Shown here: positions 1-64,000 of the stretch, piece after piece
Position numbering within the stretch: the first letter of the stretch is position 1
Layout: the number at the start of each line of letters is the position of its first letter
Assembly (NCBI GenBank): GCA_016200135.1
Contig: JACQFI010000044.1
Location: forward strand, 15,390-79,389
Source of the DNA: Planctomycetota bacterium
GTDB lineage: Bacteria; Planctomycetota; SZUA-567; H5-PLA8
Length of the DNA stretch: 64,000 nucleotides
Direction of reading: 5' to 3'
Notes under the pieces: model-generated
Database searches by the model: none
Told to the model about the DNA's origin: nothing
What the model saw: the letters and a program-made list of their open reading frames with translations, nothing else
Position numbers and translations under genes: made by a program

Positions 1-364
1 GCCGAATTGCCGATGTCCAGACCCCAAACCACCCTGTGTGCCATGGCGCTGTGGCTCCTTATACGGGAAGAGGAGAATTCCTCCGCTCGCTAGAAACGTC
101 GTACCGGAAGGGCGATCTGTTGAACAAAGTGGACCATTCATCCCGCATTGCGTGGTCGCAATGCCCAACGGGAGTTCCACCTCGTCCCCTACCGGAAAAG
201 CTGCTTTAACTGATTGGCGTAACTAGAGTTTAGCTACGCGCTGCGAGAGTCAAGACAAAAACGAATACCGACTTCAAATCCTCCTAATTCAGCAATGGCT
301 CTGATTTAATATCAACAGCACCTAATTGGCGGATATCTCCACCCCGCTTCTTCCTCCCAAAGCA

Positions 365-396
365 AACCGGGGTGGCCTGTTAGGGCCACCCCGGTT
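365..396 (-). terminator. Perfect GC-rich hairpin (aaccggggtggcc-tgtta-ggccaccccggtt) immediately downstream of mglB; putative terminator with a weak U-tract
   Basis: 13-bp perfect inverted repeat with 5-nt loop read directly from the sequence, 29 bp downstream of the mglB stop (425). The trailing T-run is weak. Confidence 0.45.
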
Positions 397-424
397 GGGG
401 AATCACCAAGTGTTTCGGGTTGCG

Positions 425-940
425 TTACTTCTTGTCGGAACCGAAGAAGTCGTCCAGGGCGGATTCGGCGGCCTGCTGGTACTCCTGGCTGACGCCGGAG
501 GCCTTATCCTTATTCCTCTCCATGCTGGCCAGCATGGTGTCGGTAAGCTTCTGGGTCAGTTCCTCGGCGTAGAGCCGGACCATGCCAAGAGTGGTTCGGT
601 CGTCAAAGATGACCACAACCAGGGCGCGCTCGGCCACCAGTCCGATATGGATGTTCTCGTTCTTACCCTGGTGAAAGAGGACGGAGAATTCGGTCTCGCC
701 CAGCAGCTTCGCGACTTCGCGCGTCGAAGCGAACGAACCCGCAACCAGGGCGGCGATGGAGTCGGTATTGAACGACTTGGTGAAGCCCTTCTTGGTGACC
801 AAGTGGCCTTCCTTGTCGATCAGGAGCGCGCACTTGGCCTGGGAGCGTTCGAGGAAGTGCTCGAGGATCTTGTTAATCTCTTCGATATCTTCTTCATAGA
901 AGACCAGACGCGCCTTGCGCATCTTTTCGCTGAATTCCAT
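425..940 (-). CDS. mglB: MglB-like Roadblock/LC7 GTPase-activating protein
   Basis: Translation (LLIDKEGHLVTKKG...VVVIFDDRTTLGMVRLYAEEL...DDFFGSDKK) aligns along its length with Myxococcus MglB as I remember it (Roadblock/LC7 fold, acidic C-terminus). I chose the internal ATG at 940 because a GAGGAGG RBS lies 7 nt upstream; the ORF extends to 976. Confidence 0.8.
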   Translation of the reverse strand: MEFSEKMRKARLVFYEEDIEEINKILEHFLERSQAKCALLIDKEGHLVTKKGFTKSFNTDSIAALVAGSFASTREVAKLLGETEFSVLFHQGKNENIHIGLVAERALVVVIFDDRTTLGMVRLYAEELTQKLTDTMLASMERNKDKASGVSQEYQQAAESALDDFFGSDKK

Positions 941-1086
941 CTCGTTTCCTCCTCGATCCCCACAACGCTCCGGCACATAACCGCCGCTGCCGGAGCCTGC
1001 ACAGGTCGATGATTAGGCTCTCCAGTAATACTCCCGTTTGCAGACTACGTCCAGCCTTTTGTGGACGGGCCGCATGCACACCTCTG

Positions 1087-2241
1087 CTACAGCTTGATGA
1101 ATCCTCCAAAATACGCCGCGGCGGCTGCCGCCACCAAAAGCAGCACGACGATGCCCACAATCAACCCTGCCTTGCTTCCGCCTTCAGACACGGGCTCAGG
1201 CGCGCTTTCTTCAGGGACCGCGGACGCTTCCTCCGCAGGCGCACTCACCTGCTGCTGCGCCGCCGCTTCGGCTTGGCGGCGCCGGGCGATCTCAAGCGAG
1301 ACCGGGTTCATCTTCATCGTGGATTGCACCGGCGACTCGGCAGGCGCCGATTCGGTCATCGGGGGCGGCGGCGGCGCGGGTGCGGGCGCTGGGGCCGGCG
1401 CGGGTGCAGACGCTCTAGGCGGTGGTGGCGGCGCAGGAGCCGGGGCGACGGCCACCGGAGCGGGCACAGGGGCCGGCGGCGGTGGCGCGGCGGGTCTGGG
1501 CGGCGGCGGCGGCGGAGGCGGCGGTGCGGCACGAGGCGGTGGAGGAGGCGGTGGCGCAGGCACGGAGGCAGGCGGCGGCGGCGGAGCCGCGGGCCTCGCC
1601 ATGGCCGATGAGCGCGCCGTAGCGCCGCCACGTTTGGCGCCGTCTTCGCTGTAGCCCTGTTCGCGATTGAGCTTGCGGATGACCTGCTGCGAAATGGCCT
1701 TTAATGTCTGGAAGACGCCGTCGCCGTTCACGGCCACCGCTTCGACCGTGGGCCAGTTGTTGCGGTTCATCTTGGCGTTGAGTTCTTCGGCGGGCACCGC
1801 ATTGGGAAGGTCGCGTTTGTTCCACTGCAGCACCAGCGGGATATCGTTGATGTCCAGCCCGTTCTCTTTCAGGTTCTTGGCCAGGTTCTCGAGAGACTCG
1901 ATGTTCTCGTTGATCATGTCCGGGTTCGAGTCCGCGACGAAAACGATGCCGTCGCAGCCCTGGAGCACCAGCTTGCGGGTCGCGTCGTAGTAGACCTGCC
2001 CGGGCACGGTGTAGAGCTGGAACTTGGTCCGCATGCCGGCCACGGTGCCGAGGTCCAGCGGCAGAAAGTCGAAGTAGAGGGTGCGGTCGGTCTCGGTGGC
2101 GATGGAGACGAGTTCGCCGGTCGAGTTCGCGGGCGCCTTGGCGTGAACCACCTGGAGGTTCGTCGTCTTGCCGCAGCGGCCGGGACCATAAAAGACGATC
2201 TTGCAGTTTACTTCTCGCGTCGCGAAATTGATCTGGACCAT
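1087..2241 (-). CDS. mglA: MglA-like Ras-superfamily small GTPase with ~110-aa polyproline/Ala-Pro linker and a C-terminal transmembrane tail anchor
   Basis: The N-terminal ~195 aa nearly match MglA motifs: P-loop GPGRCGKTT, switch I TETDRTLYFDFLP (intrinsic Arg finger and Thr), switch II TVPGQVYYDA, and NKRD. They are followed by PPPPPPPP/APAPAP low complexity, an acidic segment and a terminal hydrophobic helix GLIVGIVVLLLVAAAAAAYFGGFIKL. Confidence 0.85.
   Translation of the reverse strand: MVQINFATREVNCKIVFYGPGRCGKTTNLQVVHAKAPANSTGELVSIATETDRTLYFDFLPLDLGTVAGMRTKFQLYTVPGQVYYDATRKLVLQGCDGIVFVADSNPDMINENIESLENLAKNLKENGLDINDIPLVLQWNKRDLPNAVPAEELNAKMNRNNWPTVEAVAVNGDGVFQTLKAISQQVIRKLNREQGYSEDGAKRGGATARSSAMARPAAPPPPPASVPAPPPPPPPRAAPPPPPPPPPRPAAPPPPAPVPAPVAVAPAPAPPPPPRASAPAPAPAPAPAPPPPPMTESAPAESPVQSTMKMNPVSLEIARRRQAEAAAQQQVSAPAEEASAVPEESAPEPVSEGGSKAGLIVGIVVLLLVAAAAAAYFGGFIKL
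1380..1625. repeat. Extremely GC-rich (GGC/GCC/CCG)n low-complexity DNA encoding the polyproline linker of mglA
   Basis: Runs of ggcggcggc / gccggg seen directly. The opposite strand gives poly-Gly/Ala/Arg ORFs (1061..1654, 1009..1611), which are antisense artefacts. Confidence 0.6.
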
Positions 2242-2460
2242 GGGCGTTCGGGTCCCGCTCTGTTTAAACGAAAAGGTCCGGCCGCAGTCAAGTGTTTCGA
2301 AACATAGCGTCTACACGTTGTGCGTGGGTGTGTCAAGCGCGTATAGCGTATGTCATTGCGCCTCGCTAAAGATTGGCGTAGCCGAGCGCGTGCATTCGGT
2401 TTATACCTCTTTCGGGACGACGGTTACATTTCGTCCACTTTCCGCAGGAGGGAGCCCACC

Positions 2461-2721
2461 ATGGCCGGCGAACGCCTGGAAGAGCGTCTGAAACTGATGA
2501 TCGTCGAGCGCCTGATGCTTAAATTCAAGCCTGAGGAGATCGCCGACGAGGACGACCTGATCAAGAAGTGGGGGCTGGAATCGGTGCAGCTCATGGAGAT
2601 CGTGATCGGCCTCGAGGAAGTCTTCGGCATTCAGCTCGGCGACGACGAGTTCTCCGTCAAGAAGTTCCGCACAGTCAAGAATATCGCCGAGGTCGTGCGC
2701 GGGAAGAAGCCGGATGCGTGA
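2461..2721 (+). CDS. Acyl carrier protein (phosphopantetheine-binding)
   Basis: 86 aa, acidic, with the conserved Ser in the (G)LESVQLMEIV context typical of ACP helix II. A GGAGGGA RBS lies 7 nt upstream of ATG 2461. The ORF track starts at 2350, but the upstream part has no ACP-like sequence. Confidence 0.8.
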   Translation: MAGERLEERLKLMIVERLMLKFKPEEIADEDDLIKKWGLESVQLMEIVIGLEEVFGIQLGDDEFSVKKFRTVKNIAEVVRGKKPDA

Positions 2722-2736
2722 AGACTAACGCGTCAT

Positions 2737-2813
2737 ACGTAAAACGTAATTACAGCCGCCGTAACCCCCTGCTTCTCTATCTTCGGACCTTACGTTTTAC
2801 GTTTTACGTTTTA
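2737..2813. repeat. Inverted repeat tacgtaaaacgtaa ... (ttacgttt)x3 with ~40-nt spacer between the ACP and hydrolase genes
   Basis: Seen directly: the left arm at 2737-2750 is the reverse complement of the triplicated acgtttt units at 2790-2813. Confidence 0.4.
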
Positions 2814-2823
2814 GAATCCACGC

Positions 2824-3666
2824 ATGCCCGAGACCCCCGGCTACTTTCCCGCTTCCGACGGCACTCCTCTTTACGGCGTCTACCACGCGCCGGATGCGCC
2901 GGCCAAAATTCCCGTGCTCGTCGCGCCATCACTCTTTGAAGAACGCAAGTCCGCCTATGCGGCGCTCACGAGTCTCGCCCGCGCGCTGGCTACGGACGGC
3001 CACCCGGTGCTGCGCTTCGATTACCGCGGCAGCGGCGAGTCCGGCGGCGACTCTGGGGTTCGGCGCTGGCCGGACTTGGCGGCCGATCTCGCGGCTGCAC
3101 GCCAGGCACTGGCGAAGCAGTGCGGCGCCGATGCCGTCGCATTAGTGGGCCTGCGCTTAGGCGCGACGCTCTGCCTTTTGGAAGGCGCGAAGCTCAACGC
3201 GAAAGCCGTGGTGGCGCTCGCGCCCGTGATCAAAGGCGCGGCCCAGGCGCGCCTGTGGCGCTTGCGCTCCAAAATTCGCGCTGAGATGACGCAAGGCGAA
3301 GGGCAGCCATCATCCGGCGAATCTCAAGTGGCGTCGCGTCCAGCGTCCGCTCGGCAGAGCTCGCCGGAAGCCCTCGCCCCTCGTCCCGATGTTCTGGACT
3401 TCGAGGGCCTCGCCGTGGCGCCGGGTTTTTTTGACGAGGTCGCCGCCCTCGATCTCTCCACCGCGCCTGCAATCGCGGTTCCCTCGCTGCTCGTGCAGAT
3501 CTCCCACCGTACCGATGCCGCGCCGGAGAGCGAGCAACTCGCGAAGTCCCTGGGCGCGCAGTGCAAGCTCACGGCGCTGCGGCTGGAGCCCTTCTGGGAC
3601 CGCGTGGACGACGTGAACACGAAGGACCTGGAGCAGGCGGTAATAGGGTTCCTCAAAGCATTTTAG
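2824..3666 (+). CDS. Alpha/beta-hydrolase-fold protein (S33/exosortase-associated-hydrolase-like), non-canonical nucleophile elbow
   Basis: PVLRFDYRGSGESGGD matches the HG/oxyanion region of small alpha/beta hydrolases. The presumed nucleophile elbow reads VGLRLGAT (Arg where Ser is expected). There is no signal peptide. Confidence 0.65.
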   Translation: MPETPGYFPASDGTPLYGVYHAPDAPAKIPVLVAPSLFEERKSAYAALTSLARALATDGHPVLRFDYRGSGESGGDSGVRRWPDLAADLAAARQALAKQCGADAVALVGLRLGATLCLLEGAKLNAKAVVALAPVIKGAAQARLWRLRSKIRAEMTQGEGQPSSGESQVASRPASARQSSPEALAPRPDVLDFEGLAVAPGFFDEVAALDLSTAPAIAVPSLLVQISHRTDAAPESEQLAKSLGAQCKLTALRLEPFWDRVDDVNTKDLEQAVIGFLKAF

Positions 3667-3727
3667 ATTTTGGATTGAACGGCGGGCTTCGTAAGCCAGA
3701 ATCAAGCAGGCTAGAATTAAGGGAGGA

Positions 3728-4054
3728 TTGGCTTTGTCTTCCAATCCAAAATCCGAAATCAGAAATCCAAAATCGGACCGCACGCCCGAAGGGCTGCGTG
3801 AACTGCTCGGCCAGGTCGTCGTCGTAGACACCGACTCGCACTTTATTTATCTGGGTCGGATTGAATCCGCGGATCTCGAGTTCCTCAAACTGGCCGAAGT
3901 GGACGTGCACGAGCTGACCAAGTCCTCGCTCTCCAAGGAACGCTACGTCCACGAGGCGCGCGGCATCGGCGTGCGCAAGAACCGCCAGTTCACCTGGATC
4001 AACATGGCGCGGGTGGTCTCGATTTCGAGGCTCACCGATATCGATACGTTTTGA
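3728..4054 (+). CDS. Hypothetical small protein with N-terminal NPKSEI tandem repeat
   Basis: ORF with a TTG start directly after a GGGAGGA motif. I recognise no family. The start is uncertain because the RBS spacing is too short, so the real start may be downstream. Confidence 0.35.
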   Translation: MALSSNPKSEIRNPKSDRTPEGLRELLGQVVVVDTDSHFIYLGRIESADLEFLKLAEVDVHELTKSSLSKERYVHEARGIGVRKNRQFTWINMARVVSISRLTDIDTF

Positions 4055-4191
4055 AGCAGCTCGCGGCATTCTGGCTCGCGGCTCCGGGCATTGATCGAGC
4101 GTTTGGCTTCTGCTGTGAGCCGAGAGCTGCGAGCCAGATGCCCCACATTTCATGCCCTGTAATACCGGGCTCGTTCGTCTAAACTAACGCT

Positions 4192-6333
4192 ATGAAGCCG
4201 CGGTTCCTCAGCCTGCTCGCGCTTGCCGCGGCCCTCGCTGCCGCCGCGGAAGAACCGCCGCCCGCCGAGACCATCCCGCTGGAAGCTTCCGAGGACGGCA
4301 CGCCGCTCCCGCTGCCGGTACTGGACGGCGAGCCTGCGCTCGGGCGCTGGGTGGCGCTGCGCGCGGACCGGACCAAGGGTTCGCCCGAAGCCTACGCGTG
4401 GAAGCAGACCGGGGGGCCGCCGCTGAACCTGAGCGAAGCGGAGGCGTCTTCGCCGCGCGTCTGGCGCCTGCTCGAGAAGCCCGGCGACTACCGCATCGAA
4501 TTGAAGGCCAAGAACGCGAAGGGCTGGAGCCCGGCCGTCCCGCTGGCCTTCAGCGTGAAGGATGGCGAGCCCGCGCTGTCCATCGACCAGGCGTTGACGA
4601 TGACAGGCGCGGGCGAGGGCTACGCGGACGGCATCTTCCTTCCCGGCGAGAGCTGGAAGCAACTCCTGGGCCCGGAGGTCCGGCTCACCTACGACGAGAA
4701 AACGAAAACGACGCTCTTCCGCGCGCTGGTTCCGGGGTTGTATCTCTTCGAGGCCGAACACGCCGGGCGCGTGCCGGAGCGCCGGGCCTTCCGTGTACCG
4801 GCGGGCGCCGATGAACTGATGGGCGACCGGCGGCCCGAAGCGCGCCTGACGCTGCCGCAGGACGGCTTCGTGGGCCAGCGCGTGGAGCTGGACGGCTCGC
4901 TCTCCAACGACCGCGACGCGGAACCCCTGACGGCCAAGTGGATGAGCGTCGATGTCGTGCGCGGCGTGACCATCAAGGCACTGGACGGCCTGAAGGCGGA
5001 GTTCAGCGCGCAGCGCGAGGGCGTCTACCGCGTACGCCTGATCGTGAGCGACGGCAAGCTGGACAGCCGCCCCGTCGAGACTTTCGTGCGCGTGCTCAAG
5101 GCTGCCGATACGGTGGCCGATCCGGCCGGCGAGGACGTTCCGCCCGACACCGATCCGCTGAGCCGCCGCGTCTCCCTGCGCTGCTACGAGAGCAGTCTCG
5201 ACCGGGCCGTGCAGCGTTTCCCGCACGATTGCAACGTGACGCTGCGCGTCCGCCAGGAACTCTGCCCGACCGATCAGTTCGAGAAGGTGCCGCTGGACTT
5301 GGGCGTTGAGTACGCGCCCGTGGGCCTGCTGCTGGACTGGATCGCGCGGCAGTCCGGCGGCGCTTACCGCCGCGAGAGCAAGGCTTCGGTCTGGTTGGTG
5401 AAGCCCTCCGCCTGGGCCGCCGACGAGGAGCTGAAGAACGAGGTCGTCGCTATCGACGCGCTCTACCGCAACAAGGACGCCTCGGACCTGCTCGAGGTTC
5501 TGCGCCGGCCGTTCCGCGGCATCCTGACGGAGCGCGCCGACGCGCAGCTCCTGCTGCAGGCGGACAGCAACAAGGCCATCGCCTTTTTGCCGCTGCGCGC
5601 GTGCCAGCGTTTGAAGGAGATGGTGGCGTTCCTGCGCGCGCCCAAGGGCATCGGGATTCCGCCTACGCAGTGGCTCACCGCCGCCGAGTTCCTCCTGCGG
5701 CGCAAGCTCGCGGAGACCAAGCTCAAGCTCGACTGGCAGGGCCGGCGCATCGATTGGGCGCTGCGCGATCTCTCCGAGATGACCGGCGTGCCGGCGGGCT
5801 TCGATCCGGCCCAGTTCGCGAAGTTCCAGTACCTGAAGCCCGCCCGGAACCTGCTCAGCGACCCCAACCCGCTCGCGCCGCCCGATCCCCTGGACGCCTT
5901 GCCGCGGATCACGTTGAAGCTCGACGACGTGCCCTTCCGAGAAGCCGTGCGGGAGGTCGTCGCGGCCGCCGGGTTTGACGGCTGCCAGCCGCAGAACGGC
6001 GCGGGCCTCTGGTTCTATAAAGGCGGCGAACCGTACCCGTCGGGCGAACTCCTCTGGGATATCGCCTTCGTTCGCGCGTATCCACTGGATCAGGTGCTGG
6101 CGCGCACCCCGCTGCTGAGCGGCGAGGTGATCGCGCACGAGATCCGGCGCAAGGTCTACCCCGATTCCTGGAACGATCCCGCGACCTGCTGCGCGTATCA
6201 CGCGTCCACCGGCAAACTCCTGATCGTGCATGGCGAGGCCGCGCACGTCCGCATCATCAACTTTCTGAACGATCTGCTGGAACGCGGCGAGGACGCGCTG
6301 GGGCCGGTGCAGACGGCTCCGCAGGAGAAGTAA
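4192..6333 (+). CDS. Secreted hypothetical protein with Ig/PKD-like beta-sandwich segments
   Basis: N-terminal signal peptide MKPRFLSLLALAAALAAAAEE. Segments such as YRIELKAKNAKGWSPAVPLAFSV and YRVRLIVSDGKLDSRPVETFVRV resemble PKD/Ig-like strands. The antisense ORF 4150..6246 is Arg/Ala/Leu-rich junk. Confidence 0.7.
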   Translation: MKPRFLSLLALAAALAAAAEEPPPAETIPLEASEDGTPLPLPVLDGEPALGRWVALRADRTKGSPEAYAWKQTGGPPLNLSEAEASSPRVWRLLEKPGDYRIELKAKNAKGWSPAVPLAFSVKDGEPALSIDQALTMTGAGEGYADGIFLPGESWKQLLGPEVRLTYDEKTKTTLFRALVPGLYLFEAEHAGRVPERRAFRVPAGADELMGDRRPEARLTLPQDGFVGQRVELDGSLSNDRDAEPLTAKWMSVDVVRGVTIKALDGLKAEFSAQREGVYRVRLIVSDGKLDSRPVETFVRVLKAADTVADPAGEDVPPDTDPLSRRVSLRCYESSLDRAVQRFPHDCNVTLRVRQELCPTDQFEKVPLDLGVEYAPVGLLLDWIARQSGGAYRRESKASVWLVKPSAWAADEELKNEVVAIDALYRNKDASDLLEVLRRPFRGILTERADAQLLLQADSNKAIAFLPLRACQRLKEMVAFLRAPKGIGIPPTQWLTAAEFLLRRKLAETKLKLDWQGRRIDWALRDLSEMTGVPAGFDPAQFAKFQYLKPARNLLSDPNPLAPPDPLDALPRITLKLDDVPFREAVREVVAAAGFDGCQPQNGAGLWFYKGGEPYPSGELLWDIAFVRAYPLDQVLARTPLLSGEVIAHEIRRKVYPDSWNDPATCCAYHASTGKLLIVHGEAAHVRIINFLNDLLERGEDALGPVQTAPQEK

Positions 6334-6339
6334 GACCGC

Positions 6340-7572
6340 CTACCGTAGCGCGCGGCGCTTCATCCAGTCTTCGTATTCCTTGGATTTGAGGAATTCCGCG
6401 AAGGTCTTCTCCTGTTCCAGATTCAGCGTCGCCTGCGGCATGTGCTTCTCGAACTCGTCCAGCAGCCGCGTCGTTTCCACATAATCTTTTTCCGCGAGCG
6501 CGTAATCCATCAGCATGTAATACGCGTACTCGATGGTGGGGTCGGCTTCGAGGGCCTTGTGCGCGAAGGCCTTCGCCTTCGGCGTATCGTTGAGCTTCTT
6601 GTAGGCCTTGGCGCGGAAATGGTCGAGGAGCCCGTCGCCGCCTACGGCCTTGTCGAGCCGGTCAAGCGCTTCGAAGCCCTCCGGTTCGCGGCCTGCCGCA
6701 AAGAAGTACTTGATGAGCAGCAGGTCGGTGAGGCCCTTGCCCGCGAAGCGCGTGCGGAAGTCCTCGATCGCTTTCAAGTAATCGTCCGTGCCATGCTGGC
6801 GCGCGCAGGCAAAGCGCATCTGCGCCACCTCTGGATCGGATTTCACCGCGTCGGGCAGGCTTTCGTAGATCTTCAGGGCCTCGGTGTAATCCCCCGAGAG
6901 CATCTTCGTCTGCAGGTAGGACACGGCCGAGATGTTCTCGACAAACGCGCGTTCGGACGGCGTGAGCTGGTCCAACACCGCCTTGTCCTTCTCGACAGCC
7001 AGCGGCAGCAGGAAATGCCTAAGCGAGTCGCTCGCCTTGGTGCCGCTGAGGTACGAACAGGCGTCCACGATCTTGAGCGTGCGCGAGGCGTCGGGCGCGA
7101 GGTAGAGTTCGTGGTATTGCAGACCGTCGCGGCTGAGCATGCGCAGCATGGCGCGCCACTGGCCGTCCACTTCGCGCAGGCGCAGCAGCTTGACCGCCGC
7201 GCCGCGGCTGGTCTCCAGCGCCAGCGTCGCCGCCATGCCTGATTCCACGAACTTTTTCTCGATGCCTTCCAGGCTGGAGGGGGGCAGTTTCCAAGGTTCG
7301 GCGGCCGCCTTGAGCATGCCCGCGTAATCCATGTGCGCCTGCATGAAGCGCGCATCGCCGCGGTTGATCGACTTCTCCACCGTTTTGGCGAAGGCCGCCG
7401 CGGCGGCCTCCAGGGTCTGGTCCTTCTCCCACACCACCGGCGGTTCAACCGGCGCAACCGTAACCGGCAGGTCTGGCGTCGGCTCGGTCTTCTTTCCGCC
7501 CGAGCCGCAGCCCGCCGCCGCCAGCAGCACGGCCGCCAAACTCGCTCGAAAAACCAGATTATGTGTGCGCAC
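6340..7572 (-). CDS. TPR-like repeat lipoprotein
   Basis: Signal peptide plus lipobox LLAAAGC|GSGG. The rest is helical-repeat (TPR-like) composition. Confidence 0.7.
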   Translation of the reverse strand: MRTHNLVFRASLAAVLLAAAGCGSGGKKTEPTPDLPVTVAPVEPPVVWEKDQTLEAAAAAFAKTVEKSINRGDARFMQAHMDYAGMLKAAAEPWKLPPSSLEGIEKKFVESGMAATLALETSRGAAVKLLRLREVDGQWRAMLRMLSRDGLQYHELYLAPDASRTLKIVDACSYLSGTKASDSLRHFLLPLAVEKDKAVLDQLTPSERAFVENISAVSYLQTKMLSGDYTEALKIYESLPDAVKSDPEVAQMRFACARQHGTDDYLKAIEDFRTRFAGKGLTDLLLIKYFFAAGREPEGFEALDRLDKAVGGDGLLDHFRAKAYKKLNDTPKAKAFAHKALEADPTIEYAYYMLMDYALAEKDYVETTRLLDEFEKHMPQATLNLEQEKTFAEFLKSKEYEDWMKRRALR

Positions 7573-7623
7573 AAATACGCCCTCGATTGCCGCCTATAGT
7601 AGCGCGAGACTGCCGAGTTCGGA

Positions 7624-10600
7624 CTAATCCAGATCCTTTAAGGCCGCCTGCAGGCTCGCCACCTTGGCCCGGTACTCGGCCAGCCGGGCTTTCTCGGCGT
7701 CCACTTTATCCGGCGGCGCGTTCTTTACGAACTTATCGTCGCCCAGCTTCTTCTTGCCCTGGTTCACCGCATGCTGCGTGCGCTCGATCTCCTTCGCGAG
7801 CCGCTCGCGCTCCTTGGCGGGATCGATCAGTCCGGCCAGGGCCACGTACAACTCCGCGCCCGCGAACACTTCCGTTCCGGCTGGCTTAGGCTTCTGAACA
7901 TTTAGGCCGATCTCGATCTGCTTCACGTTCGCCATCTGCACCAGGATGTGCTTCTGCGCCAGGAGACGCTTCGCCGCCGCATCGTCCGTGGTCTTGATGA
8001 ACACGCTCAGCGCTTCCTTTGGCTGGATGCCGTTCTTCTGGCGGATGTTACGTACCGCGCGCACGGCTTCGAGCACACTAAGAAATTCATCTTCTAGATC
8101 GGTATTCAACAAGCCAAAGGTTGGATCCGGCCAGCACGAACCTGCGAGCATTTCACCCACGAATGGACGCTCCTTGCCCACGTCGTCGGTCGGCGGGTAA
8201 CCTAAGTTGCGCGAGGTTGGCGTAGGGGCTTTCCTCGCCAGTTCGGCCCACAGCACTTCGCTGATGAACGGGCAGAACGGATGCAGTAGACGTAGGCTCC
8301 GGTCGAGCACGTGCACAAGTACTGCAGTGGCCGCAGTCTTATCCGAAGAACCCGGCTGCAATCGCGACTTGCTCAATTCGATCGTCCAAGCGCAAAATTC
8401 ATCCCAGAAAAAGGTGTATAATTTGTTTGTGGCCCTGCTGAAATCAAAGTTATCCAAGGCTATTGTCACTTGGTTAATTGTTCCTGTTAGCCGCGAGAGA
8501 ATCCAGCGGTCCTCGTCGCGCAGCCCGGCTTCGATGGCCGCGTGGTCTTCCAAGCGCTTGGCCGTATCGGCGTCGATGCTCGTCAGGACAAACCGCGCGG
8601 CGTTCCACACCTTATTGGTGAAGTTGCGGCCCTTCTCGAAGCGCTTGCTGTCGAGCGCGCCCATCTTCGGTTCGGCGAGCGTCGGCTCGTTGGGCACGGG
8701 CTGCTGGAAGTCCTGCTTGCATTTCGCGCACTTCATCACCGGCTCGGTGCGCTTGCGCGGGAGTTCCTGCATCTCGTCGCAGTGCGGGCAGACGATCTGC
8801 ACCGGGAACTTGATGTCCTGGCCCTCGGTGGCCATGTCGAAGATGGTAAAGCGCATCGCGTCGGCGCCGTAGCGCTGGATGATGTCCAGCGGGTCGATGC
8901 CGTTGCCCTTGCTCTTGGACATCACCGCGCCGTCGCCATCCAGCACCGTGCCATGGATCACCACGTCGCGGTAGGGCTCCTTGCCGAGCAGGTGCTCGCC
9001 CATCATCACCATGCGCGCCACCCAGAAGTAGATGATCCCGCGCGAGGTCACCAGGGTGTCGGTGGGGTAGTAGTATTCGAGTTCCTTGGTCTTCTCCGGC
9101 CAGCCGAGCGTGCTGAACGGCCAGAGGGCGCTCGAGAACCACGTGTCGAGCACGTCCGGGTCGCGCACCAGCGTCTTGCCCTGGTACTGCGGCAGCTTCG
9201 AAGGGTCTTCGCTGGCCACGATCGGCTTGGCGTGCTCGCCGATCAGATAACGGTAGCGCTTACCGTTCTCCACGATCTCGAACGGCTCGTCGGGACCGGC
9301 CTCGATCTTTTCGATCGTGCCGGCGTTGTCTTCCAGGCAGTACCACGCGGGAACCTGGTGGCCCCACCAGATCTGGCGCGAGATCGGCCAGTCGCGCACG
9401 TCCTCGAACCAATTGAGGTACACCTTCGTCCAGCGCTCGGGGTGGAACTTCACGCGGCCCGAAGCGGTCGCGGCCACGGCCAGCTTGCTGAGCGGCTTCA
9501 TGTTCACGAACCACTGCGAGGTGAGGAACGGTTCGATCATCGTGTGGCAGCGGTAACAGTGGCCCACCTGCTGCTTGTGGTCCTTGATCTCGCCCGTCAG
9601 GCCCAGCGCCTTGAGCGCCTCCATCACCGCCTTGCGCGCCTTGTAACGGTCCATCCCGCGGAACTCGGGCGGGCATTCTTCGTTCAGCCGGCCGTCCTCG
9701 GTGAGGATATTCAAGATCTGCAGCTTGTGGCGCAGTCCGATCTGGTAGTCCACCGGATCGTGCGCGGGCGTCACCTTTAGACAGCCGGTGCCGAACTCAC
9801 GATCGAGCGCCGCGTCGCCGATGATGGGGATTTCGCGGCCCGTCAGCGGCAACTTTACCTTCTGGCCGATGAGATGCTTGTAGCGCTCGTCGTCCGGGTG
9901 CACGGCCACGGCGGTGTCGCCGAGCATGGTCTCGGGACGCGTCGTCGCCACGGTCAGATACGGCAGTGCCGAGTTCTGAGTCCTGCTTGCTGAGTCGGCA
10001 AACGGATAATGCAGCTCATAGAGCCGCCCGTTCACTTCCTCGTGCTCCACTTCGTCGTCGCTCAGAGTGGTCCGGCAGCGCGGGCACCAGTTCACCAGGT
10101 ACTTGCCGCGATAGAGCAGGCCGTCTTTAAACAGTTTCACGAAGGCCTCGCGCACGGCGCTGTTCAGGCCCTCGTCGAGCGTGAAGCGCTTGCGCTGCCA
10201 GTCGCAGCTCGCGCCGAGTTTGCGGAGTTGCTTCAGGATCGTGTCGCCGGACTGGTTGGTGAAGTCCCAGATGCGCTTGATCAGTTCCTCGCGGCCGATC
10301 TCGTAGCGGCTCTTGTTCTCGTTCTTTGCGATCTGTTTCTCCACCACGTTCTGCGTGGCGATGCCGGCGTGATCGGTGCCGGGCAGCCAGAGCGTCTCGC
10401 GGCCCTGCATGCGGCGGAAGCGGACCAGGAGGTCCTGCAGCGAGTTGTTCAGCGCGTGGCCGATGTGCAGGACGCCCGTCACGTTCGGCGGCGGGATCAT
10501 GATGGTGTAGGGCTTGCGGCCCGCTTTGGGCTCGGAATGAAAGACGCCGGACTTCTCCCAGCGTTCATACGTGGCGTCTTCGAACTGCTTCGGGTCGTAC

Positions 10601-10659
10601 TGTGTGGGCATCTCGCCCGGCTGCGGTGCGGTGGACATGGCTTCCCCAGACGAATTCAA
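7624..10659 (-). CDS. valS: Valine--tRNA ligase
   Basis: HIGH motif region PPNVTGVLHIGHALN and KMSKS region VMSKSKGNGIDP, class-I editing and anticodon-binding architecture, ~1,000 aa, C-terminal coiled coil. A 4-Cys insertion (CPHCDEMQ...CAKCKQ) follows KMSKS. The start may be at 10659 or at ATG 10638. Confidence 0.95.
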   Translation of the reverse strand: MNSSGEAMSTAPQPGEMPTQYDPKQFEDATYERWEKSGVFHSEPKAGRKPYTIMIPPPNVTGVLHIGHALNNSLQDLLVRFRRMQGRETLWLPGTDHAGIATQNVVEKQIAKNENKSRYEIGREELIKRIWDFTNQSGDTILKQLRKLGASCDWQRKRFTLDEGLNSAVREAFVKLFKDGLLYRGKYLVNWCPRCRTTLSDDEVEHEEVNGRLYELHYPFADSASRTQNSALPYLTVATTRPETMLGDTAVAVHPDDERYKHLIGQKVKLPLTGREIPIIGDAALDREFGTGCLKVTPAHDPVDYQIGLRHKLQILNILTEDGRLNEECPPEFRGMDRYKARKAVMEALKALGLTGEIKDHKQQVGHCYRCHTMIEPFLTSQWFVNMKPLSKLAVAATASGRVKFHPERWTKVYLNWFEDVRDWPISRQIWWGHQVPAWYCLEDNAGTIEKIEAGPDEPFEIVENGKRYRYLIGEHAKPIVASEDPSKLPQYQGKTLVRDPDVLDTWFSSALWPFSTLGWPEKTKELEYYYPTDTLVTSRGIIYFWVARMVMMGEHLLGKEPYRDVVIHGTVLDGDGAVMSKSKGNGIDPLDIIQRYGADAMRFTIFDMATEGQDIKFPVQIVCPHCDEMQELPRKRTEPVMKCAKCKQDFQQPVPNEPTLAEPKMGALDSKRFEKGRNFTNKVWNAARFVLTSIDADTAKRLEDHAAIEAGLRDEDRWILSRLTGTINQVTIALDNFDFSRATNKLYTFFWDEFCAWTIELSKSRLQPGSSDKTAATAVLVHVLDRSLRLLHPFCPFISEVLWAELARKAPTPTSRNLGYPPTDDVGKERPFVGEMLAGSCWPDPTFGLLNTDLEDEFLSVLEAVRAVRNIRQKNGIQPKEALSVFIKTTDDAAAKRLLAQKHILVQMANVKQIEIGLNVQKPKPAGTEVFAGAELYVALAGLIDPAKERERLAKEIERTQHAVNQGKKKLGDDKFVKNAPPDKVDAEKARLAEYRAKVASLQAALKDLD

Positions 10660-10916
10660 ACGGCGGCGCGTGGCGGCTCGAACGTTTCGAAGCGCTCTTG
10701 TAACGGTTAGGGACGTTTCCGGCTAGTAAACGGTTGGGATTAACACACGACGAAGCAGCCGCGCGTGGAAGCCATGCGCGGCCGTGAGAACTCCCATTCC
10801 GCGGCGAAGCGCGGAGAGAACATAGGGTTGCGGCGGTGCGGCATCATGGGTGGGACTATACCGCATGAACTTGGAGGAAGCAAATCGCATCAAAGTGGAT
10901 TGAAGGCAGCGGACAT

Positions 10917-11153
10917 TCAGGGCTTGGAGGTACCGTGTTCCTTTTGGCTCTTCTTCCAGCGTTCCAGGACCTCGTTGGGGTCGGGGATGGGCACCTGGTC
11001 GGCAGGGATTTTTACGACCTTGCCGTCACGCCAAGTGGTTAGAGGCATTCCCAAACGGCGATGTTCAGCTACGACACCGGCATACGCTTCGACGGCCGCC
11101 ATTTCATAAAGAACGTGGTCGGGAATATTCGGCAATTCAAGCTTTTTGATCAT
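10917..11153 (-). CDS. Small protein translationally coupled to the zeta-toxin-like gene (putative antitoxin/partner)
   Basis: 78-aa ORF whose ATG overlaps the upstream gene's TGA (ATGA at 11150-11153). It has lower GC than its surroundings. I recognise no family. Confidence 0.5.
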   Translation of the reverse strand: MIKKLELPNIPDHVLYEMAAVEAYAGVVAEHRRLGMPLTTWRDGKVVKIPADQVPIPDPNEVLERWKKSQKEHGTSKP

Positions 11154-11725
11154 GCCACACCTCCCGACTTCTTGATCTGCGAGTATATCGCGGCATCAAT
11201 GACAATCAACTGTGAGCATTCCCAGTAAGCAATGAGTCTGCTGCGGTCCGTATTGTCAAAAAGCATCCAGTGATCCATTAGCTGACCGTAGACTTGGAGA
11301 AGATTCTGGATGCTCTTTGAATGTCTCCTGCGCACGTCTTCCGGCGGAATGTGATGGCCGCCTTTGGCAACCCTGTCAGCTACCCGTTCAATAGCGGTCG
11401 ATGGGTTGGGCACCCAGAGGAAAAATAGGCGCAAGATGTAGCCTCTTGTTTTCAGATCACGAAGAAAGGGTAAGTAGCTCCGCCCTGCTAGCGTGGTTTC
11501 AAATGCAAAATCGAGGCCCTTTTCCGCCAACTCGCGCAGCCTTCGCAACATGACTTTTCCGGCTTGCAAGGACACGCCTTCTGAATTGAAGGGCGAGAGA
11601 CCCTTGGCAATCAGGTCCGCATTTACGAACTCCGCGCAGCCGGCGTATTGAGGCAAGAGCGTGTTCGCAAAGGTGGTCTTACCCGCGCCGTTGCACCCTG
11701 CGATAATGTAGACAGTCGGCACCAA
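11150..11725 (-). CDS. Zeta-toxin/AAA_33-like P-loop kinase
   Basis: N-terminal Walker A IIAGCNGAGKTT, ~190 aa. Its length and motif layout match the zeta toxin / UDP-GlcNAc kinase family. The gene is about 53% GC against ~67% around it. Confidence 0.75.
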   Translation of the reverse strand: MVPTVYIIAGCNGAGKTTFANTLLPQYAGCAEFVNADLIAKGLSPFNSEGVSLQAGKVMLRRLRELAEKGLDFAFETTLAGRSYLPFLRDLKTRGYILRLFFLWVPNPSTAIERVADRVAKGGHHIPPEDVRRRHSKSIQNLLQVYGQLMDHWMLFDNTDRSRLIAYWECSQLIVIDAAIYSQIKKSGGVA

Positions 11726-11746
11726 TAGATTCCTCAGCCGATCAAT

Positions 11747-14059
11747 TTAAGACGCGTGGGGAACGGGCGTGGGACTCGCGCCGCCGCCCCCGCCGTTCTT
11801 ATCGTCCCCGTCCTTCGGCCGCTTGCGGTCCTTCAAATCTTCCATGCAACTCGGCGGCGGCTCGATGCCGAGCATCTTCGCAATCTCGGCCATGGCCTTG
11901 TCGGAGGCTCGGGCGACCTCTTCGCGCGAGGCATCCTCGGGAATCTTGAACGGTTCGCCGACGAGAATCGTGACCTTGCTGGGCTTTGGGAACTTGGCCG
12001 ACCGTGGAAAGGCTTCGGTATTGCCCCTGATCGCGCAGGGGACCACCGTGGCGCCGGCCCGCTGCGCCAGGAACATCGCGCCCATCTTCGGCTTGCTCAT
12101 TTGGCCTGTGCGCGTGACCGTGCCTTCGGGGAACATCCCGATGCAGATGCCCTGCGCGAGCGCTTTCGAACCTTCTTTCAAGGCACGGATCTGGCTCGCC
12201 TCGTCCACCGGGATGCAGATCATGAAGCGGAAGAACGGATGCGCCCACGAGTAGTAGTAGCTCGAATGCATGATGTACTGCACCCGGCGTTTCATGCAGA
12301 TGCCAAGCCAGACCGGGTCGAGGAAACTGCCGTGGTTTCCAACGAGCATCACCGGGCCCGATTCAGGCACCTTGTCGCGGCCTTCGATGTGGATGCGGAA
12401 GTAAACCTTCGCGATGCACCAGGCAATGAAGCGCGCGGTGTAAAACGTAAAACGCTCGAGGGGCCCGCCCATGTTGAGCTTCTTGGGATTCGCGTAGATG
12501 CCGACATCGAGCATCCAAGCGAGCGGCAGGACCGCGAAGAAACCGAGCATCATGGCCGGCGGCATGAAATGGGCCGTGTTCCAGCGCACGTCGAAATGAG
12601 AATAGAAGCCGAATACGAACAGCGGGCCCATTAAGGCGGACGTAAAGATGAAGCCCTTGATCGAGAAGACGCGCCCGCGCATGGTCTCGTCGGTGATGGC
12701 GAGCATGTCGGCGTCGATCCGCCCGAGCAGCAGGCCGCCGCCGAGTCCCAGCAGGAACATAAAGGGAAAGAGACCCTTCGCGAGGGCCATGTTCTCGGCG
12801 TCGAGCTTCTCGATCCGGGCCCGATCGAAGGACTTCGTATCGCCGGCGATGCGTTCGGCCAGCGCCCGAATGCCCGCCCGTTCGGCCTCGGGGACTTCCC
12901 TTAAGACCTCTTCCGTCTGGTAGCGCTCCGAGAACTCCAGCAGTGCGCGCTCGGGATTGGCCGCGCCCTGCGCGCCAAAATGGGTGTGCATCGCCAGGCC
13001 GATGAGCACGTAGGCGATCGGGTAGGTAAAAAGCGGGCTTATGCGCGCGCTGAATTTGCCGATGGTGAGCGCGCCCAAGAAGAGCCCCAACCCGGCGCAG
13101 CCCAAGCCCACGCTGAAGAAGAAGATCCGGCCGCTCTCCGCCAGATGCAGCACCAGCGACGAATGCCAGGTGATTAACGTATAGAACGCGACGGCCGTGA
13201 TCCAGAATGACGCCTCGAAGACGATCAGCGCCGCGACGCCTTTCTTGCTGAGGCAGTACTTGAGGCCTGCCCAGTTGTTCCGGAAGAACTGGAGGACCTT
13301 GCCGCCTTCGGCAGGAGGAGCCGCAGTGCTGCCGCCGCGACTGGTATCCACGGCCGCTGCGGCGGACGCCCCGTTTGCCGCTTTCCGTTTCATCCCGGGC
13401 ACCGCCACCGCGTCCGGCAGCGCGCGCAGCATGAGCGTGGCGATGATGTAGAATCCGCTGGCCATGGGGATAATCGAGTAGGGCTTGTACTTGTCGGCCA
13501 GCGTACCGCCGATGTAGGTGCCGAGCAGGATGCTCACGAGCCCCGTCACCGCCAACAGGCTGGCCGCGATGCCCGTCTCTTCTTCCGGCACGACGTCCGG
13601 GATCGAACTGGCCCGCGCCGGTCCGAACGGGACCGTGAAAAGGCTGAGCAGGAAGATCACCGGCAACAGGATGAACCAATGCGTGCGGAAGTAGTCCGAC
13701 TTCAGATCGCCCAGCAGCAGGAACATCATGGCCCAGACGGTGGGCGCTTTGAGCAGGCAGACACCCCAAAGCAGACGCCTGCGGTCCATGCCGTCTACGA
13801 CCGAGCCGATCATGGGATAGAAAAAGAACTGCGGCACGACGCCGGCCAGCGTGATCAGCGCGACCTGGGAACTGGGATCCGGAAAGGCCAGCATCACCGC
13901 CGCAATGGTGGCCATCTGGTAAAAACGGTCTCCCAGCGTACCCACCAGCGATCCGAAAAACAGGCGCGTGAACCCGCCGTACGAGAAGACCCAACGCTGC
14001 TCGCCCTCGGAAGGGGCACTCGCTCCAGCATTTTCTGAGGTTGGATGCGTTTCAGCCAT
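11747..14059 (-). CDS. MFS transporter (LplT-like) fused to C-terminal 1-acyl-glycerol-3-phosphate acyltransferase (PlsC/LPLAT) domain
   Basis: The N-terminal ~500 aa contain multiple TM helices with MFS motifs (GSLVGTLGDRF). The C-terminal domain has the acyltransferase HX4D motif VGNHGSFLDP and FPEGTVTRTG. This is an Aas/LplT-type lysophospholipid re-acylation architecture. The ORF extends to 14137; I chose MAETHPT at 14059. Confidence 0.8.
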   Translation of the reverse strand: MAETHPTSENAGASAPSEGEQRWVFSYGGFTRLFFGSLVGTLGDRFYQMATIAAVMLAFPDPSSQVALITLAGVVPQFFFYPMIGSVVDGMDRRRLLWGVCLLKAPTVWAMMFLLLGDLKSDYFRTHWFILLPVIFLLSLFTVPFGPARASSIPDVVPEEETGIAASLLAVTGLVSILLGTYIGGTLADKYKPYSIIPMASGFYIIATLMLRALPDAVAVPGMKRKAANGASAAAAVDTSRGGSTAAPPAEGGKVLQFFRNNWAGLKYCLSKKGVAALIVFEASFWITAVAFYTLITWHSSLVLHLAESGRIFFFSVGLGCAGLGLFLGALTIGKFSARISPLFTYPIAYVLIGLAMHTHFGAQGAANPERALLEFSERYQTEEVLREVPEAERAGIRALAERIAGDTKSFDRARIEKLDAENMALAKGLFPFMFLLGLGGGLLLGRIDADMLAITDETMRGRVFSIKGFIFTSALMGPLFVFGFYSHFDVRWNTAHFMPPAMMLGFFAVLPLAWMLDVGIYANPKKLNMGGPLERFTFYTARFIAWCIAKVYFRIHIEGRDKVPESGPVMLVGNHGSFLDPVWLGICMKRRVQYIMHSSYYYSWAHPFFRFMICIPVDEASQIRALKEGSKALAQGICIGMFPEGTVTRTGQMSKPKMGAMFLAQRAGATVVPCAIRGNTEAFPRSAKFPKPSKVTILVGEPFKIPEDASREEVARASDKAMAEIAKMLGIEPPPSCMEDLKDRKRPKDGDDKNGGGGGASPTPVPHAS

Positions 14060-14261
14060 AGGCGAGGCACTTATCCTAAAATTCCGCTCGGGCGCAAGCG
14101 CCAGGGAATTCCGAACGACTTTCTTGACCAACTGCACGATGTGTAGTATTCTATAAGTTGAAGGAAGATATGTTGTTATATCGCGCTATATTTTCGCGTT
14201 ATCTTTCGGCAAGGACATAGGTTGCAGGAGTTTCAACTGGGTAACGCAGCAGGGAGAACAC

Positions 14262-15347
14262 GTGGGATTAGAATCGCTTACCGAGTCTCAACTCGTTGCC
14301 TACGGCTATTTCGAGAAGCTGCCCGATGGCCGTTGGGCCGTGGACCCCAAGCATCCTGAATGCGGATGTGTTGAAGGTCCGGCGGCCATCCAAGATCCCG
14401 CGATCTCGAAGGCCAAAGCCATTGGCAACTGCCAGCTCTGTTCAAACTGGAACCCGCGCGTCGGCTGCGTGCTGGGAAGCAATCTCGCACTCAGCGAAAG
14501 CCGTTGCAACCAATCGCCCATGCAGTTTGTGACGGAACAGGCCCATGCCTGGGTGGAGATCGGCCGCTTCGACCGGGCGATCTCGCGGCTGGAGACCTAC
14601 CTGAAGGCTCACAGCGACAGCCCCGACGCCTACTTGGCATTGGCCAAGGTGTACGACCATCCCGGATACCACGGCAAGGACAAGCGTCGCGCGATTGTGC
14701 TCTATGGGCGCTACATGGAGCTAAGAGGAAAGAACGCCCAATATCATCCTGAGTTCAAAAGAGCGGCGGTGCGCGTTCAGGTGCTGAGCCGGCAGGCGGT
14801 TCCGTCTTCCGCGGCAGCCGAAGAGGCGCCGCCTTTGGCCACGTTCAATTGCTTCCACCGCAGCGGGGGCCTCACCCACTTCTATGCCTGCGCGCTTACG
14901 TATGACGTGCTGGTGATGGCGTACGTGGGCGACGCCGACCCCGACTCGGGCATATCCTCGCTAGAGGTGGGCGAAACGTTCGAGAAAGCGACCTTTCTTT
15001 GGCGCAAGCTGATGGGCGAGAAAGACCTTAAACAGGAGATCGCGCTGACGGCTAAGGAGATCGAACACGTCAGTGGGCTTAATCCCGTGGCCATGGCCAA
15101 AGATCACCGTTCCAATCTCTGGATTCACCTCAACTCTGTCAAGAAGACCGCTGTCGAGGACGATGCCAAACGCGGTATCCGCAGGGTCACTATCTGGAGC
15201 GGCACGTCCGCCTATGAACTTCTCTTTCCCATGGCTCAAGCGAACCGAGCCGATCACGTCACGGCGCTGGTGCGCTTCCTTTCAAGCGAGGCCTCTCTAT
15301 CGTCCGTCACGCATCCCAAGACCAAATCTTCTTCGGTTGGCGCCTAG
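14262..15347 (+). CDS. Stand-alone paralog of the kinase C-terminal domain (unknown-function Cys-motif domain)
   Basis: GTG start with an AGGGAG RBS. Its 361 aa align end to end with residues ~470-813 of the downstream kinase. Shared blocks include YFxKxxDGRWxxD, CxLCxNWNxRxGC, GRFDxAIxxLE, YxxLAxxYxxPxYxGKDxxRAIxLYGRxxEL, FxCFxRSxG and DPDxGxS. Confidence 0.7.
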   Translation: MGLESLTESQLVAYGYFEKLPDGRWAVDPKHPECGCVEGPAAIQDPAISKAKAIGNCQLCSNWNPRVGCVLGSNLALSESRCNQSPMQFVTEQAHAWVEIGRFDRAISRLETYLKAHSDSPDAYLALAKVYDHPGYHGKDKRRAIVLYGRYMELRGKNAQYHPEFKRAAVRVQVLSRQAVPSSAAAEEAPPLATFNCFHRSGGLTHFYACALTYDVLVMAYVGDADPDSGISSLEVGETFEKATFLWRKLMGEKDLKQEIALTAKEIEHVSGLNPVAMAKDHRSNLWIHLNSVKKTAVEDDAKRGIRRVTIWSGTSAYELLFPMAQANRADHVTALVRFLSSEASLSSVTHPKTKSSSVGA

Positions 15348-15541
15348 GCACCAAATACCAACGCGAGACACTCAAGCCTCGTTAAGCCTGCCGTAACGAT
15401 GTGTTTTCGTCCTGCCTGACTTACCATCAGGCGGAAGCCTTTCTACTTGCACGAATGCTCTTGCTCTATCCCTGATTGCACGTAAAAAGATTCTACGCAA
15501 GGTGCAGTAATCGCTTTTAAGATGGATGATGTATCATTTCT

Positions 15542-17983
15542 TTGCGGCTCTTGGGTGCGGGCATGGCTGGCGTATATCAAATCGGCGAATTCGTTCTAGA
15601 ATCGAAGCTCGGCGAGGGCGGGATGGGTGTTGTATTTCGAGCGCGTCAGGTCGCGCTGGACCGCTGGGTCGCCTTGAAACTGCTCGCCCGGCCCGCCACG
15701 GGCGGTTCGACGTTCTACGAACGCTTTCATCGCGAAGCGCGCGCCGCAGCGCAGCTCGTGCATCCCAACATCATTCAGATCTACACGATCGGCGAACACA
15801 AGGGCGCGCCGTTTTACGCCATGGAGTACGTCGAGGGCGAGGACCTCGCGCATCTGCTTCGCGATACCGGCAAGTTGACGCTCGATGAGGCCGTCGAGAT
15901 CATTCGCGCCGTTGCGAAGGCGCTGGCGCTCGCGGGGGACTCCGGGATCGTCCATCGCGACATCAAGCCCGCGAATATCATGGTCTCGATGGGCGGTCTG
16001 GTAAAGGTGATGGACTTCGGCCTCGCCAAAGCGACGGCCTCGGACCATACCTTGACGCAAGACGGCCAGATCATGGGCACGCCCACGTACCTCTCGCCCG
16101 AGCAAGGCATGAGTAAAGAAGTGGACACACGCTCCGACCTGTATTCGCTCGGTTGTGTTTTCTACGAGTGCCTGTCTGGCAACCCTCCGTTCCAAGGCGA
16201 CAACCTGCCCTCGCTGATCTTCAAGCATCTCTACGAACCGGTGAAGTCGCTGCGCGAGGTCGATTCCGCGATCCCGGAGGCCCTCGAAGGCATCTGCAAC
16301 AAGCTCCTGGCGAAGAAATCGGAGGATCGCTACCAGTCCGGACTGGAACTGCTCGAGGCCCTGGCCGCCGTGAATACCAATCAGGCCCTGGCGGAGATCT
16401 CGCTCTCCAAGCGCGTGCGCAAGGTCAAAGCGGAGCGGAAAGCGAAGATGCCTGCGCAGGCCGAAGAAGACGCCACGGCCGAGGCCAGCGCCGCCGCGGA
16501 GGCGACCACGCGGGTTCTCGACACGCCTGCCACGGAAGCGCCGGCCGTTCCTCCTCCCGATGCCATGAACCTGACGCCCAACCCGGAAGCGGCCGCGGAG
16601 CCCGCGCTGCCGAGGCCCGCTGCGGCCGATTCCAAGCGCCACATGGTCTTCGACAAAGATCTTACCCTGACCGGGGACGATTACAGCCCCGCGGATGGGT
16701 CTTCCGGCGATGCGCAGAAGCCGCCTGCGAACGAAGCCGCTCTTCGTTTGGAGGATTATCGTGTTCCGCCGCCGAACTTAAAGGTGCCGCCTCCACCCCG
16801 TCCGGGCGGCAGCAGAGCAAATCTTGCGCAAGTGCCCGCACCGCCCCCTCCGCCCCAACCCACGGAGAGTTCCTCGCGCGCAGAAGCTCAGACCGAAGAA
16901 GAAATACAGCCGAAACCTCCCTCCGGCCTGTTCATGCGCCCCACCTCGGGGATGCTCATTCGCAAGAGCGGCGTCTCGAGCTACTTCCACAAGCAGGCGG
17001 ACGGGCGCTGGGGCTACGACATTTCGCAAGGGCATTGTAAGTTCGCGGAAGGCATGGCGGTCGAGGCGCTGCCCGGCGCCGATATCAACATCGGCAAGCA
17101 CGCCGATTGTCTCCTGTGCACCAACTGGAACCGCCGCAGCGGCTGCGCCATCGCGACCATTCAATACATCGAGTCCACCAGCCGGGCCAAGGGCGTGGAC
17201 CTGCTCGAAGAGGTGGCCGCGGTCTGGTGCGTGACCGGGCGTTTCGACAAGGCCATCGGCGTCCTTGAAGAACAGATTCGCAATAACCCCGGGAATCCCG
17301 ACGGCTACCGGGCCCTCGCGCGGATCTACGAACGCCCCGACTACACCGGCAAGGACCGCAACCGCGCCATCATCCTCTATGGCCGCTTCGTCGAGTTGGC
17401 CATGAAAAAGGGCGGGTACAGCAACCTGGAGATCGAGCGCGCGCAGGGCCGCGTAGCGCAGCTTCAAGTCACAGGCAACCAGCCCAAGGAAGCCCACAAA
17501 CCCGGAGCCTTCTCCGGCACCATGATTCATACGTTCCCATGCTTCTACCGTTCCAACGGGACCGTCTTCTTCGGACTGGGCGGCGTCAACCGCGATACCG
17601 TGGTGGTGGCGCGCGCAGGCGAGGTGGATCCCGATACCGGCGTGAGCGCCTCCGAGATGGGCAACCCGTTCATGCGCGCGACCACTCTGATCCGGCGCAT
17701 CAAGAGCGAGAAGGCCAAGGCCGAAGAACGCGAAGCCGTAAAGAAAGAGATCGACCGCATCTCCAAGACTTCGGTGGATCTGCTGCTCCATGAGACCGGC
17801 AAAGTCCACCTCATTCCGCTTAAGGATATCCAGGCGTTCGACTACTCGCGGGACGACGCCACCGAACAGCGCACCGTCAAACTGCGCGCGGGCGGCCATC
17901 TGCACGAACTGATCTTTTCTTCCGCCGCCGATCATGACGCCGACAAATGCGCGCTCATGATCCGCAGGCTCACGGGCAAGTGA
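15542..17983 (+). CDS. Hanks-type Ser/Thr protein kinase with Pro-rich linker and C-terminal unknown-function domain
   Basis: Kinase subdomains GEGGMGVV...ALK, HRDIKPANIM, DFGLA and GTPTYLSPE. The middle is Pro/Ala-rich disorder, and the C-terminal ~340 aa are homologous to the upstream ORF. The start may be TTG 15542 or ATG 15563. Confidence 0.9.
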   Translation: MRLLGAGMAGVYQIGEFVLESKLGEGGMGVVFRARQVALDRWVALKLLARPATGGSTFYERFHREARAAAQLVHPNIIQIYTIGEHKGAPFYAMEYVEGEDLAHLLRDTGKLTLDEAVEIIRAVAKALALAGDSGIVHRDIKPANIMVSMGGLVKVMDFGLAKATASDHTLTQDGQIMGTPTYLSPEQGMSKEVDTRSDLYSLGCVFYECLSGNPPFQGDNLPSLIFKHLYEPVKSLREVDSAIPEALEGICNKLLAKKSEDRYQSGLELLEALAAVNTNQALAEISLSKRVRKVKAERKAKMPAQAEEDATAEASAAAEATTRVLDTPATEAPAVPPPDAMNLTPNPEAAAEPALPRPAAADSKRHMVFDKDLTLTGDDYSPADGSSGDAQKPPANEAALRLEDYRVPPPNLKVPPPPRPGGSRANLAQVPAPPPPPQPTESSSRAEAQTEEEIQPKPPSGLFMRPTSGMLIRKSGVSSYFHKQADGRWGYDISQGHCKFAEGMAVEALPGADINIGKHADCLLCTNWNRRSGCAIATIQYIESTSRAKGVDLLEEVAAVWCVTGRFDKAIGVLEEQIRNNPGNPDGYRALARIYERPDYTGKDRNRAIILYGRFVELAMKKGGYSNLEIERAQGRVAQLQVTGNQPKEAHKPGAFSGTMIHTFPCFYRSNGTVFFGLGGVNRDTVVVARAGEVDPDTGVSASEMGNPFMRATTLIRRIKSEKAKAEEREAVKKEIDRISKTSVDLLLHETGKVHLIPLKDIQAFDYSRDDATEQRTVKLRAGGHLHELIFSSAADHDADKCALMIRRLTGK

Positions 17984-18014
17984 TCGCCGGCGCCGAGCTT
18001 CCGGGAGCCTTCCA

Positions 18015-18812
18015 ATGCCCTTGTCGATTGAGGCGCGCCGCGATTTTATCGAAGGCGTCGTCCCGCTCTCGTTCTGGCTGGCCCGCAAGCTGAAGCGCGA
18101 AGGCATGCCGCTCTTCGAGGCCCTGACCGTTCGCACGAATCTCTATCGCATGACCGTCCTTTTCGACGGCATGAACCATCCGGCCTCGGGCTTTCAAGAC
18201 GCGCGCTGGAATGCGCTCGTCGCCGCGCTTCAGGCGCTCTTCGACCGGCATAAGGACGATGCCGACTCAGGCGCGCTGGAACGCGCGGCTTTGGAGCACA
18301 TGCGTCCATTCATAGAACCGCGCATCGAAGACGACGCGCGCGCCTGGCCAAAGCCGGAAGAGCGGCCATTCGGGTTCTTCACCTACGAGCTCGCACGGCT
18401 GAAGGACGGGCGTTCGCGGATCGACCTGCATCTCGCAAATCCCTTCGTGCCCGAGTCGCCGTTCGCCGCTCCCGCGGCCCGAGCGGCGGAATTGCTCCGG
18501 TTGCTCGCGGACGCGAAAGCCCGGCAGCCCGAGGCCGATTCGGTTCACTGCGGGAGCTGGCTGAATGCGCTCAAGCCGTTCCAGGAGCTCTTTCCGCCCG
18601 AGTGGGCCGCGAGCATGACCGCGCCATCCGAATTGCGCTATCACTACGGCTGGTGGGGGCAGTTCATCGACCGGACCGGCGGATTCAACCGCCGCAACGG
18701 AGAAAAGTTGCGGACCACGGGCCAATTCCCTTTTCCGTGCGTGGGCTGCCAGTGCTCTGCGGCCTCGCTGCGAACGCATCTGCTAACGCGCTTTGGCGCA
18801 GGCAATTCCTGA
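18015..18812 (+). CDS. Hypothetical protein, possibly co-transcribed with the kinase
   Basis: The ATG is preceded by GGGAG and lies 32 bp after the kinase stop. Composition is consistent with local coding. It has a Cys cluster CVGCQC near the C-terminus. I recognise no family. Confidence 0.5.
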   Translation: MPLSIEARRDFIEGVVPLSFWLARKLKREGMPLFEALTVRTNLYRMTVLFDGMNHPASGFQDARWNALVAALQALFDRHKDDADSGALERAALEHMRPFIEPRIEDDARAWPKPEERPFGFFTYELARLKDGRSRIDLHLANPFVPESPFAAPAARAAELLRLLADAKARQPEADSVHCGSWLNALKPFQELFPPEWAASMTAPSELRYHYGWWGQFIDRTGGFNRRNGEKLRTTGQFPFPCVGCQCSAASLRTHLLTRFGAGNS

Positions 18813-18821
18813 ACCTTCGCG

Positions 18822-20927
18822 CTACTTCGGTCCAATGCAGTACAACGTGGACTCCGCGTGGAGATACATCCGGTCGCCTTCAAAGATCGGCGCGGACATG
18901 ATGACGTCCTGATGCGCGGGCCAGAAGTTCGTGAAACATTCCAGGCGCAGCTTCGCGACCTGCTTGTAGGTCCGGCCCGGTTCCAGCACGAGGCACGTTC
19001 CCTGATTGCCCCAGATGTACATGTACTTTCCCGCCAGCGCCGGGCTGGCCGAGGCGCCGCCTTTCAGCAGGCCGGCCTGGTTGTAGGGCATGAAAATCTC
19101 GAGATCGAGCAGGCGCTGGTAGAGCACTTCACCCTTCACCATGTCCACGACAGTCAGCAGGCCGAAATCGTCGAGCGTATACAAAAGGCCGTCGTGAACC
19201 AGCGGCGAGGCCATCGTGGCGGGATCGTAGTAGTAGGGATGGTTGTCCAGGTTGAACGGGACGTCGCGGATGATTTCCGGATCGATCTTGTCGCCTTGCG
19301 GCGCGGCGAGTTTGAAGGCCACGGCGCCTCCAAACGAGTTGGAACTGAGCGGCCCAACCGACCCCAGCTTATAGGCCACTCCGTTTTCAAGCACCGGCGT
19401 CGCGCAGCGGTTCAAGGGGCCCAGCATGGAAAACTTCTTCTCGTCGTAGGTCAGCGTCTTGCCGTCGGAGAGGCGCACGAATTCGCCGTTCGGGTAATAC
19501 AGCACTCTCTCGTTGCCCGCCTGCAGGACCACTCCCGTGCCGTGCATGTGCGTGTACCAGGTATACGGTTTGCCGGACGGCAGGTAGTGCGGACGCTCGA
19601 GGATGACCTCGCCGTTCTTCGCATTGAGGACCGTGAAATTGTTGAAGTAGACCACCAACTTGCCATCCACCAAGACCGGCGAAGTCGTGTAGCCGTGTTC
19701 CACGGGATCGTGGTTCAGCAAGCGCTTCCACTGGAGGTTTCCGTCGCGGTCGTAGCACGCGACGATGCCGGTGCCGAAGAGCGCGTAGACGAATCTGCCG
19801 TCCGTCACCGGATTGCAGGCCGTGTAGCCGGCTTCGCAATAGCTCGCCATGCTGTTGTATTTCTTGGGGGCGATCTTGGATATTTTCTGAATCATCTGCG
19901 TCTCTATGCACGCCCGCGTGTCCGGCCAGTTCGGAATCTTGAACGGCGTGACCAGTTCGACCTTGTCGATCTCCTTCAGCTTCGCCGCCAGCGGGTCCAG
20001 TTCTTTAAAGGCGTCCGCGTTCGCCTTGCGTTCTTCATCGGTCACGAAGTCGTAGCACGTAAGCCCGTGCATCCACAGCAATTTGCCGTCAGCCTTGTTA
20101 GCGCAGACCACGACCCCGGTCTCCGCCGTGAAGAAGAGCCGGTCGCCCATCATGACCGGAGCGCTGGCGCCCGGCGAAGGCAGGGGCGTCGTCCAGACGA
20201 TGCCGCGCATCTCGTAGTCGTTCGTCTTCTCGCCGTAGAGACTGCCGTTCGTCCACCAGGTCTTGCGATAGTTATTGACGGTCTTGGTATTCAGAATCAT
20301 CAGGTGGTTCCAGCCCTTCAGCAGGTTCAGCACCAACCGGCCGCCCTGCGGGATATCGATATTCTTCGGACTGGAAAAGAGCGCCGCTCCGTTGAGCCAC
20401 GCGCGGTTGGTGCCCTGCCCCTGGAACATCAACTGGTACGCGACAGGCCCGCCGGACGGAGAATAGATGTAGGTGTGCGCGTACGCGGCCATGCCTTTCT
20501 TTTCTGGCGGCACGTTGAAAATGGCGCAGAGGTCTATGCAACTGGTTTCGAGGGTGACGGACTTCCACGCCAATTCGCCGGCTTTCTCATTCTCGTCGGG
20601 CGAGAGCGTCTCCGCGCTGGGCAGCAGGTCGTCGGCGCTCGCCCCTTCCGCGATCATGAAGGGTCCCAGCACCAGCCACTGGCGGATCACGCCGTCCGGG
20701 ATCGCGGCCTCCTTGGCCGGAAGCGCGCCGTCCTTCGGCTTGCGCGCCTGCGCGGAGAGTTCTTTTACGCTCTTGGCCACGCGCCCCCAGTCGAGCGGCG
20801 GATTCGCGGTGGGATACTTACCGGTACCGTCGCCGCGCCAGCCGTTGGGCCCGGTCTCGGCCGCGAAGGCCGAGCCGCACAGAGCCAGGAGCAGCAAAAC
20901 GAAGCGCGTGTTGTTGAAAGAGCTCAT
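18822..20927 (-). CDS. Secreted PQQ-like beta-propeller repeat protein
   Basis: Signal peptide MSSFNNTRFVLLLLALCGSAFA. It has repeated motifs of the PQQ/BamB-type propeller blades (DGKLLWMHG..., YALFGTGIVACYDRDGNLQWK). The antisense ORF 18858..20972 is rejected. Confidence 0.7.
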   Translation of the reverse strand: MSSFNNTRFVLLLLALCGSAFAAETGPNGWRGDGTGKYPTANPPLDWGRVAKSVKELSAQARKPKDGALPAKEAAIPDGVIRQWLVLGPFMIAEGASADDLLPSAETLSPDENEKAGELAWKSVTLETSCIDLCAIFNVPPEKKGMAAYAHTYIYSPSGGPVAYQLMFQGQGTNRAWLNGAALFSSPKNIDIPQGGRLVLNLLKGWNHLMILNTKTVNNYRKTWWTNGSLYGEKTNDYEMRGIVWTTPLPSPGASAPVMMGDRLFFTAETGVVVCANKADGKLLWMHGLTCYDFVTDEERKANADAFKELDPLAAKLKEIDKVELVTPFKIPNWPDTRACIETQMIQKISKIAPKKYNSMASYCEAGYTACNPVTDGRFVYALFGTGIVACYDRDGNLQWKRLLNHDPVEHGYTTSPVLVDGKLVVYFNNFTVLNAKNGEVILERPHYLPSGKPYTWYTHMHGTGVVLQAGNERVLYYPNGEFVRLSDGKTLTYDEKKFSMLGPLNRCATPVLENGVAYKLGSVGPLSSNSFGGAVAFKLAAPQGDKIDPEIIRDVPFNLDNHPYYYDPATMASPLVHDGLLYTLDDFGLLTVVDMVKGEVLYQRLLDLEIFMPYNQAGLLKGGASASPALAGKYMYIWGNQGTCLVLEPGRTYKQVAKLRLECFTNFWPAHQDVIMSAPIFEGDRMYLHAESTLYCIGPK

Positions 20928-20957
20928 GCCGGGTTCCTTTTCATGCGTTCAATTCGA

Positions 20958-22097
20958 CTAAACCGCTTTTGACCTTTCCGTCTTAACCGCCGGTGCGCCC
21001 GTGGACGCGCGCACGATCCATTCCGGCTCGTAGACGATCCGCTGCGTGGGCGCTTCCGGTTCCTGGATGCGGAGCAGCAGTGTCTCGATCGCAGAACGGC
21101 CCATTTGTTCCATGGGAATCCGCGCCGTGGAGAGCGCGGGCACGCAGAAGAGCCCGATGTCGCCAAAGCCGGCGATGCTCACGTCGCCCGGCACCGCCAG
21201 ACCAAGGTCCCGGGCCGCCGCGATGGCGCCGATGGCGAACTCGTCGATCGTGCAGAAGATGGCCGTGCAGCGCTTCTCGCGCCCCAGCAAGGCCAGCGTG
21301 GCGTTGTACGCCGCCTGGCTGGTCGGATGCGTCTGGACCACCAGCTTCGGGTCCGGCTTGATGCTCGCCTCTTCCAGCGCCCGCCGGTAGCCGTTGTACC
21401 TCTGCTGAAAAAAGTAGGCGCTCTTCACAATCAGGATGATACCGATGCGCTCGTGCCCGAGCTGCACCAGCTCGTTGACGGCCGCGTACGCCGCGTTTTC
21501 GTCGCAGTGATTGACCTCGTCGAACGCGGGGCCCGTTTTGGGCGGCGCGGTGTCGAGCAGGACGGTGGGAATCTGCTGGGCGCGGAGGGCTTTCAGCACG
21601 GGTTCGCTCACGCCGCCCATCGCGACGACGCCGGCCAAGTCTTGCGCTTTGAGCGCCGCCGCGAATTCCGCGTGGGGTTCTGTGATCTTCTTGATCGAGA
21701 GGTAGGCGTTGTTTGCGTCCGCGACCTGGTGCATGCCCTGCAGGATGCGGTGATAGAAAGCCGTCTCGCGCAGGCTCGCACTGTCGGAGTGGCAGACCAC
21801 GCCAATGCAGGTGTGTGTCGCTTTCTTCACCTTCGCTTCGCGGGGCGCGACAAAGGTCCCCCGGCCGCGGATGCGTTGCAGGCAGCCTTCATCGGTCAGT
21901 TCGATCAGCGCGCGGCGCACGGTCATGTCGCTCACGCCCAGCGTCTTCGCCAGGTTTTCTTTGCTGGGGATGAGCGCGTTTTCGCGCCAAGTTCCCTTCT
22001 CGATCTGCTGGCGCAGCAAGTCCTTAACGCGGTCGTATAGGGGGCGGATGTCGTTCGGCGGCAGGCGCATACTCAAAGGTACACCAAAGGTATTCAA
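20958..22097 (-). CDS. Transcriptional regulator: GntR-type wHTH fused to LacI/PBP1-type sugar-binding domain (AraR-like)
   Basis: N-terminus LPSKENLAKTLGVSDMTVRRALIELTDEGCLQRIRGRGTFV matches the GntR HTH. The C-terminal ~280 aa are a periplasmic-binding-protein type I fold as in LacI/GalR effector domains. Confidence 0.75.
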   Translation of the reverse strand: MNTFGVPLSMRLPPNDIRPLYDRVKDLLRQQIEKGTWRENALIPSKENLAKTLGVSDMTVRRALIELTDEGCLQRIRGRGTFVAPREAKVKKATHTCIGVVCHSDSASLRETAFYHRILQGMHQVADANNAYLSIKKITEPHAEFAAALKAQDLAGVVAMGGVSEPVLKALRAQQIPTVLLDTAPPKTGPAFDEVNHCDENAAYAAVNELVQLGHERIGIILIVKSAYFFQQRYNGYRRALEEASIKPDPKLVVQTHPTSQAAYNATLALLGREKRCTAIFCTIDEFAIGAIAAARDLGLAVPGDVSIAGFGDIGLFCVPALSTARIPMEQMGRSAIETLLLRIQEPEAPTQRIVYEPEWIVRASTGAPAVKTERSKAV

Positions 22098-22159
22098 AGT
22101 GTACTACAAAACAGAGTAAATAATACCCAGGGCCGCGGGCATTTGTGCTTCGAATAAAG

Positions 22160-23422
22160 TTATGGAAGGTAGGGAATGGTCATCGGGCCTTCGGGCAGCA
22201 CGGCCACGGGCGCGTCGCGGCCGATGCGCTTGAGTTCCTCGTCCAGCCGCGCGCCGAGGTCGCGCACGGGTTCGAGGTGCGCGCGGCGGATCTCGTCGTC
22301 CGGAATTTTGCTATAGAACCCCACGCGCGCCTTCAAGCGGATGATCGCGAGCAACTGCGCCTCCCACTGGTCGTAGACGCTGAAGCCCGGCGAGTGGATC
22401 TTGTCCAGCAGCGCCTGCGGCGAAGCATGGTCGAAGAGCAGCGTGCGGAAGTTGCCGTGCGCGGGAAACCCGTCGCGGCATTCCGAGGCCTCGAGGATGT
22501 ACCCGCCTTCGGTCACGATCTTGGCCGCCGCCGACATGCCCTTTACGGCTTGGTAGAGATTTTGGTCGAGCGGGTAGCCGCTATTGGTGGTGACGACGAG
22601 CGGGAAGGGCTTCTCGCACTTCACCATCACGGTGGCCTTCGAAAACGCGCAGCCCTGCTGATGCGCCTGCATGACATCGCCGCAGAAGAACTTCGTGATC
22701 TGGCGCTTCTTGTTCTGCGTCACGTTGATCAGGAAATCGACAGGCAGCGCCGAACCGAGTTGGCACACGATGGCCTGCGTGGGATTGCCTTCGAGCACGC
22801 CCCACGTGCTGAGCGGGTTGCCGATCACGGTCGCGCCGTGGTAACGCATGATCGAGGAAATGTCCGCCACCGCGGGAAAGACGCCTTTGAACCCGCCGCT
22901 GAAACCCGCCATGAAGTGCGGCTCGATAAAGCCCATTACGATTCGCTTGTCGGCCTCGACGTACGCGCGGTTCAGCATCAACGCCTGGCCGTCGGACCAC
23001 GCCCCGGCGCGCAAAAGCGTCTGCGGGTCGTGGCTGTTGTGGTTCACAATCCGGTACTTGGCCGCGATATCCGCGCCGACCATCTCGTTGAGTTCGTCCG
23101 GCGTATTAACGCGGTGCGACCCCGTCCCGTTGATGATAACGAACCGGTCCGCGGGCACGTGGTCCAGCTCCGCGAAGAGCCAGCGCAGAATGCGGCCGGT
23201 GGGCAGCGGGCGCGTGATGTCGGGGATCACCACCGCGACACGGTCGCCGGACTTGATGAGTTCTTTAAGTGGTTTCGTCCCGAGCGGCGCGCGCACGGCT
23301 TCTTTGAAGCCCGCGCCTTCGTCGGGCAGGCCGTCGAGATACTTCGGCGCGAGCACGGTCACGTTCGTGCCGGGAACTTCGGCCTCGATGCCGTCGTTGC
23401 CGTATTGGAGATGAACTTTCAT
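22160..23422 (-). CDS. LarA-family (nickel-pincer nucleotide-dependent) racemase/epimerase homolog
   Basis: ~420 aa with the LarA N-terminal domain (DUF2088) pattern ...RVAVVIPDITRPLP...FIEPHFMAGFSGG... and conserved His/Lys positions. Substrate is unknown. Confidence 0.75.
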   Translation of the reverse strand: MKVHLQYGNDGIEAEVPGTNVTVLAPKYLDGLPDEGAGFKEAVRAPLGTKPLKELIKSGDRVAVVIPDITRPLPTGRILRWLFAELDHVPADRFVIINGTGSHRVNTPDELNEMVGADIAAKYRIVNHNSHDPQTLLRAGAWSDGQALMLNRAYVEADKRIVMGFIEPHFMAGFSGGFKGVFPAVADISSIMRYHGATVIGNPLSTWGVLEGNPTQAIVCQLGSALPVDFLINVTQNKKRQITKFFCGDVMQAHQQGCAFSKATVMVKCEKPFPLVVTTNSGYPLDQNLYQAVKGMSAAAKIVTEGGYILEASECRDGFPAHGNFRTLLFDHASPQALLDKIHSPGFSVYDQWEAQLLAIIRLKARVGFYSKIPDDEIRRAHLEPVRDLGARLDEELKRIGRDAPVAVLPEGPMTIPYLP

Positions 23423-23473
23423 GCGCGCGGTTGTAGCCGAAGGCGCGGAGGAATCAAAGCACGCGCGCGAGCG

Positions 23474-23950
23474 CTACGCCTGCGGTTCATCGGTGCGCAG
23501 CGTATTGAGCTTCTCGCGCAGCTCCGAGACCTTTTGGCGCAGGTCCTTCACGCGGTTGATCTCTTCCTCCACCTCGCGGTCGCCGGCGCGCACGCTGGCC
23601 GTGGGGGAATCGTCCCACAGCTCCACAATCCGCTTGCCGAGCGCCGCGTAGGCGCTGTTCAGCGCGAGCTTCTCGCGTTCCAGATCGGCCTTGGTGATGC
23701 CCATCTTGCCGTACTTCTCGACCTTAGCGACGCCGATCTTGCCTAGGCGCTTGGCCTCGGAGCCGATGTCCAGCAGCGCGTCGCCGAGTTGGTCGAGGAG
23801 CCGCGTCTTGGACTCGGGCTGCCCGCCCGAGACCGATGCACCGCCGGAACTCGCGGCGCCCGATTGCGGATCTGCGGACGGAGCTTCCGGCTCGGCGGCC
23901 GGTTTGCGTTCGCTCTTGGACTTGCGGCTGCTCTTCGGGGACTTCGCCAT
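23474..23950 (-). CDS. Hypothetical protein with disordered basic N-terminus and coiled-coil C-terminus
   Basis: ORF with coding-like composition. Segments are heptad-like (LEREKLALNSAYAALGKRIVEL..., EEINRVKDLRQKVSELREKLNTL). Confidence 0.5.
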   Translation of the reverse strand: MAKSPKSSRKSKSERKPAAEPEAPSADPQSGAASSGGASVSGGQPESKTRLLDQLGDALLDIGSEAKRLGKIGVAKVEKYGKMGITKADLEREKLALNSAYAALGKRIVELWDDSPTASVRAGDREVEEEINRVKDLRQKVSELREKLNTLRTDEPQA

Positions 23951-24249
23951 GACGCGAGCGCTCCTAACTTGAGGTACAGGCGCTAAAAGGGGCAGTCAGT
24001 GAAGCAAGGAATGGAAACAGCTTAACAAAATCGCCGACCGAGGCAAGGAGCCCGCGCCGGCCACCTTGCGTAGTGGCCCTATTACGCTCCGCGCACCGGC
24101 TCTTTCACGATAAATTTCGCACCTTGGCGCAGTGCCTCAAGGACGGCATTTCACATCGGCTTCAATTCAGCCGTGCTTTGTGCCTTGACCTCTTTGCGCG
24201 AGCCCGATTACGCACGCGAAATCCCGGAGAGCCGCGGTAAACTTCGCGC

Positions 24250-25641
24250 ATGAACCCCATCGACCCGCGCTTCAAGACGATCATCGAGCCCTTCAAGCTC
24301 AAGATTGTCGAGCCGATCCCGTTCACGACGCGCGAGGAGCGCAAGGATCTGCTCGAACGCGCCGGCTACAATCTCTTCAATATCCCCGCCGAGAAAGTCA
24401 CCATCGACCTGCTCACCGACAGCGGCACCGGCGCGATGTCCGTCGAACAGTGGGCGGCGATGTTCCGCGGCGACGAATCCTACGCGGGCGCGTCGAGCTT
24501 CTACCGGCTCGAAAAAGTCGTGCGCGACCTGACGGGCTTTCCCCATTTCCTGCCCGTGCACCAGGGCCGCGCGGCCGAGAAACTGCTCTTCCAGGTCTTC
24601 GGCGGCACAGGCAAGATCATCCCCAACAACAGCCACTTCGATACCACGCGCGCGCACGTGGAGTTCAGCGGCGCGGAGGCCGTCGATCTGCTCGCGCCGG
24701 AATCCAAGGACACGCAGGTTAGCCATCCGTTTAAAGGCAACATGGACTTGGCGGCACTCGCGGATTTGCTTGCCAAAGAGCACGCGCGCATCCCGCTCGT
24801 CTGCCTGACCATCACCAACAATTCCGCGGGCGGGCAGCCGGTGAGCATGGCGAACATCCGCGGCGTCCGTGCGCTCTGCGACCAGTACAAGAAGCCTTTC
24901 TTCCTGGATGGCGCGCGCTTCGCCGAGAACGCCTACTTTATCCAGACGCGGGAGCCCGGTTACGCGGACCGTTCGGTGCGCTCCATCGCCGAAGAGGCCT
25001 TTCGTCTCGCCGATGGCTGCTGGATCAGCGCCAAGAAGGACGGCTTGGTGAACATCGGCGGCCTGCTCGCCTTCAAGGACGACGGCATCTACGAGCCGCT
25101 GCGCAATCTGCTCATCCTTCAGGAAGGTTTCCCGACCTATGGCGGGCTCGCCGGGCGTGACTTGGAAGCCCTCGCGGTTGGCCTGATGGAAGTCACCCAA
25201 GAAGATTATCTCCGCTACCGCGCCGCGACGGTGCAGTACCTCGGGCGCGGGTTCGAGGCCGCCGGCATCCCGGTCCTCAAGCCGTTCGGCGGGCATGCCG
25301 TGTACGTGGATGCCAAGAGCTTCTTGCCGCATATCCCGCCGCAGCAGTTCCCGGCGCAGGCATTCGCGGTGGCGCTCTATCTGGAAGGAGCAGTCCGTTC
25401 CGTCGAGATCGGCACGCTCATGTTCGGGCGCAAGGACCCCGCCACGGGGCAGGAACTTCCCGCGCCGCGTGAACTCGTGCGTCTCGCGCTGCCGCGCCGC
25501 GTCTATACGCAGGCGCACGTGGATTACTGCATCGAGGTCGCCCAGATTCTGGCGCGCGACAAGCACCTCATCCGGCCGCTGAAGATCGTCTCCGCGGCCC
25601 CCATCTTGAGGCATTTCACGGCGCGGCTTGCTCCTTTATAG
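24250..25641 (+). CDS. tnaA: Beta-eliminating lyase: tryptophanase / tyrosine phenol-lyase family (PLP-dependent)
   Basis: Nearly collinear with E. coli TnaA as I remember it: FKLKIVEPI, TIDLLTDSGTGAMS, FDTTRAHVE, SAKKDGLVNIGG (PLP-Lys region), QEGFPTYGGLAGRD, FPAQAF, RHFTARL. I cannot decide between indole-forming and phenol-forming activity. Confidence 0.85.
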   Translation: MNPIDPRFKTIIEPFKLKIVEPIPFTTREERKDLLERAGYNLFNIPAEKVTIDLLTDSGTGAMSVEQWAAMFRGDESYAGASSFYRLEKVVRDLTGFPHFLPVHQGRAAEKLLFQVFGGTGKIIPNNSHFDTTRAHVEFSGAEAVDLLAPESKDTQVSHPFKGNMDLAALADLLAKEHARIPLVCLTITNNSAGGQPVSMANIRGVRALCDQYKKPFFLDGARFAENAYFIQTREPGYADRSVRSIAEEAFRLADGCWISAKKDGLVNIGGLLAFKDDGIYEPLRNLLILQEGFPTYGGLAGRDLEALAVGLMEVTQEDYLRYRAATVQYLGRGFEAAGIPVLKPFGGHAVYVDAKSFLPHIPPQQFPAQAFAVALYLEGAVRSVEIGTLMFGRKDPATGQELPAPRELVRLALPRRVYTQAHVDYCIEVAQILARDKHLIRPLKIVSAAPILRHFTARLAPL

Positions 25642-25843
25642 AACCGCCGGTCACAAAATAGCGCATCCATGAAGCGCACACCCACGCTTGAGCCTGCCCC
25701 CGTAGGGTTTACGCTTCTTGAGCACCCCGTATGGATACTGCTATGTGCTGGCAGGCGCAAGAATTCGGACGCTTTAAGTCGAAAGGGTTTTGAAAAAGCG
25801 CACAATATAAGAAACTAGGACTTTCTAGTTCGTATGATAGGGT

Positions 25844-28834
25844 ATGCGCGTGCATTTCGGCGGGCGCGGAAGCTCCCAAATCGTGGGCAAACGTATGGTT
25901 CGTCGTATTCATAGTTGGGCCGTTCAGATCCGGACCTTCACGCTCGCCGCGTGCCTGCTCCTGGGCGGTGCCTTCGCCTTATCGAGAGGCGCCGCCGGCG
26001 AGGACCAGACCAAGAGCGACTCTGCGGACGCCGAAAAAAAGAAGAAGGAAGAAAAATCGAAGGAGCCGGAATTCAAGTTCGACGCCTGGTGCGCCTTCCG
26101 CGACTTCTCCAGCGCGCAACTGCCCCCGCCCGAACCCAACGCCGATCCCATGCGCCGGGACCACTCCCGCCCCGGTGCCAGCCAATGGCGCGGCTTCGCT
26201 CGGCACGGGAAGTGGGTCAACCTGGTCGTGGAACTTCAGAACACAGCCGAAAAAGACCCGTACACCGGCGCGATCCGCGTGCGGCTCGATCCTACGCAGG
26301 AGTCCACCGAGACAGGCGAGAAGCCCTACACCACGCGCTACCGCCAGGACTACGATCTGCCGCCTCAGACCACCAAGCGCTTCACGTTCAGCGTGCTTGC
26401 CCCGGAGTACACCTTCAACCAGATCGAGATCAACATCTCGGCCAATGGGCAGACCAAGACCCGCGTCCTGGTGCTCTCGGACCTCGACCAGAACGTGAAG
26501 AAGCCCGGCGAACTCGTCGTCGCGGTCTCCGACGAAGCCGGCGCATTCAAGTTCCTCACCTCGCGTTCAAAGAGCAACCCCGACGGCCTGGACGACGAAG
26601 GCATCAACCGCCAGGTCGCGGTGGTGCGCCCGGTCGATCTCCCCAGCCGCTGGTACGACCTGACGATGGCCAATCTGATCGTGATCGACAACCCGCCCCG
26701 CGAGGGCTTCACCGACGAACAGCTCGAGGCGCTCGAGGCCTACTGCCAGGCGGGCGGCCATCTCTTGATCGGCGCGGGCAAGGATCCCTCGCGCCTGGGT
26801 CCCAAAGAAGGCCAGTACCGCAGCCTCGCCGACCTTGCGGGCGTGCGCGTCAACGGCAGCGCGGCCGTCGCGCAACTCGACCTCTATCCGCCGGCCTTTA
26901 AAGGCACTGGCGAAGACTGGAAGCTCCCGATCGTGGACGTCTCGGTCAAGCCGGACCTCGAACACGTCTACGTCGTCAAGAACCAGGGCAAGGAAGGGTA
27001 CATCGAGGAAGTCGAGCGCGTCGTGGGCCTGGGTTCGGTGACGTTCCTTACCTTCTCGCTCAGCGACGAACAGCTTCAGGCCTGGGCCGGCCGGCAGCAG
27101 TTGCCGCTCTACCTGCTGGAAAACGCCGTGCGCCCGCCGCTCTTCGGGCTGGAAGACCCGCACCTCGAGAATAAGCAGGGCACCAATCAGTGGGGCTGGC
27201 CCACGGAAGATGCGGCCACGGGCCCCGACCGCGGCACGCTCTTCAAGCTGCGTAAGGACGTGGACGAGTCTTACACCAAAGATACCCCCGTCGAGACGCA
27301 GAAGAAGCCCTTCGTGGCCTCGTTCCTGCTGCTCTTCCTGCTCTTCGCGGTGCCGGGGAATTACATGATCTTCGGCTGGTTCAAGCGCCGCGAGATCGCG
27401 TGGCTCGCGGTGCCGCTCTGGGCCATGGGCTTCAGCGTTGCGGCGTACTTTATTGGCTATTACGGCCGCGTCGGCAAGCTGACCGTCAACGAGCTGTCCG
27501 TCGTCGAGGCCGGGCCAGGGCAGCAGTACGGCATCGGCCGCACATTTGTAGGCATCTATTCGCCCCGCCGCGGCGAGTACAAACTCGAGTTTAAGAGCGA
27601 TCAGGAGTGGGCTTCGCGCGTGCAGGCGGGGCCCGGGCACTTGATCCGCGACCTGCGCACGCGCGGCATCACCGACGTGCTGCCGGAACTCGACATCGTC
27701 ACCGAGGGCGGTGGAATGTCCGTCGAAAACCTCCTCGTCCAGGCCCGCGCCACGCGCCGCCTAGAGCTCAACCATCGCGTCGATCTCGGCGACGGCATCC
27801 GCGCGCGCATGAAGAGCAAGAACGCCTCGGGCGCTTCCGTCTACGAGATTTCCGTCCAGAACCAGACCTCGAACCAGATCATCGGCGCGGCGCTGATCCA
27901 TCGCGGACCGCAGGGCCTGCGCGGTTTCGAGATCGGCAACCTCGATCCCAAGATGGCCGAGGCCAAGGTGCTCGAAGCGCCCATCACGGACGGCGCGCCG
28001 TGGAAAGACGTCAGCGAAGCCTTCTTCAAGGATCCGCCGAAGTTCCGCTACGCCCGCGGCTCCGACGCCACCGACCGCGGCCGCGCGGTGCTGGAGTTCC
28101 TGCGCGCGCGAATCGAACTCTACGGCGAGTCCGTGCTCGTGGGCTGGATCGACGGCGGCATTCTGCCGGTGAAGGTCGACGGCGAAGATCCCGGCAGCTC
28201 GCGCGGCATGACGCTCCTGATCGTGCCGTTCCCGGAAGAACTCGGCCGCGGCAGCGCGCGGATCGCCCGCGGGCGCCGCATCCAGGTCTCGCCGGATTAC
28301 GACGTCATCCCCGCCAACAACAACTGGAAGGCGCTCAAGGCCGACGGCGGCTCAGCGCGTCTTTCCGTGCGCGGCCAGGACGAAGGCACGCTCGTCTATC
28401 GCACCACGCTGCCCCAGGACGAACTCAAGACGCTCGCCAACAAAACGCTCACGGTGGAGTTCAAGCTCCGCGCGCTCGGCGACCAGGAACTCGGCCCGCA
28501 GCGCGGCGGGCACAACGGCTTCCAGGGCCACCTCGTGGTCGAGGTCCAGGAGCGCGTGGGCAACCAGACGCGCTGGACGCAGATTCCTTCCGTCCAAGTT
28601 AAGAACATCCCGATCCCGTTCAATCTGAGTCCCGGGATGGCGTCCAAACCCATCGCCTTCGAGTGCCCCTTCACCCCTGCGCTGGCATTGAACCGGAATG
28701 TGACCATTAAGGTGACTACTCGGAAACTGGTCACGACGGGCATAGAGGAGGACAACGCCACCGAGTGGACGCTGGCCGTGGAAGCCTTCAAGCTCGACAT
28801 CGTGGACAAGACGAAACCGAAAGAAAAGCCGTAG
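25844..28834 (+). CDS. Large (996 aa) membrane protein, possible ABC-transporter auxiliary component (GldG/ABC_transp_aux-like)
   Basis: N-terminal hydrophobic signal/anchor, Lys/Glu-rich stretch, a central TM hairpin (FVASFLLLFLLFAVPGNYMIFGWF...WLAVPLWAMGFSVAAYFIGYY) and large extracytoplasmic domains on either side. It sits immediately upstream of the ABC ATPase and ABC-2 permease. The family assignment is inference. Confidence 0.65.
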   Translation: MRVHFGGRGSSQIVGKRMVRRIHSWAVQIRTFTLAACLLLGGAFALSRGAAGEDQTKSDSADAEKKKKEEKSKEPEFKFDAWCAFRDFSSAQLPPPEPNADPMRRDHSRPGASQWRGFARHGKWVNLVVELQNTAEKDPYTGAIRVRLDPTQESTETGEKPYTTRYRQDYDLPPQTTKRFTFSVLAPEYTFNQIEINISANGQTKTRVLVLSDLDQNVKKPGELVVAVSDEAGAFKFLTSRSKSNPDGLDDEGINRQVAVVRPVDLPSRWYDLTMANLIVIDNPPREGFTDEQLEALEAYCQAGGHLLIGAGKDPSRLGPKEGQYRSLADLAGVRVNGSAAVAQLDLYPPAFKGTGEDWKLPIVDVSVKPDLEHVYVVKNQGKEGYIEEVERVVGLGSVTFLTFSLSDEQLQAWAGRQQLPLYLLENAVRPPLFGLEDPHLENKQGTNQWGWPTEDAATGPDRGTLFKLRKDVDESYTKDTPVETQKKPFVASFLLLFLLFAVPGNYMIFGWFKRREIAWLAVPLWAMGFSVAAYFIGYYGRVGKLTVNELSVVEAGPGQQYGIGRTFVGIYSPRRGEYKLEFKSDQEWASRVQAGPGHLIRDLRTRGITDVLPELDIVTEGGGMSVENLLVQARATRRLELNHRVDLGDGIRARMKSKNASGASVYEISVQNQTSNQIIGAALIHRGPQGLRGFEIGNLDPKMAEAKVLEAPITDGAPWKDVSEAFFKDPPKFRYARGSDATDRGRAVLEFLRARIELYGESVLVGWIDGGILPVKVDGEDPGSSRGMTLLIVPFPEELGRGSARIARGRRIQVSPDYDVIPANNNWKALKADGGSARLSVRGQDEGTLVYRTTLPQDELKTLANKTLTVEFKLRALGDQELGPQRGGHNGFQGHLVVEVQERVGNQTRWTQIPSVQVKNIPIPFNLSPGMASKPIAFECPFTPALALNRNVTIKVTTRKLVTTGIEEDNATEWTLAVEAFKLDIVDKTKPKEKP

Positions 28835-28847
28835 AAAGGACCGAGCC

Positions 28848-29774
28848 GTGATCAAGATTCGCGGATTCACCAAGCGTTACGAGAGCTTCATCGCCGTGGA
28901 CGGCCTGGACCTGGACATCGACCAGGGCGACGTCTTCGGGTTCATCGGCCCCAACGGCGCGGGCAAGACGACCACCATCCGCTTCCTCACCACGCTGCTC
29001 AAGCCGTCCACGGGCCAAGCCTGGATCAACGGGCACTCGGTCACGCAGCAGGTGGACCAGGTGAAGCGCTCCATTGGGTTCATGCCCGATATGTTCGGCG
29101 TATACGACGGCATGAAGGTCTGGGAGTTCCTCGACTTCTTCGCCACGGCCTACGGCCTGCCGCGCGGCAAGCGCCGCGCGCTCATCGACGACGTGCTCGA
29201 CCTCGTAGACCTGACCCACAAGCGCGACACGCTGGTGAACGGGCTCTCGCGCGGCATGCAGCAGCGCTTGTGCCTGGCCAAGACGCTCGTCCACGACCCG
29301 CCCGTGCTGATCCTCGACGAGCCCGCCAGCGGGCTGGACCCGCGTGCGCGCGTCGAGATGAAAGCCTTGTTGCGCGAACTGCAGAAGATGGGCAAGACGA
29401 TCCTGATCAGCTCGCACATCCTTCCGGAGCTCGCCGACTTCTGCAATAAGATCGGCATCATCGAGCGCGGCAAGCTGCTCGCGGCCGGGCCGGTGAAGGA
29501 CGTGATCCGTTCGATCCGCCAGAACCGCGTGATCAAGATCATGCTCTCGCATCCGTCGGAGGCCTGCGAAGTGATGCTCGCGCACCACCCGCAGGTCCGC
29601 AACCTGAGCTCCGCCGAGATGGAGTTCAAGTTCGAGTTCAGCGGCAACGACGAGGACGTCCAGAAGCTGCACCACGACCTGATGACGGCCAACCTGCCCA
29701 TCGTCTGGTTCGCCGAAGTCGAGGCCGACTTGGAAGAGGCGTTCATGAAGATTACCAAGGGCTTGGTGGCGTAA
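28848..29774 (+). CDS. ABC transporter ATP-binding protein
   Basis: Walker A GPNGAGKTTT, signature LSRGMQQRL, Walker B LILDEPASGLD, H-loop SSHIL. Confidence 0.9.
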   Translation: MIKIRGFTKRYESFIAVDGLDLDIDQGDVFGFIGPNGAGKTTTIRFLTTLLKPSTGQAWINGHSVTQQVDQVKRSIGFMPDMFGVYDGMKVWEFLDFFATAYGLPRGKRRALIDDVLDLVDLTHKRDTLVNGLSRGMQQRLCLAKTLVHDPPVLILDEPASGLDPRARVEMKALLRELQKMGKTILISSHILPELADFCNKIGIIERGKLLAAGPVKDVIRSIRQNRVIKIMLSHPSEACEVMLAHHPQVRNLSSAEMEFKFEFSGNDEDVQKLHHDLMTANLPIVWFAEVEADLEEAFMKITKGLVA

Positions 29775-29808
29775 ACGCGCAAAGAAGAAGAGAAGACTCG
29801 ATACGAGC

Positions 29809-31707
29809 ATGGCTGAACCGACCGAAGTGACCCCGATCGAATTGCCGCCCAGCGGTTCCGGCGGAAGCGCCGCGTCGTCGGCCGGCAGAGCCGCCGCGCA
29901 AGCGGTTACGCCGCCGGGCGCCGCGCCATCGCCTGTGCAGATCGCCGCACAAGCTCAAGCCGCTGCAAGGTCAGCGGGCGCCGCCGGTTCGCCGCCCGCG
30001 CCCGGCGTAGCCGCGGACACCACGCAGCGCCGCCGCGCGGGCATCGCCAAGAAAGAGCCGCTCGGCTTCGGCGAACGCATCTTCCTCGCCATCGACAACC
30101 CCGTGCTGCGCCGCGAACTGCTCACCGCGCTGCGCTCGCAGAAGTCCTTCATCCTGCACTTCTTCTTCCTGCTGATCCTCGGCACGGTGATCTTCTTCGC
30201 CTGGCCCGAAGGCGAAGTGAGCATCGCCGATCTGCGCGCGCGCACCCTCTTCTTCATCTTCGGCGTCAGCCAGCTCATCATGATCTGTGTGCTCTCGCCG
30301 GCGTTCTCGGCGAGTTGCATGACTATCGAAAAAGAGCAGCGCTGCATCGACCTGCTCCTCACCTCCCCCATCCATCCCAATACGATTTTGATGGGCAAGT
30401 ACCTTAGTTCGGTGCTCTACATCTTCCTGCTCGTCATCAGCACCGCGCCCATCGCCTCGGTGATCGGCCTGTGGATGCCGGGCATCGACCCGTACCAGGT
30501 CGCGGGCCTCTACGTGTTGCTGCTCTCCGTCGCGGCGTGCTTCGGCATGATCGGCCTGACCTGCTCGACGTTCTTCCACCGCACGCAGACCTCGCTCTCG
30601 ATCACGTACCTGATCGTGCTCCCGATGGCGCTCGTCTTCCTGGTGATGGCGCGCACGTTCGACAACTTCTTCTCGCTCAACGTCTCCATCTGGCCCTCGG
30701 GGATGCTGCTGGTCGCATCGGCGGTGATGTACCAGTCCAGCGCGCGCCGCCTGCGCCAGCCGTTCGATCCGGTCTTCAAGGCCGCCGAGGAAGAGGACAT
30801 CTCGACGCAGACCGGCCTGGTGCTCGTGCGCGACCGCTTCCCCGATAGTTGGCTCGCGCCGCCCAAGAACGACGAACTTCTGCCCGACGGGACGAACCCG
30901 ATCTATCAAAAAGAGATCCGCAGCGAGATCTTTGGGCGCGGCACGCTCTTCCTGCGCCTCATCATCCAGATCAGCATGTTCCTCTCGGTCGTCTTCCTCA
31001 CGTTCCTGTACCTGCAAAAAGAGCACGTCTTCGTGGATTACCTGATCGTCTTCACGATGCTGGTCGCGCCGGCGTTCGCGAGCAACACCTTCACGCAGGA
31101 ACGCGAGCGCGGCACGCTGGATCTGCTCATGACCACCCTCATCCGCCCGGGCCAGATCATCGCGGGCAAGTTCGTCTCCTGCTGCCGGCTCTCGTTCTTC
31201 CTCACCGGCCTCATCGGCGTGACGCTCTTCTTCTATCTCCTCGTCGGCTACAGCCAGGCGCAGGGCGCGGCAGGCTTTATGGAGCGTATTGTCTATTTCG
31301 GCGTCTACCTGCTCATTCTCGCCGTCACGATCCTGCTCGAGACCTCGCTGGGCATGTTCCTCTCCATGATCTCGGGCTCGACCATGCAGAGCATGATCCT
31401 CACGTACACGGCGGTGCTGCTGATCTTCGGCGCGCCGGTGGCCGGCAAGGCGCTGATGCTGCTCACGATGCCGCAGAACACGTTCGAACTGTACCGCGCG
31501 CAGGTGGATTGGGCCTGCTTCACCAGTCCGTTCCAGGCGGTCTATTCCGTGACCGCCAAGACGCTGGGCAACACGCAGATGGTCGAGCAGCAGGTGATGA
31601 TCTGGCCCGCCTACGTCGCTTTCGCGCTCGGCACTACTGCGCTGCTGATGGGCTATATCTATTTTTCATTCGAACGTTGGGCCACTCACACGCAGAAGCC
31701 ACGATAA
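29809..31707 (+). CDS. Tandemly duplicated ABC-2 family permease with ~100-aa disordered Ala/Pro-rich N-terminus
   Basis: Two successive ~6-TM modules, each followed by an ABC-2 signature (EKEQRCIDLLLTSP; TQERERGTLDLLMTT). The disordered N-terminus suggests the real start may be downstream. Confidence 0.8.
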   Translation: MAEPTEVTPIELPPSGSGGSAASSAGRAAAQAVTPPGAAPSPVQIAAQAQAAARSAGAAGSPPAPGVAADTTQRRRAGIAKKEPLGFGERIFLAIDNPVLRRELLTALRSQKSFILHFFFLLILGTVIFFAWPEGEVSIADLRARTLFFIFGVSQLIMICVLSPAFSASCMTIEKEQRCIDLLLTSPIHPNTILMGKYLSSVLYIFLLVISTAPIASVIGLWMPGIDPYQVAGLYVLLLSVAACFGMIGLTCSTFFHRTQTSLSITYLIVLPMALVFLVMARTFDNFFSLNVSIWPSGMLLVASAVMYQSSARRLRQPFDPVFKAAEEEDISTQTGLVLVRDRFPDSWLAPPKNDELLPDGTNPIYQKEIRSEIFGRGTLFLRLIIQISMFLSVVFLTFLYLQKEHVFVDYLIVFTMLVAPAFASNTFTQERERGTLDLLMTTLIRPGQIIAGKFVSCCRLSFFLTGLIGVTLFFYLLVGYSQAQGAAGFMERIVYFGVYLLILAVTILLETSLGMFLSMISGSTMQSMILTYTAVLLIFGAPVAGKALMLLTMPQNTFELYRAQVDWACFTSPFQAVYSVTAKTLGNTQMVEQQVMIWPAYVAFALGTTALLMGYIYFSFERWATHTQKPR

Positions 31708-31740
31708 AAGATTGAATAGCTAAGGTTGAAGTTGCCGAAT

Positions 31741-32124
31741 ATGGAATCATGGTTACCGATCGTCGCTTTGATTGTCTTTGCAATAACCGGAAATCTCGTT
31801 TTCTGGTATTTTCATAGCCGCTGGAACCGACCGCTATACGCAATCATGTTAAGCAATTGGGCTAGCAAACAAGATTTTGAAATCGTTCAAACGAATGAAT
31901 CTGTATTCAGGCACGCACCATGTTTCGAGTGGCGTCGTTCAATTATTCAGATGGATGTGAGAATTCAAATTCGAGATAAGAAAGGCTGGACGCGGAAGGG
32001 ATGGGTTCGGCTCGGACATTGGCTCTACGGACCCAAGGTCGAAAAAGTGGAAGTCATCTGGGACCCTGCGCCTCACCTTGATTGGGAGAACGAGCACGGC
32101 CATGATGGCGGCTCCAAGCAATAA
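31741..32124 (+). CDS. Hypothetical small membrane protein encoded by a low-GC (~45%) patch
   Basis: One N-terminal TM helix (WLPIVALIVFAITGNLVFWYF). GC drops sharply relative to the flanks. I recognise no family. Confidence 0.45.
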   Translation: MESWLPIVALIVFAITGNLVFWYFHSRWNRPLYAIMLSNWASKQDFEIVQTNESVFRHAPCFEWRRSIIQMDVRIQIRDKKGWTRKGWVRLGHWLYGPKVEKVEVIWDPAPHLDWENEHGHDGGSKQ

Positions 32125-32150
32125 GGATCATGCAACCTGGAGCCTCGACC

Positions 32151-32966
32151 ATGAACTTCACCAAGCGCTATCGCGTTAAGCCGGGCTCCAAAGTTAAACT
32201 CAAAGAACGTGACCCGGACGACTCCGCGGGCTTCAAGAAGAAGGACCGCGAGGAGATCGAAGCGCTTGTCCGCAAGAACATCCAGCGCCTGGACGAACTC
32301 CAGTATCTGCTTTACGCCGAGAACAAGCGCTCCTTATTGATGGTGCTCCAGGCCATGGACGCCGCGGGCAAGGACGGCACCATCCGCCACGTGATGACCG
32401 GCGTCAATCCGCAGGGCTGCACCGTCACGTCGTTCAAAAAGCCCTCCGACGAGGAACTCGACCACGATTTCCTCTGGCGCATCCACAAGGCCGTGCCCAA
32501 CAAGGGCGACATCGGCATCTTCAACCGCTCGCACTACGAAGACGTGCTGGTGGTGCGCGTGCACGAGATCGTACCCGAAGAGGTCTGGGCCGAGCGCTAC
32601 GAGCAGATCAATCGCTTCGAGAAGCTTCTGGCCGACAACAATGTCGTGATCGCGAAGTTCTTCCTGCACATCGGCAAGGATGAACAGCTCCGCCGCTTCC
32701 AGGACCGCCTCCAGGACAAGAACAAGCACTGGAAGATCAGCCCGTACGATTTCGCCGAGCGGAAGTATTGGAACGAGTATCAGAAAGCCTACGAAGACGC
32801 GCTCTCGAAATGCAGCACCGCACACGCGCCGTGGTACGTCATCCCGGCCAATAAAAAATGGTTCCGCGACCTGGCGGTCTCGCAGATCCTCGTCGAGACG
32901 CTCGAGTCGCTCGACATGCGCTTCCCCGAGCCCAAGTTCGATATCTCAAAGATCAAAGTGGAGTAA
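32151..32966 (+). CDS. ppk2: Polyphosphate kinase 2 (PPK2) family nucleotide phosphotransferase
   Basis: Walker A-like MDAAGKDG, PPK2 blocks FNRSHYEDVLVVRVH and the lid region, ~270-aa single-domain form. I chose ATG 32151 (GGAG 8 nt upstream); the ORF starts at 32130. Confidence 0.85.
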   Translation: MNFTKRYRVKPGSKVKLKERDPDDSAGFKKKDREEIEALVRKNIQRLDELQYLLYAENKRSLLMVLQAMDAAGKDGTIRHVMTGVNPQGCTVTSFKKPSDEELDHDFLWRIHKAVPNKGDIGIFNRSHYEDVLVVRVHEIVPEEVWAERYEQINRFEKLLADNNVVIAKFFLHIGKDEQLRRFQDRLQDKNKHWKISPYDFAERKYWNEYQKAYEDALSKCSTAHAPWYVIPANKKWFRDLAVSQILVETLESLDMRFPEPKFDISKIKVE

Positions 32967-33046
32967 GCTTCGAAGAACCAAATGAAAAGAACCAAGAACC
33001 AAACGTTGTGGACTACGAACCACAAACCCTAAACCCATGAGCACTG

Positions 33047-33688
33047 ATGTTGCCTCCTGAACCCTACGCTCTGACCGTGGACGCCGCGGTGCCAATGCGC
33101 TGCCCGGCGTTCGCGCTCGAAGACCTGCGCGTGAAAGCCGGGGACGCTGCGCTCAAACTCGCCATCGAGCTTCTCAGCGATGAATACCACGCAAAGTTCG
33201 CGGGGCTTGAGATCGGCCAGGTGCCGGGCATTAGCGAAGTGCGCGCGAGCTACAAGGCGCTCGGCATCGACCCGACGAAGACGCGCCCGAGCTCGGAGGC
33301 CCTGCTGCGGCGCGTCCTGAAAGGACAGGGACTATACACCGTCAACACCCTTGTGGATGCGCTGAACTTCTGTTCGCTGCGCTATCTCGTCCCGTTCGGC
33401 CTGTACGACCTCGCGAAGGTGCAGCCGCCCGTGGCCGTGCGTGTGGGCCAGGAAGGAGAGGGCTACGAAGGCATTCGCAAGGACCGCGTGAACGTCGCCG
33501 GCCGCGCGTGCCTCGCCGACGCCGAGGGCCCCTTCGGCAATCCAACGTCGGACAGCGACCGCACCAAGATCACGCTCGAGACCACGCGCGCCTTGGTGGT
33601 CCCGTTCCTGCCGCTCTCGCTGAACGAAGCGCGTGTGAAGGAAATCATGGAAGGCACGGCGGTGACGCTGCGAAATTACTCGGCGTAA
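33047..33688 (+). CDS. B3/B4 tRNA-binding domain protein (PheT B3/4-like stand-alone)
   Basis: YKALGIDPTKTRPSSEALLRRVLKG...YTVNTLVDALNFCSLRYLVPFGLYD is the characteristic core of the B3/4 domain (PF03483). Confidence 0.7.
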   Translation: MLPPEPYALTVDAAVPMRCPAFALEDLRVKAGDAALKLAIELLSDEYHAKFAGLEIGQVPGISEVRASYKALGIDPTKTRPSSEALLRRVLKGQGLYTVNTLVDALNFCSLRYLVPFGLYDLAKVQPPVAVRVGQEGEGYEGIRKDRVNVAGRACLADAEGPFGNPTSDSDRTKITLETTRALVVPFLPLSLNEARVKEIMEGTAVTLRNYSA

Positions 33689-33703
33689 GAATACGAATTT
33701 AAA

Positions 33704-33789
33704 CCACAGAGCACACGGAGATCACAGAGAACAGCTTTAAAGAATTTAATGTAATTGAGGTTTCTCTGTGTGCTCTGTGATCTCTGTGG
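33704..33789. repeat. Long imperfect hairpin built from 9-mer CACAGAGNN / CTCTGTGNN repeats with AT-rich loop; likely bidirectional terminator or repeat element between convergent genes
   Basis: Left arm ccacagagcacacggagatcacagagaacag, loop ~25 nt AT-rich, right arm gtttctctgtgtgctctgtgatctctgtgg. The arms are module-permuted complements. Confidence 0.5.
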
Positions 33790-33804
33790 TGAATAGTCGC
33801 GCGC

Positions 33805-35145
33805 TCATTTCTCCGGCGCGGACTCCGCCTTCACGTTCTTCATCTCGTTCCCTTCCAGCTTCAGGCCCTTCACGTCCTTGCCGATCTTGAAGCCGGGCTT
33901 CTCCGCGGACTTTGAATACCCAATCGTATTCTTGCGGAAGACAAGGTCGTTCGTCTGGCCGAGGATGCGCACGGGCGCGGCATCGGGCTGCTCCAGGCCG
34001 TTGTCCACGATCTCGTTCTCTTCGAAGACGTTGCGGTGCGCGCCCATCGGCTCGTCCTCGTTGCGGAAGAGCACGCCGCTCTTGCCGTTGCCCGCAATGC
34101 GGTTCTTGCGGAAGACGTTGTCGGTGTCCTTGTGCCCGATCGAGATGCCCTGGCCTTTGTTGCCCTCGATCACGTTGTCCTCGAAAACGCCGTCCTTCAC
34201 GCGCCAGCAGACGAAGATTCCGTCGCTCCCGTTATTGAGCGAGCGGTTGCGGCGCAGCACCGGATCGCCCGAGCCGCTGCCGGGATGCAGCCCAAGCTGC
34301 GCGCAGTCTTCCACAAGACAGTCTTCAACCGTGACGTGGTTCGAGACCTGGAACGAGATCCCGTCGCCGTTGTAGCCGCGGACGGTGCTATGGAGAATCG
34401 CGATGCGCTCGCACTCGAAGAGGTAAATGCCGCCGCCACGGCAGCCGTTGAGCGGCTGCGCTTTCGCGCGATTGCCCTCGATGCTTAAGCCCTCGACGCT
34501 TGCATTCTTCACCTGGTATCCGGCGATGACCGGAAACGTCAGCCGCGCCGTGGCCTCCTGGGCGACCATGTAATCGTAGTACAGCGGCGTGGAGATGCGG
34601 AACGTGTTCGCGTCCACCTTGGCAAGCAGCGTCGCCGTGGTAACGCCGAACCCGCCGCCCATGTTCTTGTCCTGCACGCTGATGCCGTCGCCGCTGCGGA
34701 AAACCGAGGCGTCCGCCAGCGTTACTTGCCGCTCGTTGCAGTCGCCATCGAGCTTCAAACGCGTCTCCGCGCCGTCGCATGCGGAGAAAATAGTTTTGCC
34801 GTGCGTGCCGGTGACGTGGACGCCGTTTCTCAGGAACAGCGCGTTGCGCATCGTGTAACGGCCGGGTTCGACGCGCACCACGCCGCCGCCCAGGTTGGCG
34901 ACGTAATCCACCGCCGCCTGAAGCGCGCGGTGATCGTTGCCACGGATATCGCCTTCGTCCTGGCCGACGGTGATCTCGACGGGTGCATGCATGGCCTGGT
35001 CTCCTCGAACGGCAACGGCGTTCGCGTTGGAAGCGTTTGCGCCGTTCGTCCCATTCGCCTCGCGGTTCTTGTTGGCTTCTTCGGCCGCGCGCGCGGGTCC
35101 GAAGAGAAAGAACATCGCCAGCAGCGCAACGCACATCCTTCGCAT
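33805..35145 (-). CDS. Secreted right-handed parallel beta-helix repeat protein (pectate-lyase-fold)
   Basis: Signal peptide MRRMCVALLAMFFLFGPARA. It has repeated NxxxxN/GNxGxGI motifs typical of PbH1 repeats (NVIEGNKGQGISIGH, NRIAGNGKSGVLFRN). Confidence 0.75.
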   Translation of the reverse strand: MRRMCVALLAMFFLFGPARAAEEANKNREANGTNGANASNANAVAVRGDQAMHAPVEITVGQDEGDIRGNDHRALQAAVDYVANLGGGVVRVEPGRYTMRNALFLRNGVHVTGTHGKTIFSACDGAETRLKLDGDCNERQVTLADASVFRSGDGISVQDKNMGGGFGVTTATLLAKVDANTFRISTPLYYDYMVAQEATARLTFPVIAGYQVKNASVEGLSIEGNRAKAQPLNGCRGGGIYLFECERIAILHSTVRGYNGDGISFQVSNHVTVEDCLVEDCAQLGLHPGSGSGDPVLRRNRSLNNGSDGIFVCWRVKDGVFEDNVIEGNKGQGISIGHKDTDNVFRKNRIAGNGKSGVLFRNEDEPMGAHRNVFEENEIVDNGLEQPDAAPVRILGQTNDLVFRKNTIGYSKSAEKPGFKIGKDVKGLKLEGNEMKNVKAESAPEK

Positions 35146-35181
35146 GGGCCGTCTCCTTCCTGAAGAACGTATGGAACGGCG

Positions 35182-38100
35182 TCAGCTCTTCATGATGTCT
35201 TCGACGGCGAAGGGCGCGTCCGGTTTCTCCTTATTTGCCTGCTCGATCTTGGCCCGGCTGCTCACGACGCACACGCCGCCCCGGTCGAAGTTCCGCTCCA
35301 GCAGTTCCAGCACTGCGCGCTTCGCCGACTCCGGCGTGACCTGCATGTAGGCCGAGTGGCGCTGTTCGCGCAGTTCCGGCGTATCGCCATTCACGTGGCG
35401 CCAGAGGGCGTTATTGGTCGCCTCCGCGGGCCGGATGGGCCGTTCGCCGTGCTTGGCGGTGCCGATGATCGCGCGGCCGATGTCGGTCTGCGTCCACTTG
35501 GCGTTCTTGACGTGCTCGAGCAGCCCGCGGAACGTCGCGTACGTACGCGTGATCCACGGGTCGCGGTACGAGTAGAATTGCCAGGTGCGGTCGACGCCGT
35601 TGTACGCGGCGCCGCCGCCGTACGCGCCGCCCTTCACGCGCACTTCCTCCCACATGTAGCCCAGACTGAGCAGGCGGCTCGCCACGACCAGCACCGGCGA
35701 GTCCGGATGCGAGATGTGCGGCGCGGGCAGCACCTGCGTGCAGTAGGCGACTTCCATCGGCGCGGCCAGGCCCTCGCGACGGCCGGTGGGTTCGGGCTGG
35801 AAGGGCGCTTCTGCAGACGGTACGGCTTCGTCCCGCATCTGGCCGGTCCAGCCTTCCAGGGCCTTGCGGAACTTCGCGTAGACCGCGTCCGAGCCCGTAA
35901 ACGAGGCCGCGATGCGGCTGCGCGAGCGCATGAAATCGCGGATGCGCGTCAGGCTCTCCGTCAGCGCGGGCTGCTCCGTGTCGAACTTCTCGCACAGGCG
36001 TTCCACCAGCCGCGTCTGCGGCAGGCCGCCCAGCACTTCGGCCAGCCGCGCCTCGCGGCTGAACCCCCGAGCCGCATGCCGCACCGCCATGTCAAGGCCG
36101 CCCGAGACCAGCGAGCTGCGGTGCGCGGACTTCGTCTGCAAGAGCACGTCCTTCAGCCGCGCGGCGTCGCGCGGATCGACTTCCAGGAACAGGTCGCGGA
36201 AGACCGCGAGCGCATGGTCCGCCTTCTCGTCCAGGAACTTCATCGTAAAGCGGCCGCGGCGCATCGAACGCGACGGCTCCGAGACGTGCGAGTTCACGTA
36301 GGCGTAGAAGCGGATTCCGCCGGTGTGCGCCGCCGCGCGCTCCGAGATCTTCACCCAGTCCTGTCCCGCCGCGCCCATTTTGGCGACCGTGTCGCTGTAG
36401 AGCGACAGGTACGAGTAGAGTTCGTCCGGCAGGCCGGCCAGGTCCACGTCGAGGTGCAGATAGCTGACGCCGTTCGAGAAGACGTCGTTGCGCAGCACGG
36501 GCACGCCGTTCGGCAGCGGCTCGATGCTCGTTGGGATATGCCGCGGCTTCGCCGGCAGGTCGCTCACTTTAAGCTGCGGGAGCGTCGCCAGCGCCTCGGG
36601 CGAATTCGGCTTGCCCTGCAGCGCTTCCAGGGTCTTCGCGTCCTTCTCGATCCGCACCAGGTCCCGCTCTTTGAGTTTGGACTTCAGCTTCTTCATGCGC
36701 TGCGCGAACTTCGCGTCCTTGCGCGATTGCATCTTGCGGTCGGGCACGGCGGTCATGACCACGCGGTGCGGGTTCTCGATCAGCCGCTCGCGGATCAGCC
36801 GCCCGAAATAGTCCGGATCCGCCGCGTAACGCCGCTTCAGTTCGTCCAGCAGTTCGTCCGCGCGCAGGAAGGCCAGCGGGTCCGCGCCGTAGATCCACGT
36901 CGCGTACGCGCGGTCCATCTGCCAGAGCGGGAACATCGACTGGATCTCGAGGTATTTGTAGGAGATCTGCTGAAACGCCGATTCGATCGCATCCTTCGGC
37001 AGGCCGCCGCTCGCGAACTTCTCCAGCGTCGCGAAGACCAGCTTGCGGAACTTGCCCAGCCGCGAGGCCTCGCTGCCTTTCAGGCCCAGCGAGAAAGTGC
37101 TCTCCAGCATGCCCGCAGAAAAACCGCTCTCGGACAGGTCCTCGCCCAGTTTCGAGTCGATCAGCGCCTTGCGCAGCGGCGCGGCCGAGTTGCCCAACAT
37201 GGCGTAGTCGAGCACCGAGAGCGACAGCACATCCAGCGGTTCTGTGCCGCTGCCCACGATCCAGGCCATCGTCAGGAAGGTCTTGCCCTTCGTCGAGTCC
37301 TTGGGCCCCACGGGATAGGGCTTGCGGAGGGCCTTCTCTTTCTTCCAGCGTTTCTGCAGCGGGATCGCCGTGTCGATCTTGCGCCGTGAGTAGCCGTCGA
37401 GTTCCTTCTTCAGAAACGCGAGGTGCTCCTCGGTCGGGATGTCGCCGTAAAGAAAGATGAACGAGTTGCTCGGATGGTAGAGGTCCTTGTAGAAGCGCTT
37501 GAAGTCCCGGTAGGTCAGGTCGGGGATCTTTTCCGGATCGCCGCCGGAGTCCTTGCCGTAGGGCGTGTCGGGGAAGAGCGCCTTCTGCATCTGATTATCG
37601 ACGTAGGCGTCGGCTTCGGAGTACGCGCCTTTCATCTCGTTGTAGACGATGCCCTTCACCAGCGGCATGGACTTCTTCAGGTCGCTCGCGCCGATGTCCT
37701 TCTTCTGGCCGTTTCCGTTTTTGCCGTTCTTTCCGTTTTTGCCGTTCGGAACTTCGAGTTTCAGGTGGTGGCCTTCCTGCTTGAAGGTGTTCTCGGTCAG
37801 GCGCGGGTGGAAGACGGCGTCGCAGTAGACCGTGGCCAGGTTGTAGAAGTCCTTCTTCACGTTGCTGGAAACCGGGTAGACGGTCTTGTCCGAGTACGTC
37901 ATGGCGTTGATGAACGTCGCCATGCTCGACTTCACCAGTTCCACGAACGGGTCCTTCACCGGGAAGCGCTTTGAGCCCGCCAGCACCGAGTGTTCGAGGA
38001 TATGCGGCAGGCCCGTGTCGTCCCGCGGCGGCGTGCGGAAGCCGATGCAGAAGAGGTTCTCGGCATCGCTGTTGTGGACGTGCAGCAGCCGCGCGCCGGA

Positions 38101-38223
38101 CTTGAGATGTTCCAGTTCGTAGGCCACGGAGCGCAGGTTCTTCAGCGGCGTGACCTTCCGCACCGCGAAACCGAGTTTCGTCTCGCCGGGCTGAAGGGTG
38201 GTTTCGGGCAGCTTGTTCTGCAT
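35182..38223 (-). CDS. M16C-family zinc metallopeptidase (presequence-protease/PreP-like, ~1,000 aa)
   Basis: Inverted zinc motif HILEHSVLAG...E near the N-terminus, length ~1,013 aa. It has an internal NGKNGKNGKNGNG insertion. Confidence 0.85.
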   Translation of the reverse strand: MQNKLPETTLQPGETKLGFAVRKVTPLKNLRSVAYELEHLKSGARLLHVHNSDAENLFCIGFRTPPRDDTGLPHILEHSVLAGSKRFPVKDPFVELVKSSMATFINAMTYSDKTVYPVSSNVKKDFYNLATVYCDAVFHPRLTENTFKQEGHHLKLEVPNGKNGKNGKNGNGQKKDIGASDLKKSMPLVKGIVYNEMKGAYSEADAYVDNQMQKALFPDTPYGKDSGGDPEKIPDLTYRDFKRFYKDLYHPSNSFIFLYGDIPTEEHLAFLKKELDGYSRRKIDTAIPLQKRWKKEKALRKPYPVGPKDSTKGKTFLTMAWIVGSGTEPLDVLSLSVLDYAMLGNSAAPLRKALIDSKLGEDLSESGFSAGMLESTFSLGLKGSEASRLGKFRKLVFATLEKFASGGLPKDAIESAFQQISYKYLEIQSMFPLWQMDRAYATWIYGADPLAFLRADELLDELKRRYAADPDYFGRLIRERLIENPHRVVMTAVPDRKMQSRKDAKFAQRMKKLKSKLKERDLVRIEKDAKTLEALQGKPNSPEALATLPQLKVSDLPAKPRHIPTSIEPLPNGVPVLRNDVFSNGVSYLHLDVDLAGLPDELYSYLSLYSDTVAKMGAAGQDWVKISERAAAHTGGIRFYAYVNSHVSEPSRSMRRGRFTMKFLDEKADHALAVFRDLFLEVDPRDAARLKDVLLQTKSAHRSSLVSGGLDMAVRHAARGFSREARLAEVLGGLPQTRLVERLCEKFDTEQPALTESLTRIRDFMRSRSRIAASFTGSDAVYAKFRKALEGWTGQMRDEAVPSAEAPFQPEPTGRREGLAAPMEVAYCTQVLPAPHISHPDSPVLVVASRLLSLGYMWEEVRVKGGAYGGGAAYNGVDRTWQFYSYRDPWITRTYATFRGLLEHVKNAKWTQTDIGRAIIGTAKHGERPIRPAEATNNALWRHVNGDTPELREQRHSAYMQVTPESAKRAVLELLERNFDRGGVCVVSSRAKIEQANKEKPDAPFAVEDIMKS

Positions 38224-38432
38224 ATTGGGCGTTATCCTTTTCTTGGCCGTTGCGGCCGGGTGCAGAAGGGTTTATCCGCATCGCCCGCGCGCGCAAATGC
38301 ACATGACGGACGGCCACGGAGCGACATAATCGTACGGCAAATCCGAAATACGAATCTCGAAGCACGAAACCGTGCGGAGCTTTCGAGATGGTATCGGATT
38401 TCGAGTTTCGCTATTCGGGTTGGGAGTAAACG

Positions 38433-39125
38433 ATGAAGCTTCAGGCGTTCCTTTTCGATTTCGACGGCGTACTGGGCAAGAGCGAGGACCTGCACCACAA
38501 GGTCTACAACCGCGTCCTCAAGACGCTGGGCTTCTCGCTCTCCGTCGAAGACTACACCTCGCGCTACATCCACCACGACGACCCCGGCCTCTTCCGCACG
38601 CTCAACAAGGACCGCAAGTTCGGCTGGTCGGAGGAGAAGGTGCAGGAGCTCAGCGAGCAAGCCCGCCGCTGGTTCCTGGACGAGATGGGCTCCAAGGACA
38701 TCCTTTATCCGGGCATGAAGGACCTGGTCTTGAAACTTAGCGCCCGCATGCCCCTGGGCATCGTCAGCATGGGCGACCGGCGCATGATCGAGAAGGCCCT
38801 CGAGAACGCCAAGATCGCGGGGCTCTTTCAGGCCATCGTCTGCGCCGACGACGTCAAGTTCCCCAAGCCGCACCCCGAGCCCTACCGCCGCGGCCTCGAA
38901 CTGCTCAACGCGGCCGGCGCCAAGCTCGGCCTTGAGCCGGCCCTGCCGGAGCATTGTGCGGTCCTCGAAGACTCCGCCGGCGGCGTGCTCTCGGGCAAGG
39001 CCGCGGGCATGATGGTCTTCGCCCTCAAGCACAACCAGTCCGCCAAGGTCCTCCGTGAAGCCCGCGCCGACCATGTCCTCGATTCCATCGCCGCGCTGAA
39101 AACGTTTTTGGGCTTGGACAACTGA
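38433..39125 (+). CDS. HAD-superfamily hydrolase (subfamily IA, beta-phosphoglucomutase/phosphatase-like)
   Basis: Motif I FDFDGVL, motif II-like region, motif IV EDSAGGV. A GGGAG RBS lies upstream. Confidence 0.8.
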   Translation: MKLQAFLFDFDGVLGKSEDLHHKVYNRVLKTLGFSLSVEDYTSRYIHHDDPGLFRTLNKDRKFGWSEEKVQELSEQARRWFLDEMGSKDILYPGMKDLVLKLSARMPLGIVSMGDRRMIEKALENAKIAGLFQAIVCADDVKFPKPHPEPYRRGLELLNAAGAKLGLEPALPEHCAVLEDSAGGVLSGKAAGMMVFALKHNQSAKVLREARADHVLDSIAALKTFLGLDN

Positions 39126-39270
39126 CCGTTAGTCCGCCGCAACCTTTTAGACACCCTCAGTTTGCGTATGTCGAGCCGCTTGACGAGGCGTTGGGGAAAC
39201 CGTATCAATCAATACGTTATGATGCGGCCAAGCGTTTAGAAAACGTGGATGTCGAGGTCCTCCGAACGCG

Positions 39271-40215
39271 ATGAAGAATATCCCGCGCATCCTCCTCCTC
39301 GACAAGGACGCCAACACGCGCAAACTCCTGGCCGCGGTGCTTCAAGGCGCGGACGAAGCCGATATCCGCGAAGCCGCCACACACGCGGACGGCTTGGCGC
39401 TCGTAAAAGGCAGTCCCAGTACAGACCTCGTCATTCTCGACCCGGCCAGCATCTCTAAACGGGGCTCAGAAGCGATCGGAGACTTTCGCGCGGCCGGCCC
39501 CGGCGTGCCCGTGCTCGTGGTCTCGAAAGTCCAGAACGAGAAGTCCCTCGCCCGCGCGATGGAACTCGGCGCGGACGACTACCTGGTCAAGCCCGCGGAC
39601 ATTATCGAGTTCCGCAAGGCCGTCGCGCGCCTCTTGCAGGAACGCCGCGACATCCTGGCCGCCAGCAACGCCAACGATCCCGCGCGTTCCAGCCTCCTGA
39701 TCCGCTCCGAAGGCGAGGGCATGCTCGTCGAGGTCTCCGCGCCTTCGGGTTCCATGCACATCGCCCGCTTCGAACGCTTCGTGAACCGCCTGGTGGCCCT
39801 GAACCTGACCTCCGAGGAGAGTCTCAAGCTGCGCCTGGCGCTCGAAGAAGTCATCACCAACGCCAAGGAATGGGGCAACCGCGGCGATCTGAAGAAACTC
39901 ATCCGCATGTCCTACTGTCTCCTGCCCGACCGCCTCACCTTCCGCGTCGAAGACCAAGGCGAAGGCTTCGACCCAAGCACGATCCCCGATCCCACGCTGG
40001 ACCCGTTGAGCCACGTGCGCGACCGCCGGGCCAGCGGCAAGCGCGTCGGCGGCTGGGGCATCCTGCTCGCGCGAAAATCCGTGGATGAAGTAGCCTACAA
40101 TCGCAAAGGCAACGTCGTCTTTCTGACCAAGTACCTGCGCCGACCGGCGGACCCGAGTCAGACCGGCTCGGAGTCCGGCCATTCGGCCAAACCCAAGGCC
40201 GGGGCCGGCGCGTAA
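39271..40215 (+). CDS. Response-regulator receiver domain fused to GHKL/HATPase_c (RsbW-like anti-sigma-factor kinase) domain
   Basis: REC features (ILLLDKD, DLVILDPAS, LVVSKV, K-containing LGADDYLVKP) followed by an RsbW-like ATPase (EEVITNAKEWG...GGWGILLARKSVDEV). Confidence 0.75.
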   Translation: MKNIPRILLLDKDANTRKLLAAVLQGADEADIREAATHADGLALVKGSPSTDLVILDPASISKRGSEAIGDFRAAGPGVPVLVVSKVQNEKSLARAMELGADDYLVKPADIIEFRKAVARLLQERRDILAASNANDPARSSLLIRSEGEGMLVEVSAPSGSMHIARFERFVNRLVALNLTSEESLKLRLALEEVITNAKEWGNRGDLKKLIRMSYCLLPDRLTFRVEDQGEGFDPSTIPDPTLDPLSHVRDRRASGKRVGGWGILLARKSVDEVAYNRKGNVVFLTKYLRRPADPSQTGSESGHSAKPKAGAGA

Positions 40216-40255
40216 GCCAGTGGAGCTGGGAAATCCCTGCAACAGGAGGTTCGAG

Positions 40256-41227
40256 ATGCCGGACGTGGTAGCCGTGGACCTGGGCGGGACGAACATCCGC
40301 GCCGCACGCGTCGATGCCGCGGGCAAGGTGCTCGGGCGCGATAAGATCTCCACCTTGGCCGAAGAAGGCATGGGCGCCGTCGTCAAACGCATGGCCGACC
40401 TCGTCAACCGCGTGCGCGGCCCCGAGACCGTCGCCATCGGCATCGGCACGCCCGGCACGCCCGATCCCGATACCGGCGTAATGAAGTCCCGCGCGGTCAA
40501 CATCCCCGACAGCCAGGGCTTTCCCCTCTGCCCGGAACTCAAGAAGATTACCGGCCTCACCGCCGGCGCCGACAACGACGGCAACCTCGCCGCGCTGGGC
40601 GAATACTGGCTCGGCGCGGCCCGCGGCGAGCACATTGTCCTGCTCTTCACGCTCGGCACGGGCATCGGCGGCGCCTGTGTCATCGACGGCCTCGTCTATC
40701 ACGGACACTCCAATCTCGGCACCGAGTTCGGCCACGTCACCATCGACCTGAACGGCCGCAAGTGCCCCTGCGGCTGCGTCGGCTGCCTCGAACAGTACGC
40801 CTCCGCCGCCGCCGTCGGCCGCGACGCCCGCGAGGCCCTCGCCAAAGGCGGCAAGGACGCCCAGGCCAGCCTGCTCTGGAAACTCTGCAGCGGCGATCCG
40901 CAAAAGGCCGATGCGAAGATGGTTTGCGACGCCGCCCGCGACGGCGACGCCTTCGCTTCGCGCCTGCTCGACACCGGCTGCGACTATCTCGCCGCGGGCG
41001 TAGGCTCACTCATGAACGCCTTCAATCCGAGTTGCGTCATTCTCGGCGGCGGCATGGCCCTCGCGGGAGACGTAGTGCTCGGCCGCGTGCGCAAGCGCCT
41101 GGACGCGGGCCGCGCCTACGCGCCCATCGCCCGTGACGCTAAGCTTGTGGCGGCGACGCTCGGTGACGATGCGGGCCTGATCGGCGCGGCACGCTTTGCG
41201 TTCCAAAAGGCGGGCGTGCGCGTTTGA
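40256..41227 (+). CDS. ROK-family sugar kinase (glucokinase-like)
   Basis: Perfect AGGAGG RBS. N-terminal VAVDLGGTNIRAA, DNDGNLAALGE, and the ROK zinc motif GHxxxxxxCPCGCVGCLE. Confidence 0.85.
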   Translation: MPDVVAVDLGGTNIRAARVDAAGKVLGRDKISTLAEEGMGAVVKRMADLVNRVRGPETVAIGIGTPGTPDPDTGVMKSRAVNIPDSQGFPLCPELKKITGLTAGADNDGNLAALGEYWLGAARGEHIVLLFTLGTGIGGACVIDGLVYHGHSNLGTEFGHVTIDLNGRKCPCGCVGCLEQYASAAAVGRDAREALAKGGKDAQASLLWKLCSGDPQKADAKMVCDAARDGDAFASRLLDTGCDYLAAGVGSLMNAFNPSCVILGGGMALAGDVVLGRVRKRLDAGRAYAPIARDAKLVAATLGDDAGLIGAARFAFQKAGVRV

Positions 41228-41338
41228 CCTTCTTCGAGGTATACAAAAGTAGTTTGAATTGTGCATTTCTGCGGTAGGTTCAACCGTCAGTGCCCATAAA
41301 CGTTGCGTTATCAGGGTGTCCTTTTAGGGGGGGACCCC

Positions 41339-44300
41339 ATGAGCAGTATGATCGTCATATGCGCAGGGTGCGGCAAGAAGTACAAGGGCGCGCCCAGCCA
41401 GAAGAAGTTCAAGTGCGGCCAATGCGCCAATCTCTACACGTTTCCGGTCGGCGCGCAGTCGCCCGGACCCGGCAAGCTTCTCTGTTCCTGCTGTTGGATG
41501 CAGCACGCCAATACGCCGGCCCTCAAAGAGTGCTCTCAATGCAAGCAAAAGATCTCCTCCAAGTTTGTGGGCAAGGCCCTCTGGATTGCGTCGCTTCCGG
41601 CCAATGAAGTCGAAGGCGACGAGAGCGGCGGCGGTACGGCGCCCAAGTCTCCGGCGAAGCCCAGTTCCGTCTTCCTCAAGCAATCGCCCTTGGCGGCCGG
41701 CGGCGCGAAGCTCTCCAACCCCGGCTTGAAGGTAGCGCCGCCCGCGGGCCCCAAACCCTCAACCCCGGGCGTTAAGGCCGCGCCTGCAGCGCCCGCAACC
41801 GCTTCGCGTGTGGGACCTGCCACGGGGCCTGCCCCTGCAGCCGTCACGCCGTCTTCGGCAGCGCTCAAGAGCGCTCCGGCTCCGGCAGGCGCCTCGCGCG
41901 TCGGCGCGGCGGCTCCCGCGCCCCGGCCGTCTTCCGCGGGGTTCAGGGCCACGCCCACGCCTGCGAGTGGCACTCGAGTTGTTCCAAGCGCGCCCAAGGC
42001 CAACACGGGACTGGACATCTTTCCCAAGCCCGCGCCGGCTCCGGTCAGGATCTCCAGCGCGGGCCTGAACGCGGTGCCGCCCAAGGCGCCTGCGCAGGCT
42101 CAAAATGTAGATGCCGATATATCCTCGATCTCTTCCTTCTTCGACGACGCCGACAAGGGTCCCATGAAGCCCTTGGCCGAGCCTAAGAAGGAGGAATCCT
42201 CGGCGGCCATCGATCCCACTCTCGCCGCCGCGGTGCTCAAAGAAGAACTCAAGGCGACCAAGTCGTCGGCCTCCAAGTCGGCCGTGCCTGCGGTAAAGAT
42301 GCCGGCGTCGGCCAAGTCCTTCGCCGGCGGCCTGCTCGGCCAGCTCTCCGCGCCTTCCACCACTTCCAATCGCGCCCCTGTGCCCAGCACCGATCTCGAA
42401 ACGCGCCTGATGCACGAGATCAAGCATGCCGAGCAGCTCTGGCGCGACCTTGAAGCCGCGCGCAAGGCTCTAAAGGAAAAAGGCGGCCCGTCCGCGGGCA
42501 TCGCCGAGTTCCAGGAGCGCCTCCTCGCCAAGGATCGCGAGCTCTCGCAGGCCCGCGCGGCGCTCGACGAGAACCGCAAGAAGCTCGCCACGCTCCCCAA
42601 GCTGGAAGCGAAGCTTGCCGCCGAGACCGAGGCGCGCGAGGTCGCCCACCAGGCGCTCGAAGAATCCGAGAAGGCGATGCAGCAGTTCGAGACGCGCATC
42701 GCCGAGCTCGAAGCGCAGCTCAAGAGCGCCCCTGCCGCGCCGGCAGCCGATCCCGCAGAACTCGCGCAGGCGCGCGCGGACCTCGAGGAGAAGGCGGCCC
42801 AAGCCGCCGATCTCGAAGGGCAGCTCGCCGCCGACCGCCAGGCGCTCGACGTGGCCATGCAGGAGAAAGAGACCGCCGAGGACGCGCGCTTCAAGCTTGA
42901 AGTCCGCCTTGCGGAGACCGAGAAGAAGCTCGCCGAAATCCAGAATCAGGCCGCCGCGTCCAGCCAAGCCGGAGAGGCCGCGAAGCAGCTCGAGGACGAA
43001 CTGAGCCGCGCGAGCAAGGCCGCCGAGGAAAACGCCGCCGCCGCCGAACAGGCCCGCCAGGAACAGGAAGCCGCCTTCAAGGAACTCGAGGCCGCGCAGA
43101 AGGCCCTCGAAGACGCGCGCGCGGCCGCGGCCTTGGCCGCGGAAGAGTTCGAACGCAAGCTCGACGACGAGCGCCGCGCCAAAGCGGGCGTCGAGATCGC
43201 GCTCAAGGCCGCCGAAGAGGGACGCGCCGGCGAAGAGACGGGCCGCAAAGGCCTCGAAGCCCGCGTCACCGAGCTCGAACAGCAGCTCGCGTCCGCCCAA
43301 GAACACCTGGAGTCCGTGCGGCGCGCCGCGGAGTCTTCCCAGGCCGCCACCGTGGAGCTCGAGAAAGCCCAGAAGGACATCGAGGCCTTCCAGTCCACGG
43401 TCTCCGCGCTTACGACGCAGTTCGAGGAGGAAAAGCGGGCCCGCGAGGCCTCCGAGAAACTGCAAGCCGCGGCCGAAAACGCGCGCGAAGCGGCCGAGTC
43501 GCGCCTGAAGGACCAGCAGACCCGGCTCACCGAGACCCAGAGCCAGCTTGCGGGCATGCAGCGCTTCGAGGAAGAGCTTGCGCAGGTCCGTCTCGAGCGC
43601 GACAAGCTCCAGGCCAAGGCCGATGAGCTCGACCAGCGCCTCGCCGAGGAACTCAAGTCCGGCGAGACCTTCCGCCTGGAATGGAACAAGCAGTCGCAGC
43701 TCCGCAAGACGCAGGACGCCAAGCTCGAAGAACTCAAGGACCAGTTCGACGCCGAGAAGCAGGCCAAGGACGCGGCCGTAGCTCAGCGCTACGAGTTCGA
43801 GACCAAGATCAAGCAGCTCGAAGGCGACCTCAACGAGCTTCAGAAAACCTACGCCGAAGACCGCAAAACGCTCGAAGAGCAGCAGCACCAGCTCGACACT
43901 GCCTCCGCCTCAAAGGACGAACTGGAACGCAAGCTCGCTGAGGCCGAAAAGGCCCTGGCCGAGGCCCGCGCGGCGCAGGAGGCCACCGGCAAGGCCCAGG
44001 CCGGCGCCGACCAGGCCCGCCAGGAGTTCGAGCAGAAGGCCGCCGAACTTCAGCAGTCGCTAGGCGCCGCGCAAAAGGAATGCGACGACGCCAAAGGCGA
44101 GATCGAGAAGCTCACGAAATTCCGCGAGGGCCTGGAAGCGCAAGTCAAGGAACTGCGCGCCGCCGCTCAGGCAGCCCCGGCAGGCGCGGCAGGCTCGCCT
44201 CCGGCCGCCACGGCCGGCGGCTCCGTCGAAGTTGAGGAACTCCGCAAGCAGATCGACATCCAGCAGGCCGAGGCCATCCAGGCCAAGGGGCTGCTCGCCG

Positions 44301-45091
44301 CCAAGGAAGAAGAACTCGATCTCATCAAGAAGATGCTCATCGAGTCGCTCTCGCCGCTGGTGCCCGCGTTCCGGCAGGCCCTTGAAACCGTGCGCAGCGA
44401 GGCCGAGCAGCTCGTCACGATCGTGACGCAGGTCCGCCAGACGCTCGACGCCTCCGCCGGCGATCCGGAGAAACTTCGGGAAGTCGCGCAGGAAGTCGTG
44501 CAGATCGAATCCAACGCGGTGGGACTTCAGGGAAAGATCGCGCTCACCAACCGGCAGGTGATCGGCCAGCTCGCCAACGTGATCGGCGTGCCCACGGAGG
44601 AAGGCGAGGCCGAGACGGCCCGCGCTTCCGGAGCCGCACCGGCCGTATCCACCGAAGCGCCTCCGCCCGAGCCCGCAGCGCAGGCCGAAGTCGTCGAGGC
44701 CGGCGAAGTGGAGGCCGAAGAATCCCCCGCTCCGGTGGAAGCGCCCGCCGAAATCCCCGCGGAGCAGGTCGAGGCCGAAGCGGCGCCCGTGGAAGAGCCC
44801 GATCCGCCCAACACGCCCGCGGAAGTCGAAGCCATCCAAGCCGAACTGGCCCAGGACGACGACGATGAAGAGGCGGATGAGGCCCCGAATTCCGCGGCTT
44901 CCAAGCCGATCTCTTCCAAAAAGCCGTCGGCCTTCACTTCCGCCCATCGCCTGAAGATGCAGGCCAAGGCCAAGCCCGCGGCTTCAAACGATGGCGCAGA
45001 AGAAGGCGAGGCCCCCGCCGGCGACGAGTCCGCCGACGCCCAGAAAAAAGGCGGCTTCTTCAACCGCTTCTTCGGCGGGAAGAAGAAATAG
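41339..45091 (+). CDS. Giant (1,251 aa) protein: N-terminal tandem zinc ribbons + Pro/Ala-rich repeat linker + ~900-aa coiled coil + acidic segment + basic C-terminal tail
   Basis: ATG with a G7 RBS-like run upstream. Zinc ribbons CAGCGKKY...CGQC and CSCCWMQH...CSQC. The linker carries repeated S(S/A)AGxxAxP...ASRVG motifs. Then comes a long heptad Ala/Glu/Lys/Gln/Leu-rich region, an EAEA/PAP acidic region, and the end ...KKGGFFNRFFGGKKK. The antisense ORFs are artefacts. Confidence 0.8.
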   Translation: MSSMIVICAGCGKKYKGAPSQKKFKCGQCANLYTFPVGAQSPGPGKLLCSCCWMQHANTPALKECSQCKQKISSKFVGKALWIASLPANEVEGDESGGGTAPKSPAKPSSVFLKQSPLAAGGAKLSNPGLKVAPPAGPKPSTPGVKAAPAAPATASRVGPATGPAPAAVTPSSAALKSAPAPAGASRVGAAAPAPRPSSAGFRATPTPASGTRVVPSAPKANTGLDIFPKPAPAPVRISSAGLNAVPPKAPAQAQNVDADISSISSFFDDADKGPMKPLAEPKKEESSAAIDPTLAAAVLKEELKATKSSASKSAVPAVKMPASAKSFAGGLLGQLSAPSTTSNRAPVPSTDLETRLMHEIKHAEQLWRDLEAARKALKEKGGPSAGIAEFQERLLAKDRELSQARAALDENRKKLATLPKLEAKLAAETEAREVAHQALEESEKAMQQFETRIAELEAQLKSAPAAPAADPAELAQARADLEEKAAQAADLEGQLAADRQALDVAMQEKETAEDARFKLEVRLAETEKKLAEIQNQAAASSQAGEAAKQLEDELSRASKAAEENAAAAEQARQEQEAAFKELEAAQKALEDARAAAALAAEEFERKLDDERRAKAGVEIALKAAEEGRAGEETGRKGLEARVTELEQQLASAQEHLESVRRAAESSQAATVELEKAQKDIEAFQSTVSALTTQFEEEKRAREASEKLQAAAENAREAAESRLKDQQTRLTETQSQLAGMQRFEEELAQVRLERDKLQAKADELDQRLAEELKSGETFRLEWNKQSQLRKTQDAKLEELKDQFDAEKQAKDAAVAQRYEFETKIKQLEGDLNELQKTYAEDRKTLEEQQHQLDTASASKDELERKLAEAEKALAEARAAQEATGKAQAGADQARQEFEQKAAELQQSLGAAQKECDDAKGEIEKLTKFREGLEAQVKELRAAAQAAPAGAAGSPPAATAGGSVEVEELRKQIDIQQAEAIQAKGLLAAKEEELDLIKKMLIESLSPLVPAFRQALETVRSEAEQLVTIVTQVRQTLDASAGDPEKLREVAQEVVQIESNAVGLQGKIALTNRQVIGQLANVIGVPTEEGEAETARASGAAPAVSTEAPPPEPAAQAEVVEAGEVEAEESPAPVEAPAEIPAEQVEAEAAPVEEPDPPNTPAEVEAIQAELAQDDDDEEADEAPNSAASKPISSKKPSAFTSAHRLKMQAKAKPAASNDGAEEGEAPAGDESADAQKKGGFFNRFFGGKKK

Positions 45092-45184
45092 CCCTTCCTG
45101 GAAATAGCTTGTTTTGAGCGATGCTGACGAGCTATTCGCGCCCTCGGCAGGATTCGTGCGGCGGCAGCCTTTTACACCGGGTAG

Positions 45185-45337
45185 TTACGTCGCGGCGGGA
45201 ACCGGCTTCACGGCCTTCGGCTTCTTCGCTTTTGGTTCGGGCTTCTTGTCCACCTTATCTTTGCATACGATGCAGAACTTGGCGTTCATGTTGTGCTCGC
45301 ACCAGTTGATGCCTTTGTACGGTGTCTCGGCACTCAT
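45185..45337 (-). CDS. Small (50 aa) hypothetical protein with C-x-H...C-x2-C knuckle and Lys/Pro-rich tail
   Basis: AAGGAGA RBS 7 nt upstream of ATG 45337. Sequence MSAETPYKGINWCEHNMNAKFCIVCKDK... followed by KPEPKAKKPKAVKP. Confidence 0.45.
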   Translation of the reverse strand: MSAETPYKGINWCEHNMNAKFCIVCKDKVDKKPEPKAKKPKAVKPVPAAT

Positions 45338-45431
45338 CGTCTGTCTCCTTAAACCGCCCTTAGAACGGCCATGCCTCACCTCACAAAGCGTAACCGCAAG
45401 AAGACCGATTAGATAGCCGCTTTAAGCCGTC

Positions 45432-46733
45432 TCACTTCCCGCCCAAGATCTCCTCCGGATTCTTCAGCAAGATCCGCTCCGCGAGCGCCAGCGCGTCTTC
45501 CACGCGCAGCGGTTCGAGCGTCTCCACACCGCCGATGCGGCTCTCCTCGATCTTCTCCGCCAGCACGATCGCGAGCTGCAGCCGGAACGTGTTGAACTTC
45601 GGCAGCACGAACTCCAGCGAGTACCCGTCGCTGTGGAACCCGATGAACTTGTTGCGCGGGAGCACGTCCAGCCGCCGCCGCAGCTCGCGCCGGATGTCCT
45701 CCGGGTTGTTCGCGTACCACCAGTGCGAGAACGGATACACGTTGTGCCGGATCCAGCCTTCGGTCACGAGTTCCAAGCCGGCGGTATCGCTCACCACCAT
45801 CATGGGGAAGCGGACGTCCGGGTGCGTGTTCAAAAGGTTGTCGTAGCCGCGCAGGTTGCCGTCGCAACTGAAGAGGTCCTGCCCCGCCGGCACGCCTTGC
45901 GCGTACGCCCCGCGGTCCGCGCCGACCATCAGGCAGAACGGCACGTTCACGCGCGCGCACTGCTTGGCGATGCGCCCGATCGCGAAGCTCGCCCAGGCGA
46001 ATTTCTGTTCCTGGTCGAACTTCTTGCCCTCGGCCAGCCGCGCGAGCAGCTTCGCCGCCGTCTTGTCCTTCACATCTTCAACGGCAAAGCTCGGCGGCGC
46101 GCCCACCGCCGCGTAGCCCATCTTCCACGAGGCGAAGCGGTCGAAGACCTTGCTCAGCGCCAAGTCGAAATTCTTGATGCTCTTGCCCGCCTTGAGCTTC
46201 GTGCATTTATCCAGCCGCTCGACCATCTTCGCCGTCGAAGCGTTGAAGACCAGGTCGTCGGTGCGCAGGCACGGGACCAACCGGCCGTCCTTCAGCCGGG
46301 AGAGGTCCTCGTCGAACTGGTTGGTGAGGTACACCTTCGTCACCTGCGAGCGCTCGAAGACGCGCTGGATGTAGCTGCCGTCCTGGATCGCCTTCTGCGC
46401 GCGCGCCACGATCTCGCTCTTGGGCTTGCTCCACCAGTCGCCGCGCGGGATCTCGAAGAAGACCTCGCTGATGCCCATCATCCAGTCGAACTGCACGGTC
46501 CCGCGCAGCTTCGGCAGGTGCGGCCAGACGTACTCGATGCGCTCGCCCGGATCGTCCGGCAGCGGCACCGGCGCGCCGCGCGAACTGTTCGCGAGCTCCG
46601 TGTAATAGTGGTAGCCGAGCAATTCCCCGAGATGGATCGCGCAGGGCTTGTCCCACGGCACGTGCGTGTGCGGATCGCAGATCGGCATCTTGCGCAGTTC
46701 GCGAAAGAGCGTGGACACGAGGTCGTGGTTCAT
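45432..46733 (-). CDS. uxaC: Glucuronate (uronate) isomerase family amidohydrolase-fold enzyme
   Basis: N-terminal metal-binding HxH context (PICDPHTHV). The C-terminal YPFSHWWYANNPEDIRRELRRRLDVL resembles the UxaC signature [20 protein letters not shown]. Length ~433 aa. This is a moderate-confidence family call. Confidence 0.6.
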   Translation of the reverse strand: MNHDLVSTLFRELRKMPICDPHTHVPWDKPCAIHLGELLGYHYYTELANSSRGAPVPLPDDPGERIEYVWPHLPKLRGTVQFDWMMGISEVFFEIPRGDWWSKPKSEIVARAQKAIQDGSYIQRVFERSQVTKVYLTNQFDEDLSRLKDGRLVPCLRTDDLVFNASTAKMVERLDKCTKLKAGKSIKNFDLALSKVFDRFASWKMGYAAVGAPPSFAVEDVKDKTAAKLLARLAEGKKFDQEQKFAWASFAIGRIAKQCARVNVPFCLMVGADRGAYAQGVPAGQDLFSCDGNLRGYDNLLNTHPDVRFPMMVVSDTAGLELVTEGWIRHNVYPFSHWWYANNPEDIRRELRRRLDVLPRNKFIGFHSDGYSLEFVLPKFNTFRLQLAIVLAEKIEESRIGGVETLEPLRVEDALALAERILLKNPEEILGGK

Positions 46734-46850
46734 GGCGGCATCCTTTTATGCTGGAGTGGAGCGCGCGAGGATAACCGCGCAGGCGCGGGAGGCAAGTTGG
46801 CGCGTAGCGCAGGCAGGCTGCCTGCGGTACGGGCAGGCTGGAAGCCTGCG

Positions 46851-47993
46851 CTACGAGGGCCGCATTTCGGCGTAGAAGACCTCCCCGCAGTTGCTCTCGT
46901 CGTCGAAGACCGTCGCGAACGAACTCCCGTTGCACTCGAACTTCAGGCGCAGGCTCGCGCCGGGTTCGGCCATCGTCCAGCCGAAGAGCGCCAGGCCCTC
47001 GGGGTGCACCGCGAGCGGCTTCAGTTCCAGGGTCCGCTTGCCGTCCTGCAGTTCCAAGTGTGGCCGCGCCGCATCCAGGGGATCGAAGCGGAGAATCGCA
47101 ATCGAGCGGCGCAGCGGTTCGAGCGCACCCGGGCCTTCGCGCGCCAGGATAGCCTTGGGCGACTCCGCCACGCCCGCGCGCAGGAACGCGCCCACCGGGC
47201 TCGCCGCGGTTGCGCCGCGCTTCTTGCGCAGGTGATGGATGATGCCCTTCGGCCCATGGTGCCGGTAGCCCGAGAACGGCACGAAGACGCGCTCGTCGAA
47301 CCGGCGCGGCGCGACGCCTGGCTTGAGAAAGACCGGGTTCGGGTTGGTGAAAATCGCGGGCACGACCCCGTCGGACTCTCGGCCGCCGGCGATCCAGGAC
47401 ATGGCCGTGCGCCGGCCGGTCAAGCCCGCAAGGGACACCGTCTCGGGCCAGAATTCCTGCTGGATCAGCTCGGCGTGCGCGAGGTCCCAGAGGAACGGGT
47501 TGGGCGCGGACATCTGGCGCGCCAGCGCCGTCCCGGGCACCAGGCCCAGCTTGATCGCCGCGCGGCTGATTCCCATCAGGTGGACGCCATGCCGCGGGCT
47601 CGCGCACTCGATCAGGCGTTCCACCGGCGGGCGCTTCTTCTTCGAGGCATAATGCCGCCAGATCCACGTGCGCGCGACGAGCCCGCCCATGCTGTGGCAG
47701 ACGACGACCATCGGCGCGTCGAGGTTCTGCGGGACCTTCGCCGCGCGCAGCGCGTCTTCCAGTTCGTCGGCCAGGTCTTCGAGCGTCTTGCGGCGGGGGC
47801 GCGAGTTGTACGCGCGGAAGACCGGCAGCACGCGGTGCCCGTCCGCTTCGAGCAACTCCGGCAGCGCGCCGAAACTGTCCGGCCGCCCGAGCCAGCCATG
47901 AAGGAGAAGTACGGGTTTACCCACGAACGGCCTCACAGCGCCACAAAGACACGAAGTACATAAAGGTCCACAAGGCGGAACGTATCTTGTCAC
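46851..47993 (-). CDS. Alpha/beta hydrolase, lipase/esterase-like (PGAP1/DUF676-type)
   Basis: HG(W) oxyanion region PVLLLHGWLG and nucleophile elbow VVCHSMGGLV. The start is uncertain. Confidence 0.65.
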   Translation of the reverse strand: MTRYVPPCGPLCTSCLCGAVRPFVGKPVLLLHGWLGRPDSFGALPELLEADGHRVLPVFRAYNSRPRRKTLEDLADELEDALRAAKVPQNLDAPMVVVCHSMGGLVARTWIWRHYASKKKRPPVERLIECASPRHGVHLMGISRAAIKLGLVPGTALARQMSAPNPFLWDLAHAELIQQEFWPETVSLAGLTGRRTAMSWIAGGRESDGVVPAIFTNPNPVFLKPGVAPRRFDERVFVPFSGYRHHGPKGIIHHLRKKRGATAASPVGAFLRAGVAESPKAILAREGPGALEPLRRSIAILRFDPLDAARPHLELQDGKRTLELKPLAVHPEGLALFGWTMAEPGASLRLKFECNGSSFATVFDDESNCGEVFYAEMRPS

Positions 47994-48086
47994 TCGAGCA
48001 TACGCACGCTCAGGAAGGTTCCAGGCTGTTTGTTAGTAATTCTGTTCTTCGTGAAACTTCGTGTTCTTGGTGTCTTCGTGGTGCCG

Positions 48087-48668
48087 TTACGGCTCAATCT
48101 TCGTCCCCAGCACCTTCAGGAACTTGGCGAGCCATTCCGGATGCGCGGGCCACGCGGGCGCGGTGACCAGGTTGCCGTCCTCGTAGGCGCGGTCCACGGG
48201 CATGGCAACGAACTTGCCCCCCGCGCCCTTGATATCCGGCCCGACCGCCGGGTAGGCCGTGCACTTCCGGCCCTTCAGCGCGTCGGCCGCGGCGAGCACC
48301 TGCAATCCGTGGCAGATGGAGGCGATGGGCTTGTTCGCATCCGCGAAGTGCCGGACGATATGCAGGACGTCCTCGTTGAGGCGGATGTATTCCGGCGCGC
48401 GCCCGCCGGGAATCACCAGCGCGTCGTATTTCTCGGGCTTGATCCTGTCGAAATCCGCATTCAGCGCGAAGTCGTGCCCGCGCTTCTCGCTGTAGGTCTG
48501 GTCGCCCTCGAAGTCGTGCACCACCGTGCGGACCTTCTCGCCCGCCTTCTTGCCGGGACAGACCGCGTGGACCGTGTGTCCGACCATTAGCAGTGCCTGG
48601 AACGGCACCATCGCCTCGTAGTCCTCCACGTAGTCGCCGACGAGCATCAGGATTTTTTTCGCGGGCAT
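48087..48668 (-). CDS. DJ-1/PfpI family protein (class-I glutamine amidotransferase-like)
   Basis: [14 protein letters not shown], nucleophile elbow [13 protein letters not shown], ~190 aa. Confidence 0.85.
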
Positions 48669-48758
48669 AGCGAGTTCCTTTCTATTGGTCATTGGTCGTT
48701 GGTCATTTTACATGGGTCATTTAACTGCAAAACAGCCAAGGGCCAAATGACAAATGAG

Positions 48759-48890
48759 TGCTCTGTTGAAAACCCGCGGCCGCAGCGGGAATTCCCCCCT
48801 TAAGTAAGGGGGGATACAGGGGGGTAACCCCTTCGCGGCCTTAACCTCCCCTTACCCCTCCTTACATAAGGAGGGGAATTCAACAGAGCA
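48759..48890. repeat. Complex nested palindromic intergenic element (~130 bp): outer 12-bp inverted repeats enclosing three consecutive GC-rich hairpins with TTA(N)TAA loops
   Basis: Outer repeats are tgctctgttgaa (48759-70) and ttcaacagagca (48879-90). Internal hairpins are cccgc-ggccgca-gcggg, cccccc-ttaagtaa-gggggg (48794-48813), gggg-gtaa-cccc and cccctcc-ttacataa-ggagggg (48855-48876). gggaattc is repeated at both inner ends. An upstream run of four ggtcatt units lies at 48685-48720. Confidence 0.5.
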
Positions 48891-48908
48891 ACAAATGACC
48901 AATTGAAT

Positions 48909-49709
48909 TCACGCCTTGAACCGCGCCTGATAGAGAAACACTGCCGCCGCCGCGGAGACATTCAGCGAGTCCTGTCCGCCCGCGAGCGGGATCGCGACGA
49001 ACTCGTCGCATGCCGCACGGACCTCCGCCGAGAGCCCCGTGAACTCGGTGCCGAAGACCAGGCAGCAGTGCTCGGGAAAACGGTAGGCGTTCAGCGCCGT
49101 GGCGCCGCCGGGATCGGCTCCGACGATCCGCGCGCCGAACTCGCCGCGCAACCGCCGCAGCATCTCGGCCAGATGCGGTGCATGCAGGATCGGCAGCGCG
49201 AAGACGCCGCCCATCGAGTTCCGCACGGCGCGGCGCAGCCAGGGGCTGCACGAGGTCTCGCCCGAGAGCAGCGCCGTGGCGCCGAGCGCCGCGCAGCTCC
49301 GCACGATCACGCCCACGTTGTCGGCCTCGACCAGGCCGTCGAGCGCCACCAGCCGGCGCGGCGGCTTCGCGGCGGCCAGCACCGCTTTAAGGTCCGGCTC
49401 GGGCGGGCACTCGCCCAGCGCCATCACGCCGTGGTGGTACTCGACGCCCAGCACCTTCTCGATCGCTTTGCGTTCGGCGACGTGGACCACGATCTCGCTG
49501 CGTATTTCCAATGCCGGGCGGAAACGCTCAAACTGATCGGGCGTGCAGAGCACCGCACGGACCTTGAGTGCCGTTTGCAGCAGCCGCTCGATCACTAGCG
49601 GCCCTTCGGCCACGAAGAGCCCCTGATCGAACGGGAATTTGGGACGCCGCAGCGTCAGGAACGGTTTCAGGTCCGGCGCGTCGAGGTCCAGGACATGCGT
49701 AACGGTCAT
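48909..49709 (-). CDS. SpoU/TrmH-family (SPOUT) RNA 2'-O-methyltransferase
   Basis: LVALDGLVEADNVGVIVRSCAALGATALL and ...NSMGGVFALPI..., C-terminal SLNVSAAAAVFLYQ; typical TrmH motifs. Confidence 0.85.
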   Translation of the reverse strand: MTVTHVLDLDAPDLKPFLTLRRPKFPFDQGLFVAEGPLVIERLLQTALKVRAVLCTPDQFERFRPALEIRSEIVVHVAERKAIEKVLGVEYHHGVMALGECPPEPDLKAVLAAAKPPRRLVALDGLVEADNVGVIVRSCAALGATALLSGETSCSPWLRRAVRNSMGGVFALPILHAPHLAEMLRRLRGEFGARIVGADPGGATALNAYRFPEHCCLVFGTEFTGLSAEVRAACDEFVAIPLAGGQDSLNVSAAAAVFLYQARFKA

Positions 49710-49909
49710 GCGGTCTTTTTAGCGGAGGGCAGGTCTCGCGCAAAGCCGCAAAGGCGCTAAGAACTTCAGCGCACACCTAATAAATCAGGTACTTCTGGCC
49801 GTTCTTTGCGCCTTAGCGTCTTGGCGCGAGATTAAAGGAGTTTCCCTTGTCTTGCCCGCCAGCGACGGGAAGATGAAGCCGCGATGCGATCGCGGACCAG
49901 GCGGCGCCG

Positions 49910-52399
49910 ATGAAATGGGACCCACGCACCTTTATAGTGCTCGCGCTGGCCCTTGCGGCCGGCCCGCGCGCTCAGGGCGAAGACCCCGCGCCCGTTTCAC
50001 CTAAAGACGTTCCACCTAAAGAGGAGAGCCCCGTGAAAGCCACCGAGGGCGGCAAGCCCAAATACACCAACCGCCTCGCCAAGGAGACCAGCCCCTATCT
50101 GCTCCAGCACCAGCACAACCCGGTGGACTGGTACGCGTGGGGTGAAGAAGCTTTCGAGAAGGCGCGCAAGGAGGACAAACCGGTCTTCCTCTCGATCGGC
50201 TACAGCGCCTGCCACTGGTGCCACGTGATGGAGCGCGAGTGCTTCGAGGACGAAGAGGTCGCGAAGCTGCTCAACGAGAAGTTCGTCTCCATCAAGGTCG
50301 ATCGCGAGGAACGCCCCGACGTCGACGACATCTACATGCGCTACGTCCACCTCACCAAGCAGAGCGGCGGGTGGCCGATGTCGATTGTGATGACGCCGCA
50401 GGGCGCGCCGTACTTCGGCGGGACGTACTTCCCCAAGCCGGCTTTCATGCAGGTGCTGAACCAGGTCGCCGCGGCCTGGCAGGACCGCAAGGATAAGATC
50501 GTCGCGCACACTCAGCAGGTCGTGGAGATCCTCAACGAGGAAGCCAACGCGCGCTACAAAGAACCCGAGCGCCCGCTCACCCGCGATACCGTGCGCACGG
50601 TGACGAAGCTGCTCGAACGCTTCTTCGACTATCAGAACGGCGGCCTGCAGTCGCAGCGCAAGTTTCCGCCGCACATGACCATGGAGATGCTCGTCGAACT
50701 CGTCGCGAAAGACCCCAAGAACGCCCCCGCCCGCGACATGCTCACCCTGACCCTCGACAAGATGCAACTCGGCGGCATCCACGACCATCTCGGCGGCGGC
50801 TTCCACCGTTACGCGACCGATCCCATCTGGTTCCTGCCCCACTTCGAGAAGATGCTTTACGACAACGCCCAAGCCGCGCGCTACTACGCCCGCGCCAGTG
50901 CGGTGCTCAAGAATGAGGAGTACGCCCGCACCGCCCGCGGCATTTATGAATGGGTATTGCGCGAGATGCGCGCGCCCGAGGGCGTCTTCTACTCCGCCTA
51001 CGATGCCGACAGCGAGGGCGAGGAGGGCAAGTTCTACGTCTGGGACAAGCGCGAGATCGACGAAGTTCTCGGCGAAGACGCCAAGCTCTTTGAAACGGTC
51101 TACCGCATCAAGCCGGACGGGAACTTCAACGAGGAAGCCACCGGCCACCCGACCGGGCTGAACATTCCCCACCTGGACGAACCCCTCGCGGATACCGCTA
51201 TCCGCCTGAAGATGGCCGAGGGCGAACTCCGCGCCAAGCTCGACGCGCTCCGCAAGAAGCTCCTCGCCGTGCGCGTGAAGCGCGTCTGGCCGCACCTCGA
51301 CGACAAAATCCTCACCTCGTGGAATGCGCTGATGCTCGGGAGCCTCGCGCAGGGCAGCATCCACTTAAAGGAGCCGCGCTACCGCGAGGCGGCCGTGTCC
51401 GCCGCCGAGTGGCTCCTCAAGAACCATCGCACGAAAGACGGCCGCTGGCTCGCCACCAGCCGCAAGAGCGACGCGCGTCTCGACGCCTACCTCGACGACC
51501 ACGCCTGCCTCGCCAACGCTTTCATGGACCTCTTCGACACCACCGGCGAGGCCCGCTGGAAGGACGAAGCCGCCGCCGTGGTCAAGATCCTCAACGCGCA
51601 CTTCTGGGACGAGAAGAACGGCGGCTACTTCTTCGTCTCCGACGACCACGAGAAGTTGCTCGTGCGAGTGAAGAACCCCTCGGACAACGCGACGCCCTCG
51701 GGCAACGGCATCGCCGCGCAGGCGCTGGTGCGCTTGGCCAAGGCTACAGGGGACAAGGCGTATGCCGACCGGGCCGGCCGGATCTTCGCCACCTTCCATA
51801 CGTTGCTCGATCTGGCGCCCGTGCAGGTCGAGTCTCTGCTGCTTGGGTTCGAATGGCATCTCGACAACGGCGCGCAGCCCGATGCCGCTGTGGCCGCCAA
51901 ACCCAAGGACCAGCCCAAGGTCCAACGCGGGCCGGTCATCGCCGAACTCTTCGTGGGCCTCGACAAACTGCCCGTGGGCTCCAAGGTCCCCATCGCCATA
52001 CGGCTTACGCTGGACAAGGGCTATCACATCCAGGCGCACAAGCCGGCGCAAGAGGGCCTGATCGGCACGGCCTTTCGAGTCACTGGAGAGGCCTGGGGCG
52101 CACTTATAAAGGAGCAGTATCCGGCCCCGGTCAAACTTCCCGCGCCGGAACTCGGCGGCGACCTGCTCGTCTACAGCGCCTCGGCCATGATGGGTGGCCT
52201 CTTGGAAGTCCCTCAAAACGCCAAGCCTGGAAATCAGGCGCTGGAGGTTGAAGTTGAGTTCCAAGCATGCAGTGAAAAAGCGTGTTTAGCGCCCGAAAAA
52301 GTAACGCTGCGAATCTCGGTTCAGGTCGTGGCCGCAGATTTAAAATGTAACCCATTATATGAAAATGAGTTAAGAGAACTTAACCTGGGAAGTAAGTAG
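49910..52399 (+). CDS. Secreted thioredoxin-domain (DUF255) / six-hairpin-glycosidase-like protein (YyaL family) with extra C-terminal domain
   Basis: Signal peptide. [48 protein letters not shown] is the DUF255 thioredoxin-like signature, followed by an (alpha/alpha)6 region. The last ~25 codons are anomalously AT-rich. Confidence 0.85.
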
Positions 52400-52580
52400 G
52401 CTACGCACGAAGAGCGCACAGGTGTTATTTTTTGAGGGTATGCGACGATTTTTGGTGGACTTTTTTCCGTGCAAACGTAGACTACGCCTGTTCTTCGAAA
52501 TGAGCACAAGTGCTTTGCAGGCAATCCCTAGGGGTTTGCCAATGCAGAGTTCAATCCTAGGGAAGGAGCGTATCCTCCAC

Positions 52581-54245
52581 ATGAGCATGAAGCGAGCGAT
52601 CGCGGGGCTGGTTTCGGTAGTCCTTCTAGTCTGTGTGGCTGGCGTGCAAAAGGCGCATGCAGAGTCGCGTGAAGACTTCGACAAGCTCAAGAAGGAAGTC
52701 GAAGAGCTGAAGAAGCTCGCCGATGAGCGCAAGCCGGGCGTCGCGCCGAACGTGGCCGACAAAGCCCAGAGCGCCACCGACGAGAAGTACGGACACAATC
52801 AGGTGGTCACCACGCGCCAGGGCAAGCTGACCATCGGCGGCCTGCTGCAGGTCTGGTACTACCACATCGCCAACGACAACAACTCTTGGGCCGCGAACGA
52901 TGGCTTTAGCAGGCCGGCCAGGGTGGGTTCGAACGAAGCGAACGACAATGACAGCTACCGTATTCGCCGCGCCGAACTCAAGTTCACGATGGATATCTCG
53001 GAGAACGTCACGGGCGTCATCATGATCGACCCGGCCCGCGAAGCGACGTCCTTCCCGAGCCTTCCCGCGACGCAGACCTCGACCATTTCCGGCGACGGCG
53101 TGGCCTTCTTTAACGATGCCGGGCTGGGCCTGAACAGCGTGCGCAACGGATCGGGCAACGCAAACCGCTTGCTCCAGGACGCGTACATCAATGTTCACGG
53201 CGTTCTTCCGCACCACGATGTGACCACCGGCCAGTTCAAGCGCCACTTGGGCGAAGAAGGCACGCGCGACAGCGCGCAGCTCGATTTCGTCGAGCGCGCC
53301 ATGATCACGCAGCTCGCCGATCTGCGCGACTTGGGCATGCAACTCCACGGCACCTGGTGGGATGACCGCTTCCAGTACTGGCTCGGCATGTTCGACGGCG
53401 CCGGGTCGGCCTTCCAGCAGCACCAAAACCGCGCCAACGACAACGACGCCAAGGACTATGTCGCCAGCCTCATGCTCCGCCCCTTGTGGAAAAACGAGAC
53501 CTGGGGCAGCATCGAACTCGGTTACAGCATCATGTACGGTAAGGGCGGTGAAGGCGGCGGACACTACACCGGCTCCTACAGCGGTCTGTTCGAGACCGAC
53601 GGTCTGAACCAGAACAAGACCATTCACTCATTGCAGTATGCGTACTTGGCCTACATGCCGGGCGGACCGGTCAAGGGTTTGTGGATTCGCGGCGAATGGG
53701 GCCAGTACCGCGACCGCTTCGCGCCGGGCGCCGTCTCCGTAGGCGTCAATTCGCTGACCGCTATCCCTTTCACGTCCACGAGCATTGTGAACAGCCCTGC
53801 GCCGTTTCAGATTTACGGCTGGACTGCGAGCACGGGCTACAAGCTCTCGGATAGCATCTGGTCCGATCACCTGAAGAACGGCAACATGGTCGAGAAGATC
53901 CTGGCCGACATGGAATTTGTCGCGCGCTACGAGGAAATGCAGAACCTCTTCTACCCCAAGCTGGTCCCGCAGGTCGATCCGGCTGCGCCGCTTCCATCGA
54001 TCGCCAACCTGCCCTTGATTCGCGACTCGGACGTCTTCAAGACTCAGATCGCGACGGTGGGCTTCAATTACTACTTCAAGGGCAACAACGTCAAGCTGCA
54101 GGTCAACTACAGCATCGTGAACGAGCAGAACGACGGCAAGAACCAGAACCGGTCGTTTACGGTGAACGGCATGAATACCAGCCGCCGTTTCGTCCGCGAG
54201 GTCGAGAACAACAATCTCGTCGTGAACTTCCAGGTTGCCTGGTAA
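52581..54245 (+). CDS. Putative outer-membrane beta-barrel porin with N-terminal coiled-coil (phosphate-selective porin O/P-like)
   Basis: Signal peptide [27 protein letters not shown], coiled coil [19 protein letters not shown], alternating amphipathic beta-strand pattern, C-terminal ...VVNFQVAW ending in an aromatic residue. I chose ATG 52581 (GGAAGGAG upstream); the ORF starts at 52422. Confidence 0.6.
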
Positions 54246-54394
54246 CACGGCGGTCAGAGGTTTCAGAAGCGCCGGGCGGCCTGCGGGCCGCCCGGTTCGT
54301 TTTCAGCCCCATGGGTTTGCTTGATTTGCCCGGTGGCTCTGGTAAGAAGGCGTGTCCTCGCAGCGCGACGCACGAGGCGTAAGGAGCAACGGTC

Positions 54395-54670
54395 ATGGCA
54401 CACAAGATGGGCGGCGGTTCGACCAAGAACGGCCGCGACAGCAATCCGAAGTACCTGGGGGTCAAGCTCTACGGCGGCCAGAAGGCCAAAACGGGCAGCA
54501 TCATCCTGCGCCAGCGCGGTACACAGTACCACCCGGGCCTGAACGTCGGCTGCGGCCGCGACTTCACGCTCTACGCGCTCGCCGATGGCGTGGTCAAATT
54601 CGACAAGACCGCCAAGCGCAAGGTTCACGTGCTGCAGGCCGAGAAAACCCCGGCGGCGGCGGGCAAATAG
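54395..54670 (+). CDS. rpmA: 50S ribosomal protein L27
   Basis: [29 protein letters not shown]...[21 protein letters not shown] is a near-universal L27 sequence. AAGGAG RBS. Confidence 0.95.
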
Positions 54671-54697
54671 CGCTTCCTTCGTTACCGGTTCTTCTTC

Positions 54698-54727
54698 GCC
54701 CCGGCCTTGCGCCGGGGCGTTTTGTTT
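54698..54727 (+). terminator. Rho-independent terminator after rpmA
   Basis: Hairpin cgccccggc-cttg-cgccggggcg followed by TTTTGTTT. Confidence 0.75.
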
Positions 54728-54786
54728 GAGGCCCGGCGAAGCCGGAAATGCGTCTGAGTCCGCGGCCGGAGGCGCGTCTCAATACC

Positions 54787-56337
54787 ATGGGCACGTTGCG
54801 CCTCCTCCCCTTCCACTTGTTCTTGTCCGTGCTCGCCCCGGCCTGCGATGCCGCGGAGGCCCCCGCCATTCCCATCCCGCTCGGTCCGCTGGGCGCTTCG
54901 GCCGAGAAGGCCGGCGAAGCCGCCGATTCCCGGCGCCTCAAGATCGTCTCCGTGGTAAACGGAGACTCGGCGCAGCGCGCGGGCTTGAAAGCCGGCGACG
55001 TGCTGGATGTCCCCGGCAGCGGAACGCCGCTTCAAGCCTTGATGCAGTTGCTAGCCACGGCGCAGGGCGCGCCGGAAGCGGTGAAGGCTCATGTCGCTTC
55101 GCTCAAATGGGATGTGCTGCGCGACGGCAAGCCCGTCAGTCTCGAATTCAAGCTGCCCGTGTTGGGCGCGCACGCGGCCACGTGCCCCGCCAACTGCCCC
55201 GCCTGCCAGGCGCAGCTCTCCAAGTCGCTCGACTGGCTGGCCGCGCAGGTCGCCAAAGGCTATCGGCCCTCGCGCACCTTCGACCTGCTCGACCGCGGGC
55301 CGTTCTACATCGGCAAGATGGTCAACGGGATGAAAGTCTCGCAGTCGCGCCCGTACACCGTGGCAGTGACGGCCATGGCCGGCCTCGCCCTCCTCGCCGC
55401 GGGCGAAGCGCCCCGCACCGGGCCGCACGCGGCTGCGCTTGCGGCTTGCCGCGATTACGTCGCCATGTCCGTGCAGACCTGGCAGCTTCCCGCGGCGCAG
55501 GCCGGCGGCGAAGTCGAACAGGACTACGACGACTGGGCGCTCGGCTACTCCGGGCTCTTCCTCGCCGAGTGCCTCGCGCAGGATCCCACGGACGCTGCGC
55601 AGAAGAAGTCCCTCGAGAAAACCCTCGAATGGCTCGCCAAGCGCCTCGGCGAGAACCAGGAGGACAACGGCGCCTGGGCCCACAAGGGCCACGCCGTGAA
55701 CCGCCTCGGCTACAAGGAATTCACCGCGCCCGCGCTGGTGATCCTGCCCGCGCTCGCCTCGATCAAGGCCCGCGGGATCGCCGTCCCCGAAGCCGCCATC
55801 GCCAAAGGTGTGAAGTATCTCAAGGACGTCCAGGACGAGAGCGGCGGCTACGCCTACAGCCCCGAACGCAAGGGCTACATCCAGATCGGCCGCGTCGGCG
55901 GAGCGCTCTGGGCGCTGGCGCTCTGCGGTGAAGCGCCCGGCGAGGCGAATTTCAAGCGCGGCGCGGACTTCTTCCTCGCCCATCCCGAGCACGCCCTGAA
56001 CGGCCACGGCTCGCAAATGATGAACCTGCTTTGGAGCGGCTTCGGCGCGGCGGCGCTCGGACCCGAGGCCTGGGGCAAAGTCTGGGAGGCCAACAAGCAC
56101 TGGGTCTTCGCGGCGCGGCAGAATGACGGCTCGTTCGCCCCGCTGCCGCGCCAGGAGTTCGGCTACTTCGAGGGCCGCGCCGACCTGTTGAACTCCTACG
56201 ACGCCGATACGGAGCAATACCTGGGCGCCGGCGAACCCAAAGCGATCGCCGTCTGGATCGCCGCCCACCAGCTCGTCTTCTGGCAGACGGGATCCCGTCA
56301 TTTAAGCTGGCTTAAACCATTGCTACCCAAGAAGTAA
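54787..56337 (+). CDS. Secreted PDZ-domain protein with prenyltransferase/squalene-oxidase-like (alpha-alpha toroid) repeats
   Basis: Signal peptide MGTLRLLPFHLFLSVLAPACDAA. PDZ-like KIVSVVNGDSAQRAGLKAGDVL. Repeated QxxDG(S/A)W-type motifs (ENQEDNGAWAH, DESGGYAYSP, RQNDGSFAP) typical of the PFTB/terpene-cyclase repeat. The ORF starts at 54748. Confidence 0.6.
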   Translation: MGTLRLLPFHLFLSVLAPACDAAEAPAIPIPLGPLGASAEKAGEAADSRRLKIVSVVNGDSAQRAGLKAGDVLDVPGSGTPLQALMQLLATAQGAPEAVKAHVASLKWDVLRDGKPVSLEFKLPVLGAHAATCPANCPACQAQLSKSLDWLAAQVAKGYRPSRTFDLLDRGPFYIGKMVNGMKVSQSRPYTVAVTAMAGLALLAAGEAPRTGPHAAALAACRDYVAMSVQTWQLPAAQAGGEVEQDYDDWALGYSGLFLAECLAQDPTDAAQKKSLEKTLEWLAKRLGENQEDNGAWAHKGHAVNRLGYKEFTAPALVILPALASIKARGIAVPEAAIAKGVKYLKDVQDESGGYAYSPERKGYIQIGRVGGALWALALCGEAPGEANFKRGADFFLAHPEHALNGHGSQMMNLLWSGFGAAALGPEAWGKVWEANKHWVFAARQNDGSFAPLPRQEFGYFEGRADLLNSYDADTEQYLGAGEPKAIAVWIAAHQLVFWQTGSRHLSWLKPLLPKK

Positions 56338-56435
56338 TATCCGAGTGGAATGCCGTTCCCCTGCATCAAATCCGCGCCTGAACACGTCTTTACTAAGAGC
56401 GGCACTGCGATTCACCTCCGGCCTGGAAAATTCCC

Positions 56436-59400
56436 GTGAGCGCGTCCGACCAGACGCTGTCCGACCTTCCGAGCACCCACGTGGTCCGCGGCTGTCTGGC
56501 GCGCGTGCGCCGGCGCTGGCTGGCGACGGATCTGGCCGCCGGAGCGCTGCGGCTGCTGGGCATTACGCTCGCGCTGCTGCTCGTCCTGGGCATCGTCGAG
56601 ATGCTCGCGCGACCTGGAGCAGCGTGGCGCATTGGGCTGATGCTGGTGGCCCTCGGGTTCTGGCTCGCGAGCGTCTGGCGCTGGCTCGTGCGGCCTGCGC
56701 GCGAACGCATCACCGACGCCCGCGCGGCGGTAAAAGTCGAATCCGCCTTTCCGCAACTTGAGAACGCGCTGATTAACGCGGTGCAACTGGCCGTCGCCGT
56801 GCGCTTGCCTGCTCCGGCGCTGGCCGCGGCGGCGATCGACCAGGCCGCGCTGCGCGTGCAGGCCCTGCCTGTCGAACGCGCGGTCTCCGTCACGCCCATC
56901 AAGCGCGCCGCAATGGTCCTAGGCGCGGCGGCGCTCTGCTTTGCGCTGATCGCAGGCGTCAAAGGCCCGGCCTTCGTCGCGGCGCTCCAGCAACTGCTCC
57001 GGCCCACGGCGTTCGTGCCTGCGGTCGGCGACCACCCCATCGTCTCGGTCAAGCCCGGCGACTGCTCGGTGCTCGCCGGCGGCGAATTGAACGTTGAAGT
57101 CGAAGTCGCGCCGTACGAAGGCGAGGCGCCCGAAGCCACGCTCTACGTCCGCGAAGAGGGCGCGCCCCGCGAGCAGGCCGTGAAGATGGAGATGGCCGAG
57201 CGCGTGCGCTTCCTGGCGCCGTTGCGTGAGATCCGTAAGGCGCTGGTCTATCGCGTCGAGATCGGCACGAGCCAGTCGGCGCTCTATAAGGTTTCCATCG
57301 TCGAGCGGCCCCGCGTGGACCGCATCGACCTGAGCATCACGCCGCCCGCGTACACGGGCCTCAAGTCTGAACGCTACCAGGACGTGCCCGGCGATATCCG
57401 CGCGCCGCAAGGCAGCAAGGTGGAACTCACGGCGCATTCGGACCGCGTGGTCACCGAGGGCGCGGTGGTGATCGAAGAGACCGACGCGGTTCCGCTGACG
57501 CTCGGCGGCGAAGGCCAATCTTTAACGGGCGCGTTCGAGATCAAGCGCAGCGGTTATTACACTATTCGCCTGAAGAACGCCGGCGGCCACACCAACGCCG
57601 AGGGCGCGCCGCACAAGATCGAGTGCATCCCCGACCGCCCGCCGGCGGTCAGGATTGCCGCGCCGGTGGAGAAGGAACTCACGCTTGGCGCAGGGGCGAG
57701 CGTGCCCATCGCGGTCGAAGCGACCGACGACTACGGGCTCGCGGAGGTCAGCGTGCGCTTCAAGCGCAACCGCGAGGGCGTCGAACAGGTGCTCAAGGTC
57801 TGGAAAGAGTTTCCGCCGCCGGGCCGCGCGGCCCGCGTGCAGGCGGTGCTGGCGCTCACGCCGGAGGCCGGCTTCGAGGCCGGCGACACGGTGTACTACC
57901 TCGCGGAAGCCAAGGACCGCGCGCAGTCCTCGCGCACCGTCGCGCAGGTAATCAAGGTCATCGATCCGAAGAAGGCCAAGGAAGAGAAGATCGAGGCGCT
58001 CGGCGATGTGCTCAAGCGCCTCGAGATGGTCCTGCAGTGGCAGAACGCCGCGCTGGCCGCCTCCGACCGCCACCGCGACCTGGCCTTAAAGGAAAAGAAG
58101 GCGGTGCCCGCGCCCGAAGCCGCGCGCGTGCTCGACGCCCAGGCGAAGATCCGCGCCGAGAGCGCAGAGGTCGCCAAGTCCATCACGCCCAGCGACAAGA
58201 CGCTCAGTTGGGTGCGCGAGGCCCTCGCGGGCCTGCTCGCCGATCCCATGCCCAAGGCGCTCGTGGCCGCCGAACGCGTCCTCAAGCTCGCCGCGCAGCC
58301 GGCGGACCTCGCCGGGCCGCTGAACGAACTCGGCGCCGAACAGCGCCGCATCGTCGCGGGACTCAAGTCGATCCTGGCCGTGCTCCCGAAGGTTGCCGAG
58401 GCCGTAAAGGAGGAAGTGGACCGCACCCAGGGCTACGACCTGCCGAACGACGTCAAGAAGGAACTCGAAGACCTGAAGGACAAGCTGAAGGAGTTCGCCG
58501 ACCAGCAGAAGAAGACGGTAAAGGCCTCGGAGGACCTCGCCAAGAAACCCGCCGAGGACCTCTCCGAAGAAGAGAAGAAGGAAATGAAGGCGCTCGAGGC
58601 CAACCAGGACGACTGGGCTAAGTTCATGCGCGAGGCATACAGCGACTTCAGCAAAATTCCGAAGCAGGACTTCACCGACCCGCGCCTGCTGCAGGAACTC
58701 TTACAGACCTACGAAGAAGTCGAGATGGCCAAGGACGCGCTGAGCAAGAAGGCCGCGGAGATCGCCGTCGCCGTCGAGGAGAGCGGCGTGGAGGACGCCA
58801 AGTCGCTCACGACCCATATCGAGAAGTGGCTGCCGGACAAGCCCGACCGCGAGAAGTGGAGCATGGAGGAGCCGATCGGCGACAACCAGACGCCCATGGC
58901 CGAGCTGCCCAAGGAGCTCGAAGACATCATGGGCGACCTGATGGAGAAGGAAGAGGACCTGATGGAGGAGGCCAACGACCTCACCAGCAAGTGGGCCGAC
59001 TCCATCGACAAGGGCGCGGGCTGGGACGCCGCCGACGGACCGATCTCGAACATGTCCGCGCAGGGCGTCACCGGCAACCAGTTGCCGAACACGTCCGAGA
59101 TCGGCGGGCGCTCGGGCGAAGGCCGCCAGGGCAAGGCCTCGGGCGAGATGGTCGGCGACACCGCGACGGGCAAGGGCGGGCGCAAGACGCCCACGCGCCT
59201 GAGCCCCGATCCGTTCCAGGCCGGGCAGATCAACGATACCTCGAAGGACCCCGCCGGCGGCGCGACGGGCGGCGGCAAGTCGGGCGCGCCCGGCGGCGAG
59301 GGCCTGGAAGGCCCGGTCCCGCCGAACTTGAAGCTCAGCATGGAGCGGCTCTCCGGCCGCCAGGCCGAACTGCGCAACCAGGCCGAGCGCCTCAACCTGA

Positions 59401-59735
59401 ACCTGAAGATGATGAACTACCCCAGCGCCGACCTGGAGAAGGCCATCAAAGAGATGAAGAAGTTCGAGACCGACACGAAGGACGGCCGCTATGAGAACAT
59501 CGCCCGCCAGCGCCCGGTGCTCCTGAAGAACCTGAAAGCCGCGCAGGGCTACACCGAAGGCGTCTCCCGCATCGCCCGCGACGGCTCGCCGAATCTGCCT
59601 CGCGGCGTCCAGGACGAGATCCTCGACGCCCTCTCCGGCGAGAACGCGCCGAAGGGCTATGAGGATTTGCTCAAGGGTTATTACGACGGGCTGATCAAGG
59701 GCGACGCGAAGCCGTCGCCCACGCCAAAGAAATAA
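56436..59735 (+). CDS. Large (1,099 aa) membrane protein with N-terminal TM helices, extracytoplasmic beta-rich region, coiled-coil segments and Gly-rich C-terminal region
   Basis: GTG start. Hydrophobic helices at ~35-60, 65-85 and 160-180. Long helical Lys/Glu-rich segments. The C-terminal segment is Gly/Ala-rich low complexity. I recognise no family with confidence. Confidence 0.65.
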   Translation: MSASDQTLSDLPSTHVVRGCLARVRRRWLATDLAAGALRLLGITLALLLVLGIVEMLARPGAAWRIGLMLVALGFWLASVWRWLVRPARERITDARAAVKVESAFPQLENALINAVQLAVAVRLPAPALAAAAIDQAALRVQALPVERAVSVTPIKRAAMVLGAAALCFALIAGVKGPAFVAALQQLLRPTAFVPAVGDHPIVSVKPGDCSVLAGGELNVEVEVAPYEGEAPEATLYVREEGAPREQAVKMEMAERVRFLAPLREIRKALVYRVEIGTSQSALYKVSIVERPRVDRIDLSITPPAYTGLKSERYQDVPGDIRAPQGSKVELTAHSDRVVTEGAVVIEETDAVPLTLGGEGQSLTGAFEIKRSGYYTIRLKNAGGHTNAEGAPHKIECIPDRPPAVRIAAPVEKELTLGAGASVPIAVEATDDYGLAEVSVRFKRNREGVEQVLKVWKEFPPPGRAARVQAVLALTPEAGFEAGDTVYYLAEAKDRAQSSRTVAQVIKVIDPKKAKEEKIEALGDVLKRLEMVLQWQNAALAASDRHRDLALKEKKAVPAPEAARVLDAQAKIRAESAEVAKSITPSDKTLSWVREALAGLLADPMPKALVAAERVLKLAAQPADLAGPLNELGAEQRRIVAGLKSILAVLPKVAEAVKEEVDRTQGYDLPNDVKKELEDLKDKLKEFADQQKKTVKASEDLAKKPAEDLSEEEKKEMKALEANQDDWAKFMREAYSDFSKIPKQDFTDPRLLQELLQTYEEVEMAKDALSKKAAEIAVAVEESGVEDAKSLTTHIEKWLPDKPDREKWSMEEPIGDNQTPMAELPKELEDIMGDLMEKEEDLMEEANDLTSKWADSIDKGAGWDAADGPISNMSAQGVTGNQLPNTSEIGGRSGEGRQGKASGEMVGDTATGKGGRKTPTRLSPDPFQAGQINDTSKDPAGGATGGGKSGAPGGEGLEGPVPPNLKLSMERLSGRQAELRNQAERLNLNLKMMNYPSADLEKAIKEMKKFETDTKDGRYENIARQRPVLLKNLKAAQGYTEGVSRIARDGSPNLPRGVQDEILDALSGENAPKGYEDLLKGYYDGLIKGDAKPSPTPKK

Positions 59736-59773
59736 AATATCCGCGCGAATCCACGTTTTTCTGCGGCCACAAA

Positions 59774-59803
59774 CAAAAAATCCCGGGTTGCCCCGGGCTT
59801 TTT
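59774..59803. terminator. Bidirectional rho-independent terminator between convergent genes
   Basis: AAAAAA-tcccggg-ttgc-cccggg-cTTTTT: perfect hairpin flanked by A- and T-runs. Confidence 0.8.
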
Positions 59804-59826
59804 GCGTTGCGGTGTAAGCGTTCGGT

Positions 59827-61992
59827 TCAGCGTTCTTTGCGGATCTTCTCGGCCTTTTCGGCCTTTTCCTTGTCGTCGCCCACGATGTCCTTGTACTTGT
59901 TCCGGGGAACCGGTTCGTAGCCGAAGGGTTCCATGGTGAACGTCGCGCGGCCCGACGAGAGCGAGCGGCTGACGTTCGAGTAGTTGAACATCTCGGAGAG
60001 CGGCACTTTGCAGCGGATCACCTTGAGGTGCCCGCGGTCGAGCATCTCGACGATCACCGCGCGGCGACTGTTCAAGTCGCCGATGACGTTGCCCATGTAC
60101 TCTTCGGGCGTCACCACTTCGACGTTCATGATCGGTTCGAGCAGGATCGGGCCGGCGAGCCGGGCCGCTTCCTTGTACGCGATCGAGCCCGCCATCTCGA
60201 AGGCCAGGTCCGACGAGTCGACTTCGTGGTACTTGCCGTCGAGCAGCGTGATCTTGATGTTGATCGTCTGGTAGCCGGCGATGATGCCGTTCTTGGCCGC
60301 GCCGCGCGCGCCGCGTTCCACCGACGGGATGAACTCCTTGGGAATCGAACCCGCGTAGATCTCTTCCTCGAACACGACACGGTCCTCTTCGTCGTTCGGG
60401 AAGTGTTCGACGCGCAGCTTGCAGACGCCGTACTGGCCGCGTCCGCCGGACTGCTGCACGAACTTGCCTTCGGCTTCCGCGCCCTGCGTGAAGGTCTCGC
60501 GGTAGCTGACGCGCGGGCTGCCGACGTTGGCTTCGACCTGGTGCTCGTTGAACATGCGCGACTTGATGATATCGAGGTGCAGCTCGCCCATGCCACTGAT
60601 GATGAGCTGGCCCGTTTCCGAGTCGAAGTGATGCCGGAAGGTCGGGTCTTCCTTGCTCATCTTGGCCAACGCGTGCGCGAGCTTGTCCTTGTCGTTGTTC
60701 GTCTTCGGCTCGATGGCCATCGAGATGACCGTGTCGGGGAAGCTCGGCGGTTCGAGCAGGATCGGGTGGTCTTCCTCGCAGAGCGTGTCGCCCGTGAAGG
60801 TGAACTTGAGGCCGCCGACGGCGCAGATGTCGCCCGCCGTCGCCTGGTCGATGGGCTCGCGGTCGTCCGCGTGCATGATGAAGAGGCGGTCGACCTTCTC
60901 CTTCTTGTCGCGGCGGACGTTGAGGAGCCGTTCGCCCTTCTTGATCGTGCCCGAGTAGATGCGGATGAAGGTAAGGTCGCCGAACTTGTCGTTGAGCGTC
61001 TTGAACGCCAGCGCCGCGATGGGCGCCTTGGCGGACGGCTTGCTCTCGATCTTCTTCTCGGCGTCCTCGGGGTCCTGCCCGATGGTCGGGCGGGCGTCGA
61101 GCGGCGAGGGAAGGTACGCGAGCACCGCGTCGAGCATGCGCTGCACGCCGATGTAGTGGTACGCCGAACCGAGCAGCACGGGGAAGCCCTTGCCCGCGAT
61201 GCAGACGCGGCGCAGGGCGGCCTCGATCTGTTCGATCGTGGGCTTCTGTTCGAGCAGGTAGACCTCGCCCACCTGTTCGTCCAGGTCGGCGAGTTCGTGG
61301 AAGAGTTCTTCGTGGCGGCGCGCGGCCTCTTCGGCGTACTGCGGCGCAATGTCGGACTCGGTGATCTTCGCGCCCTTGGACGCCTTGTCGAAGACGAACT
61401 GGCGCATCGTGATGAGGTTGATGACGCCGACGAAATCGTCTTCCTTGCCGACGGGCATCTGGATCGGAAGCGGGCGCGCGCCCAGCCGGTCGCGGATCTG
61501 GCCGACGACGTTCCAGAAGTCCGCGCCGACGCGGTCCATCTTGTTGACGAAACAGATGCGCGGCACGCCAAAGCGGTCGGCCTGGCGCCACACGGTCTCG
61601 GACTGGGCCTCGACGCCGTCCACGCCCGAGAAGACGACGCAGGCGCCGTCGAGCACGCGCAGCGAGCGCTGGACCTCGGCCGTAAAGTCGATGTGGCCGG
61701 GCGTGTCGATGATGTTGAGCGAATGTTCTTTCCACTGGCAGGAGACCGCGGCGGAGACGATCGTGATGCCGCGCTCGCGCTCTTCCTTCAGGTAGTCCGT
61801 GGTCGTGTTGCCTTCGTGGACGTCGCCCATCTTGTGCTGCTTGCCGGTGTAATAGAGCACGCGCTCGGTCGTCGTGGTCTTACCGGCATCGATGTGGGCG
61901 ATGATCCCGAAGTTGCGGACCTTTTGCAGGACCGAGTCGCCTCCGCCGGCTCCGGACATGGCGGTGGGGGCTGCAGGTTGCGCGGTCGACAT
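59827..61992 (-). CDS. fusA: Elongation factor G
   Basis: G1 AHIDAGKTTTTE, G2 RGITI, G3 DTPGH, G4 NKMD; full five-domain length (721 aa). An AGGGAGGAAGG RBS lies upstream of ATG 61992. Confidence 0.95.
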   Translation of the reverse strand: MSTAQPAAPTAMSGAGGGDSVLQKVRNFGIIAHIDAGKTTTTERVLYYTGKQHKMGDVHEGNTTTDYLKEERERGITIVSAAVSCQWKEHSLNIIDTPGHIDFTAEVQRSLRVLDGACVVFSGVDGVEAQSETVWRQADRFGVPRICFVNKMDRVGADFWNVVGQIRDRLGARPLPIQMPVGKEDDFVGVINLITMRQFVFDKASKGAKITESDIAPQYAEEAARRHEELFHELADLDEQVGEVYLLEQKPTIEQIEAALRRVCIAGKGFPVLLGSAYHYIGVQRMLDAVLAYLPSPLDARPTIGQDPEDAEKKIESKPSAKAPIAALAFKTLNDKFGDLTFIRIYSGTIKKGERLLNVRRDKKEKVDRLFIMHADDREPIDQATAGDICAVGGLKFTFTGDTLCEEDHPILLEPPSFPDTVISMAIEPKTNNDKDKLAHALAKMSKEDPTFRHHFDSETGQLIISGMGELHLDIIKSRMFNEHQVEANVGSPRVSYRETFTQGAEAEGKFVQQSGGRGQYGVCKLRVEHFPNDEEDRVVFEEEIYAGSIPKEFIPSVERGARGAAKNGIIAGYQTINIKITLLDGKYHEVDSSDLAFEMAGSIAYKEAARLAGPILLEPIMNVEVVTPEEYMGNVIGDLNSRRAVIVEMLDRGHLKVIRCKVPLSEMFNYSNVSRSLSSGRATFTMEPFGYEPVPRNKYKDIVGDDKEKAEKAEKIRKER

Positions 61993-62077
61993 GGTGTCTT
62001 CCTTCCTCCCTTGCTGCGTACCTTGGGTTGCGGACCTTAATTTTTCAACCAGACTTGTTCAGGCCAAATTTTCTTTG

Positions 62078-62115
62078 AGTTATAACGAAACCACCCCGGC
62101 ATCACGCGCCGGGGA
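62078..62115 (-). terminator. Putative intrinsic terminator inside the rpsG-fusA spacer
   Basis: On the minus strand: gctccccggc-gcgtgat-gccggggtg followed by GTTTCGTTAT. It lies ~260 nt downstream of the rpsG stop and ~90 nt upstream of the fusA start. Confidence 0.5.
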
Positions 62116-62372
62116 GCTATCCTACCTTCGTCCATTTTTACGGGAGACTTAAGCCGCGATTAGCGGCTGAAATCGAACGTGTTGCTGCGCGGGAAGAAGG
62201 TGGACGGCGCTATAAGCTTAGGCACCCATGTTCCAAAGAACCTCCTCAACCGTGGCCGGATTCGCTCCCCCCGGCAAAGGGGCAACAATTTAAAATCCTT
62301 AAGGCCATTTGGCAATAGGTATTTTCGTACTATTTGGATGGTGAAAGTCTAAGCAGCCGTTAAGAATGCGCT

Positions 62373-62894
62373 TTACCACGCAAAGTGCGCAAATGCCTTG
62401 TTCGCCTCGGCCATCTTATGCGTGTTCTCGCGCTTGGCGATCGCCGCGCCTTCCTTCTTGAAGGCGTCCACAAATTCGCCGGCGAGGCGCTCGGACATCG
62501 GGCGGCCCTTCTTGCCGCGGGCGGCCTCGAGGATCCAGCGGATCGCCAGGCTCTGCGCGCGCTTGCGGTTGACCTCGATGGGCACCTGCCACGTGGCGCC
62601 GCCGACGCGCCGCGACTTCACTTCGATCATGGGCTTCACGTTGTTGAGCGCGCCCAGGAAGACTTCGAGCGGGTTGCTGCCGGTGCGCTGGCCCACGATC
62701 TCCATGGCGCCGTAGAAGACGCCCTGGCTCGCGGTCTTCTGGCCCGCGTACATCATGCAGTTGATGAACTTGGCGACCAGGAGGTCGTTGAACTTAGCGT
62801 CGGGGCGCAGGCCGCGCCCGGTGACCCGGACCTTGGCGGGCAGCGCCTGCACCGGAACGGTCTCTTCGCGCTTCTTGGTGAATTTCTTACCCAT
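62373..62894 (-). CDS. rpsG: 30S ribosomal protein S7 (with ~17-aa N-terminal extension)
   Basis: ...EVKSRRVGGATWQVPIEV...RWILEAAR...HKMAEANKAFAHFAW matches the bacterial uS7 core and C-terminus. AGGAAGGGA RBS. Confidence 0.95.
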   Translation of the reverse strand: MGKKFTKKREETVPVQALPAKVRVTGRGLRPDAKFNDLLVAKFINCMMYAGQKTASQGVFYGAMEIVGQRTGSNPLEVFLGALNNVKPMIEVKSRRVGGATWQVPIEVNRKRAQSLAIRWILEAARGKKGRPMSERLAGEFVDAFKKEGAAIAKRENTHKMAEANKAFAHFAW

Positions 62895-62969
62895 GCCTGC
62901 TGCATCCCTTCCTGCTTATGTCTCGCGGTATCGAAGCGGCGCATCCCCCGTGGCGCGCCGCGGCGGCGG

Positions 62970-63341
<372 letters not shown>

Positions 63342-63705
63342 TGACCGTCTCGCGTTTACAAAACAAAAGCCCATCAGCCTCCGCCGCCCCGCGACGGATA
63401 CGATACTGAAGGACGAAGTATTCTTAGCCGAAGCCCCAGGCGGCGCAAGTCCATTTATGGAGCGCAGGTGCTTGCTCGTGCATAAAACTTTCGCTGAAAC
63501 ACGCCTGGTTCAATGGCATAACCCTTGCCATATAAGTAGGTAACGGGGGGGATGTCGCGGTTATAGACCGTGTTTCCCTGTAACCATGTGGCAGCTTGCG
63601 GCGAGGGACCGTTGCCCTTGTGCAAGCAGGCGCAAACTGCGCCGCAGCCGGGCACGGAGGATTTATATATTCCGCTTGCTCGAGGAAGGACCTGGGACCG
63701 CCTTT

Positions 63706-64000
63706 GATGAGAGTTAACGAAAACAAGGACTCGTCCAGGCATGGCGTGGGCGGGAGTTGCGAATACCATGCCGGGGTGTTGCGCGTGGCGGGGCATCTTC
63801 ACCGCAACCAGCTTGGCGCTTTTCGGGAATGCATCGAGGCCCTGGTGGCCGATAACCAGATGGATGTGCGGCTCGATTTTCTGCGCTGCCGCTACCTCAG
63901 TTCCATGTTTATCGGGCATCTGGTGGACGGGATCTTGCGGTCGCAGGAGAGTGGAAAACGGGTGGTGGTGGAAGTCTCGCCCGAGATCGGGCATTTCTTC
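63706..64000 (+). CDS. Partial (3'-truncated by the window end) STAS-domain protein, anti-sigma-factor-antagonist-like
   Basis: Translation from ATG 63706 (MRVNENKDSS...VLRVAGHLHRNQLGAFRECIEALVADNQMDVRLDFLRCRYLSSMFIGHLVDGILRSQESGKRVVVEVSPEIGHFF) has the SpoIIAA/STAS pattern. No stop before the window end. The overlapping minus-strand ORF 63455..63994 looks spurious. Confidence 0.45.

Follow-up and report, generated by a model that had tools for sequence, protein, structure and literature searches.

A conserved three-gene operon in an uncultured Planctomycetota bacterium encodes a tandem ABC-2 permease, a predicted DrrA-type ATPase, and a large accessory protein with a predicted membrane hairpin

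Introduction

ABC-2 systems that depend on an accessory protein, GldAFG among them, are widespread and functionally opaque, NosDFY being the best-understood example. A 64-kb stretch of Planctomycetota DNA (here referred to as “the window”) contains three adjacent genes, for a 996-aa membrane protein, an ABC ATPase, and an ABC-2 permease, and it raises the question of what kind of machine such a trio encodes. An initial annotation likened the 996-aa protein to GldG-like auxiliary components, though much larger, and suggested a surface-polymer or gliding-associated exporter. Here, we combined profile and structure searches, AlphaFold2 (AF2) models, and a survey of related loci to ask which of the known systems, if any, the trio resembles.

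Results

The three genes lie on the same strand, and the list of open reading frames (ORFs) with its translations bears them out as first described.

25642..25843, + strand: upstream intergenic region, 202 nt, presumed promoter/leader (sequence reading)
25844..28834, + strand: accessory subunit gene, 996 aa (ORF call, GC3, homologues, AF2 model)
28848..29774, + strand: ABC ATPase gene, 308 aa, GTG start (ORF call)
29809..31707, + strand: permease gene, 632 aa (ORF call)

These are not chance ORFs, because each has many homologues (20 of full length for the accessory protein) and a GC3 value typical of true coding frames (0.86, 0.94, and 0.88 in gene order, in a window of ~63% GC). The gaps between the genes are as tight as reported, although they measure 13 and 34 nt rather than 14 and 35 nt, and an AAGGA motif stands 8 nt 5' of the GTG start of the ATPase gene. 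Homologues of the accessory protein align from Met18; therefore, its real start may be 25895 instead of 25844. The suggestion of an operon is supported by the spacing, the shared orientation, and a gene order kept across phyla (see below), and we conclude that this is a genuine three-gene operon of an uncultured Planctomycetota bacterium.

The upstream intergenic region, which presumably serves as promoter and leader of the operon, includes a short palindrome (AACTAG-N6-CTAGTT, 25813 to 25830) and has no match to the sigma-70 consensus. An Rfam scan of 23900 to 33200 at E ≤ 1 returned neither a riboswitch nor an RNA family, and terminator-like sites occurred only at the background rate. We rejected a small downstream ORF (31726 to 32124) as a fourth component, since it is kept in only the closest locus, L007, and matches no family. 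Farther downstream, on the opposite (minus) strand, a gene at 33805 to 35145 encodes a NosD/beta-helix protein; it is not conserved beside the trio in other loci. Among the other ORFs scanned across the 64-kb window, there were no gliding, type IX secretion (T9SS), or polysaccharide-export genes and no homologues of MoxR, DUF58, BatA/VWA, or the membrane protein X that accompanies some distant relatives of the trio.

By its sequence, the ATPase is a motif-intact enzyme of the DrrA/CcmA/ABCA/NosF type with a DrrA-type C-terminal domain. It matches Pfam ABC_tran (PF00005, 104 bits versus a cut-off of 25) as well as DrrA1-3_C, and its best NCBIfam model is drrA, at 252 bits and under cut-off. PDB sequence matches include ABCA3 (2.6e-66), NosF (4e-38), and Rv1218c (5e-36). 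The Walker A, signature, Walker B, D-loop, and H-loop motifs are intact; GPNGAGKT, LSRGMQQR, LILDEP, and SSH are invariant in an alignment of 14 orthologues, and the Q-loop residue is Asp, within an invariant MPD.

The permease was originally read as two complete ABC-2 modules in one polypeptide, preceded by about 100 aa of disorder, and it can be divided as follows.

29809..30063, + strand: Ala/Pro-rich disordered N-terminal extension, aa 1-85 (pLDDT <50, tblastn starts)
30067..30753, + strand: module 1, aa 87-315, interface helices and six transmembrane (TM) helices (Pfam, half-to-half motif, AF2)
30754..30897, + strand: cytoplasmic linker between modules, aa 316-363 (invariants in alignment A4, pLDDT)
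30898..31692, + strand: module 2, aa 364-628, six TM helices (Pfam, AF2, Foldseek)

Two modules are borne out by each line of evidence: PF12679 (ABC2_membrane_2, 71.4 bits versus 27.2) and PF01061 (ABC2_membrane, 40.2 versus 26.9) each match two stretches, a 45-aa motif is common to both halves (36% identity, E = 5e-9), and the AF2 model has 6 + 6 TM helices. Module 1 carries the coupling-helix motif EKEQRxIDLLLTSP, and module 2 has external helices between TM5' and TM6'. The linker is conserved in sequence (P318, G336, F344, P345, D346, and P351), and its predicted structure is of low confidence. A PDB sequence search with the permease gave no match. With Foldseek, the full-length match was the fused permease Rv1217c (8k1n/8k1p), half-length matches to NosY reached a TM-score of 0.72, and CcmB, ABCG25, and PmtCD were also matched. 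The permease is thus a tandem fusion of two ABC-2 (type V) modules, with 12 TM helices in all. Its disordered, Ala/Pro-rich start is present, as described, and is about 85 rather than ~100 aa long: pLDDT is below 50 over residues 1 to 42 and 54 to 76, and tblastn matches in other loci begin at about aa 70 to 83. By these comparisons, the extension is lineage-specific and unconserved beyond close relatives.

The accessory protein (AF2 pLDDT 76.6, pTM 0.77) has a more elaborate predicted architecture.

25928..25984, + strand: N-terminal signal peptide or signal anchor, aa 29-47 (hydropathy, alignment A1)
26072..26527, + strand: periplasmic Ig-like beta-sandwich, aa 77-228 (AF2 secondary structure, invariant columns)
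26609..27133, + strand: GATase1-like/GIFT alpha/beta domain, aa ~256-430
27305..27463, + strand: central TM hairpin with a cytoplasmic KRRE turn, aa 488-540 (hydropathy, AF2, conservation)
27482..28804, + strand: C-terminal periplasmic beta-rich domains, aa 547-987, ~450 aa

The signal or anchor segment, the Lys/Glu-rich stretch that follows it (aa ~55-75, conserved, with the motif EPxFKxSAWCAF in alignment A1), and the central hairpin were all found where the initial annotation had noticed them. Extracytoplasmic regions are present on either side of the hairpin, as it had also proposed, although each of the two “large domains” is in fact multidomain. Conserved motifs of the Ig-like domain are NTTEK, PYTTRYRQ, and FSVLCPE. 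The GIFT domain, which shares its fold class with GldG, IFT52, and OST48, keeps G304, G305, G395, and G397 across the superfamily; a catalytic role as a glutamine amidotransferase was rejected because no Cys nucleophile is conserved among the invariant columns of the alignments. Conservation across the whole superfamily peaks in the hairpin (P504, Y507, E517, A519, W520, P524, and F530), superfamily-invariant residues are concentrated in it and in the GIFT core, and for most of the distant matches the best-scoring stretch covers profile positions ~440 to 690. Part of the C-terminal region is similar to beta folds of the mu-homology or arrestin-like kind, and the region matched no curated family.

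Every Pfam match of the accessory protein is under the curated cut-off, and no Pfam or NCBIfam model spans its hairpin or C-terminal half. In PDB sequence searches, the family profile found only IFT52 (E = 0.15), and the superfamily profile found only GATase1-like structural-genomics proteins. More than 5,000 cluster representatives (50% identity) from at least Planctomycetota and Chloroflexota make up the superfamily; members are annotated at source as “hypothetical protein” throughout, with 33 of 58 matching DUF7408 and 20 of 58 matching DUF4350. From these comparisons, the accessory protein belongs to an unnamed superfamily, and the trio is a widespread module.

Of 13 distinct Planctomycetota loci whose downstream sequence is long enough, 12 keep the order accessory, ATPase, permease (it is seen at L001, L005, L007 to L012, and L014 to L019). 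L003 has no permease within 10 kb after the ATPase, and the sequence of L013 stops inside the permease. All eight distant relatives sampled (L020 to L027) keep the order at ~25% accessory identity. Overall, of 22 independent loci that span ~25 to 90% identity and at least two phyla, 21 have the accessory gene linked to the ABC genes, and start and stop codons commonly overlap or sit within 0 to 20 nt. Within the Planctomycetota family, identities are 38 to 65% for the accessory protein, 79 to 95% for the ATPase, and 57 to 89% for the permease; in the distant loci, they are 25%, 54 to 62%, and 25 to 45%, respectively. This pattern indicates that the three co-inherited proteins co-diverge. All close relatives are from Planctomycetota metagenome-assembled genomes (MAGs), and in related loci no genes besides the trio are conserved, including glycosyltransferases, lipid genes, or a regulator; the neighborhood gives no hint of the substrate.

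The distant loci vary in composition. Some have a permease of one module only or split over two genes, and some carry components absent from the window (membrane protein X, MoxR, DUF58, and BatA/VWA). In four of the eight, the module runs on into MoxR-DUF58-BatA/VWA genes; the other four lack them, as do the flanks of all Planctomycetota loci. Given these extra components, the Planctomycetota trio may be functionally incomplete by itself. We also asked whether the additional ~300 residues at the C terminus of the Planctomycetota accessory protein match the “X/Y” proteins encoded downstream in distant operons; the two show no similarity.

Discussion

We propose, with a probability of roughly 0.55, that the trio is a self-contained envelope machine, an ABC-2 exporter or mechanotransducer that depends on its accessory subunit. 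The three products would assemble into one cytoplasmic-membrane machine, in which a dedicated accessory subunit is attached to a transporter whose permease is a single fused 12-TM chain and whose 308-aa ATPase, if Rv1217c-Rv1218c is a guide, is present twice. A signal peptide would export the accessory protein, and the central hairpin would hold it in the membrane, its conserved Pro, Tyr, Glu, and Trp most likely docking onto the permease. Some 850 aa (the Ig-like sandwich, the noncatalytic GATase1-like/GIFT domain, and the beta-rich C-terminal domains) would thereby be displayed in the periplasm. ATP binding and hydrolysis in the cytoplasm would drive the permease, which might either pass an amphipathic envelope component, at best guess a lipid or lipid-linked glycan, to the periplasmic scaffold or move that scaffold mechanically. 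DUF4350-type proteins have been tied to GldG and predicted to be part of envelope secretion or remodeling complexes (PMC5898192), and sugars or lipid-linked oligosaccharide have been suggested as ligands of GIFT domains (PMC7226087). The nearest mechanistic model would be NosDFY or GldAFG, not a drug pump.

How close are these models? GldA-GldF-GldG of Bacteroidota (TIGR03522/03518/03521; PF09822) likewise combines a DrrA-like ATPase, an ABC-2 (ABC2_membrane_2-type) permease, and a membrane-anchored periplasmic accessory protein with a GIFT/GATase1-like alpha/beta domain, and the ATPase and permease do match the GldA and GldF models (212.1 and 74.1 bits). These scores, however, are far under the 402.6 and 288.5 bits required of equivalogs, the ATPase scores better on drrA, and the accessory protein has no match to GldG at E ≤ 0.1 and only 13 bits over 34 aa against ABC_transp_aux, whose cut-off is 34.7. 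GldG has N- and C-terminal membrane anchors on either side of one periplasmic region, whereas the accessory protein, nearly twice as long, combines a signal peptide with a central hairpin and adds Ig-like and beta-rich domains; the permease, too, differs in being tandem fused. The ORFs scanned in the window include no gld, spr, or T9SS genes, and the close relatives are Planctomycetota MAGs throughout. We therefore consider it highly improbable that the trio is a true GldAFG orthologue serving gliding motility or surface adhesins, and the link to gliding or exopolysaccharides first suggested for it is not upheld. The large protein nevertheless did not fall into an unrelated family. Our literature searches on ABC_transp_aux, GldG structure, and Planctomycetes with MoxR found nothing functional.

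Could the ABC genes instead form a pump of the DrrAB or Rv1217c-Rv1218c type that expels small molecules (drugs, toxins, or peptides), with the large protein a mere neighbor? The top NCBIfam model of the ATPase is compatible with this, as is the rifampicin-resistance pump Rv1217c of Mycobacterium tuberculosis being the closest solved permease fold and best full-length structural match. Rv1217c-Rv1218c (PDB 8k1m-8k1p), which comprises one permease and two ATPases (PMC11406275), also pairs two fused, nonidentical type V TM domains with the homodimer of one ATPase, and both ATPases have Asp in the Q-loop. Yet this drug exporter works without an accessory subunit, and no sequence similarity is detectable between Rv1217c and the permease. 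The near-universal linkage of accessory and ABC genes, often with overlapping or closely adjacent codons, further speaks against a chance neighbor, and we judge such a pump to be unlikely. Another candidate is a NosDFY-like system for metallocofactor maturation. NosDFY (PDB 7o0y, 7qba, 7znq), too, joins an ATPase and an ABC-2 permease to a large periplasmic partner whose work is powered by ATP hydrolysis in the cytoplasm. Among half-length fold matches NosY is the best, NosF is among the ATPase matches, a NosD/beta-helix gene lies nearby, and JGI automatically names permease homologues “multi-copper enzyme maturation permease.” That name, however, is a generic COG1277 label; NosD is a beta-helix protein, whereas the accessory protein has neither a beta-helix nor a NosD match in Pfam. 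NosY chains are separate (D and E in 7o0y) rather than fused, neither nosZ nor nosL occurs near the trio, and the beta-helix gene is not a conserved neighbor. We give this assignment very little credence.

A broader alternative places the trio, as one module, within a larger “Bat-like” MoxR-DUF58-BatA/VWA system for envelope assembly or remodeling, in which the ABC machine and its GIFT-domain subunit would cooperate with AAA+ and VWA proteins whose genes lie at other sites of the genome. Distant relatives of the accessory protein do lie in operons with MoxR, DUF58, and BatA/VWA genes. Proteins of DUF4350/arCOG01314 (Makarova, Galperin & Koonin 2015, PMC5898192; Pfam DUF7408, GATase1_like PF07090) may share a membrane-anchored, extracytoplasmic flavodoxin-like/GATase1-like domain with the accessory protein. 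The archaeal proteins, however, have a single C-terminal TM helix and are not described with ABC-2 partners, and the accessory hairpin and downstream beta domain lie outside every Pfam and NCBIfam model; we found no literature on DUF7408. Against this reading stand the four distant loci without Bat-like genes, the window, and the flanks of the Planctomycetota loci. We regard it as possible but doubtful, and we favor the self-contained envelope exporter or mechanotransducer.

A bolder proposal, which we advance only tentatively, is that hairpin-anchored GIFT-domain proteins constitute a large, undescribed class of ABC-2 accessory subunits that mechanically link a cytoplasmic ABC motor to MoxR-DUF58-BatA/VWA envelope systems. 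If so, the trio would be an ATP-driven platform for periplasmic assembly or export rather than a solute pump, and Bat-like operons would gain their first testable energy-coupling mechanism. That MoxR-DUF58-BatA/VWA genes repeatedly adjoin the module in other phyla offers a concrete handle on these long-unexplained operons, and the distinct architecture, a fused permease with a hairpin-anchored, multidomain, predicted periplasmic subunit, is kept across phyla. Envelope biogenesis in Planctomycetota is poorly understood, and the strongly constrained ATPase of this operon marks a candidate envelope machine.

Gene organization

Three co-directional genes make up the locus, in a window of ~63% GC:

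25844-28834, accessory protein gene, co-directional with the other two ORFs, 996 aa
28848-29774, ABC ATPase gene, same direction, 308 aa, GTG start
29809-31707, permease gene, same direction, 632 aa

Third-position GC contents of 0.86, 0.94, and 0.88, respectively, match the coding signature of the window, so we regard all three as real coding frames; together with the ORF calls and homologue alignments, they bear out the initial annotation's description of three ORFs. The tight spacing that it reported also holds, with each gap one base shorter than stated (13 nt before the ATPase gene and 34 nt before the permease gene). An AAGGA motif lies upstream of the ATPase start, and the first gene is preceded by a 202-nt spacer with reduced GC. 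Searches of the spacer and operon region for a consensus promoter, a significant terminator, or an Rfam element found none. A perfect 6-bp inverted repeat (AACTAG-N6-CTAGTT; 25813-25830), ending 13 nt before the operon's first ATG, could act as an operator or fold into an RNA hairpin. Because homologues align from Met18, the true accessory start may be at 25895.

Transporter core

The permease contains two ABC-2 modules (PF12679 and PF01061, two stretches each) that share a coupling-helix motif (36% identity over 45 aa; E, 5e-9). Its AlphaFold2 (AF2) model, built with 46 homologues as input (pLDDT, 76.9; pTM, 0.75), shows a disordered N terminus, six transmembrane (TM) helices, a linker, and six further TM helices. 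This agrees with the two 6-TM modules in one polypeptide first described from sequence, as does the Ala/Pro-rich disorder before them, which spans about 85 aa and is lineage specific. Foldseek ranked the fused mycobacterial Rv1217c first, over the full length, followed by NosY (TM-score up to 0.72 per half), CcmB, ABCG25, and PmtCD. The Pfam modules, model, and structural ranking thus place the core among the type V ABC-2 transporters, its TM domain being fused and pseudo-heterodimeric. The cytoplasmic linker between modules (30754-30897; aa 316-363) shows high sequence conservation (PFDP...QTGLVLVRDRFPD...LLPDG.NP) but low model confidence; the ATPase or the accessory hairpin could dock there.

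The ATPase matches ABC_tran (104 bits) and has a DrrA-type C-terminal domain; its top curated models, drrA (252 bits) and GldA (212 bits), both fall below their cutoffs. Its best solved relatives are, in rank order, the nucleotide-binding domains of ABCA3/4/1/7, the bacterial structural-genomics ABC ATPases 4yer and 1vpl, and then NosF and Rv1218c. Walker A, signature, Walker B, D-loop, and H-loop motifs are intact and unchanged in 14 orthologues, in which the Q-loop carries an invariant Asp (MPD) instead of Gln. Rv1218c likewise has Asp (Asp90) at this position (PMC11406275). By analogy with Rv1217c-Rv1218c, the ATPase would act as a homodimer.

Accessory protein and its superfamily

Hydropathy and an AF2 model from a 21-sequence alignment (pLDDT, 76.6; pTM, 0.77) give the following layout for the accessory protein:

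aa 29-47, signal peptide or anchor
aa ~55-75, conserved K/E-rich linker
aa 77-228, beta-sandwich (model)
aa ~256-430, alpha/beta domain, GATase1-like (GIFT domain; model)
aa 488-513 and 516-540, TM hairpin with KRRE turn (hydropathy, model)
aa 547-987, beta-rich domains (model)

The positive-inside rule places the KRRE turn in the cytoplasm, which predicts a periplasmic location for both large regions. The signal or anchor, Lys/Glu-rich segment, central hairpin, and two large extracytoplasmic regions of the initial annotation are thus all recovered. Its suggested comparison with ABC_transp_aux/GldG profiles gave a subthreshold ABC_transp_aux match in the alpha/beta domain (E, 0.059), alongside similarly subthreshold DUF4350 (E, 1.4e-4) and IFT52_GIFT (E, 0.1) matches, and no NCBIfam match.

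A word-indexed search recovered 20 full-length relatives, none named, from Planctomycetota metagenome-assembled genomes (MAGs) or metagenomes, and all 13 loci from a GTDB scan were in Planctomycetota MAGs. Among the related Planctomycetota loci (L001 to L019), tblastn placed the genes in the order accessory-ATPase-permease in L001, L005, L007 to L012, and L014 to L019; L013 ends within the permease, and L003 has no permease within 10 kb. Identity to the window proteins is 38 to 65% for the accessory protein, 57 to 89% for the permease, and 79 to 95% for the ATPase, whose constraint, including the DrrA-type domain, is, as judged from alignments, unusually strong for an ABC ATPase.

An exhaustive profile search extended the family to >5000 cluster representatives at E<=1e-3, of which 133 reach E<=1e-30; in distant relatives, the top-scoring stretch usually covers the hairpin and the beta domain after it. 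DUF7408 was matched in 33 of 58 diverse members, DUF4350 in 20/58, GATase1_like in 6/58, and IFT52_GIFT in 2/58; members with source names, which come from Planctomycetota and Chloroflexota, are listed as "hypothetical protein." Invariant residues (G304, G397, P504, E517, A519, W520, and F530) and near-invariant ones (G305, G395, Y507, and P524) lie in the GIFT core and hairpin. Judged by profile matches, curated models leave the family uncovered except for weak hits to the GIFT core, and literature searches found no paper describing it.

At eight distant loci (L020 to L027; ~25% accessory identity), the accessory gene is always followed directly by a 308- to 320-aa ABC ATPase gene, and same-strand ABC-2 permease gene(s) come next in seven; in L024, the permeases are divergent and just upstream. 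Stop and start codons of the trio frequently overlap. One metagenomic contig (L023) carries two paralogous trios, divergent and head to head (5417-9719, minus strand; 10001-14937, plus strand), with another ABC2_membrane_2 gene and an SBP_bac_1 gene nearby; evidently, the module duplicates as a unit.

Flanking genes

Clustering of all flanking ORFs found none conserved beside the trio except as lineage-level synteny. Other genes in the window are as follows:

1087-2241 (-), 384-aa protein whose Arf/Ras/RagA-like small GTPase domain is of eukaryote-like type, here in a Planctomycetota setting
31726-32124 (+), 132-aa ORF, 19 nt 3' of the permease stop
32130-33688 (+), PPK2-family polyphosphate kinase (405 bits, TIGR03709) and B3/4-domain protein, after the operon
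33805-35145 (-), 446-aa NosD/right-handed beta-helix protein, 2 kb downstream
41303-45091 (+), 1262-aa ORF

The 132-aa ORF has a TTG start with an in-frame ATG a few codons later, an N-terminal hydrophobic helix, lower GC than its neighbors, and no family match. Its only same-position homologue (40% identical) is in the closest locus, L007, which is also the only one sharing the PPK2 synteny; the ORF could represent a fourth gene confined to this lineage or a small membrane protein independent of the trio. The 1262-aa ORF sits where AT skew is extreme (0.36 at 42-44 kb) and long shadow ORFs overlap in large numbers. It matches only an intermediate-filament or coiled-coil model, weakly, and probably encodes a large repetitive coiled-coil protein. 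Since the beta-helix gene is not kept beside the trio in other loci, it is probably unrelated to it, despite the NosY-like permease fold.

Proposed function and possible envelope link

The closest working models for the trio are NosDFY and GldAFG, and by analogy the locus would work like an accessory-dependent ABC-2 system of that type. Membership in either is rejected. The gliding-associated, GldG-like reading offered initially fails on curated thresholds, on GldG topology, and on the absence of gliding context in the window, and the locus has neither a NosD-type partner nor nos genes. Rv1217c is a structural precedent for the fused permease but has no detectable sequence similarity to it and no accessory subunit.

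Conserved linkage, codivergence, and a hairpin especially rich in invariant residues argue for an accessory protein that serves as a stoichiometric subunit, with the hairpin as its docking site on the permease. Sugars or lipid-linked oligosaccharides are proposed ligands of GIFT domains (PMC7226087), and a published analysis connects DUF4350 with GldG as well as with a predicted complex for secretion or remodeling (PMC5898192). Given these proposals, the type V fold, and what would be a purely periplasmic, nonenzymatic, possibly glycan-binding scaffold, we favor an ATP-driven exporter or mechanotransducer that would work on the envelope; we infer complex formation, stoichiometry, transport direction, and substrate alike.

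In four of the eight distant loci (L020, L021, L025, and L027), the operon continues downstream with X, a conserved unannotated membrane protein, and MoxR. DUF58 is also present in L021, L025, and L027, BatA/VWA in L025 and L027, and a VWA-GATase1_like protein in L027. None of the X, MoxR, DUF58, or VWA genes occurs in the window. X (L020, 12894-14102; L021, 6682-7992 and 8002-8367; L025, 14311-15945; L027, 6483-8279) always lies between the ABC-2 permease and MoxR, has about three TM helices in 400 to 600 aa, and matches no Pfam family; its C-terminal part is sometimes a separate, ~120-aa protein. The most interesting possibility of the locus is that accessory subunits of this family may link ABC motors with the MoxR-DUF58-BatA/VWA systems of the envelope, themselves unexplained.

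Follow-up and report, generated by a model that had tools for sequence, protein, structure and literature searches.

Three plus-strand open reading frames were confirmed at adjacent positions in the window, the 64,000-nucleotide stretch of planctomycete DNA analysed here. They encode a protein combining REC with an RsbW-like ATPase (REC-ATPase), a ROK sugar kinase and, third, a protein of 1,250 aa, hereafter the giant protein, with intergenic gaps of 40 nt (REC-ATPase/ROK) and 111 nt (ROK/giant gene). The N-terminus of the giant protein reads MSSMIVICAGCG, and the equivalent Met is the start in all homologues. Features of the three genes, including the N-terminal double zinc ribbon (ZnR) and the C-terminal helical domain (CTD) of the giant protein, are as follows.

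39271..40215, + strand: upstream neighbour, Response_reg (E 2.4e-13) fused to RsbW-like HATPase_c_2 (E 9.3e-21), by Pfam
40256..41227, + strand: upstream neighbour, ROK-family sugar kinase (Pfam ROK, E 1.8e-57, 195.6 bits)
41339..45091, + strand: giant gene, encoding the 1,250-aa ZnR-stalk-CTD protein (ATG at 41339, stop at 45089-45091)
41339..41593, + strand: double zinc ribbon, aa 1-85 (49 representatives match here only, at 33-55% identity)
41624..42133, + strand: Pro/Ala/Ser-rich basic linker, aa 96-265 (A 24%, P 19%, S 12%)
42134..42400, + strand: Ser/Ala/Lys-rich conserved block, aa 266-354 (70% identity to L001, unlike the flanking linker)
42401..44173, + strand: heptad coiled-coil stalk, aa 355-945, by heptad analysis
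44174..44224, + strand: Pro/Gly/Ala hinge joining stalk to CTD, aa 946-962, from the sequence
44225..44629, + strand: CTD (family HMM match at aa 998-1097)
44597..44878, + strand: acidic Glu/Ala/Pro tract, aa 1087-1180 (net charge -29)
44903..44977, + strand: basic motif KPIxxKKPSAFTSAHRxKMQAKxKP, aa 1189-1213 (invariant relative to L001)
45044..45088, + strand: basic tail of the QKKGGFFNRFFGGKKK type, aa 1236-1250, identical in L001; candidate MinD-like membrane-targeting sequence

The 323-aa ROK protein lacks an N-terminal HTH, carries the zinc motif CPCGCVGC (CxCGxxGC type) and scores 215 bits against ROK_glcA_fam, just below the cut-off of 260; it looks like an ordinary glucokinase-family sugar kinase. 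L001, a close relative whose neighbouring proteins are 70-85% identical to those of the window, carries an orthologue of the giant gene (52-59% identity). There, and only there, the REC-ATPase and ROK genes lie next to the giant gene, in the same order, and the kinship is so close that a common gene order is uninformative. Neither REC-HATPase_c_2 nor ROK occurs in the roughly 20 other loci with a family member, and across about 20 family loci no neighbouring gene is conserved. The REC-ATPase and ROK genes are probably mere neighbours of the giant gene.

A family with conserved ends and a stalk of variable length

A search for homologues, as the sequence-only reading had proposed, uncovered a real, conserved and undescribed coiled-coil family: exhaustive phmmer searching brought up about 49 cluster representatives with the same double ZnR at the N-terminus. 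Both ZnR and CTD are present in at least 42 sequences, with 62-991 aa between the two domains, and the giant protein and its L001 relative are extremes of this spacing. The giant protein is the longest known member. As judged from its sequences, the family is an undescribed one with two conserved end domains and a stalk of very variable length. It is apparently restricted to planctomycetes, a range read from one labelled genome, L001. The giant protein itself gave nothing above threshold in Pfam or NCBIfam and had no significant relative in PDB; homology to a characterised non-cytoskeletal family, which would have argued against a scaffold, was not found in these three databases, and we found no characterised homologue of the protein.

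The N-terminal head and linker

Both CxxC...CxxC ribbons previously noticed at the N-terminus are present. Ribbon 1 comprises C8/C11/C26/C29 (CxxC-x14-CxxC) and ribbon 2 C49/C52/C65/C68. None of the eight Cys varies across 43 family sequences, nor does W53; G78 is also characteristic, and an AF2 model shows beta-hairpins at a pLDDT of 91. Zinc binding is predicted. Nearly all family members begin with this domain, which is basic (net charge +7 for aa 1-95; family mean +4.7), with a conserved motif CGK[KR]YKG...KKFKC. Ribbon 1 scores weakly against Pfam (Zn_ribbon_5, 21.3 bits with a gathering threshold of 29.3; Zn_ribbon_4, 19 with 30.3), and Zn_ribbon_4 weakly matches 28 of 40 family members. 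Structural comparison of the ZnR with PDB gave no significant match (best Foldseek E 0.3, to generic ribosomal, MCM and RBR ribbons). Sequence-profile matches in PDB were 2nb9_A (E 5.5e-4, the best single-domain match), which we take to be the ZitP ZnR, and 7zok_A (E 0.11-0.26).

The Zn_ribbon_4/5 class includes the N-terminal ZnR of ZitP, which binds PopZ (PMC5182065). The N-terminal ZnR of GltJ, also of this class, binds MglB and GltJ's own linker, and the flexible linker binds MglA-GTP (PMC11135422). Like ZitP of Caulobacter and GltJ/AgmX of Myxococcus, the giant protein has ribbon 1 at its N-terminal extreme, a long flexible linker next to it and a match, albeit weak, to Zn_ribbon_5/4. Unlike them, it carries two ribbons in a fixed tandem that includes an invariant Trp, falls below Pfam cut-offs with no significant fold match and lacks a TM, DUF3426 or GYF domain. 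In one member, P0041, the ZnR is joined directly to a HisKA-HATPase_c kinase core, and because of this ZnR-histidine kinase fusion the double ZnR looks like a portable targeting/interaction module.

The linker that follows (net charge +14, Lys 6%) contains degenerate repeats of ~26-40 aa, with SxxG[LVF][KRN] at aa 126, 141, 172, 198 and 239 and ASRVG twice, at aa 155 and 185. The Pro/Ala linker described earlier thus exists, at aa 96-265, but not the four or more copies claimed for its motif: S-[SA]-AG-x-x-A-x-P occurs twice in strict form and five times only in a looser form defined post hoc. A DNA-level tandem repeat was looked for in the linker and none was found. The linker is poorly conserved relative to L001; similar motifs number four in L001 and one in P0001, and there are none in the other members checked. 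The adjoining conserved block is marked by SFFDDxDKG, IDPxLAAAVLKEE and GGLLGQLSAPSTTSNRA, and P0001 shows a second stretch matched to this block (aa 266-354).

The coiled-coil stalk

Heptad scores exceed the 95th percentile of shuffled sequences over aa ~330-960, with register shifts and weak zones. The stalk would measure ~88 nm if fully extended. Its composition is dominated by A (23%), E (17%), L (10%) and Q (10%), and no internal repeats were detected in it. Pro residues at aa 420, 465/468/472 and 947/954/955 interrupt the heptad region, leaving aa 475-945 as the longest stretch without Pro (471 aa, about 70 nm). The ~900 aa of uninterrupted coiled coil originally proposed must therefore be reduced to ~600 aa with Pro-rich breaks, and aa 998-1097, far from being generic coil, belong to a conserved helical domain specific to the family. 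A relationship with SMC/Rad50/MukB was considered and rejected: coil regions alone match (SMC_prok_B, 49 bits versus 567), and there is no SMC_N and no flanking ABC-type ATPase head.

The C-terminal end

An HMM built from 26 other family members, with the window sequence excluded, matches aa 998-1097 at E 4.9e-11. The CTD opens with a lead-in helix (aa 963-1004), bends at the invariant Pro1006 and continues with two further helices; an AF2 model (pLDDT 87) places helices at model residues 2-44, 47-78 and 83-122. Its family signature, a length of ~95 aa, an invariant Pro and a closing L..V[LI]G, is present in the giant protein, and no Pfam or PDB family matches the CTD. The acidic tract reported before is also present, overlapping the end of the domain (aa 1087-1180, net charge -29) and including a conserved EPDPPNTPAEVEAxQAEL.

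The protein ends in the basic tail noted earlier, KKGGFFNRFFGGKKK. Related tails occur in P0001, L020, L021, P0034, P0037, P0050 and P0042. All nine complete members of at least 744 aa, which represent at least 5 clusters at 50% identity, end in a basic tail of the Phi-Phi-x-[RK]-Phi-Phi-G type, and the tail is absent from all members of 607 aa or less. Tails of long members include GGFFNRFFGGKKK, SSFLGRLFGGKKK, KTFLGRLFGKK, GGLWSKMFGKK and GTFWAKVFKRP. The tail is conserved while flanking sequence diverges: between the last 290 aa of the giant protein and P0001, it is the sole significant similarity.

In MinD, dimerisation supplies the two helices needed for stable membrane binding. The membrane-targeting sequence (MTS) of E. 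coli MinD that has been used experimentally is KGFLKRLFGG (PMC5471200). GFFNRFFGG of the giant protein fits the MinD-type pattern Phi-Phi-x-basic-Phi-Phi-G-G, being placed at the extreme C-terminus with paired aromatic/aliphatic residues around a basic residue and then GG (FFNRFFGG in the window and FLGRLFGG in P0001 versus FLKRLFGG in MinD), and dimerisation of the giant protein would be expected to bring together two such helices. Unlike MinD, the giant protein bears its tail on a coiled-coil rod and not on a ParA/MinD ATPase, and KKK follows the tail, which is a candidate membrane binder. Helical hydrophobic moments of 10-12-residue tails (window, 0.14-0.26; family, 0.14-0.27, with P0034 at 0.56; MinD, 0.45; shuffles of the window tail, mean 0.33) are not discriminating, and assignment as an MTS thus draws on pattern similarity and conservation. 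Since short family members have no tail, membrane anchoring cannot be the function of the whole family.

A proposed membrane-anchored rod and its alternatives

We favour, with moderate confidence, a function read solely from architecture, in which the giant protein would be a stand-alone, peripherally membrane-anchored, rod-shaped scaffold or tether. The heptad region is assumed to form a parallel dimer, giving a stalk of about 90 nm with flexible Pro-rich joints. At the C-terminal end, the conserved three-helix domain would be followed by an acidic disordered spacer and the MinD-type basic amphipathic tail, and the two tails of the dimer may jointly hold the rod at the cytoplasmic face of the membrane. 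At the opposite end, the compact double ZnR, borne on a roughly 260-aa flexible basic linker, could act as a protein-binding or targeting head. ZnR head and CTD would be the conserved functional ends of the family and the stalk an expandable spacer whose length sets the reach of the head from the anchor. REC-ATPase and ROK would be ordinary neighbours, outside the mechanism.

Among the alternatives, a possible but considerably less probable one is that the giant protein is an intermediate-filament-like CCRP of the crescentin, FilP or Scy type, with rods that self-assemble into filaments or a sub-membrane lattice shaping the cell or its membrane invaginations. The long heptad rod fits this proposal, as do the Pfam Filament match (E 1e-4), faint or weak Rod_CreS matches in P0034 and P0050, and the membrane tail, crescentin-like proteins also being membrane-acting. 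The Filament profile, however, scores 22.5 bits on the giant protein, far under its cut-off of 40, and such matches, like SMC ones, are typical of any coiled coil. Assembly could be head-to-tail, the basic ZnR and linker of one dimer docking on the CTD and acidic tract of the next. Also in favour of filaments, ZnR and CTD strictly co-occur despite a 16-fold range in stalk length, and charges are opposed (+21 over aa 1-265 versus -29 in the acidic tract). Against filaments, members with only ~60-100 aa from ZnR to CTD could hardly make rods of the intermediate-filament kind. Overall, the giant protein resembles crescentin, FilP, Scy and Ccrp in its long heptad rod, its sub-threshold Filament/Rod_CreS similarity and probably in acting at a membrane. 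It differs in having defined globular ends (ZnR, CTD), a flexible linker of 260 aa and a candidate membrane tail, and in belonging to a family whose rod length varies 16-fold.

A role in the Mgl polarity module is unlikely. Homologues of MglA and MglB are encoded at 425-2241 on the minus strand, and the description of this MglA as unusual was borne out by a Pro-rich extension and a C-terminal hydrophobic helix, by which it is putatively tail-anchored; it is 58.5% identical to what we take to be the M. xanthus MglA sequence. The giant protein could then be an MglA/MglB effector or scaffold that contacts MglB or MglA-GTP through its ZnR head or linker, in the manner of GltJ, with the REC-ATPase as a possible regulator. 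GltJ provides a precedent, in that its ZnR binds MglB and its flexible linker MglA-GTP (PMC11135422), and the giant protein too begins with a ZnR, behind which comes a long flexible linker bearing repeated copies of short motifs. These motifs, however, are confined to the window clade, the similarity of the ZnR to GltJ is insignificant (7zok_A, E 0.11-0.26), mglA and mglB lie 39 kb from the giant gene and no family locus contains an MglA or MglB gene. Furthermore, ZnR-GYF proteins are reported to be uncorrelated with Mgl operons beyond Myxococcales (PMC11135422).

An AglZ/FrzS-type scaffold was also considered and is not supported: the 1,250-aa protein has no Pfam Response_reg, and the REC encoded nearby shares its polypeptide with an RsbW-like ATPase. 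The giant protein is like AglZ and FrzS of Myxococcus in having a long coiled coil in an organism with MglA and MglB; it is unlike them in lacking a receiver, the REC adjacency not being conserved. The suggestion that a scaffold of this kind had been split between two genes is unsupported, because adjacency of REC-ATPase and ROK to the giant gene is confined to L001.

We also consider unlikely a nucleoid-to-membrane tether, one that would attach to DNA or RNA by its basic ZnR and linker and to the membrane by its C-terminal tail. The ZnR is basic family-wide (mean +4.7, motif CGK[KR]YKG...KKFKC), the linker adds a net charge of +14 and many zinc ribbons bind nucleic acids. Weak matches of the ZnR are to TFIIS, TFIIE, RNA-polymerase and ribosomal ribbons, but all are insignificant. 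A Pro/Ala-rich linker with 6% Lys is also unlike H1-like Lys-rich repeats, DNA-related neighbouring genes were not seen and short members have no membrane tail.

More speculative still, and offered by analogy only, the giant protein might be a bacterial counterpart of EEA1/golgin tethers. EEA1 uses its head to bind Rab5-GTP and is anchored at its C-terminus by a FYVE domain. Here, the MinD-like tail would anchor the protein to one membrane surface and the ZnR, ~90-100 nm away, would capture a small-GTPase module (tail-anchored MglA or MglB) or a second membrane, making the stalk a ruler for spacing or trafficking of the invaginated planctomycete endomembrane. A small zinc-binding N-terminal head, a ~100-nm coiled coil with flexible breaks and a candidate C-terminal membrane element are shared features, whereas in sequence and fold the giant protein is unrelated to EEA1 and golgins.

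Finally, a functional three-gene operon in which the REC-RsbW-like kinase and ROK kinase regulate or modify the giant protein is very improbable: the genes are co-stranded with short gaps (40 and 111 nt) and the same order in L001, the Ser-rich linker is a possible kinase substrate and family members in L003, L006, L007 and L020 are adjoined by REC or Ser/Thr-kinase genes, but L001 is too near for gene order to inform, all other family loci are without ROK and REC-HATPase_c_2 and the ROK gene product is a typical sugar kinase. Such genomes are very rich in signalling genes, and scattered, non-orthologous adjacencies of this sort are therefore compatible with chance.

Implications

Planctomycetes have an unusual cell biology, dividing by budding or without FtsZ and folding their cytoplasmic membrane into extensive invaginations, and to our knowledge very few structural proteins are known from them. 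The analysis removes a misleading lead, in that the REC-ATPase and ROK genes are not to be counted in the system, and defines a new, apparently planctomycete, family with two conserved but uncharacterised end domains. The stalk can be practically absent or reach about 90 nm, and a candidate MinD-like anchor is found on the long forms. By virtue of this variable stalk and candidate anchor, the family offers a concrete and testable candidate for a ruler, tether or scaffold associated with the membrane.

Gene organization and anatomy of the giant protein

A sequence-only reading of this DNA placed genes for a REC-ATPase protein, a ROK kinase and a giant zinc-ribbon/coiled-coil protein side by side, and all three open reading frames were confirmed on the forward strand:

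39271-40215, +, REC-ATPase protein; Response_reg (E 2.4e-13) and HATPase_c_2 (E 9.3e-21), both above curated cut-offs
40256-41227, +, ROK protein; ATG start, with a GTG upstream at 40220
41339-45091, +, giant protein of 1,250 aa; N-terminus MSSMIVICAGCG

Every homologue found has an equivalent first residue, which fixes the giant-gene start codon at 41339. Exact-sequence look-ups of the window proteins returned no identical entry on record. The receiver of the REC-ATPase protein retains D57, S85 and K107 (by eye); for the ATPase half, the best named NCBIfam matches are to RsbW anti-sigma factors and fall well short of their cut-offs. The ROK protein (323 aa; Pfam ROK, 195.6 bits) carries a CPCGCVGC zinc motif, lacks an HTH domain and lies nearest to the ROK glucokinase subfamily (NCBIfam, 215 bits versus a cut-off of 260). 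The giant protein is divided as follows:

aa 1-85, two CxxC...CxxC zinc ribbons
aa 96-265, Pro/Ala/Ser linker (A 24%, P 19%, S 12%; net charge +14)
aa 266-354, conserved Ser/Ala/Lys-rich block
aa ~355-945, heptad region (A 23%, E 17%, L 10%, Q 10%)
aa 946-962, Pro/Gly hinge
aa 963-1097, C-terminal helical domain (CTD)
aa 1087-1180, acidic Glu/Ala/Pro tract (net charge -29)
aa 1189-1213, conserved basic motif
C-terminus, KKGGFFNRFFGGKKK

Scored for heptads against a shuffled background, the protein shows coiled coil only at ~aa 330-960, with several register shifts and weak zones. Proline occurs in this region at 420, 465/468/472 and 947/954/955, and the longest Pro-free stretch (475-945) spans 471 aa, or ~70 nm. 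Thus, the earlier description of ~900 aa of uninterrupted coil was an overstatement. At least four copies of a short linker motif had also been claimed. The strict form as written occurs twice; a looser form occurs five times (aa 126, 141, 172, 198 and 239, with ASRVG present twice), a pattern defined after the data were seen, so its apparent significance is inflated. A tandem-repeat finder detected no DNA-level tandem repeat in the linker of the gene; neither it nor self-BLAST revealed significant internal repetition in the protein, whether in stalk or linker.

A protein family with two conserved ends

Relatives proved sensitive to search method. A word-indexed search of 5.8 billion proteins with the full-length giant protein collected 8,000 candidates, none significant, having probably been swamped by low-complexity words; the double zinc ribbon (ZnR) alone gave no match, and its profile two short fragments only. 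A first metagenome scan (full-length alignment, patterns chosen) yielded no confirmed relative. A genome scan gave one, L001, from a Planctomycetota MAG (JAHCJK010000058.1), whose protein is absent from the word index. Exhaustive phmmer with aa 1-385 as query recovered 49 cluster representatives with 33-55% identity, all aligned over aa ~1-85 only, and 15 further loci came from a second metagenome scan based on the ZnR alignment. With 49 clusters recovered by exhaustive search versus almost none by index, the indexed negative is not to be taken as absence. The taxonomic range of the family is based on a single labelled genome, and no description of it was found in the literature searched, coverage of which was incomplete.

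The ZnR is a basic module of 80 aa in which eight Cys, a Trp (W53) and G78 are invariant, and its AF2 model consists of beta-hairpins (pLDDT 91). On reading the family sequences we noticed a second common element near the C-terminus. An HMM of this CTD, built from 26 members with the window protein left out, matched window aa 998-1097 (E 4.9e-11) and L001 (E 7e-11). The alignment contains an invariant Pro (P1006) and ends in L..V[LI]G.P; in the AF2 model (pLDDT 87) the stalk helix terminates in this domain and, after a kink at the Pro, two more helices follow. Neither domain had an above-threshold Pfam or NCBIfam match or a significant PDB sequence or fold match: PDB searches with ZnR, first-ribbon and CTD profiles gave only insignificant or compositional matches (C2H2 repeats, coronavirus HR1), and Foldseek of both models against the PDB returned nothing under E 0.2. 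Kinship of the CTD with ESCRT-III/PspA was considered and rejected, there being no supporting profile or fold match.

Both ZnR and CTD are present in 42 sequences with 62-991 aa between them, the window protein and L001 being the extremes. This range points to ZnR plus CTD as the conserved functional unit and to the coiled coil as an expandable spacer. By eye, the stalks of P0034, P0037 and P0042 contain repeated units of ~35-40 aa (...ADLE[ST]RL.SE[RK]..K...), and that of P0030 has tandem RDEALK.-type heptads; as no such repeats are detectable in the window stalk, family stalks may have been lengthened by different routes. In P0041, a metagenomic protein of 352 aa, the double ZnR is fused directly to a histidine-kinase core (HisKA plus HATPase_c), and other sensor domains are absent. 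The ZnR thus behaves as a portable module, and looks like one for targeting or input.

The window and L001 share gene order, and their neighbouring proteins are 70-85% identical versus just 52-59% for the giant protein. Most conservation in the latter falls in the ZnR, the block at aa 266-385, portions of the stalk, aa 965-1085 and the tail; it is low in the linker and acidic tract. A beta-helix/NosD-like gene in the window (33805-35145, -), between a B3_4 gene and an M16 peptidase gene, is a small lineage-specific insertion, since the otherwise collinear L001 has no room for it.

A MinD-like tail and the proposed scaffold

Among complete members, each of the nine that reach 744 aa or more ends in a short basic, hydrophobic tail (the window protein, L001, P0001, L020, L021, P0034, P0037, P0050 and P0042), and a tail of this type is absent from all family members up to 607 aa. 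Tail sequences include GGFFNRFFGGKKK, SSFLGRLFGGKKK, KTFLGRLFGKK, GGLWSKMFGKK and GTFWAKVFKRP. Over the last 290 residues the tail is the sole significant similarity between the window protein and P0001, pointing to the tail itself as a target of selection. It follows almost the same pattern as KGFLKRLFGG, the membrane-targeting sequence of E. coli MinD, which serves as a membrane tag in experiments (PMC5471200). The hydrophobic moment was not discriminating and added no support, and we regard the tail as likely, if unproven, to target the membrane. Many short family members (P0006, P0007, P0027, P0030, P0039, P0044, P0049, L010 and L022) carry a second C-terminal motif, GP[LFM]xE[LV]LAAG[IVL]P...A..V.RH, unlike the tail.

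The reading with most support makes the giant protein a stand-alone scaffold or tether, built on a coiled coil and anchored to the membrane. Its stalk, presumed to be a parallel dimer of ~90 nm with flexible joints, would be fastened to the membrane's inner face by a pair of MinD-like tails and would present the double zinc-ribbon head on a flexible linker of ~260 aa. The first ribbon, and only the first, is weakly related to the Zn_ribbon_4/5 class, two members of which bind proteins through an N-terminal ribbon: ZitP binds PopZ (PMC5182065) and GltJ binds MglB and its own linker (PMC11135422). By analogy only, these support a protein-binding role for the head. An intramolecular antiparallel hairpin was rejected by inference, on the grounds of unequal arm lengths and of a 59-aa insertion that L001 carries at the position of window aa 578. 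An SMC-like protein was likewise rejected because the giant protein has no ATPase heads.

Other readings fare less well. The long coil would also suit an intermediate filament (IF)-like filament former, perhaps assembled head-to-tail via oppositely charged ends; scores fall under threshold, so the protein belongs to no recognised IF-like Pfam family, and we think this reading unlikely. With a basic ZnR at one end and a putative membrane binder at the other, a nucleoid-to-membrane tether is conceivable, and we hold it improbable.

Mgl genes and gene neighbourhood

The case for an effector of the Mgl module begins with MglA and MglB homologues in the same window (425-2241, -), 39 kb from the giant gene:

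1087-2241, -, MglA homologue of 384 aa; GTPase domain aa 1-193
425-976, -, MglB-like gene, adjoining the MglA homologue

The GTPase domain is 58.5% identical to the sequence taken for M. xanthus MglA. It is followed by ~150 aa of poly-Pro/Ala linker and then, at the C-terminus, by a hydrophobic helix (AGLIVGIVVLLLVAAAAAAYFGGFIKL), by which the window MglA is apparently tail-anchored. By tblastn, neither MglA nor MglB was found in any of the 22 family loci, and a role as Mgl effector seems to us a poor prospect.

The window's neighbouring proteins were compared by tblastn with all 22 fetched loci. In L003 and L004, a gene for PPK2 polyphosphate kinase immediately precedes the family gene; in L001 and the window it is also upstream, at a distance of 6.7-9 kb:

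Window, 32130-32966, +, PPK2 gene
L003, 6959-7765, PPK2 gene
L004, 6888-7694, PPK2 gene
L001, 2464-3288, PPK2 gene

We take this arrangement as a probable remnant of synteny in the clade of long, tail-bearing members. REC or Ser/Thr-kinase genes, not orthologous, adjoin the family gene in L003, L006, L007 and L020. Eukaryote-like Ser/Thr protein kinase genes do so in L003 (10493-11875), L007 (7620-10574) and L020 (3007-5871), which are unrelated loci, and family linkers are Ser/Thr-rich. Both REC and Ser/Thr-kinase genes are abundant in these genomes; the adjacency is at most a weak hint and, such kinases being so numerous, may be due to chance. The annotated contexts of P0001, P0034, P0050, P0051, P0013 and P0032 have no neighbour in common, nor did Pfam scans reveal a common neighbour at nine further loci. 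ROK and REC-HATPase_c_2 genes adjoin the family gene in L001 only, and a true three-gene operon is accordingly very improbable. The proposal of a split AglZ/FrzS-like scaffold fails with it: the giant protein has no REC domain and so falls outside the AglZ/FrzS family. These two readings are the least supported.

As a membrane-anchored scaffold or tether, the giant protein would in its presumed working be most like membrane-associated bacterial coiled-coil scaffolds. Its layout also resembles, by analogy only, that of eukaryotic tethers such as EEA1, in which a long coil links a zinc-binding head to a membrane binder at the C-terminus. The giant protein is a well-defined candidate for a structural protein of planctomycete cells.

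Follow-up and report, generated by a model that had tools for sequence, protein, structure and literature searches.

The nested palindromes between a SpoU-type RNA methyltransferase gene and a DJ-1/PfpI gene, in a 64-kb stretch of planctomycete DNA (64,000 nucleotides, hereafter the window), are very probably a non-coding miniature inverted-repeat transposable element (MITE), at 48759-48890. In our reading this is a non-autonomous derivative of an IS5-family insertion sequence (IS) of the IS903/ISH1 clade, moved in trans and inserted between the two genes. We assign it to the IS5 family because its ends are identical to those of full-length IS5-family elements and because it is flanked by a 9-bp duplication, as is IS903. 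An earlier sequence-only reading of this DNA had already suggested a MITE, and that suggestion is borne out by the terminal repeats, the target duplication, two empty sites, and ends common to small elements and to IS5-family insertion sequences. For annotation, the palindromes at this locus are accordingly best treated as a mobile-element insertion and not as a riboswitch, an sRNA or a REP cluster, and annotators should mask the element. The features of the locus are collected in Table 1.

Table 1. Coordinates of the element and its surroundings in the window
Feature	Position	Strand	Evidence or remark
Probable MITE, 132 bp, non-coding (TGCTCTGTTGAA ... TTCAACAGAGCA)	48759-48890	.	Terminal repeats, flanking duplication, hairpins, empty sites
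Left terminal inverted repeat TGCTCTGTTGAA	48759-48770 (imperfect extension to 48775)	+	
Right terminal inverted repeat, reverse complement of TGCTCTGTTGAA	48879-48890 (imperfect extension to 48874)	-	
Target-site duplication, copy 1, ACAAATGAG	48750-48758	+	8/9 match to copy 2
Target-site duplication, copy 2, ACAAATGAC	48891-48899	+	Removal of 48759-48899 restores the junction of the relatives
Internal hairpin CCCGC-GGCCGCA-GCGGG	48773-48789	.	Followed by TTTTC of the terminal repeat on the - strand
Internal hairpin TCCCCCCTTA-AG-TAAGGGGGGA	48793-48814	.	10-bp arms, 100% complementary; unique in the window
Internal hairpin GGGG-GTAA-CCCC	48820-48831	.	Sequence reading
Internal hairpin CCCCTCCTTA-CA-TAAGGAGGGG	48855-48876	.	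10-bp arms, 100% complementary
SpoU-type RNA methyltransferase gene	48909-49709	-	
DJ-1/PfpI gene	48087-48668	-	
Native DJ-1 upstream spacer, outside the MITE	48669-48749	-	Conserved in L004 and L005, both without the MITE
Native spacer directly 3' of the SpoU stop codon	48900-48908	-	Sequence reading

A 132-bp insertion between the SpoU and DJ-1 genes

The comparison of the empty site in relatives, which the sequence-only reading had proposed, gave a clean presence/absence pattern. The two closest SpoU relatives, L004 (SpoU 90% identical) and L005 (86%), keep the order SpoU, DJ-1, alpha/beta-hydrolase and lack the element in the orthologous spacer, which is 113 and 120 bp long in these loci versus 240 bp in the window. 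Deletion of 132 + 9 bp (48759-48899) from the window leaves a 99-bp spacer with the junction ...TTTGTCATTTGGCCC..., and this reconstructed empty site aligns through with both relatives. Read on the - strand, the window has ...GGTCATTTGT / TGCTCTGTTGAA...TTCAACAGAGCA / CTCATTTGTCATTTGGCCC..., where the relatives have ...CCTTTTGTCATTTGGCCC... at the same place. The SpoU protein of the window is itself 100% identical to an NCBI protein from a 'Planctomycetes bacterium' MAG. Both junctions of the element are also present at 100% identity in the independent Logan short-read assemblies L001-L003 (two runs), and the insertion is therefore not an artefact of the MAG assembly. The Logan contigs themselves stop inside the element: L001 and L002 end at about 48848 and L003 starts at about 48815, and some 32 nt in the G-rich centre are missing from the assemblies. 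The element would account for these shared breaks, whether through a repeat branch, through variation in the population or through a drop in coverage linked to the hairpins.

The terminal repeats match perfectly over 12 of 12 positions, and their complementarity is 15/17 when extended. At up to one mismatch this TGCTCTGTTGAA pair gives the only matches in the 64-kb window (expected number 0.15), and none of 100 shuffled sequences reaches two. Immediately outside the terminal repeats lies a 9-bp direct repeat, ACAAATGA(G/C), with one mismatch; a one-base shift gives an alternative reading as a perfect repeat of 8 bp. Every feature listed by the sequence-only reading (four GGTCATT units, 12-bp terminal repeats, hairpins and two copies of GGGAATTC) was found where it had been placed, and several of them now have a different meaning. 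The element occupies 132 bp of the region of about 220 bp originally proposed. The GGGAATTC copies (48787-48794 and 48874-48881), once considered as a possible target-site duplication, both lie within the element, the second overlapping the right terminal repeat; the true duplication is ACAAATGAG / ACAAATGAC, outside the terminal repeats. The arms of the hairpin at 48793-48814 can also be written (T)CCCCCCTTA/TAAGGGGGG(A). At 132 bp the element is well within the size of a MITE (below about 500 bp), and it has no transposase-sized open reading frame: all six frames contain stops and the longest open run is about 30 codons.

The GGTCATT units, which had been counted among the parts of the element, belong instead to the native sequence upstream of DJ-1 and are partly conserved in the element-free relatives. 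Three copies are on the + strand (48687, 48701 and 48715) and one is on the - strand (48894-48900). The insertion duplicated one of the units, and the unit at 48894 lies mostly within the new copy of the target. Besides the AATGACC/GGTCATT units, the native spacer at 48669-48749 contains a conserved GTCATTTGGCCC..GTTAAATGACC inverted repeat and an AAGGAA ribosome-binding site, 5' of the ATG at 48668 that starts DJ-1; the same start is called in the Logan assemblies.

Two further observations concern the sequences on either side. Upstream of DJ-1 (window 48669-48757; L004 960-1005; L005 967-1012), an inverted pair GTCATTT/AAATGAC around GGCCC(A/T)(A/T)GGC is conserved in the relatives while the remaining spacer has diverged, and the window carries extra AATGACC units with a 14-nt spacing (48687, 48701, 48715). 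This arrangement has the look of an operator or of a structure in the 5' UTR. At the SpoU C-terminus (window 48909-48935 vs L004 905-930), proteins of 266 and 270 aa end in ...YQARFKA and ...YQARKRTVQGS, respectively, which looks like a deletion of about 10 nt just 5' of the stop codon, beside the insertion site.

Several GC-rich hairpins in succession between two genes would also be compatible with a REP/BIME-like palindrome cluster, as had been considered, or with a palindromic spacer that evolved locally and never moved. However, neither these hairpins nor any similar sequence recurs in the 64-kb window, and REPs lack the 12-bp terminal inverted repeats and the target duplications that are both present here. 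Under local evolution, a clean 141-bp presence/absence, a duplicated target and known IS ends would all be unexpected. These readings are largely refuted, and we give them almost no weight.

Could the region instead be a structured RNA or a cis-regulatory element (an sRNA, a UTR structure, a terminator or an insulator), with the transposon features incidental or the element co-opted? The spacer (246 nt folded) is predicted to be far more stable than shuffled sequences on both strands (z = -6.05 and -7.89; 0/200 shuffles as good), both neighbouring genes run in the same direction, with the DJ-1 start 90 nt downstream of the element, and on the transcribed strand the element's CCCGC/GCGGG hairpin is followed by TTTTC. 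Strong predicted folding follows from the hairpin-rich interior, without any need for function, and equal folding on both strands is what DNA inverted repeats are expected to give. Against an RNA, no Rfam family reached its gathering threshold anywhere in the window, and for the region itself a search at E <= 10 matched generic miRNA hairpins only, at 22-25 bits versus cut-offs of 58-100. Neither a terminator-like nor a promoter-like site was called inside 48759-48890, the sole intrinsic-terminator call of the region being at 48658-48674 on the + strand, outside the element; a scan of the 64-kb window for tRNA and tmRNA found none. Moreover, relatives that keep this gene pair lack the element, which is therefore no conserved regulatory component here. 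The dedicated structured RNA that the sequence-only reading offered as its alternative thus has no Rfam family at threshold and a sequence missing from close relatives, and we hold this explanation to be very improbable.

We therefore read the hairpins as typical MITE filler, since no promoter- or terminator-like site lies inside the element and no Rfam family matches it. The inserted MITE may influence SpoU read-through or the expression of DJ-1, which starts 90 nt downstream. Were the two genes transcribed together, the mRNA would contain the element as a long hairpin, 90 nt upstream of the DJ-1 start codon. That the hairpin-rich interiors are under selection, acting between genes as terminators, insulators or structures that stabilise mRNA, and that the window copy now modulates SpoU/DJ-1 expression, seems to us unlikely.

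A wide set of small elements with the same ends

No second copy of the element was found in the 64-kb window by self-BLAST or by motif counts. A relaxed search of the window gave one other terminal-repeat pair, at 14435-14764 (330 bp); this pair falls within a 361-aa ORF, its repeats do not extend further, and it is therefore a chance match. The picture changed when one genome per species, from 185,579 species, was scanned with the pattern GCTCTGTTGAA-N93-123-TTCAACAGAGC. At least 117 loci match this two-end pattern, versus about one expected by chance (estimated as 596e9 x 31 / 4^22). Among the matches listed there are 118 elements of 119-147 bp, which fall into 32 interior clusters, and several genomes hold 4-13 near-identical copies. 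The end consensus of the set is (T/G)GCTCTGTTGAAAA(C/G)CT.

Only the ends are common to the window element and this set: its interior type is absent among the at least 117 retrieved loci, a search of JGI metagenome contigs for the end plus the TTA-NN-TAA hairpin gave 0 matches, and six-frame peptides of the element gave 0 matches among 5.8 billion predicted proteins. Elements of other interior types that carry these ends occur in multiple copies within their respective genomes. The sequence-only reading had named, as part of its refutation, a single-copy element with no homologues. In line with the first half of this description, no second copy of the interior type was found in the window, the at least 117 retrieved loci, JGI metagenome contigs or predicted proteins; contrary to the second half, homologues by shared ends are abundant.

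Among the matches listed, the Planctomycetota are represented by Phycisphaerales, Sedimentisphaerales, Pirellulales, Planctomycetaceae, Brocadiaceae, Gemmata and Tepidisphaeraceae; other bacteria by Hydrogenedentales, Chloroflexota, one Verrucomicrobiae MAG and one Actinomycetes MAG; and the archaea by haloarchaea, Methanomicrobiales, Woesearchaeota and other DPANN lineages, and Jordarchaeia. The window element may belong to a very large set of elements of about 120-145 bp, present in bacteria and archaea, with the terminus GCTCTGTTGAA and hairpin-rich interiors specific to each lineage. One interior type, with the module GTCATTCTGAACGGAGCG...GAATCTC, is common to MAGs labelled Sedimentisphaerales, Pirellulales, Phycisphaerae, Brocadiaceae and, in one case, Actinomycetes (L007, L022, L025, L045, L048, L062, L064, L077, L082, L090, L094, L098, L106, L112, L114 and L118), a distribution that suggests horizontal spread or binning cross-contamination. 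We found no paper describing a small-element set with these ends and none on planctomycete MITEs of this type; a literature search with the terminal sequence returned unrelated primers only. The 11-nt terminus would offer a handle for cataloguing MITEs in uncultured lineages.

Target duplications were classified in the 118 elements by a single rule, in which the element consists of one base, the conserved core and one base, and the duplication may contain at most one mismatch. Among the matches listed, archaeal copies have 8 bp rather than 9 bp in a ratio of 41:7, whereas bacterial copies have 9 bp rather than 8 bp in a ratio of 35:3. Under the same rule the window copy falls in the 9-bp class, like 35 of the 38 classified bacterial copies among the matches listed. 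The duplicated targets are AT-rich (65% AT vs 47% in the surrounding DNA, among the matches listed). Duplications of 8 bp in archaea and 9 bp in bacteria would point to two related lineages of transposase acting on one shared end, and the difference could help in asking how IS903-type and ISH1-type transposases set the spacing of their cuts.

Full-length elements that share the ends

A Natrinema plasmid that carries one of the small elements also carries an annotated IS5-family element whose ends are GGCTCTATTGAATCC and whose target duplication measures 8 bp. Its 276-aa transposase scores 170.8 bits on NCBIfam NF033579 (cut-off 140) and belongs to Pfam DDE_Tnp_1, and its homologues on haloarchaeal plasmids are annotated as ISH28-, ISHvo1- and ISHma10-like. 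We take these haloarchaeal relatives to be the 'ISH1 group' of ISfinder, the end of ISH1 itself being presumably TGCCTTGTT. At 23231-24162 the Natrinema plasmid (L123) has another copy of this IS5-family element, which is degraded and carries no annotation; its ends are GCTCTATTGAAAATG / GCTTTATTGAAAACG, and it lacks a duplication.

Exact identity to the window end was found in other full-length elements. In Halorientalis marina (L128), a 938-bp IS encodes a 277-aa IS5-family transposase, its left end TGCTCTGTTGAATCC is identical to the window end at 12 of 12 positions, and it is flanked on both sides by the 8-bp duplication GATTAGAA. In a set of 80 metagenomic relatives (full-length IS of 926-938 bp), TGCTCTGTTGAA occurs at nine ends, and a perfect duplication of 8 bp flanks 22 of the elements; L139 has TGCTCTGTTGAA at both ends. 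The IS903 end GGCTTTGTTGAATAAATC, verified at 100% identity in plasmid records, is identical to the window end at 10 of 12 positions, and the IS903 transposase scores 353 bits on NF033579, the same model as the Natrinema homologue. The target duplication of IS903 is 9 bp (PMC10513040), and among IS903 copies in viral contigs, classified by the rule used for the small elements, we found 9 bp in 46/63 and 8 bp in none. A single terminal type, (G/T)GCTnTGTTGAA, hence covers the window (TGCTCTGTTGAA), IS903 (GGCTTTGTTGAA), and L128 and L139 (TGCTCTGTTGAA), and the duplication of the window copy, in class 9, is one of the two lengths of these IS5-family elements (9 bp in the IS903 type, 8 bp in the ISH1 type).

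We also considered that the MITE was moved by a transposase of the IS6/IS26 family, or of the ISPna2 group of the IS1595 family, rather than by one of the IS5/IS903 clade. ISPna2-group elements have the end signature GGCnnTG and an 8-bp duplication. The terminal consensus of bacterial IS6/IS26 elements is GGTTCTGTTGCAAA, with positions 3-4 the most variable and 8-bp duplications (PMC6807381; PMC7986276). On the ends, IS6/IS26 looks a better fit than IS903. The IS6/IS26 consensus agrees with the left end of the window element, TGCTCTGTTGAAAA, at 11/14 positions and with the G-type consensus of the retrieved set, GGCTCTGTTGAAAA, at 12/14. Two MITEs are listed under IS6 in ISfinder, and the window's flanking repeat can be given the perfect 8-bp reading described above. 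Nevertheless, bacterial copies with these ends duplicate 9 bp (35:3 among the matches listed), and the window copy scores as 9 bp; position 11 is A in the window end and C in the IS6 consensus; full-length elements with the exact 12-nt end encode IS5-family and not IS6-family transposases; and the IS6 MITEs measure 227 and 336 bp, not about 130 bp. The combination of GGTTCTGTTGCAAA ends with an 8-bp duplication does not describe the window element. Given the bacterial 9-bp duplications and the exact ends on IS5-family elements, we do not favour IS6/IS26, and consider a source in either of these other families improbable.

No IS5-type transposase (NF033579/PF01609) is encoded in the window or, among the matches listed, beside any bacterial copy of the small elements. 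Profile HMM and tblastn searches of the at least 117 8-kb loci with IS903, ISH1-like and IS26 transposases detected only haloarchaeal remnants, in L095 and L050. Where two ends lie 700-3500 bp apart in the retrieved loci, the pairs enclose genes for radical SAM proteins, an ABC ATPase, an SSF transporter and other ordinary genes, with no transposases among them. By tblastn against plasmids, the haloarchaeal transposase matched haloarchaea only, with no bacterial homologue, and no bacterial full-length partner IS with the exact window end was present in the retrieved loci, plasmids or viral contigs. In viral contigs, ISH1-like relatives were not found, an IS903-led profile recovered almost only IS903 itself, and the one-end pattern occurred at 14 loci with no transposase.

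Two of the loci met in these searches deserve separate mention. In Halobaculum gomorrense (L095, 1055-1615), a 123-bp small element adjoins a truncated ISH1-like transposase gene (query residues 129-274); it is a MITE inserted into, or beside, a decayed copy of the presumed helper family. Three related phage contigs contain a 386-bp stretch with terminal-repeat-like 11-mers at its two borders (L292 5977-6362, L294 1470-1855 and L297 796-1181). This pair is not evidence of mobility because its flanks are identical in all three contigs, and the stretch is probably homologous phage sequence and not a mobile insertion.

Proposed mobilisation and comparison with known systems

MITEs of IS5-family elements are well known, and the window element is ordinary in kind; the breadth of the end-sharing set and the domain-specific duplication length are by-products of following up the sequence-only reading. 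By analogy with IS903 and with other MITEs, we infer that a full-length IS5-family element of the IS903/ISH1 clade supplied the transposase in trans, and that this transposase would have bound the TGCTCTGTTGAA ends, since the element has no coding capacity and brings with it only the two terminal repeats recognised by a DDE transposase. The target would have been the AT-rich ACAAATGAC, which begins 9 nt past the stop codon of SpoU; after a 9-bp staggered cut there the element would have been joined in, and gap repair would then have produced the flanking 9-bp duplication, one mismatch having been acquired since. The insertion presumably postdates the split from the two element-free relatives (SpoU 86-90% identical). 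The hairpin-rich interior would be lineage-specific filler, as in all such elements. MITEs share only terminal bases and duplication length with the transposon that mobilises them (PMC3119063).

Among known systems, REP/BIME clusters resemble the window element in being intergenic GC-rich palindromes, but they have no long terminal inverted repeats or target duplication, and they call for many dispersed copies of one 20-40-bp imperfect palindrome; no such copies occur in the window. IS6/IS26 elements, together with MITEBth2 and MITEHarch3, have the very similar terminal consensus GGTTCTGTTGCAAA but differ in the 8-bp duplication, the C at position 11, the size of their MITEs (227 and 336 bp; PMC7986276) and the transposase family. 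The HqIRS MITEs of Haloquadratum walsbyi (PMC3119063) and bacterial MITEs in general are likewise short and non-coding, with helper-type ends and duplication length and an interior unrelated to the helper; the window element is distinguished from them by its planctomycete host and by an interior that matches nothing retrieved. The haloarchaeal ISH28/ISHvo1/ISHma10-like elements have, in some members, the same first 12 nt, their best NCBIfam model is that of IS903, and the archaeal small elements share their 8-bp duplication. They differ from the window element in being autonomous, archaeal and 926-938 bp long, and in duplicating 8 bp and not 9 bp. IS903 (IS5 family, IS903 group; 1057 bp, E. 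coli/Klebsiella) is autonomous, with an annotated 322-aa DDE transposase, whereas the window element is non-coding and 132 bp long, and beyond position 12 the two diverge (TAAATC in IS903 versus AACCCG / TTCCCC in the window). Its end GGCTTTGTTGAA nevertheless agrees with TGCTCTGTTGAA at 10/12 positions, and its 9-bp duplication has the same length as that of the window copy.
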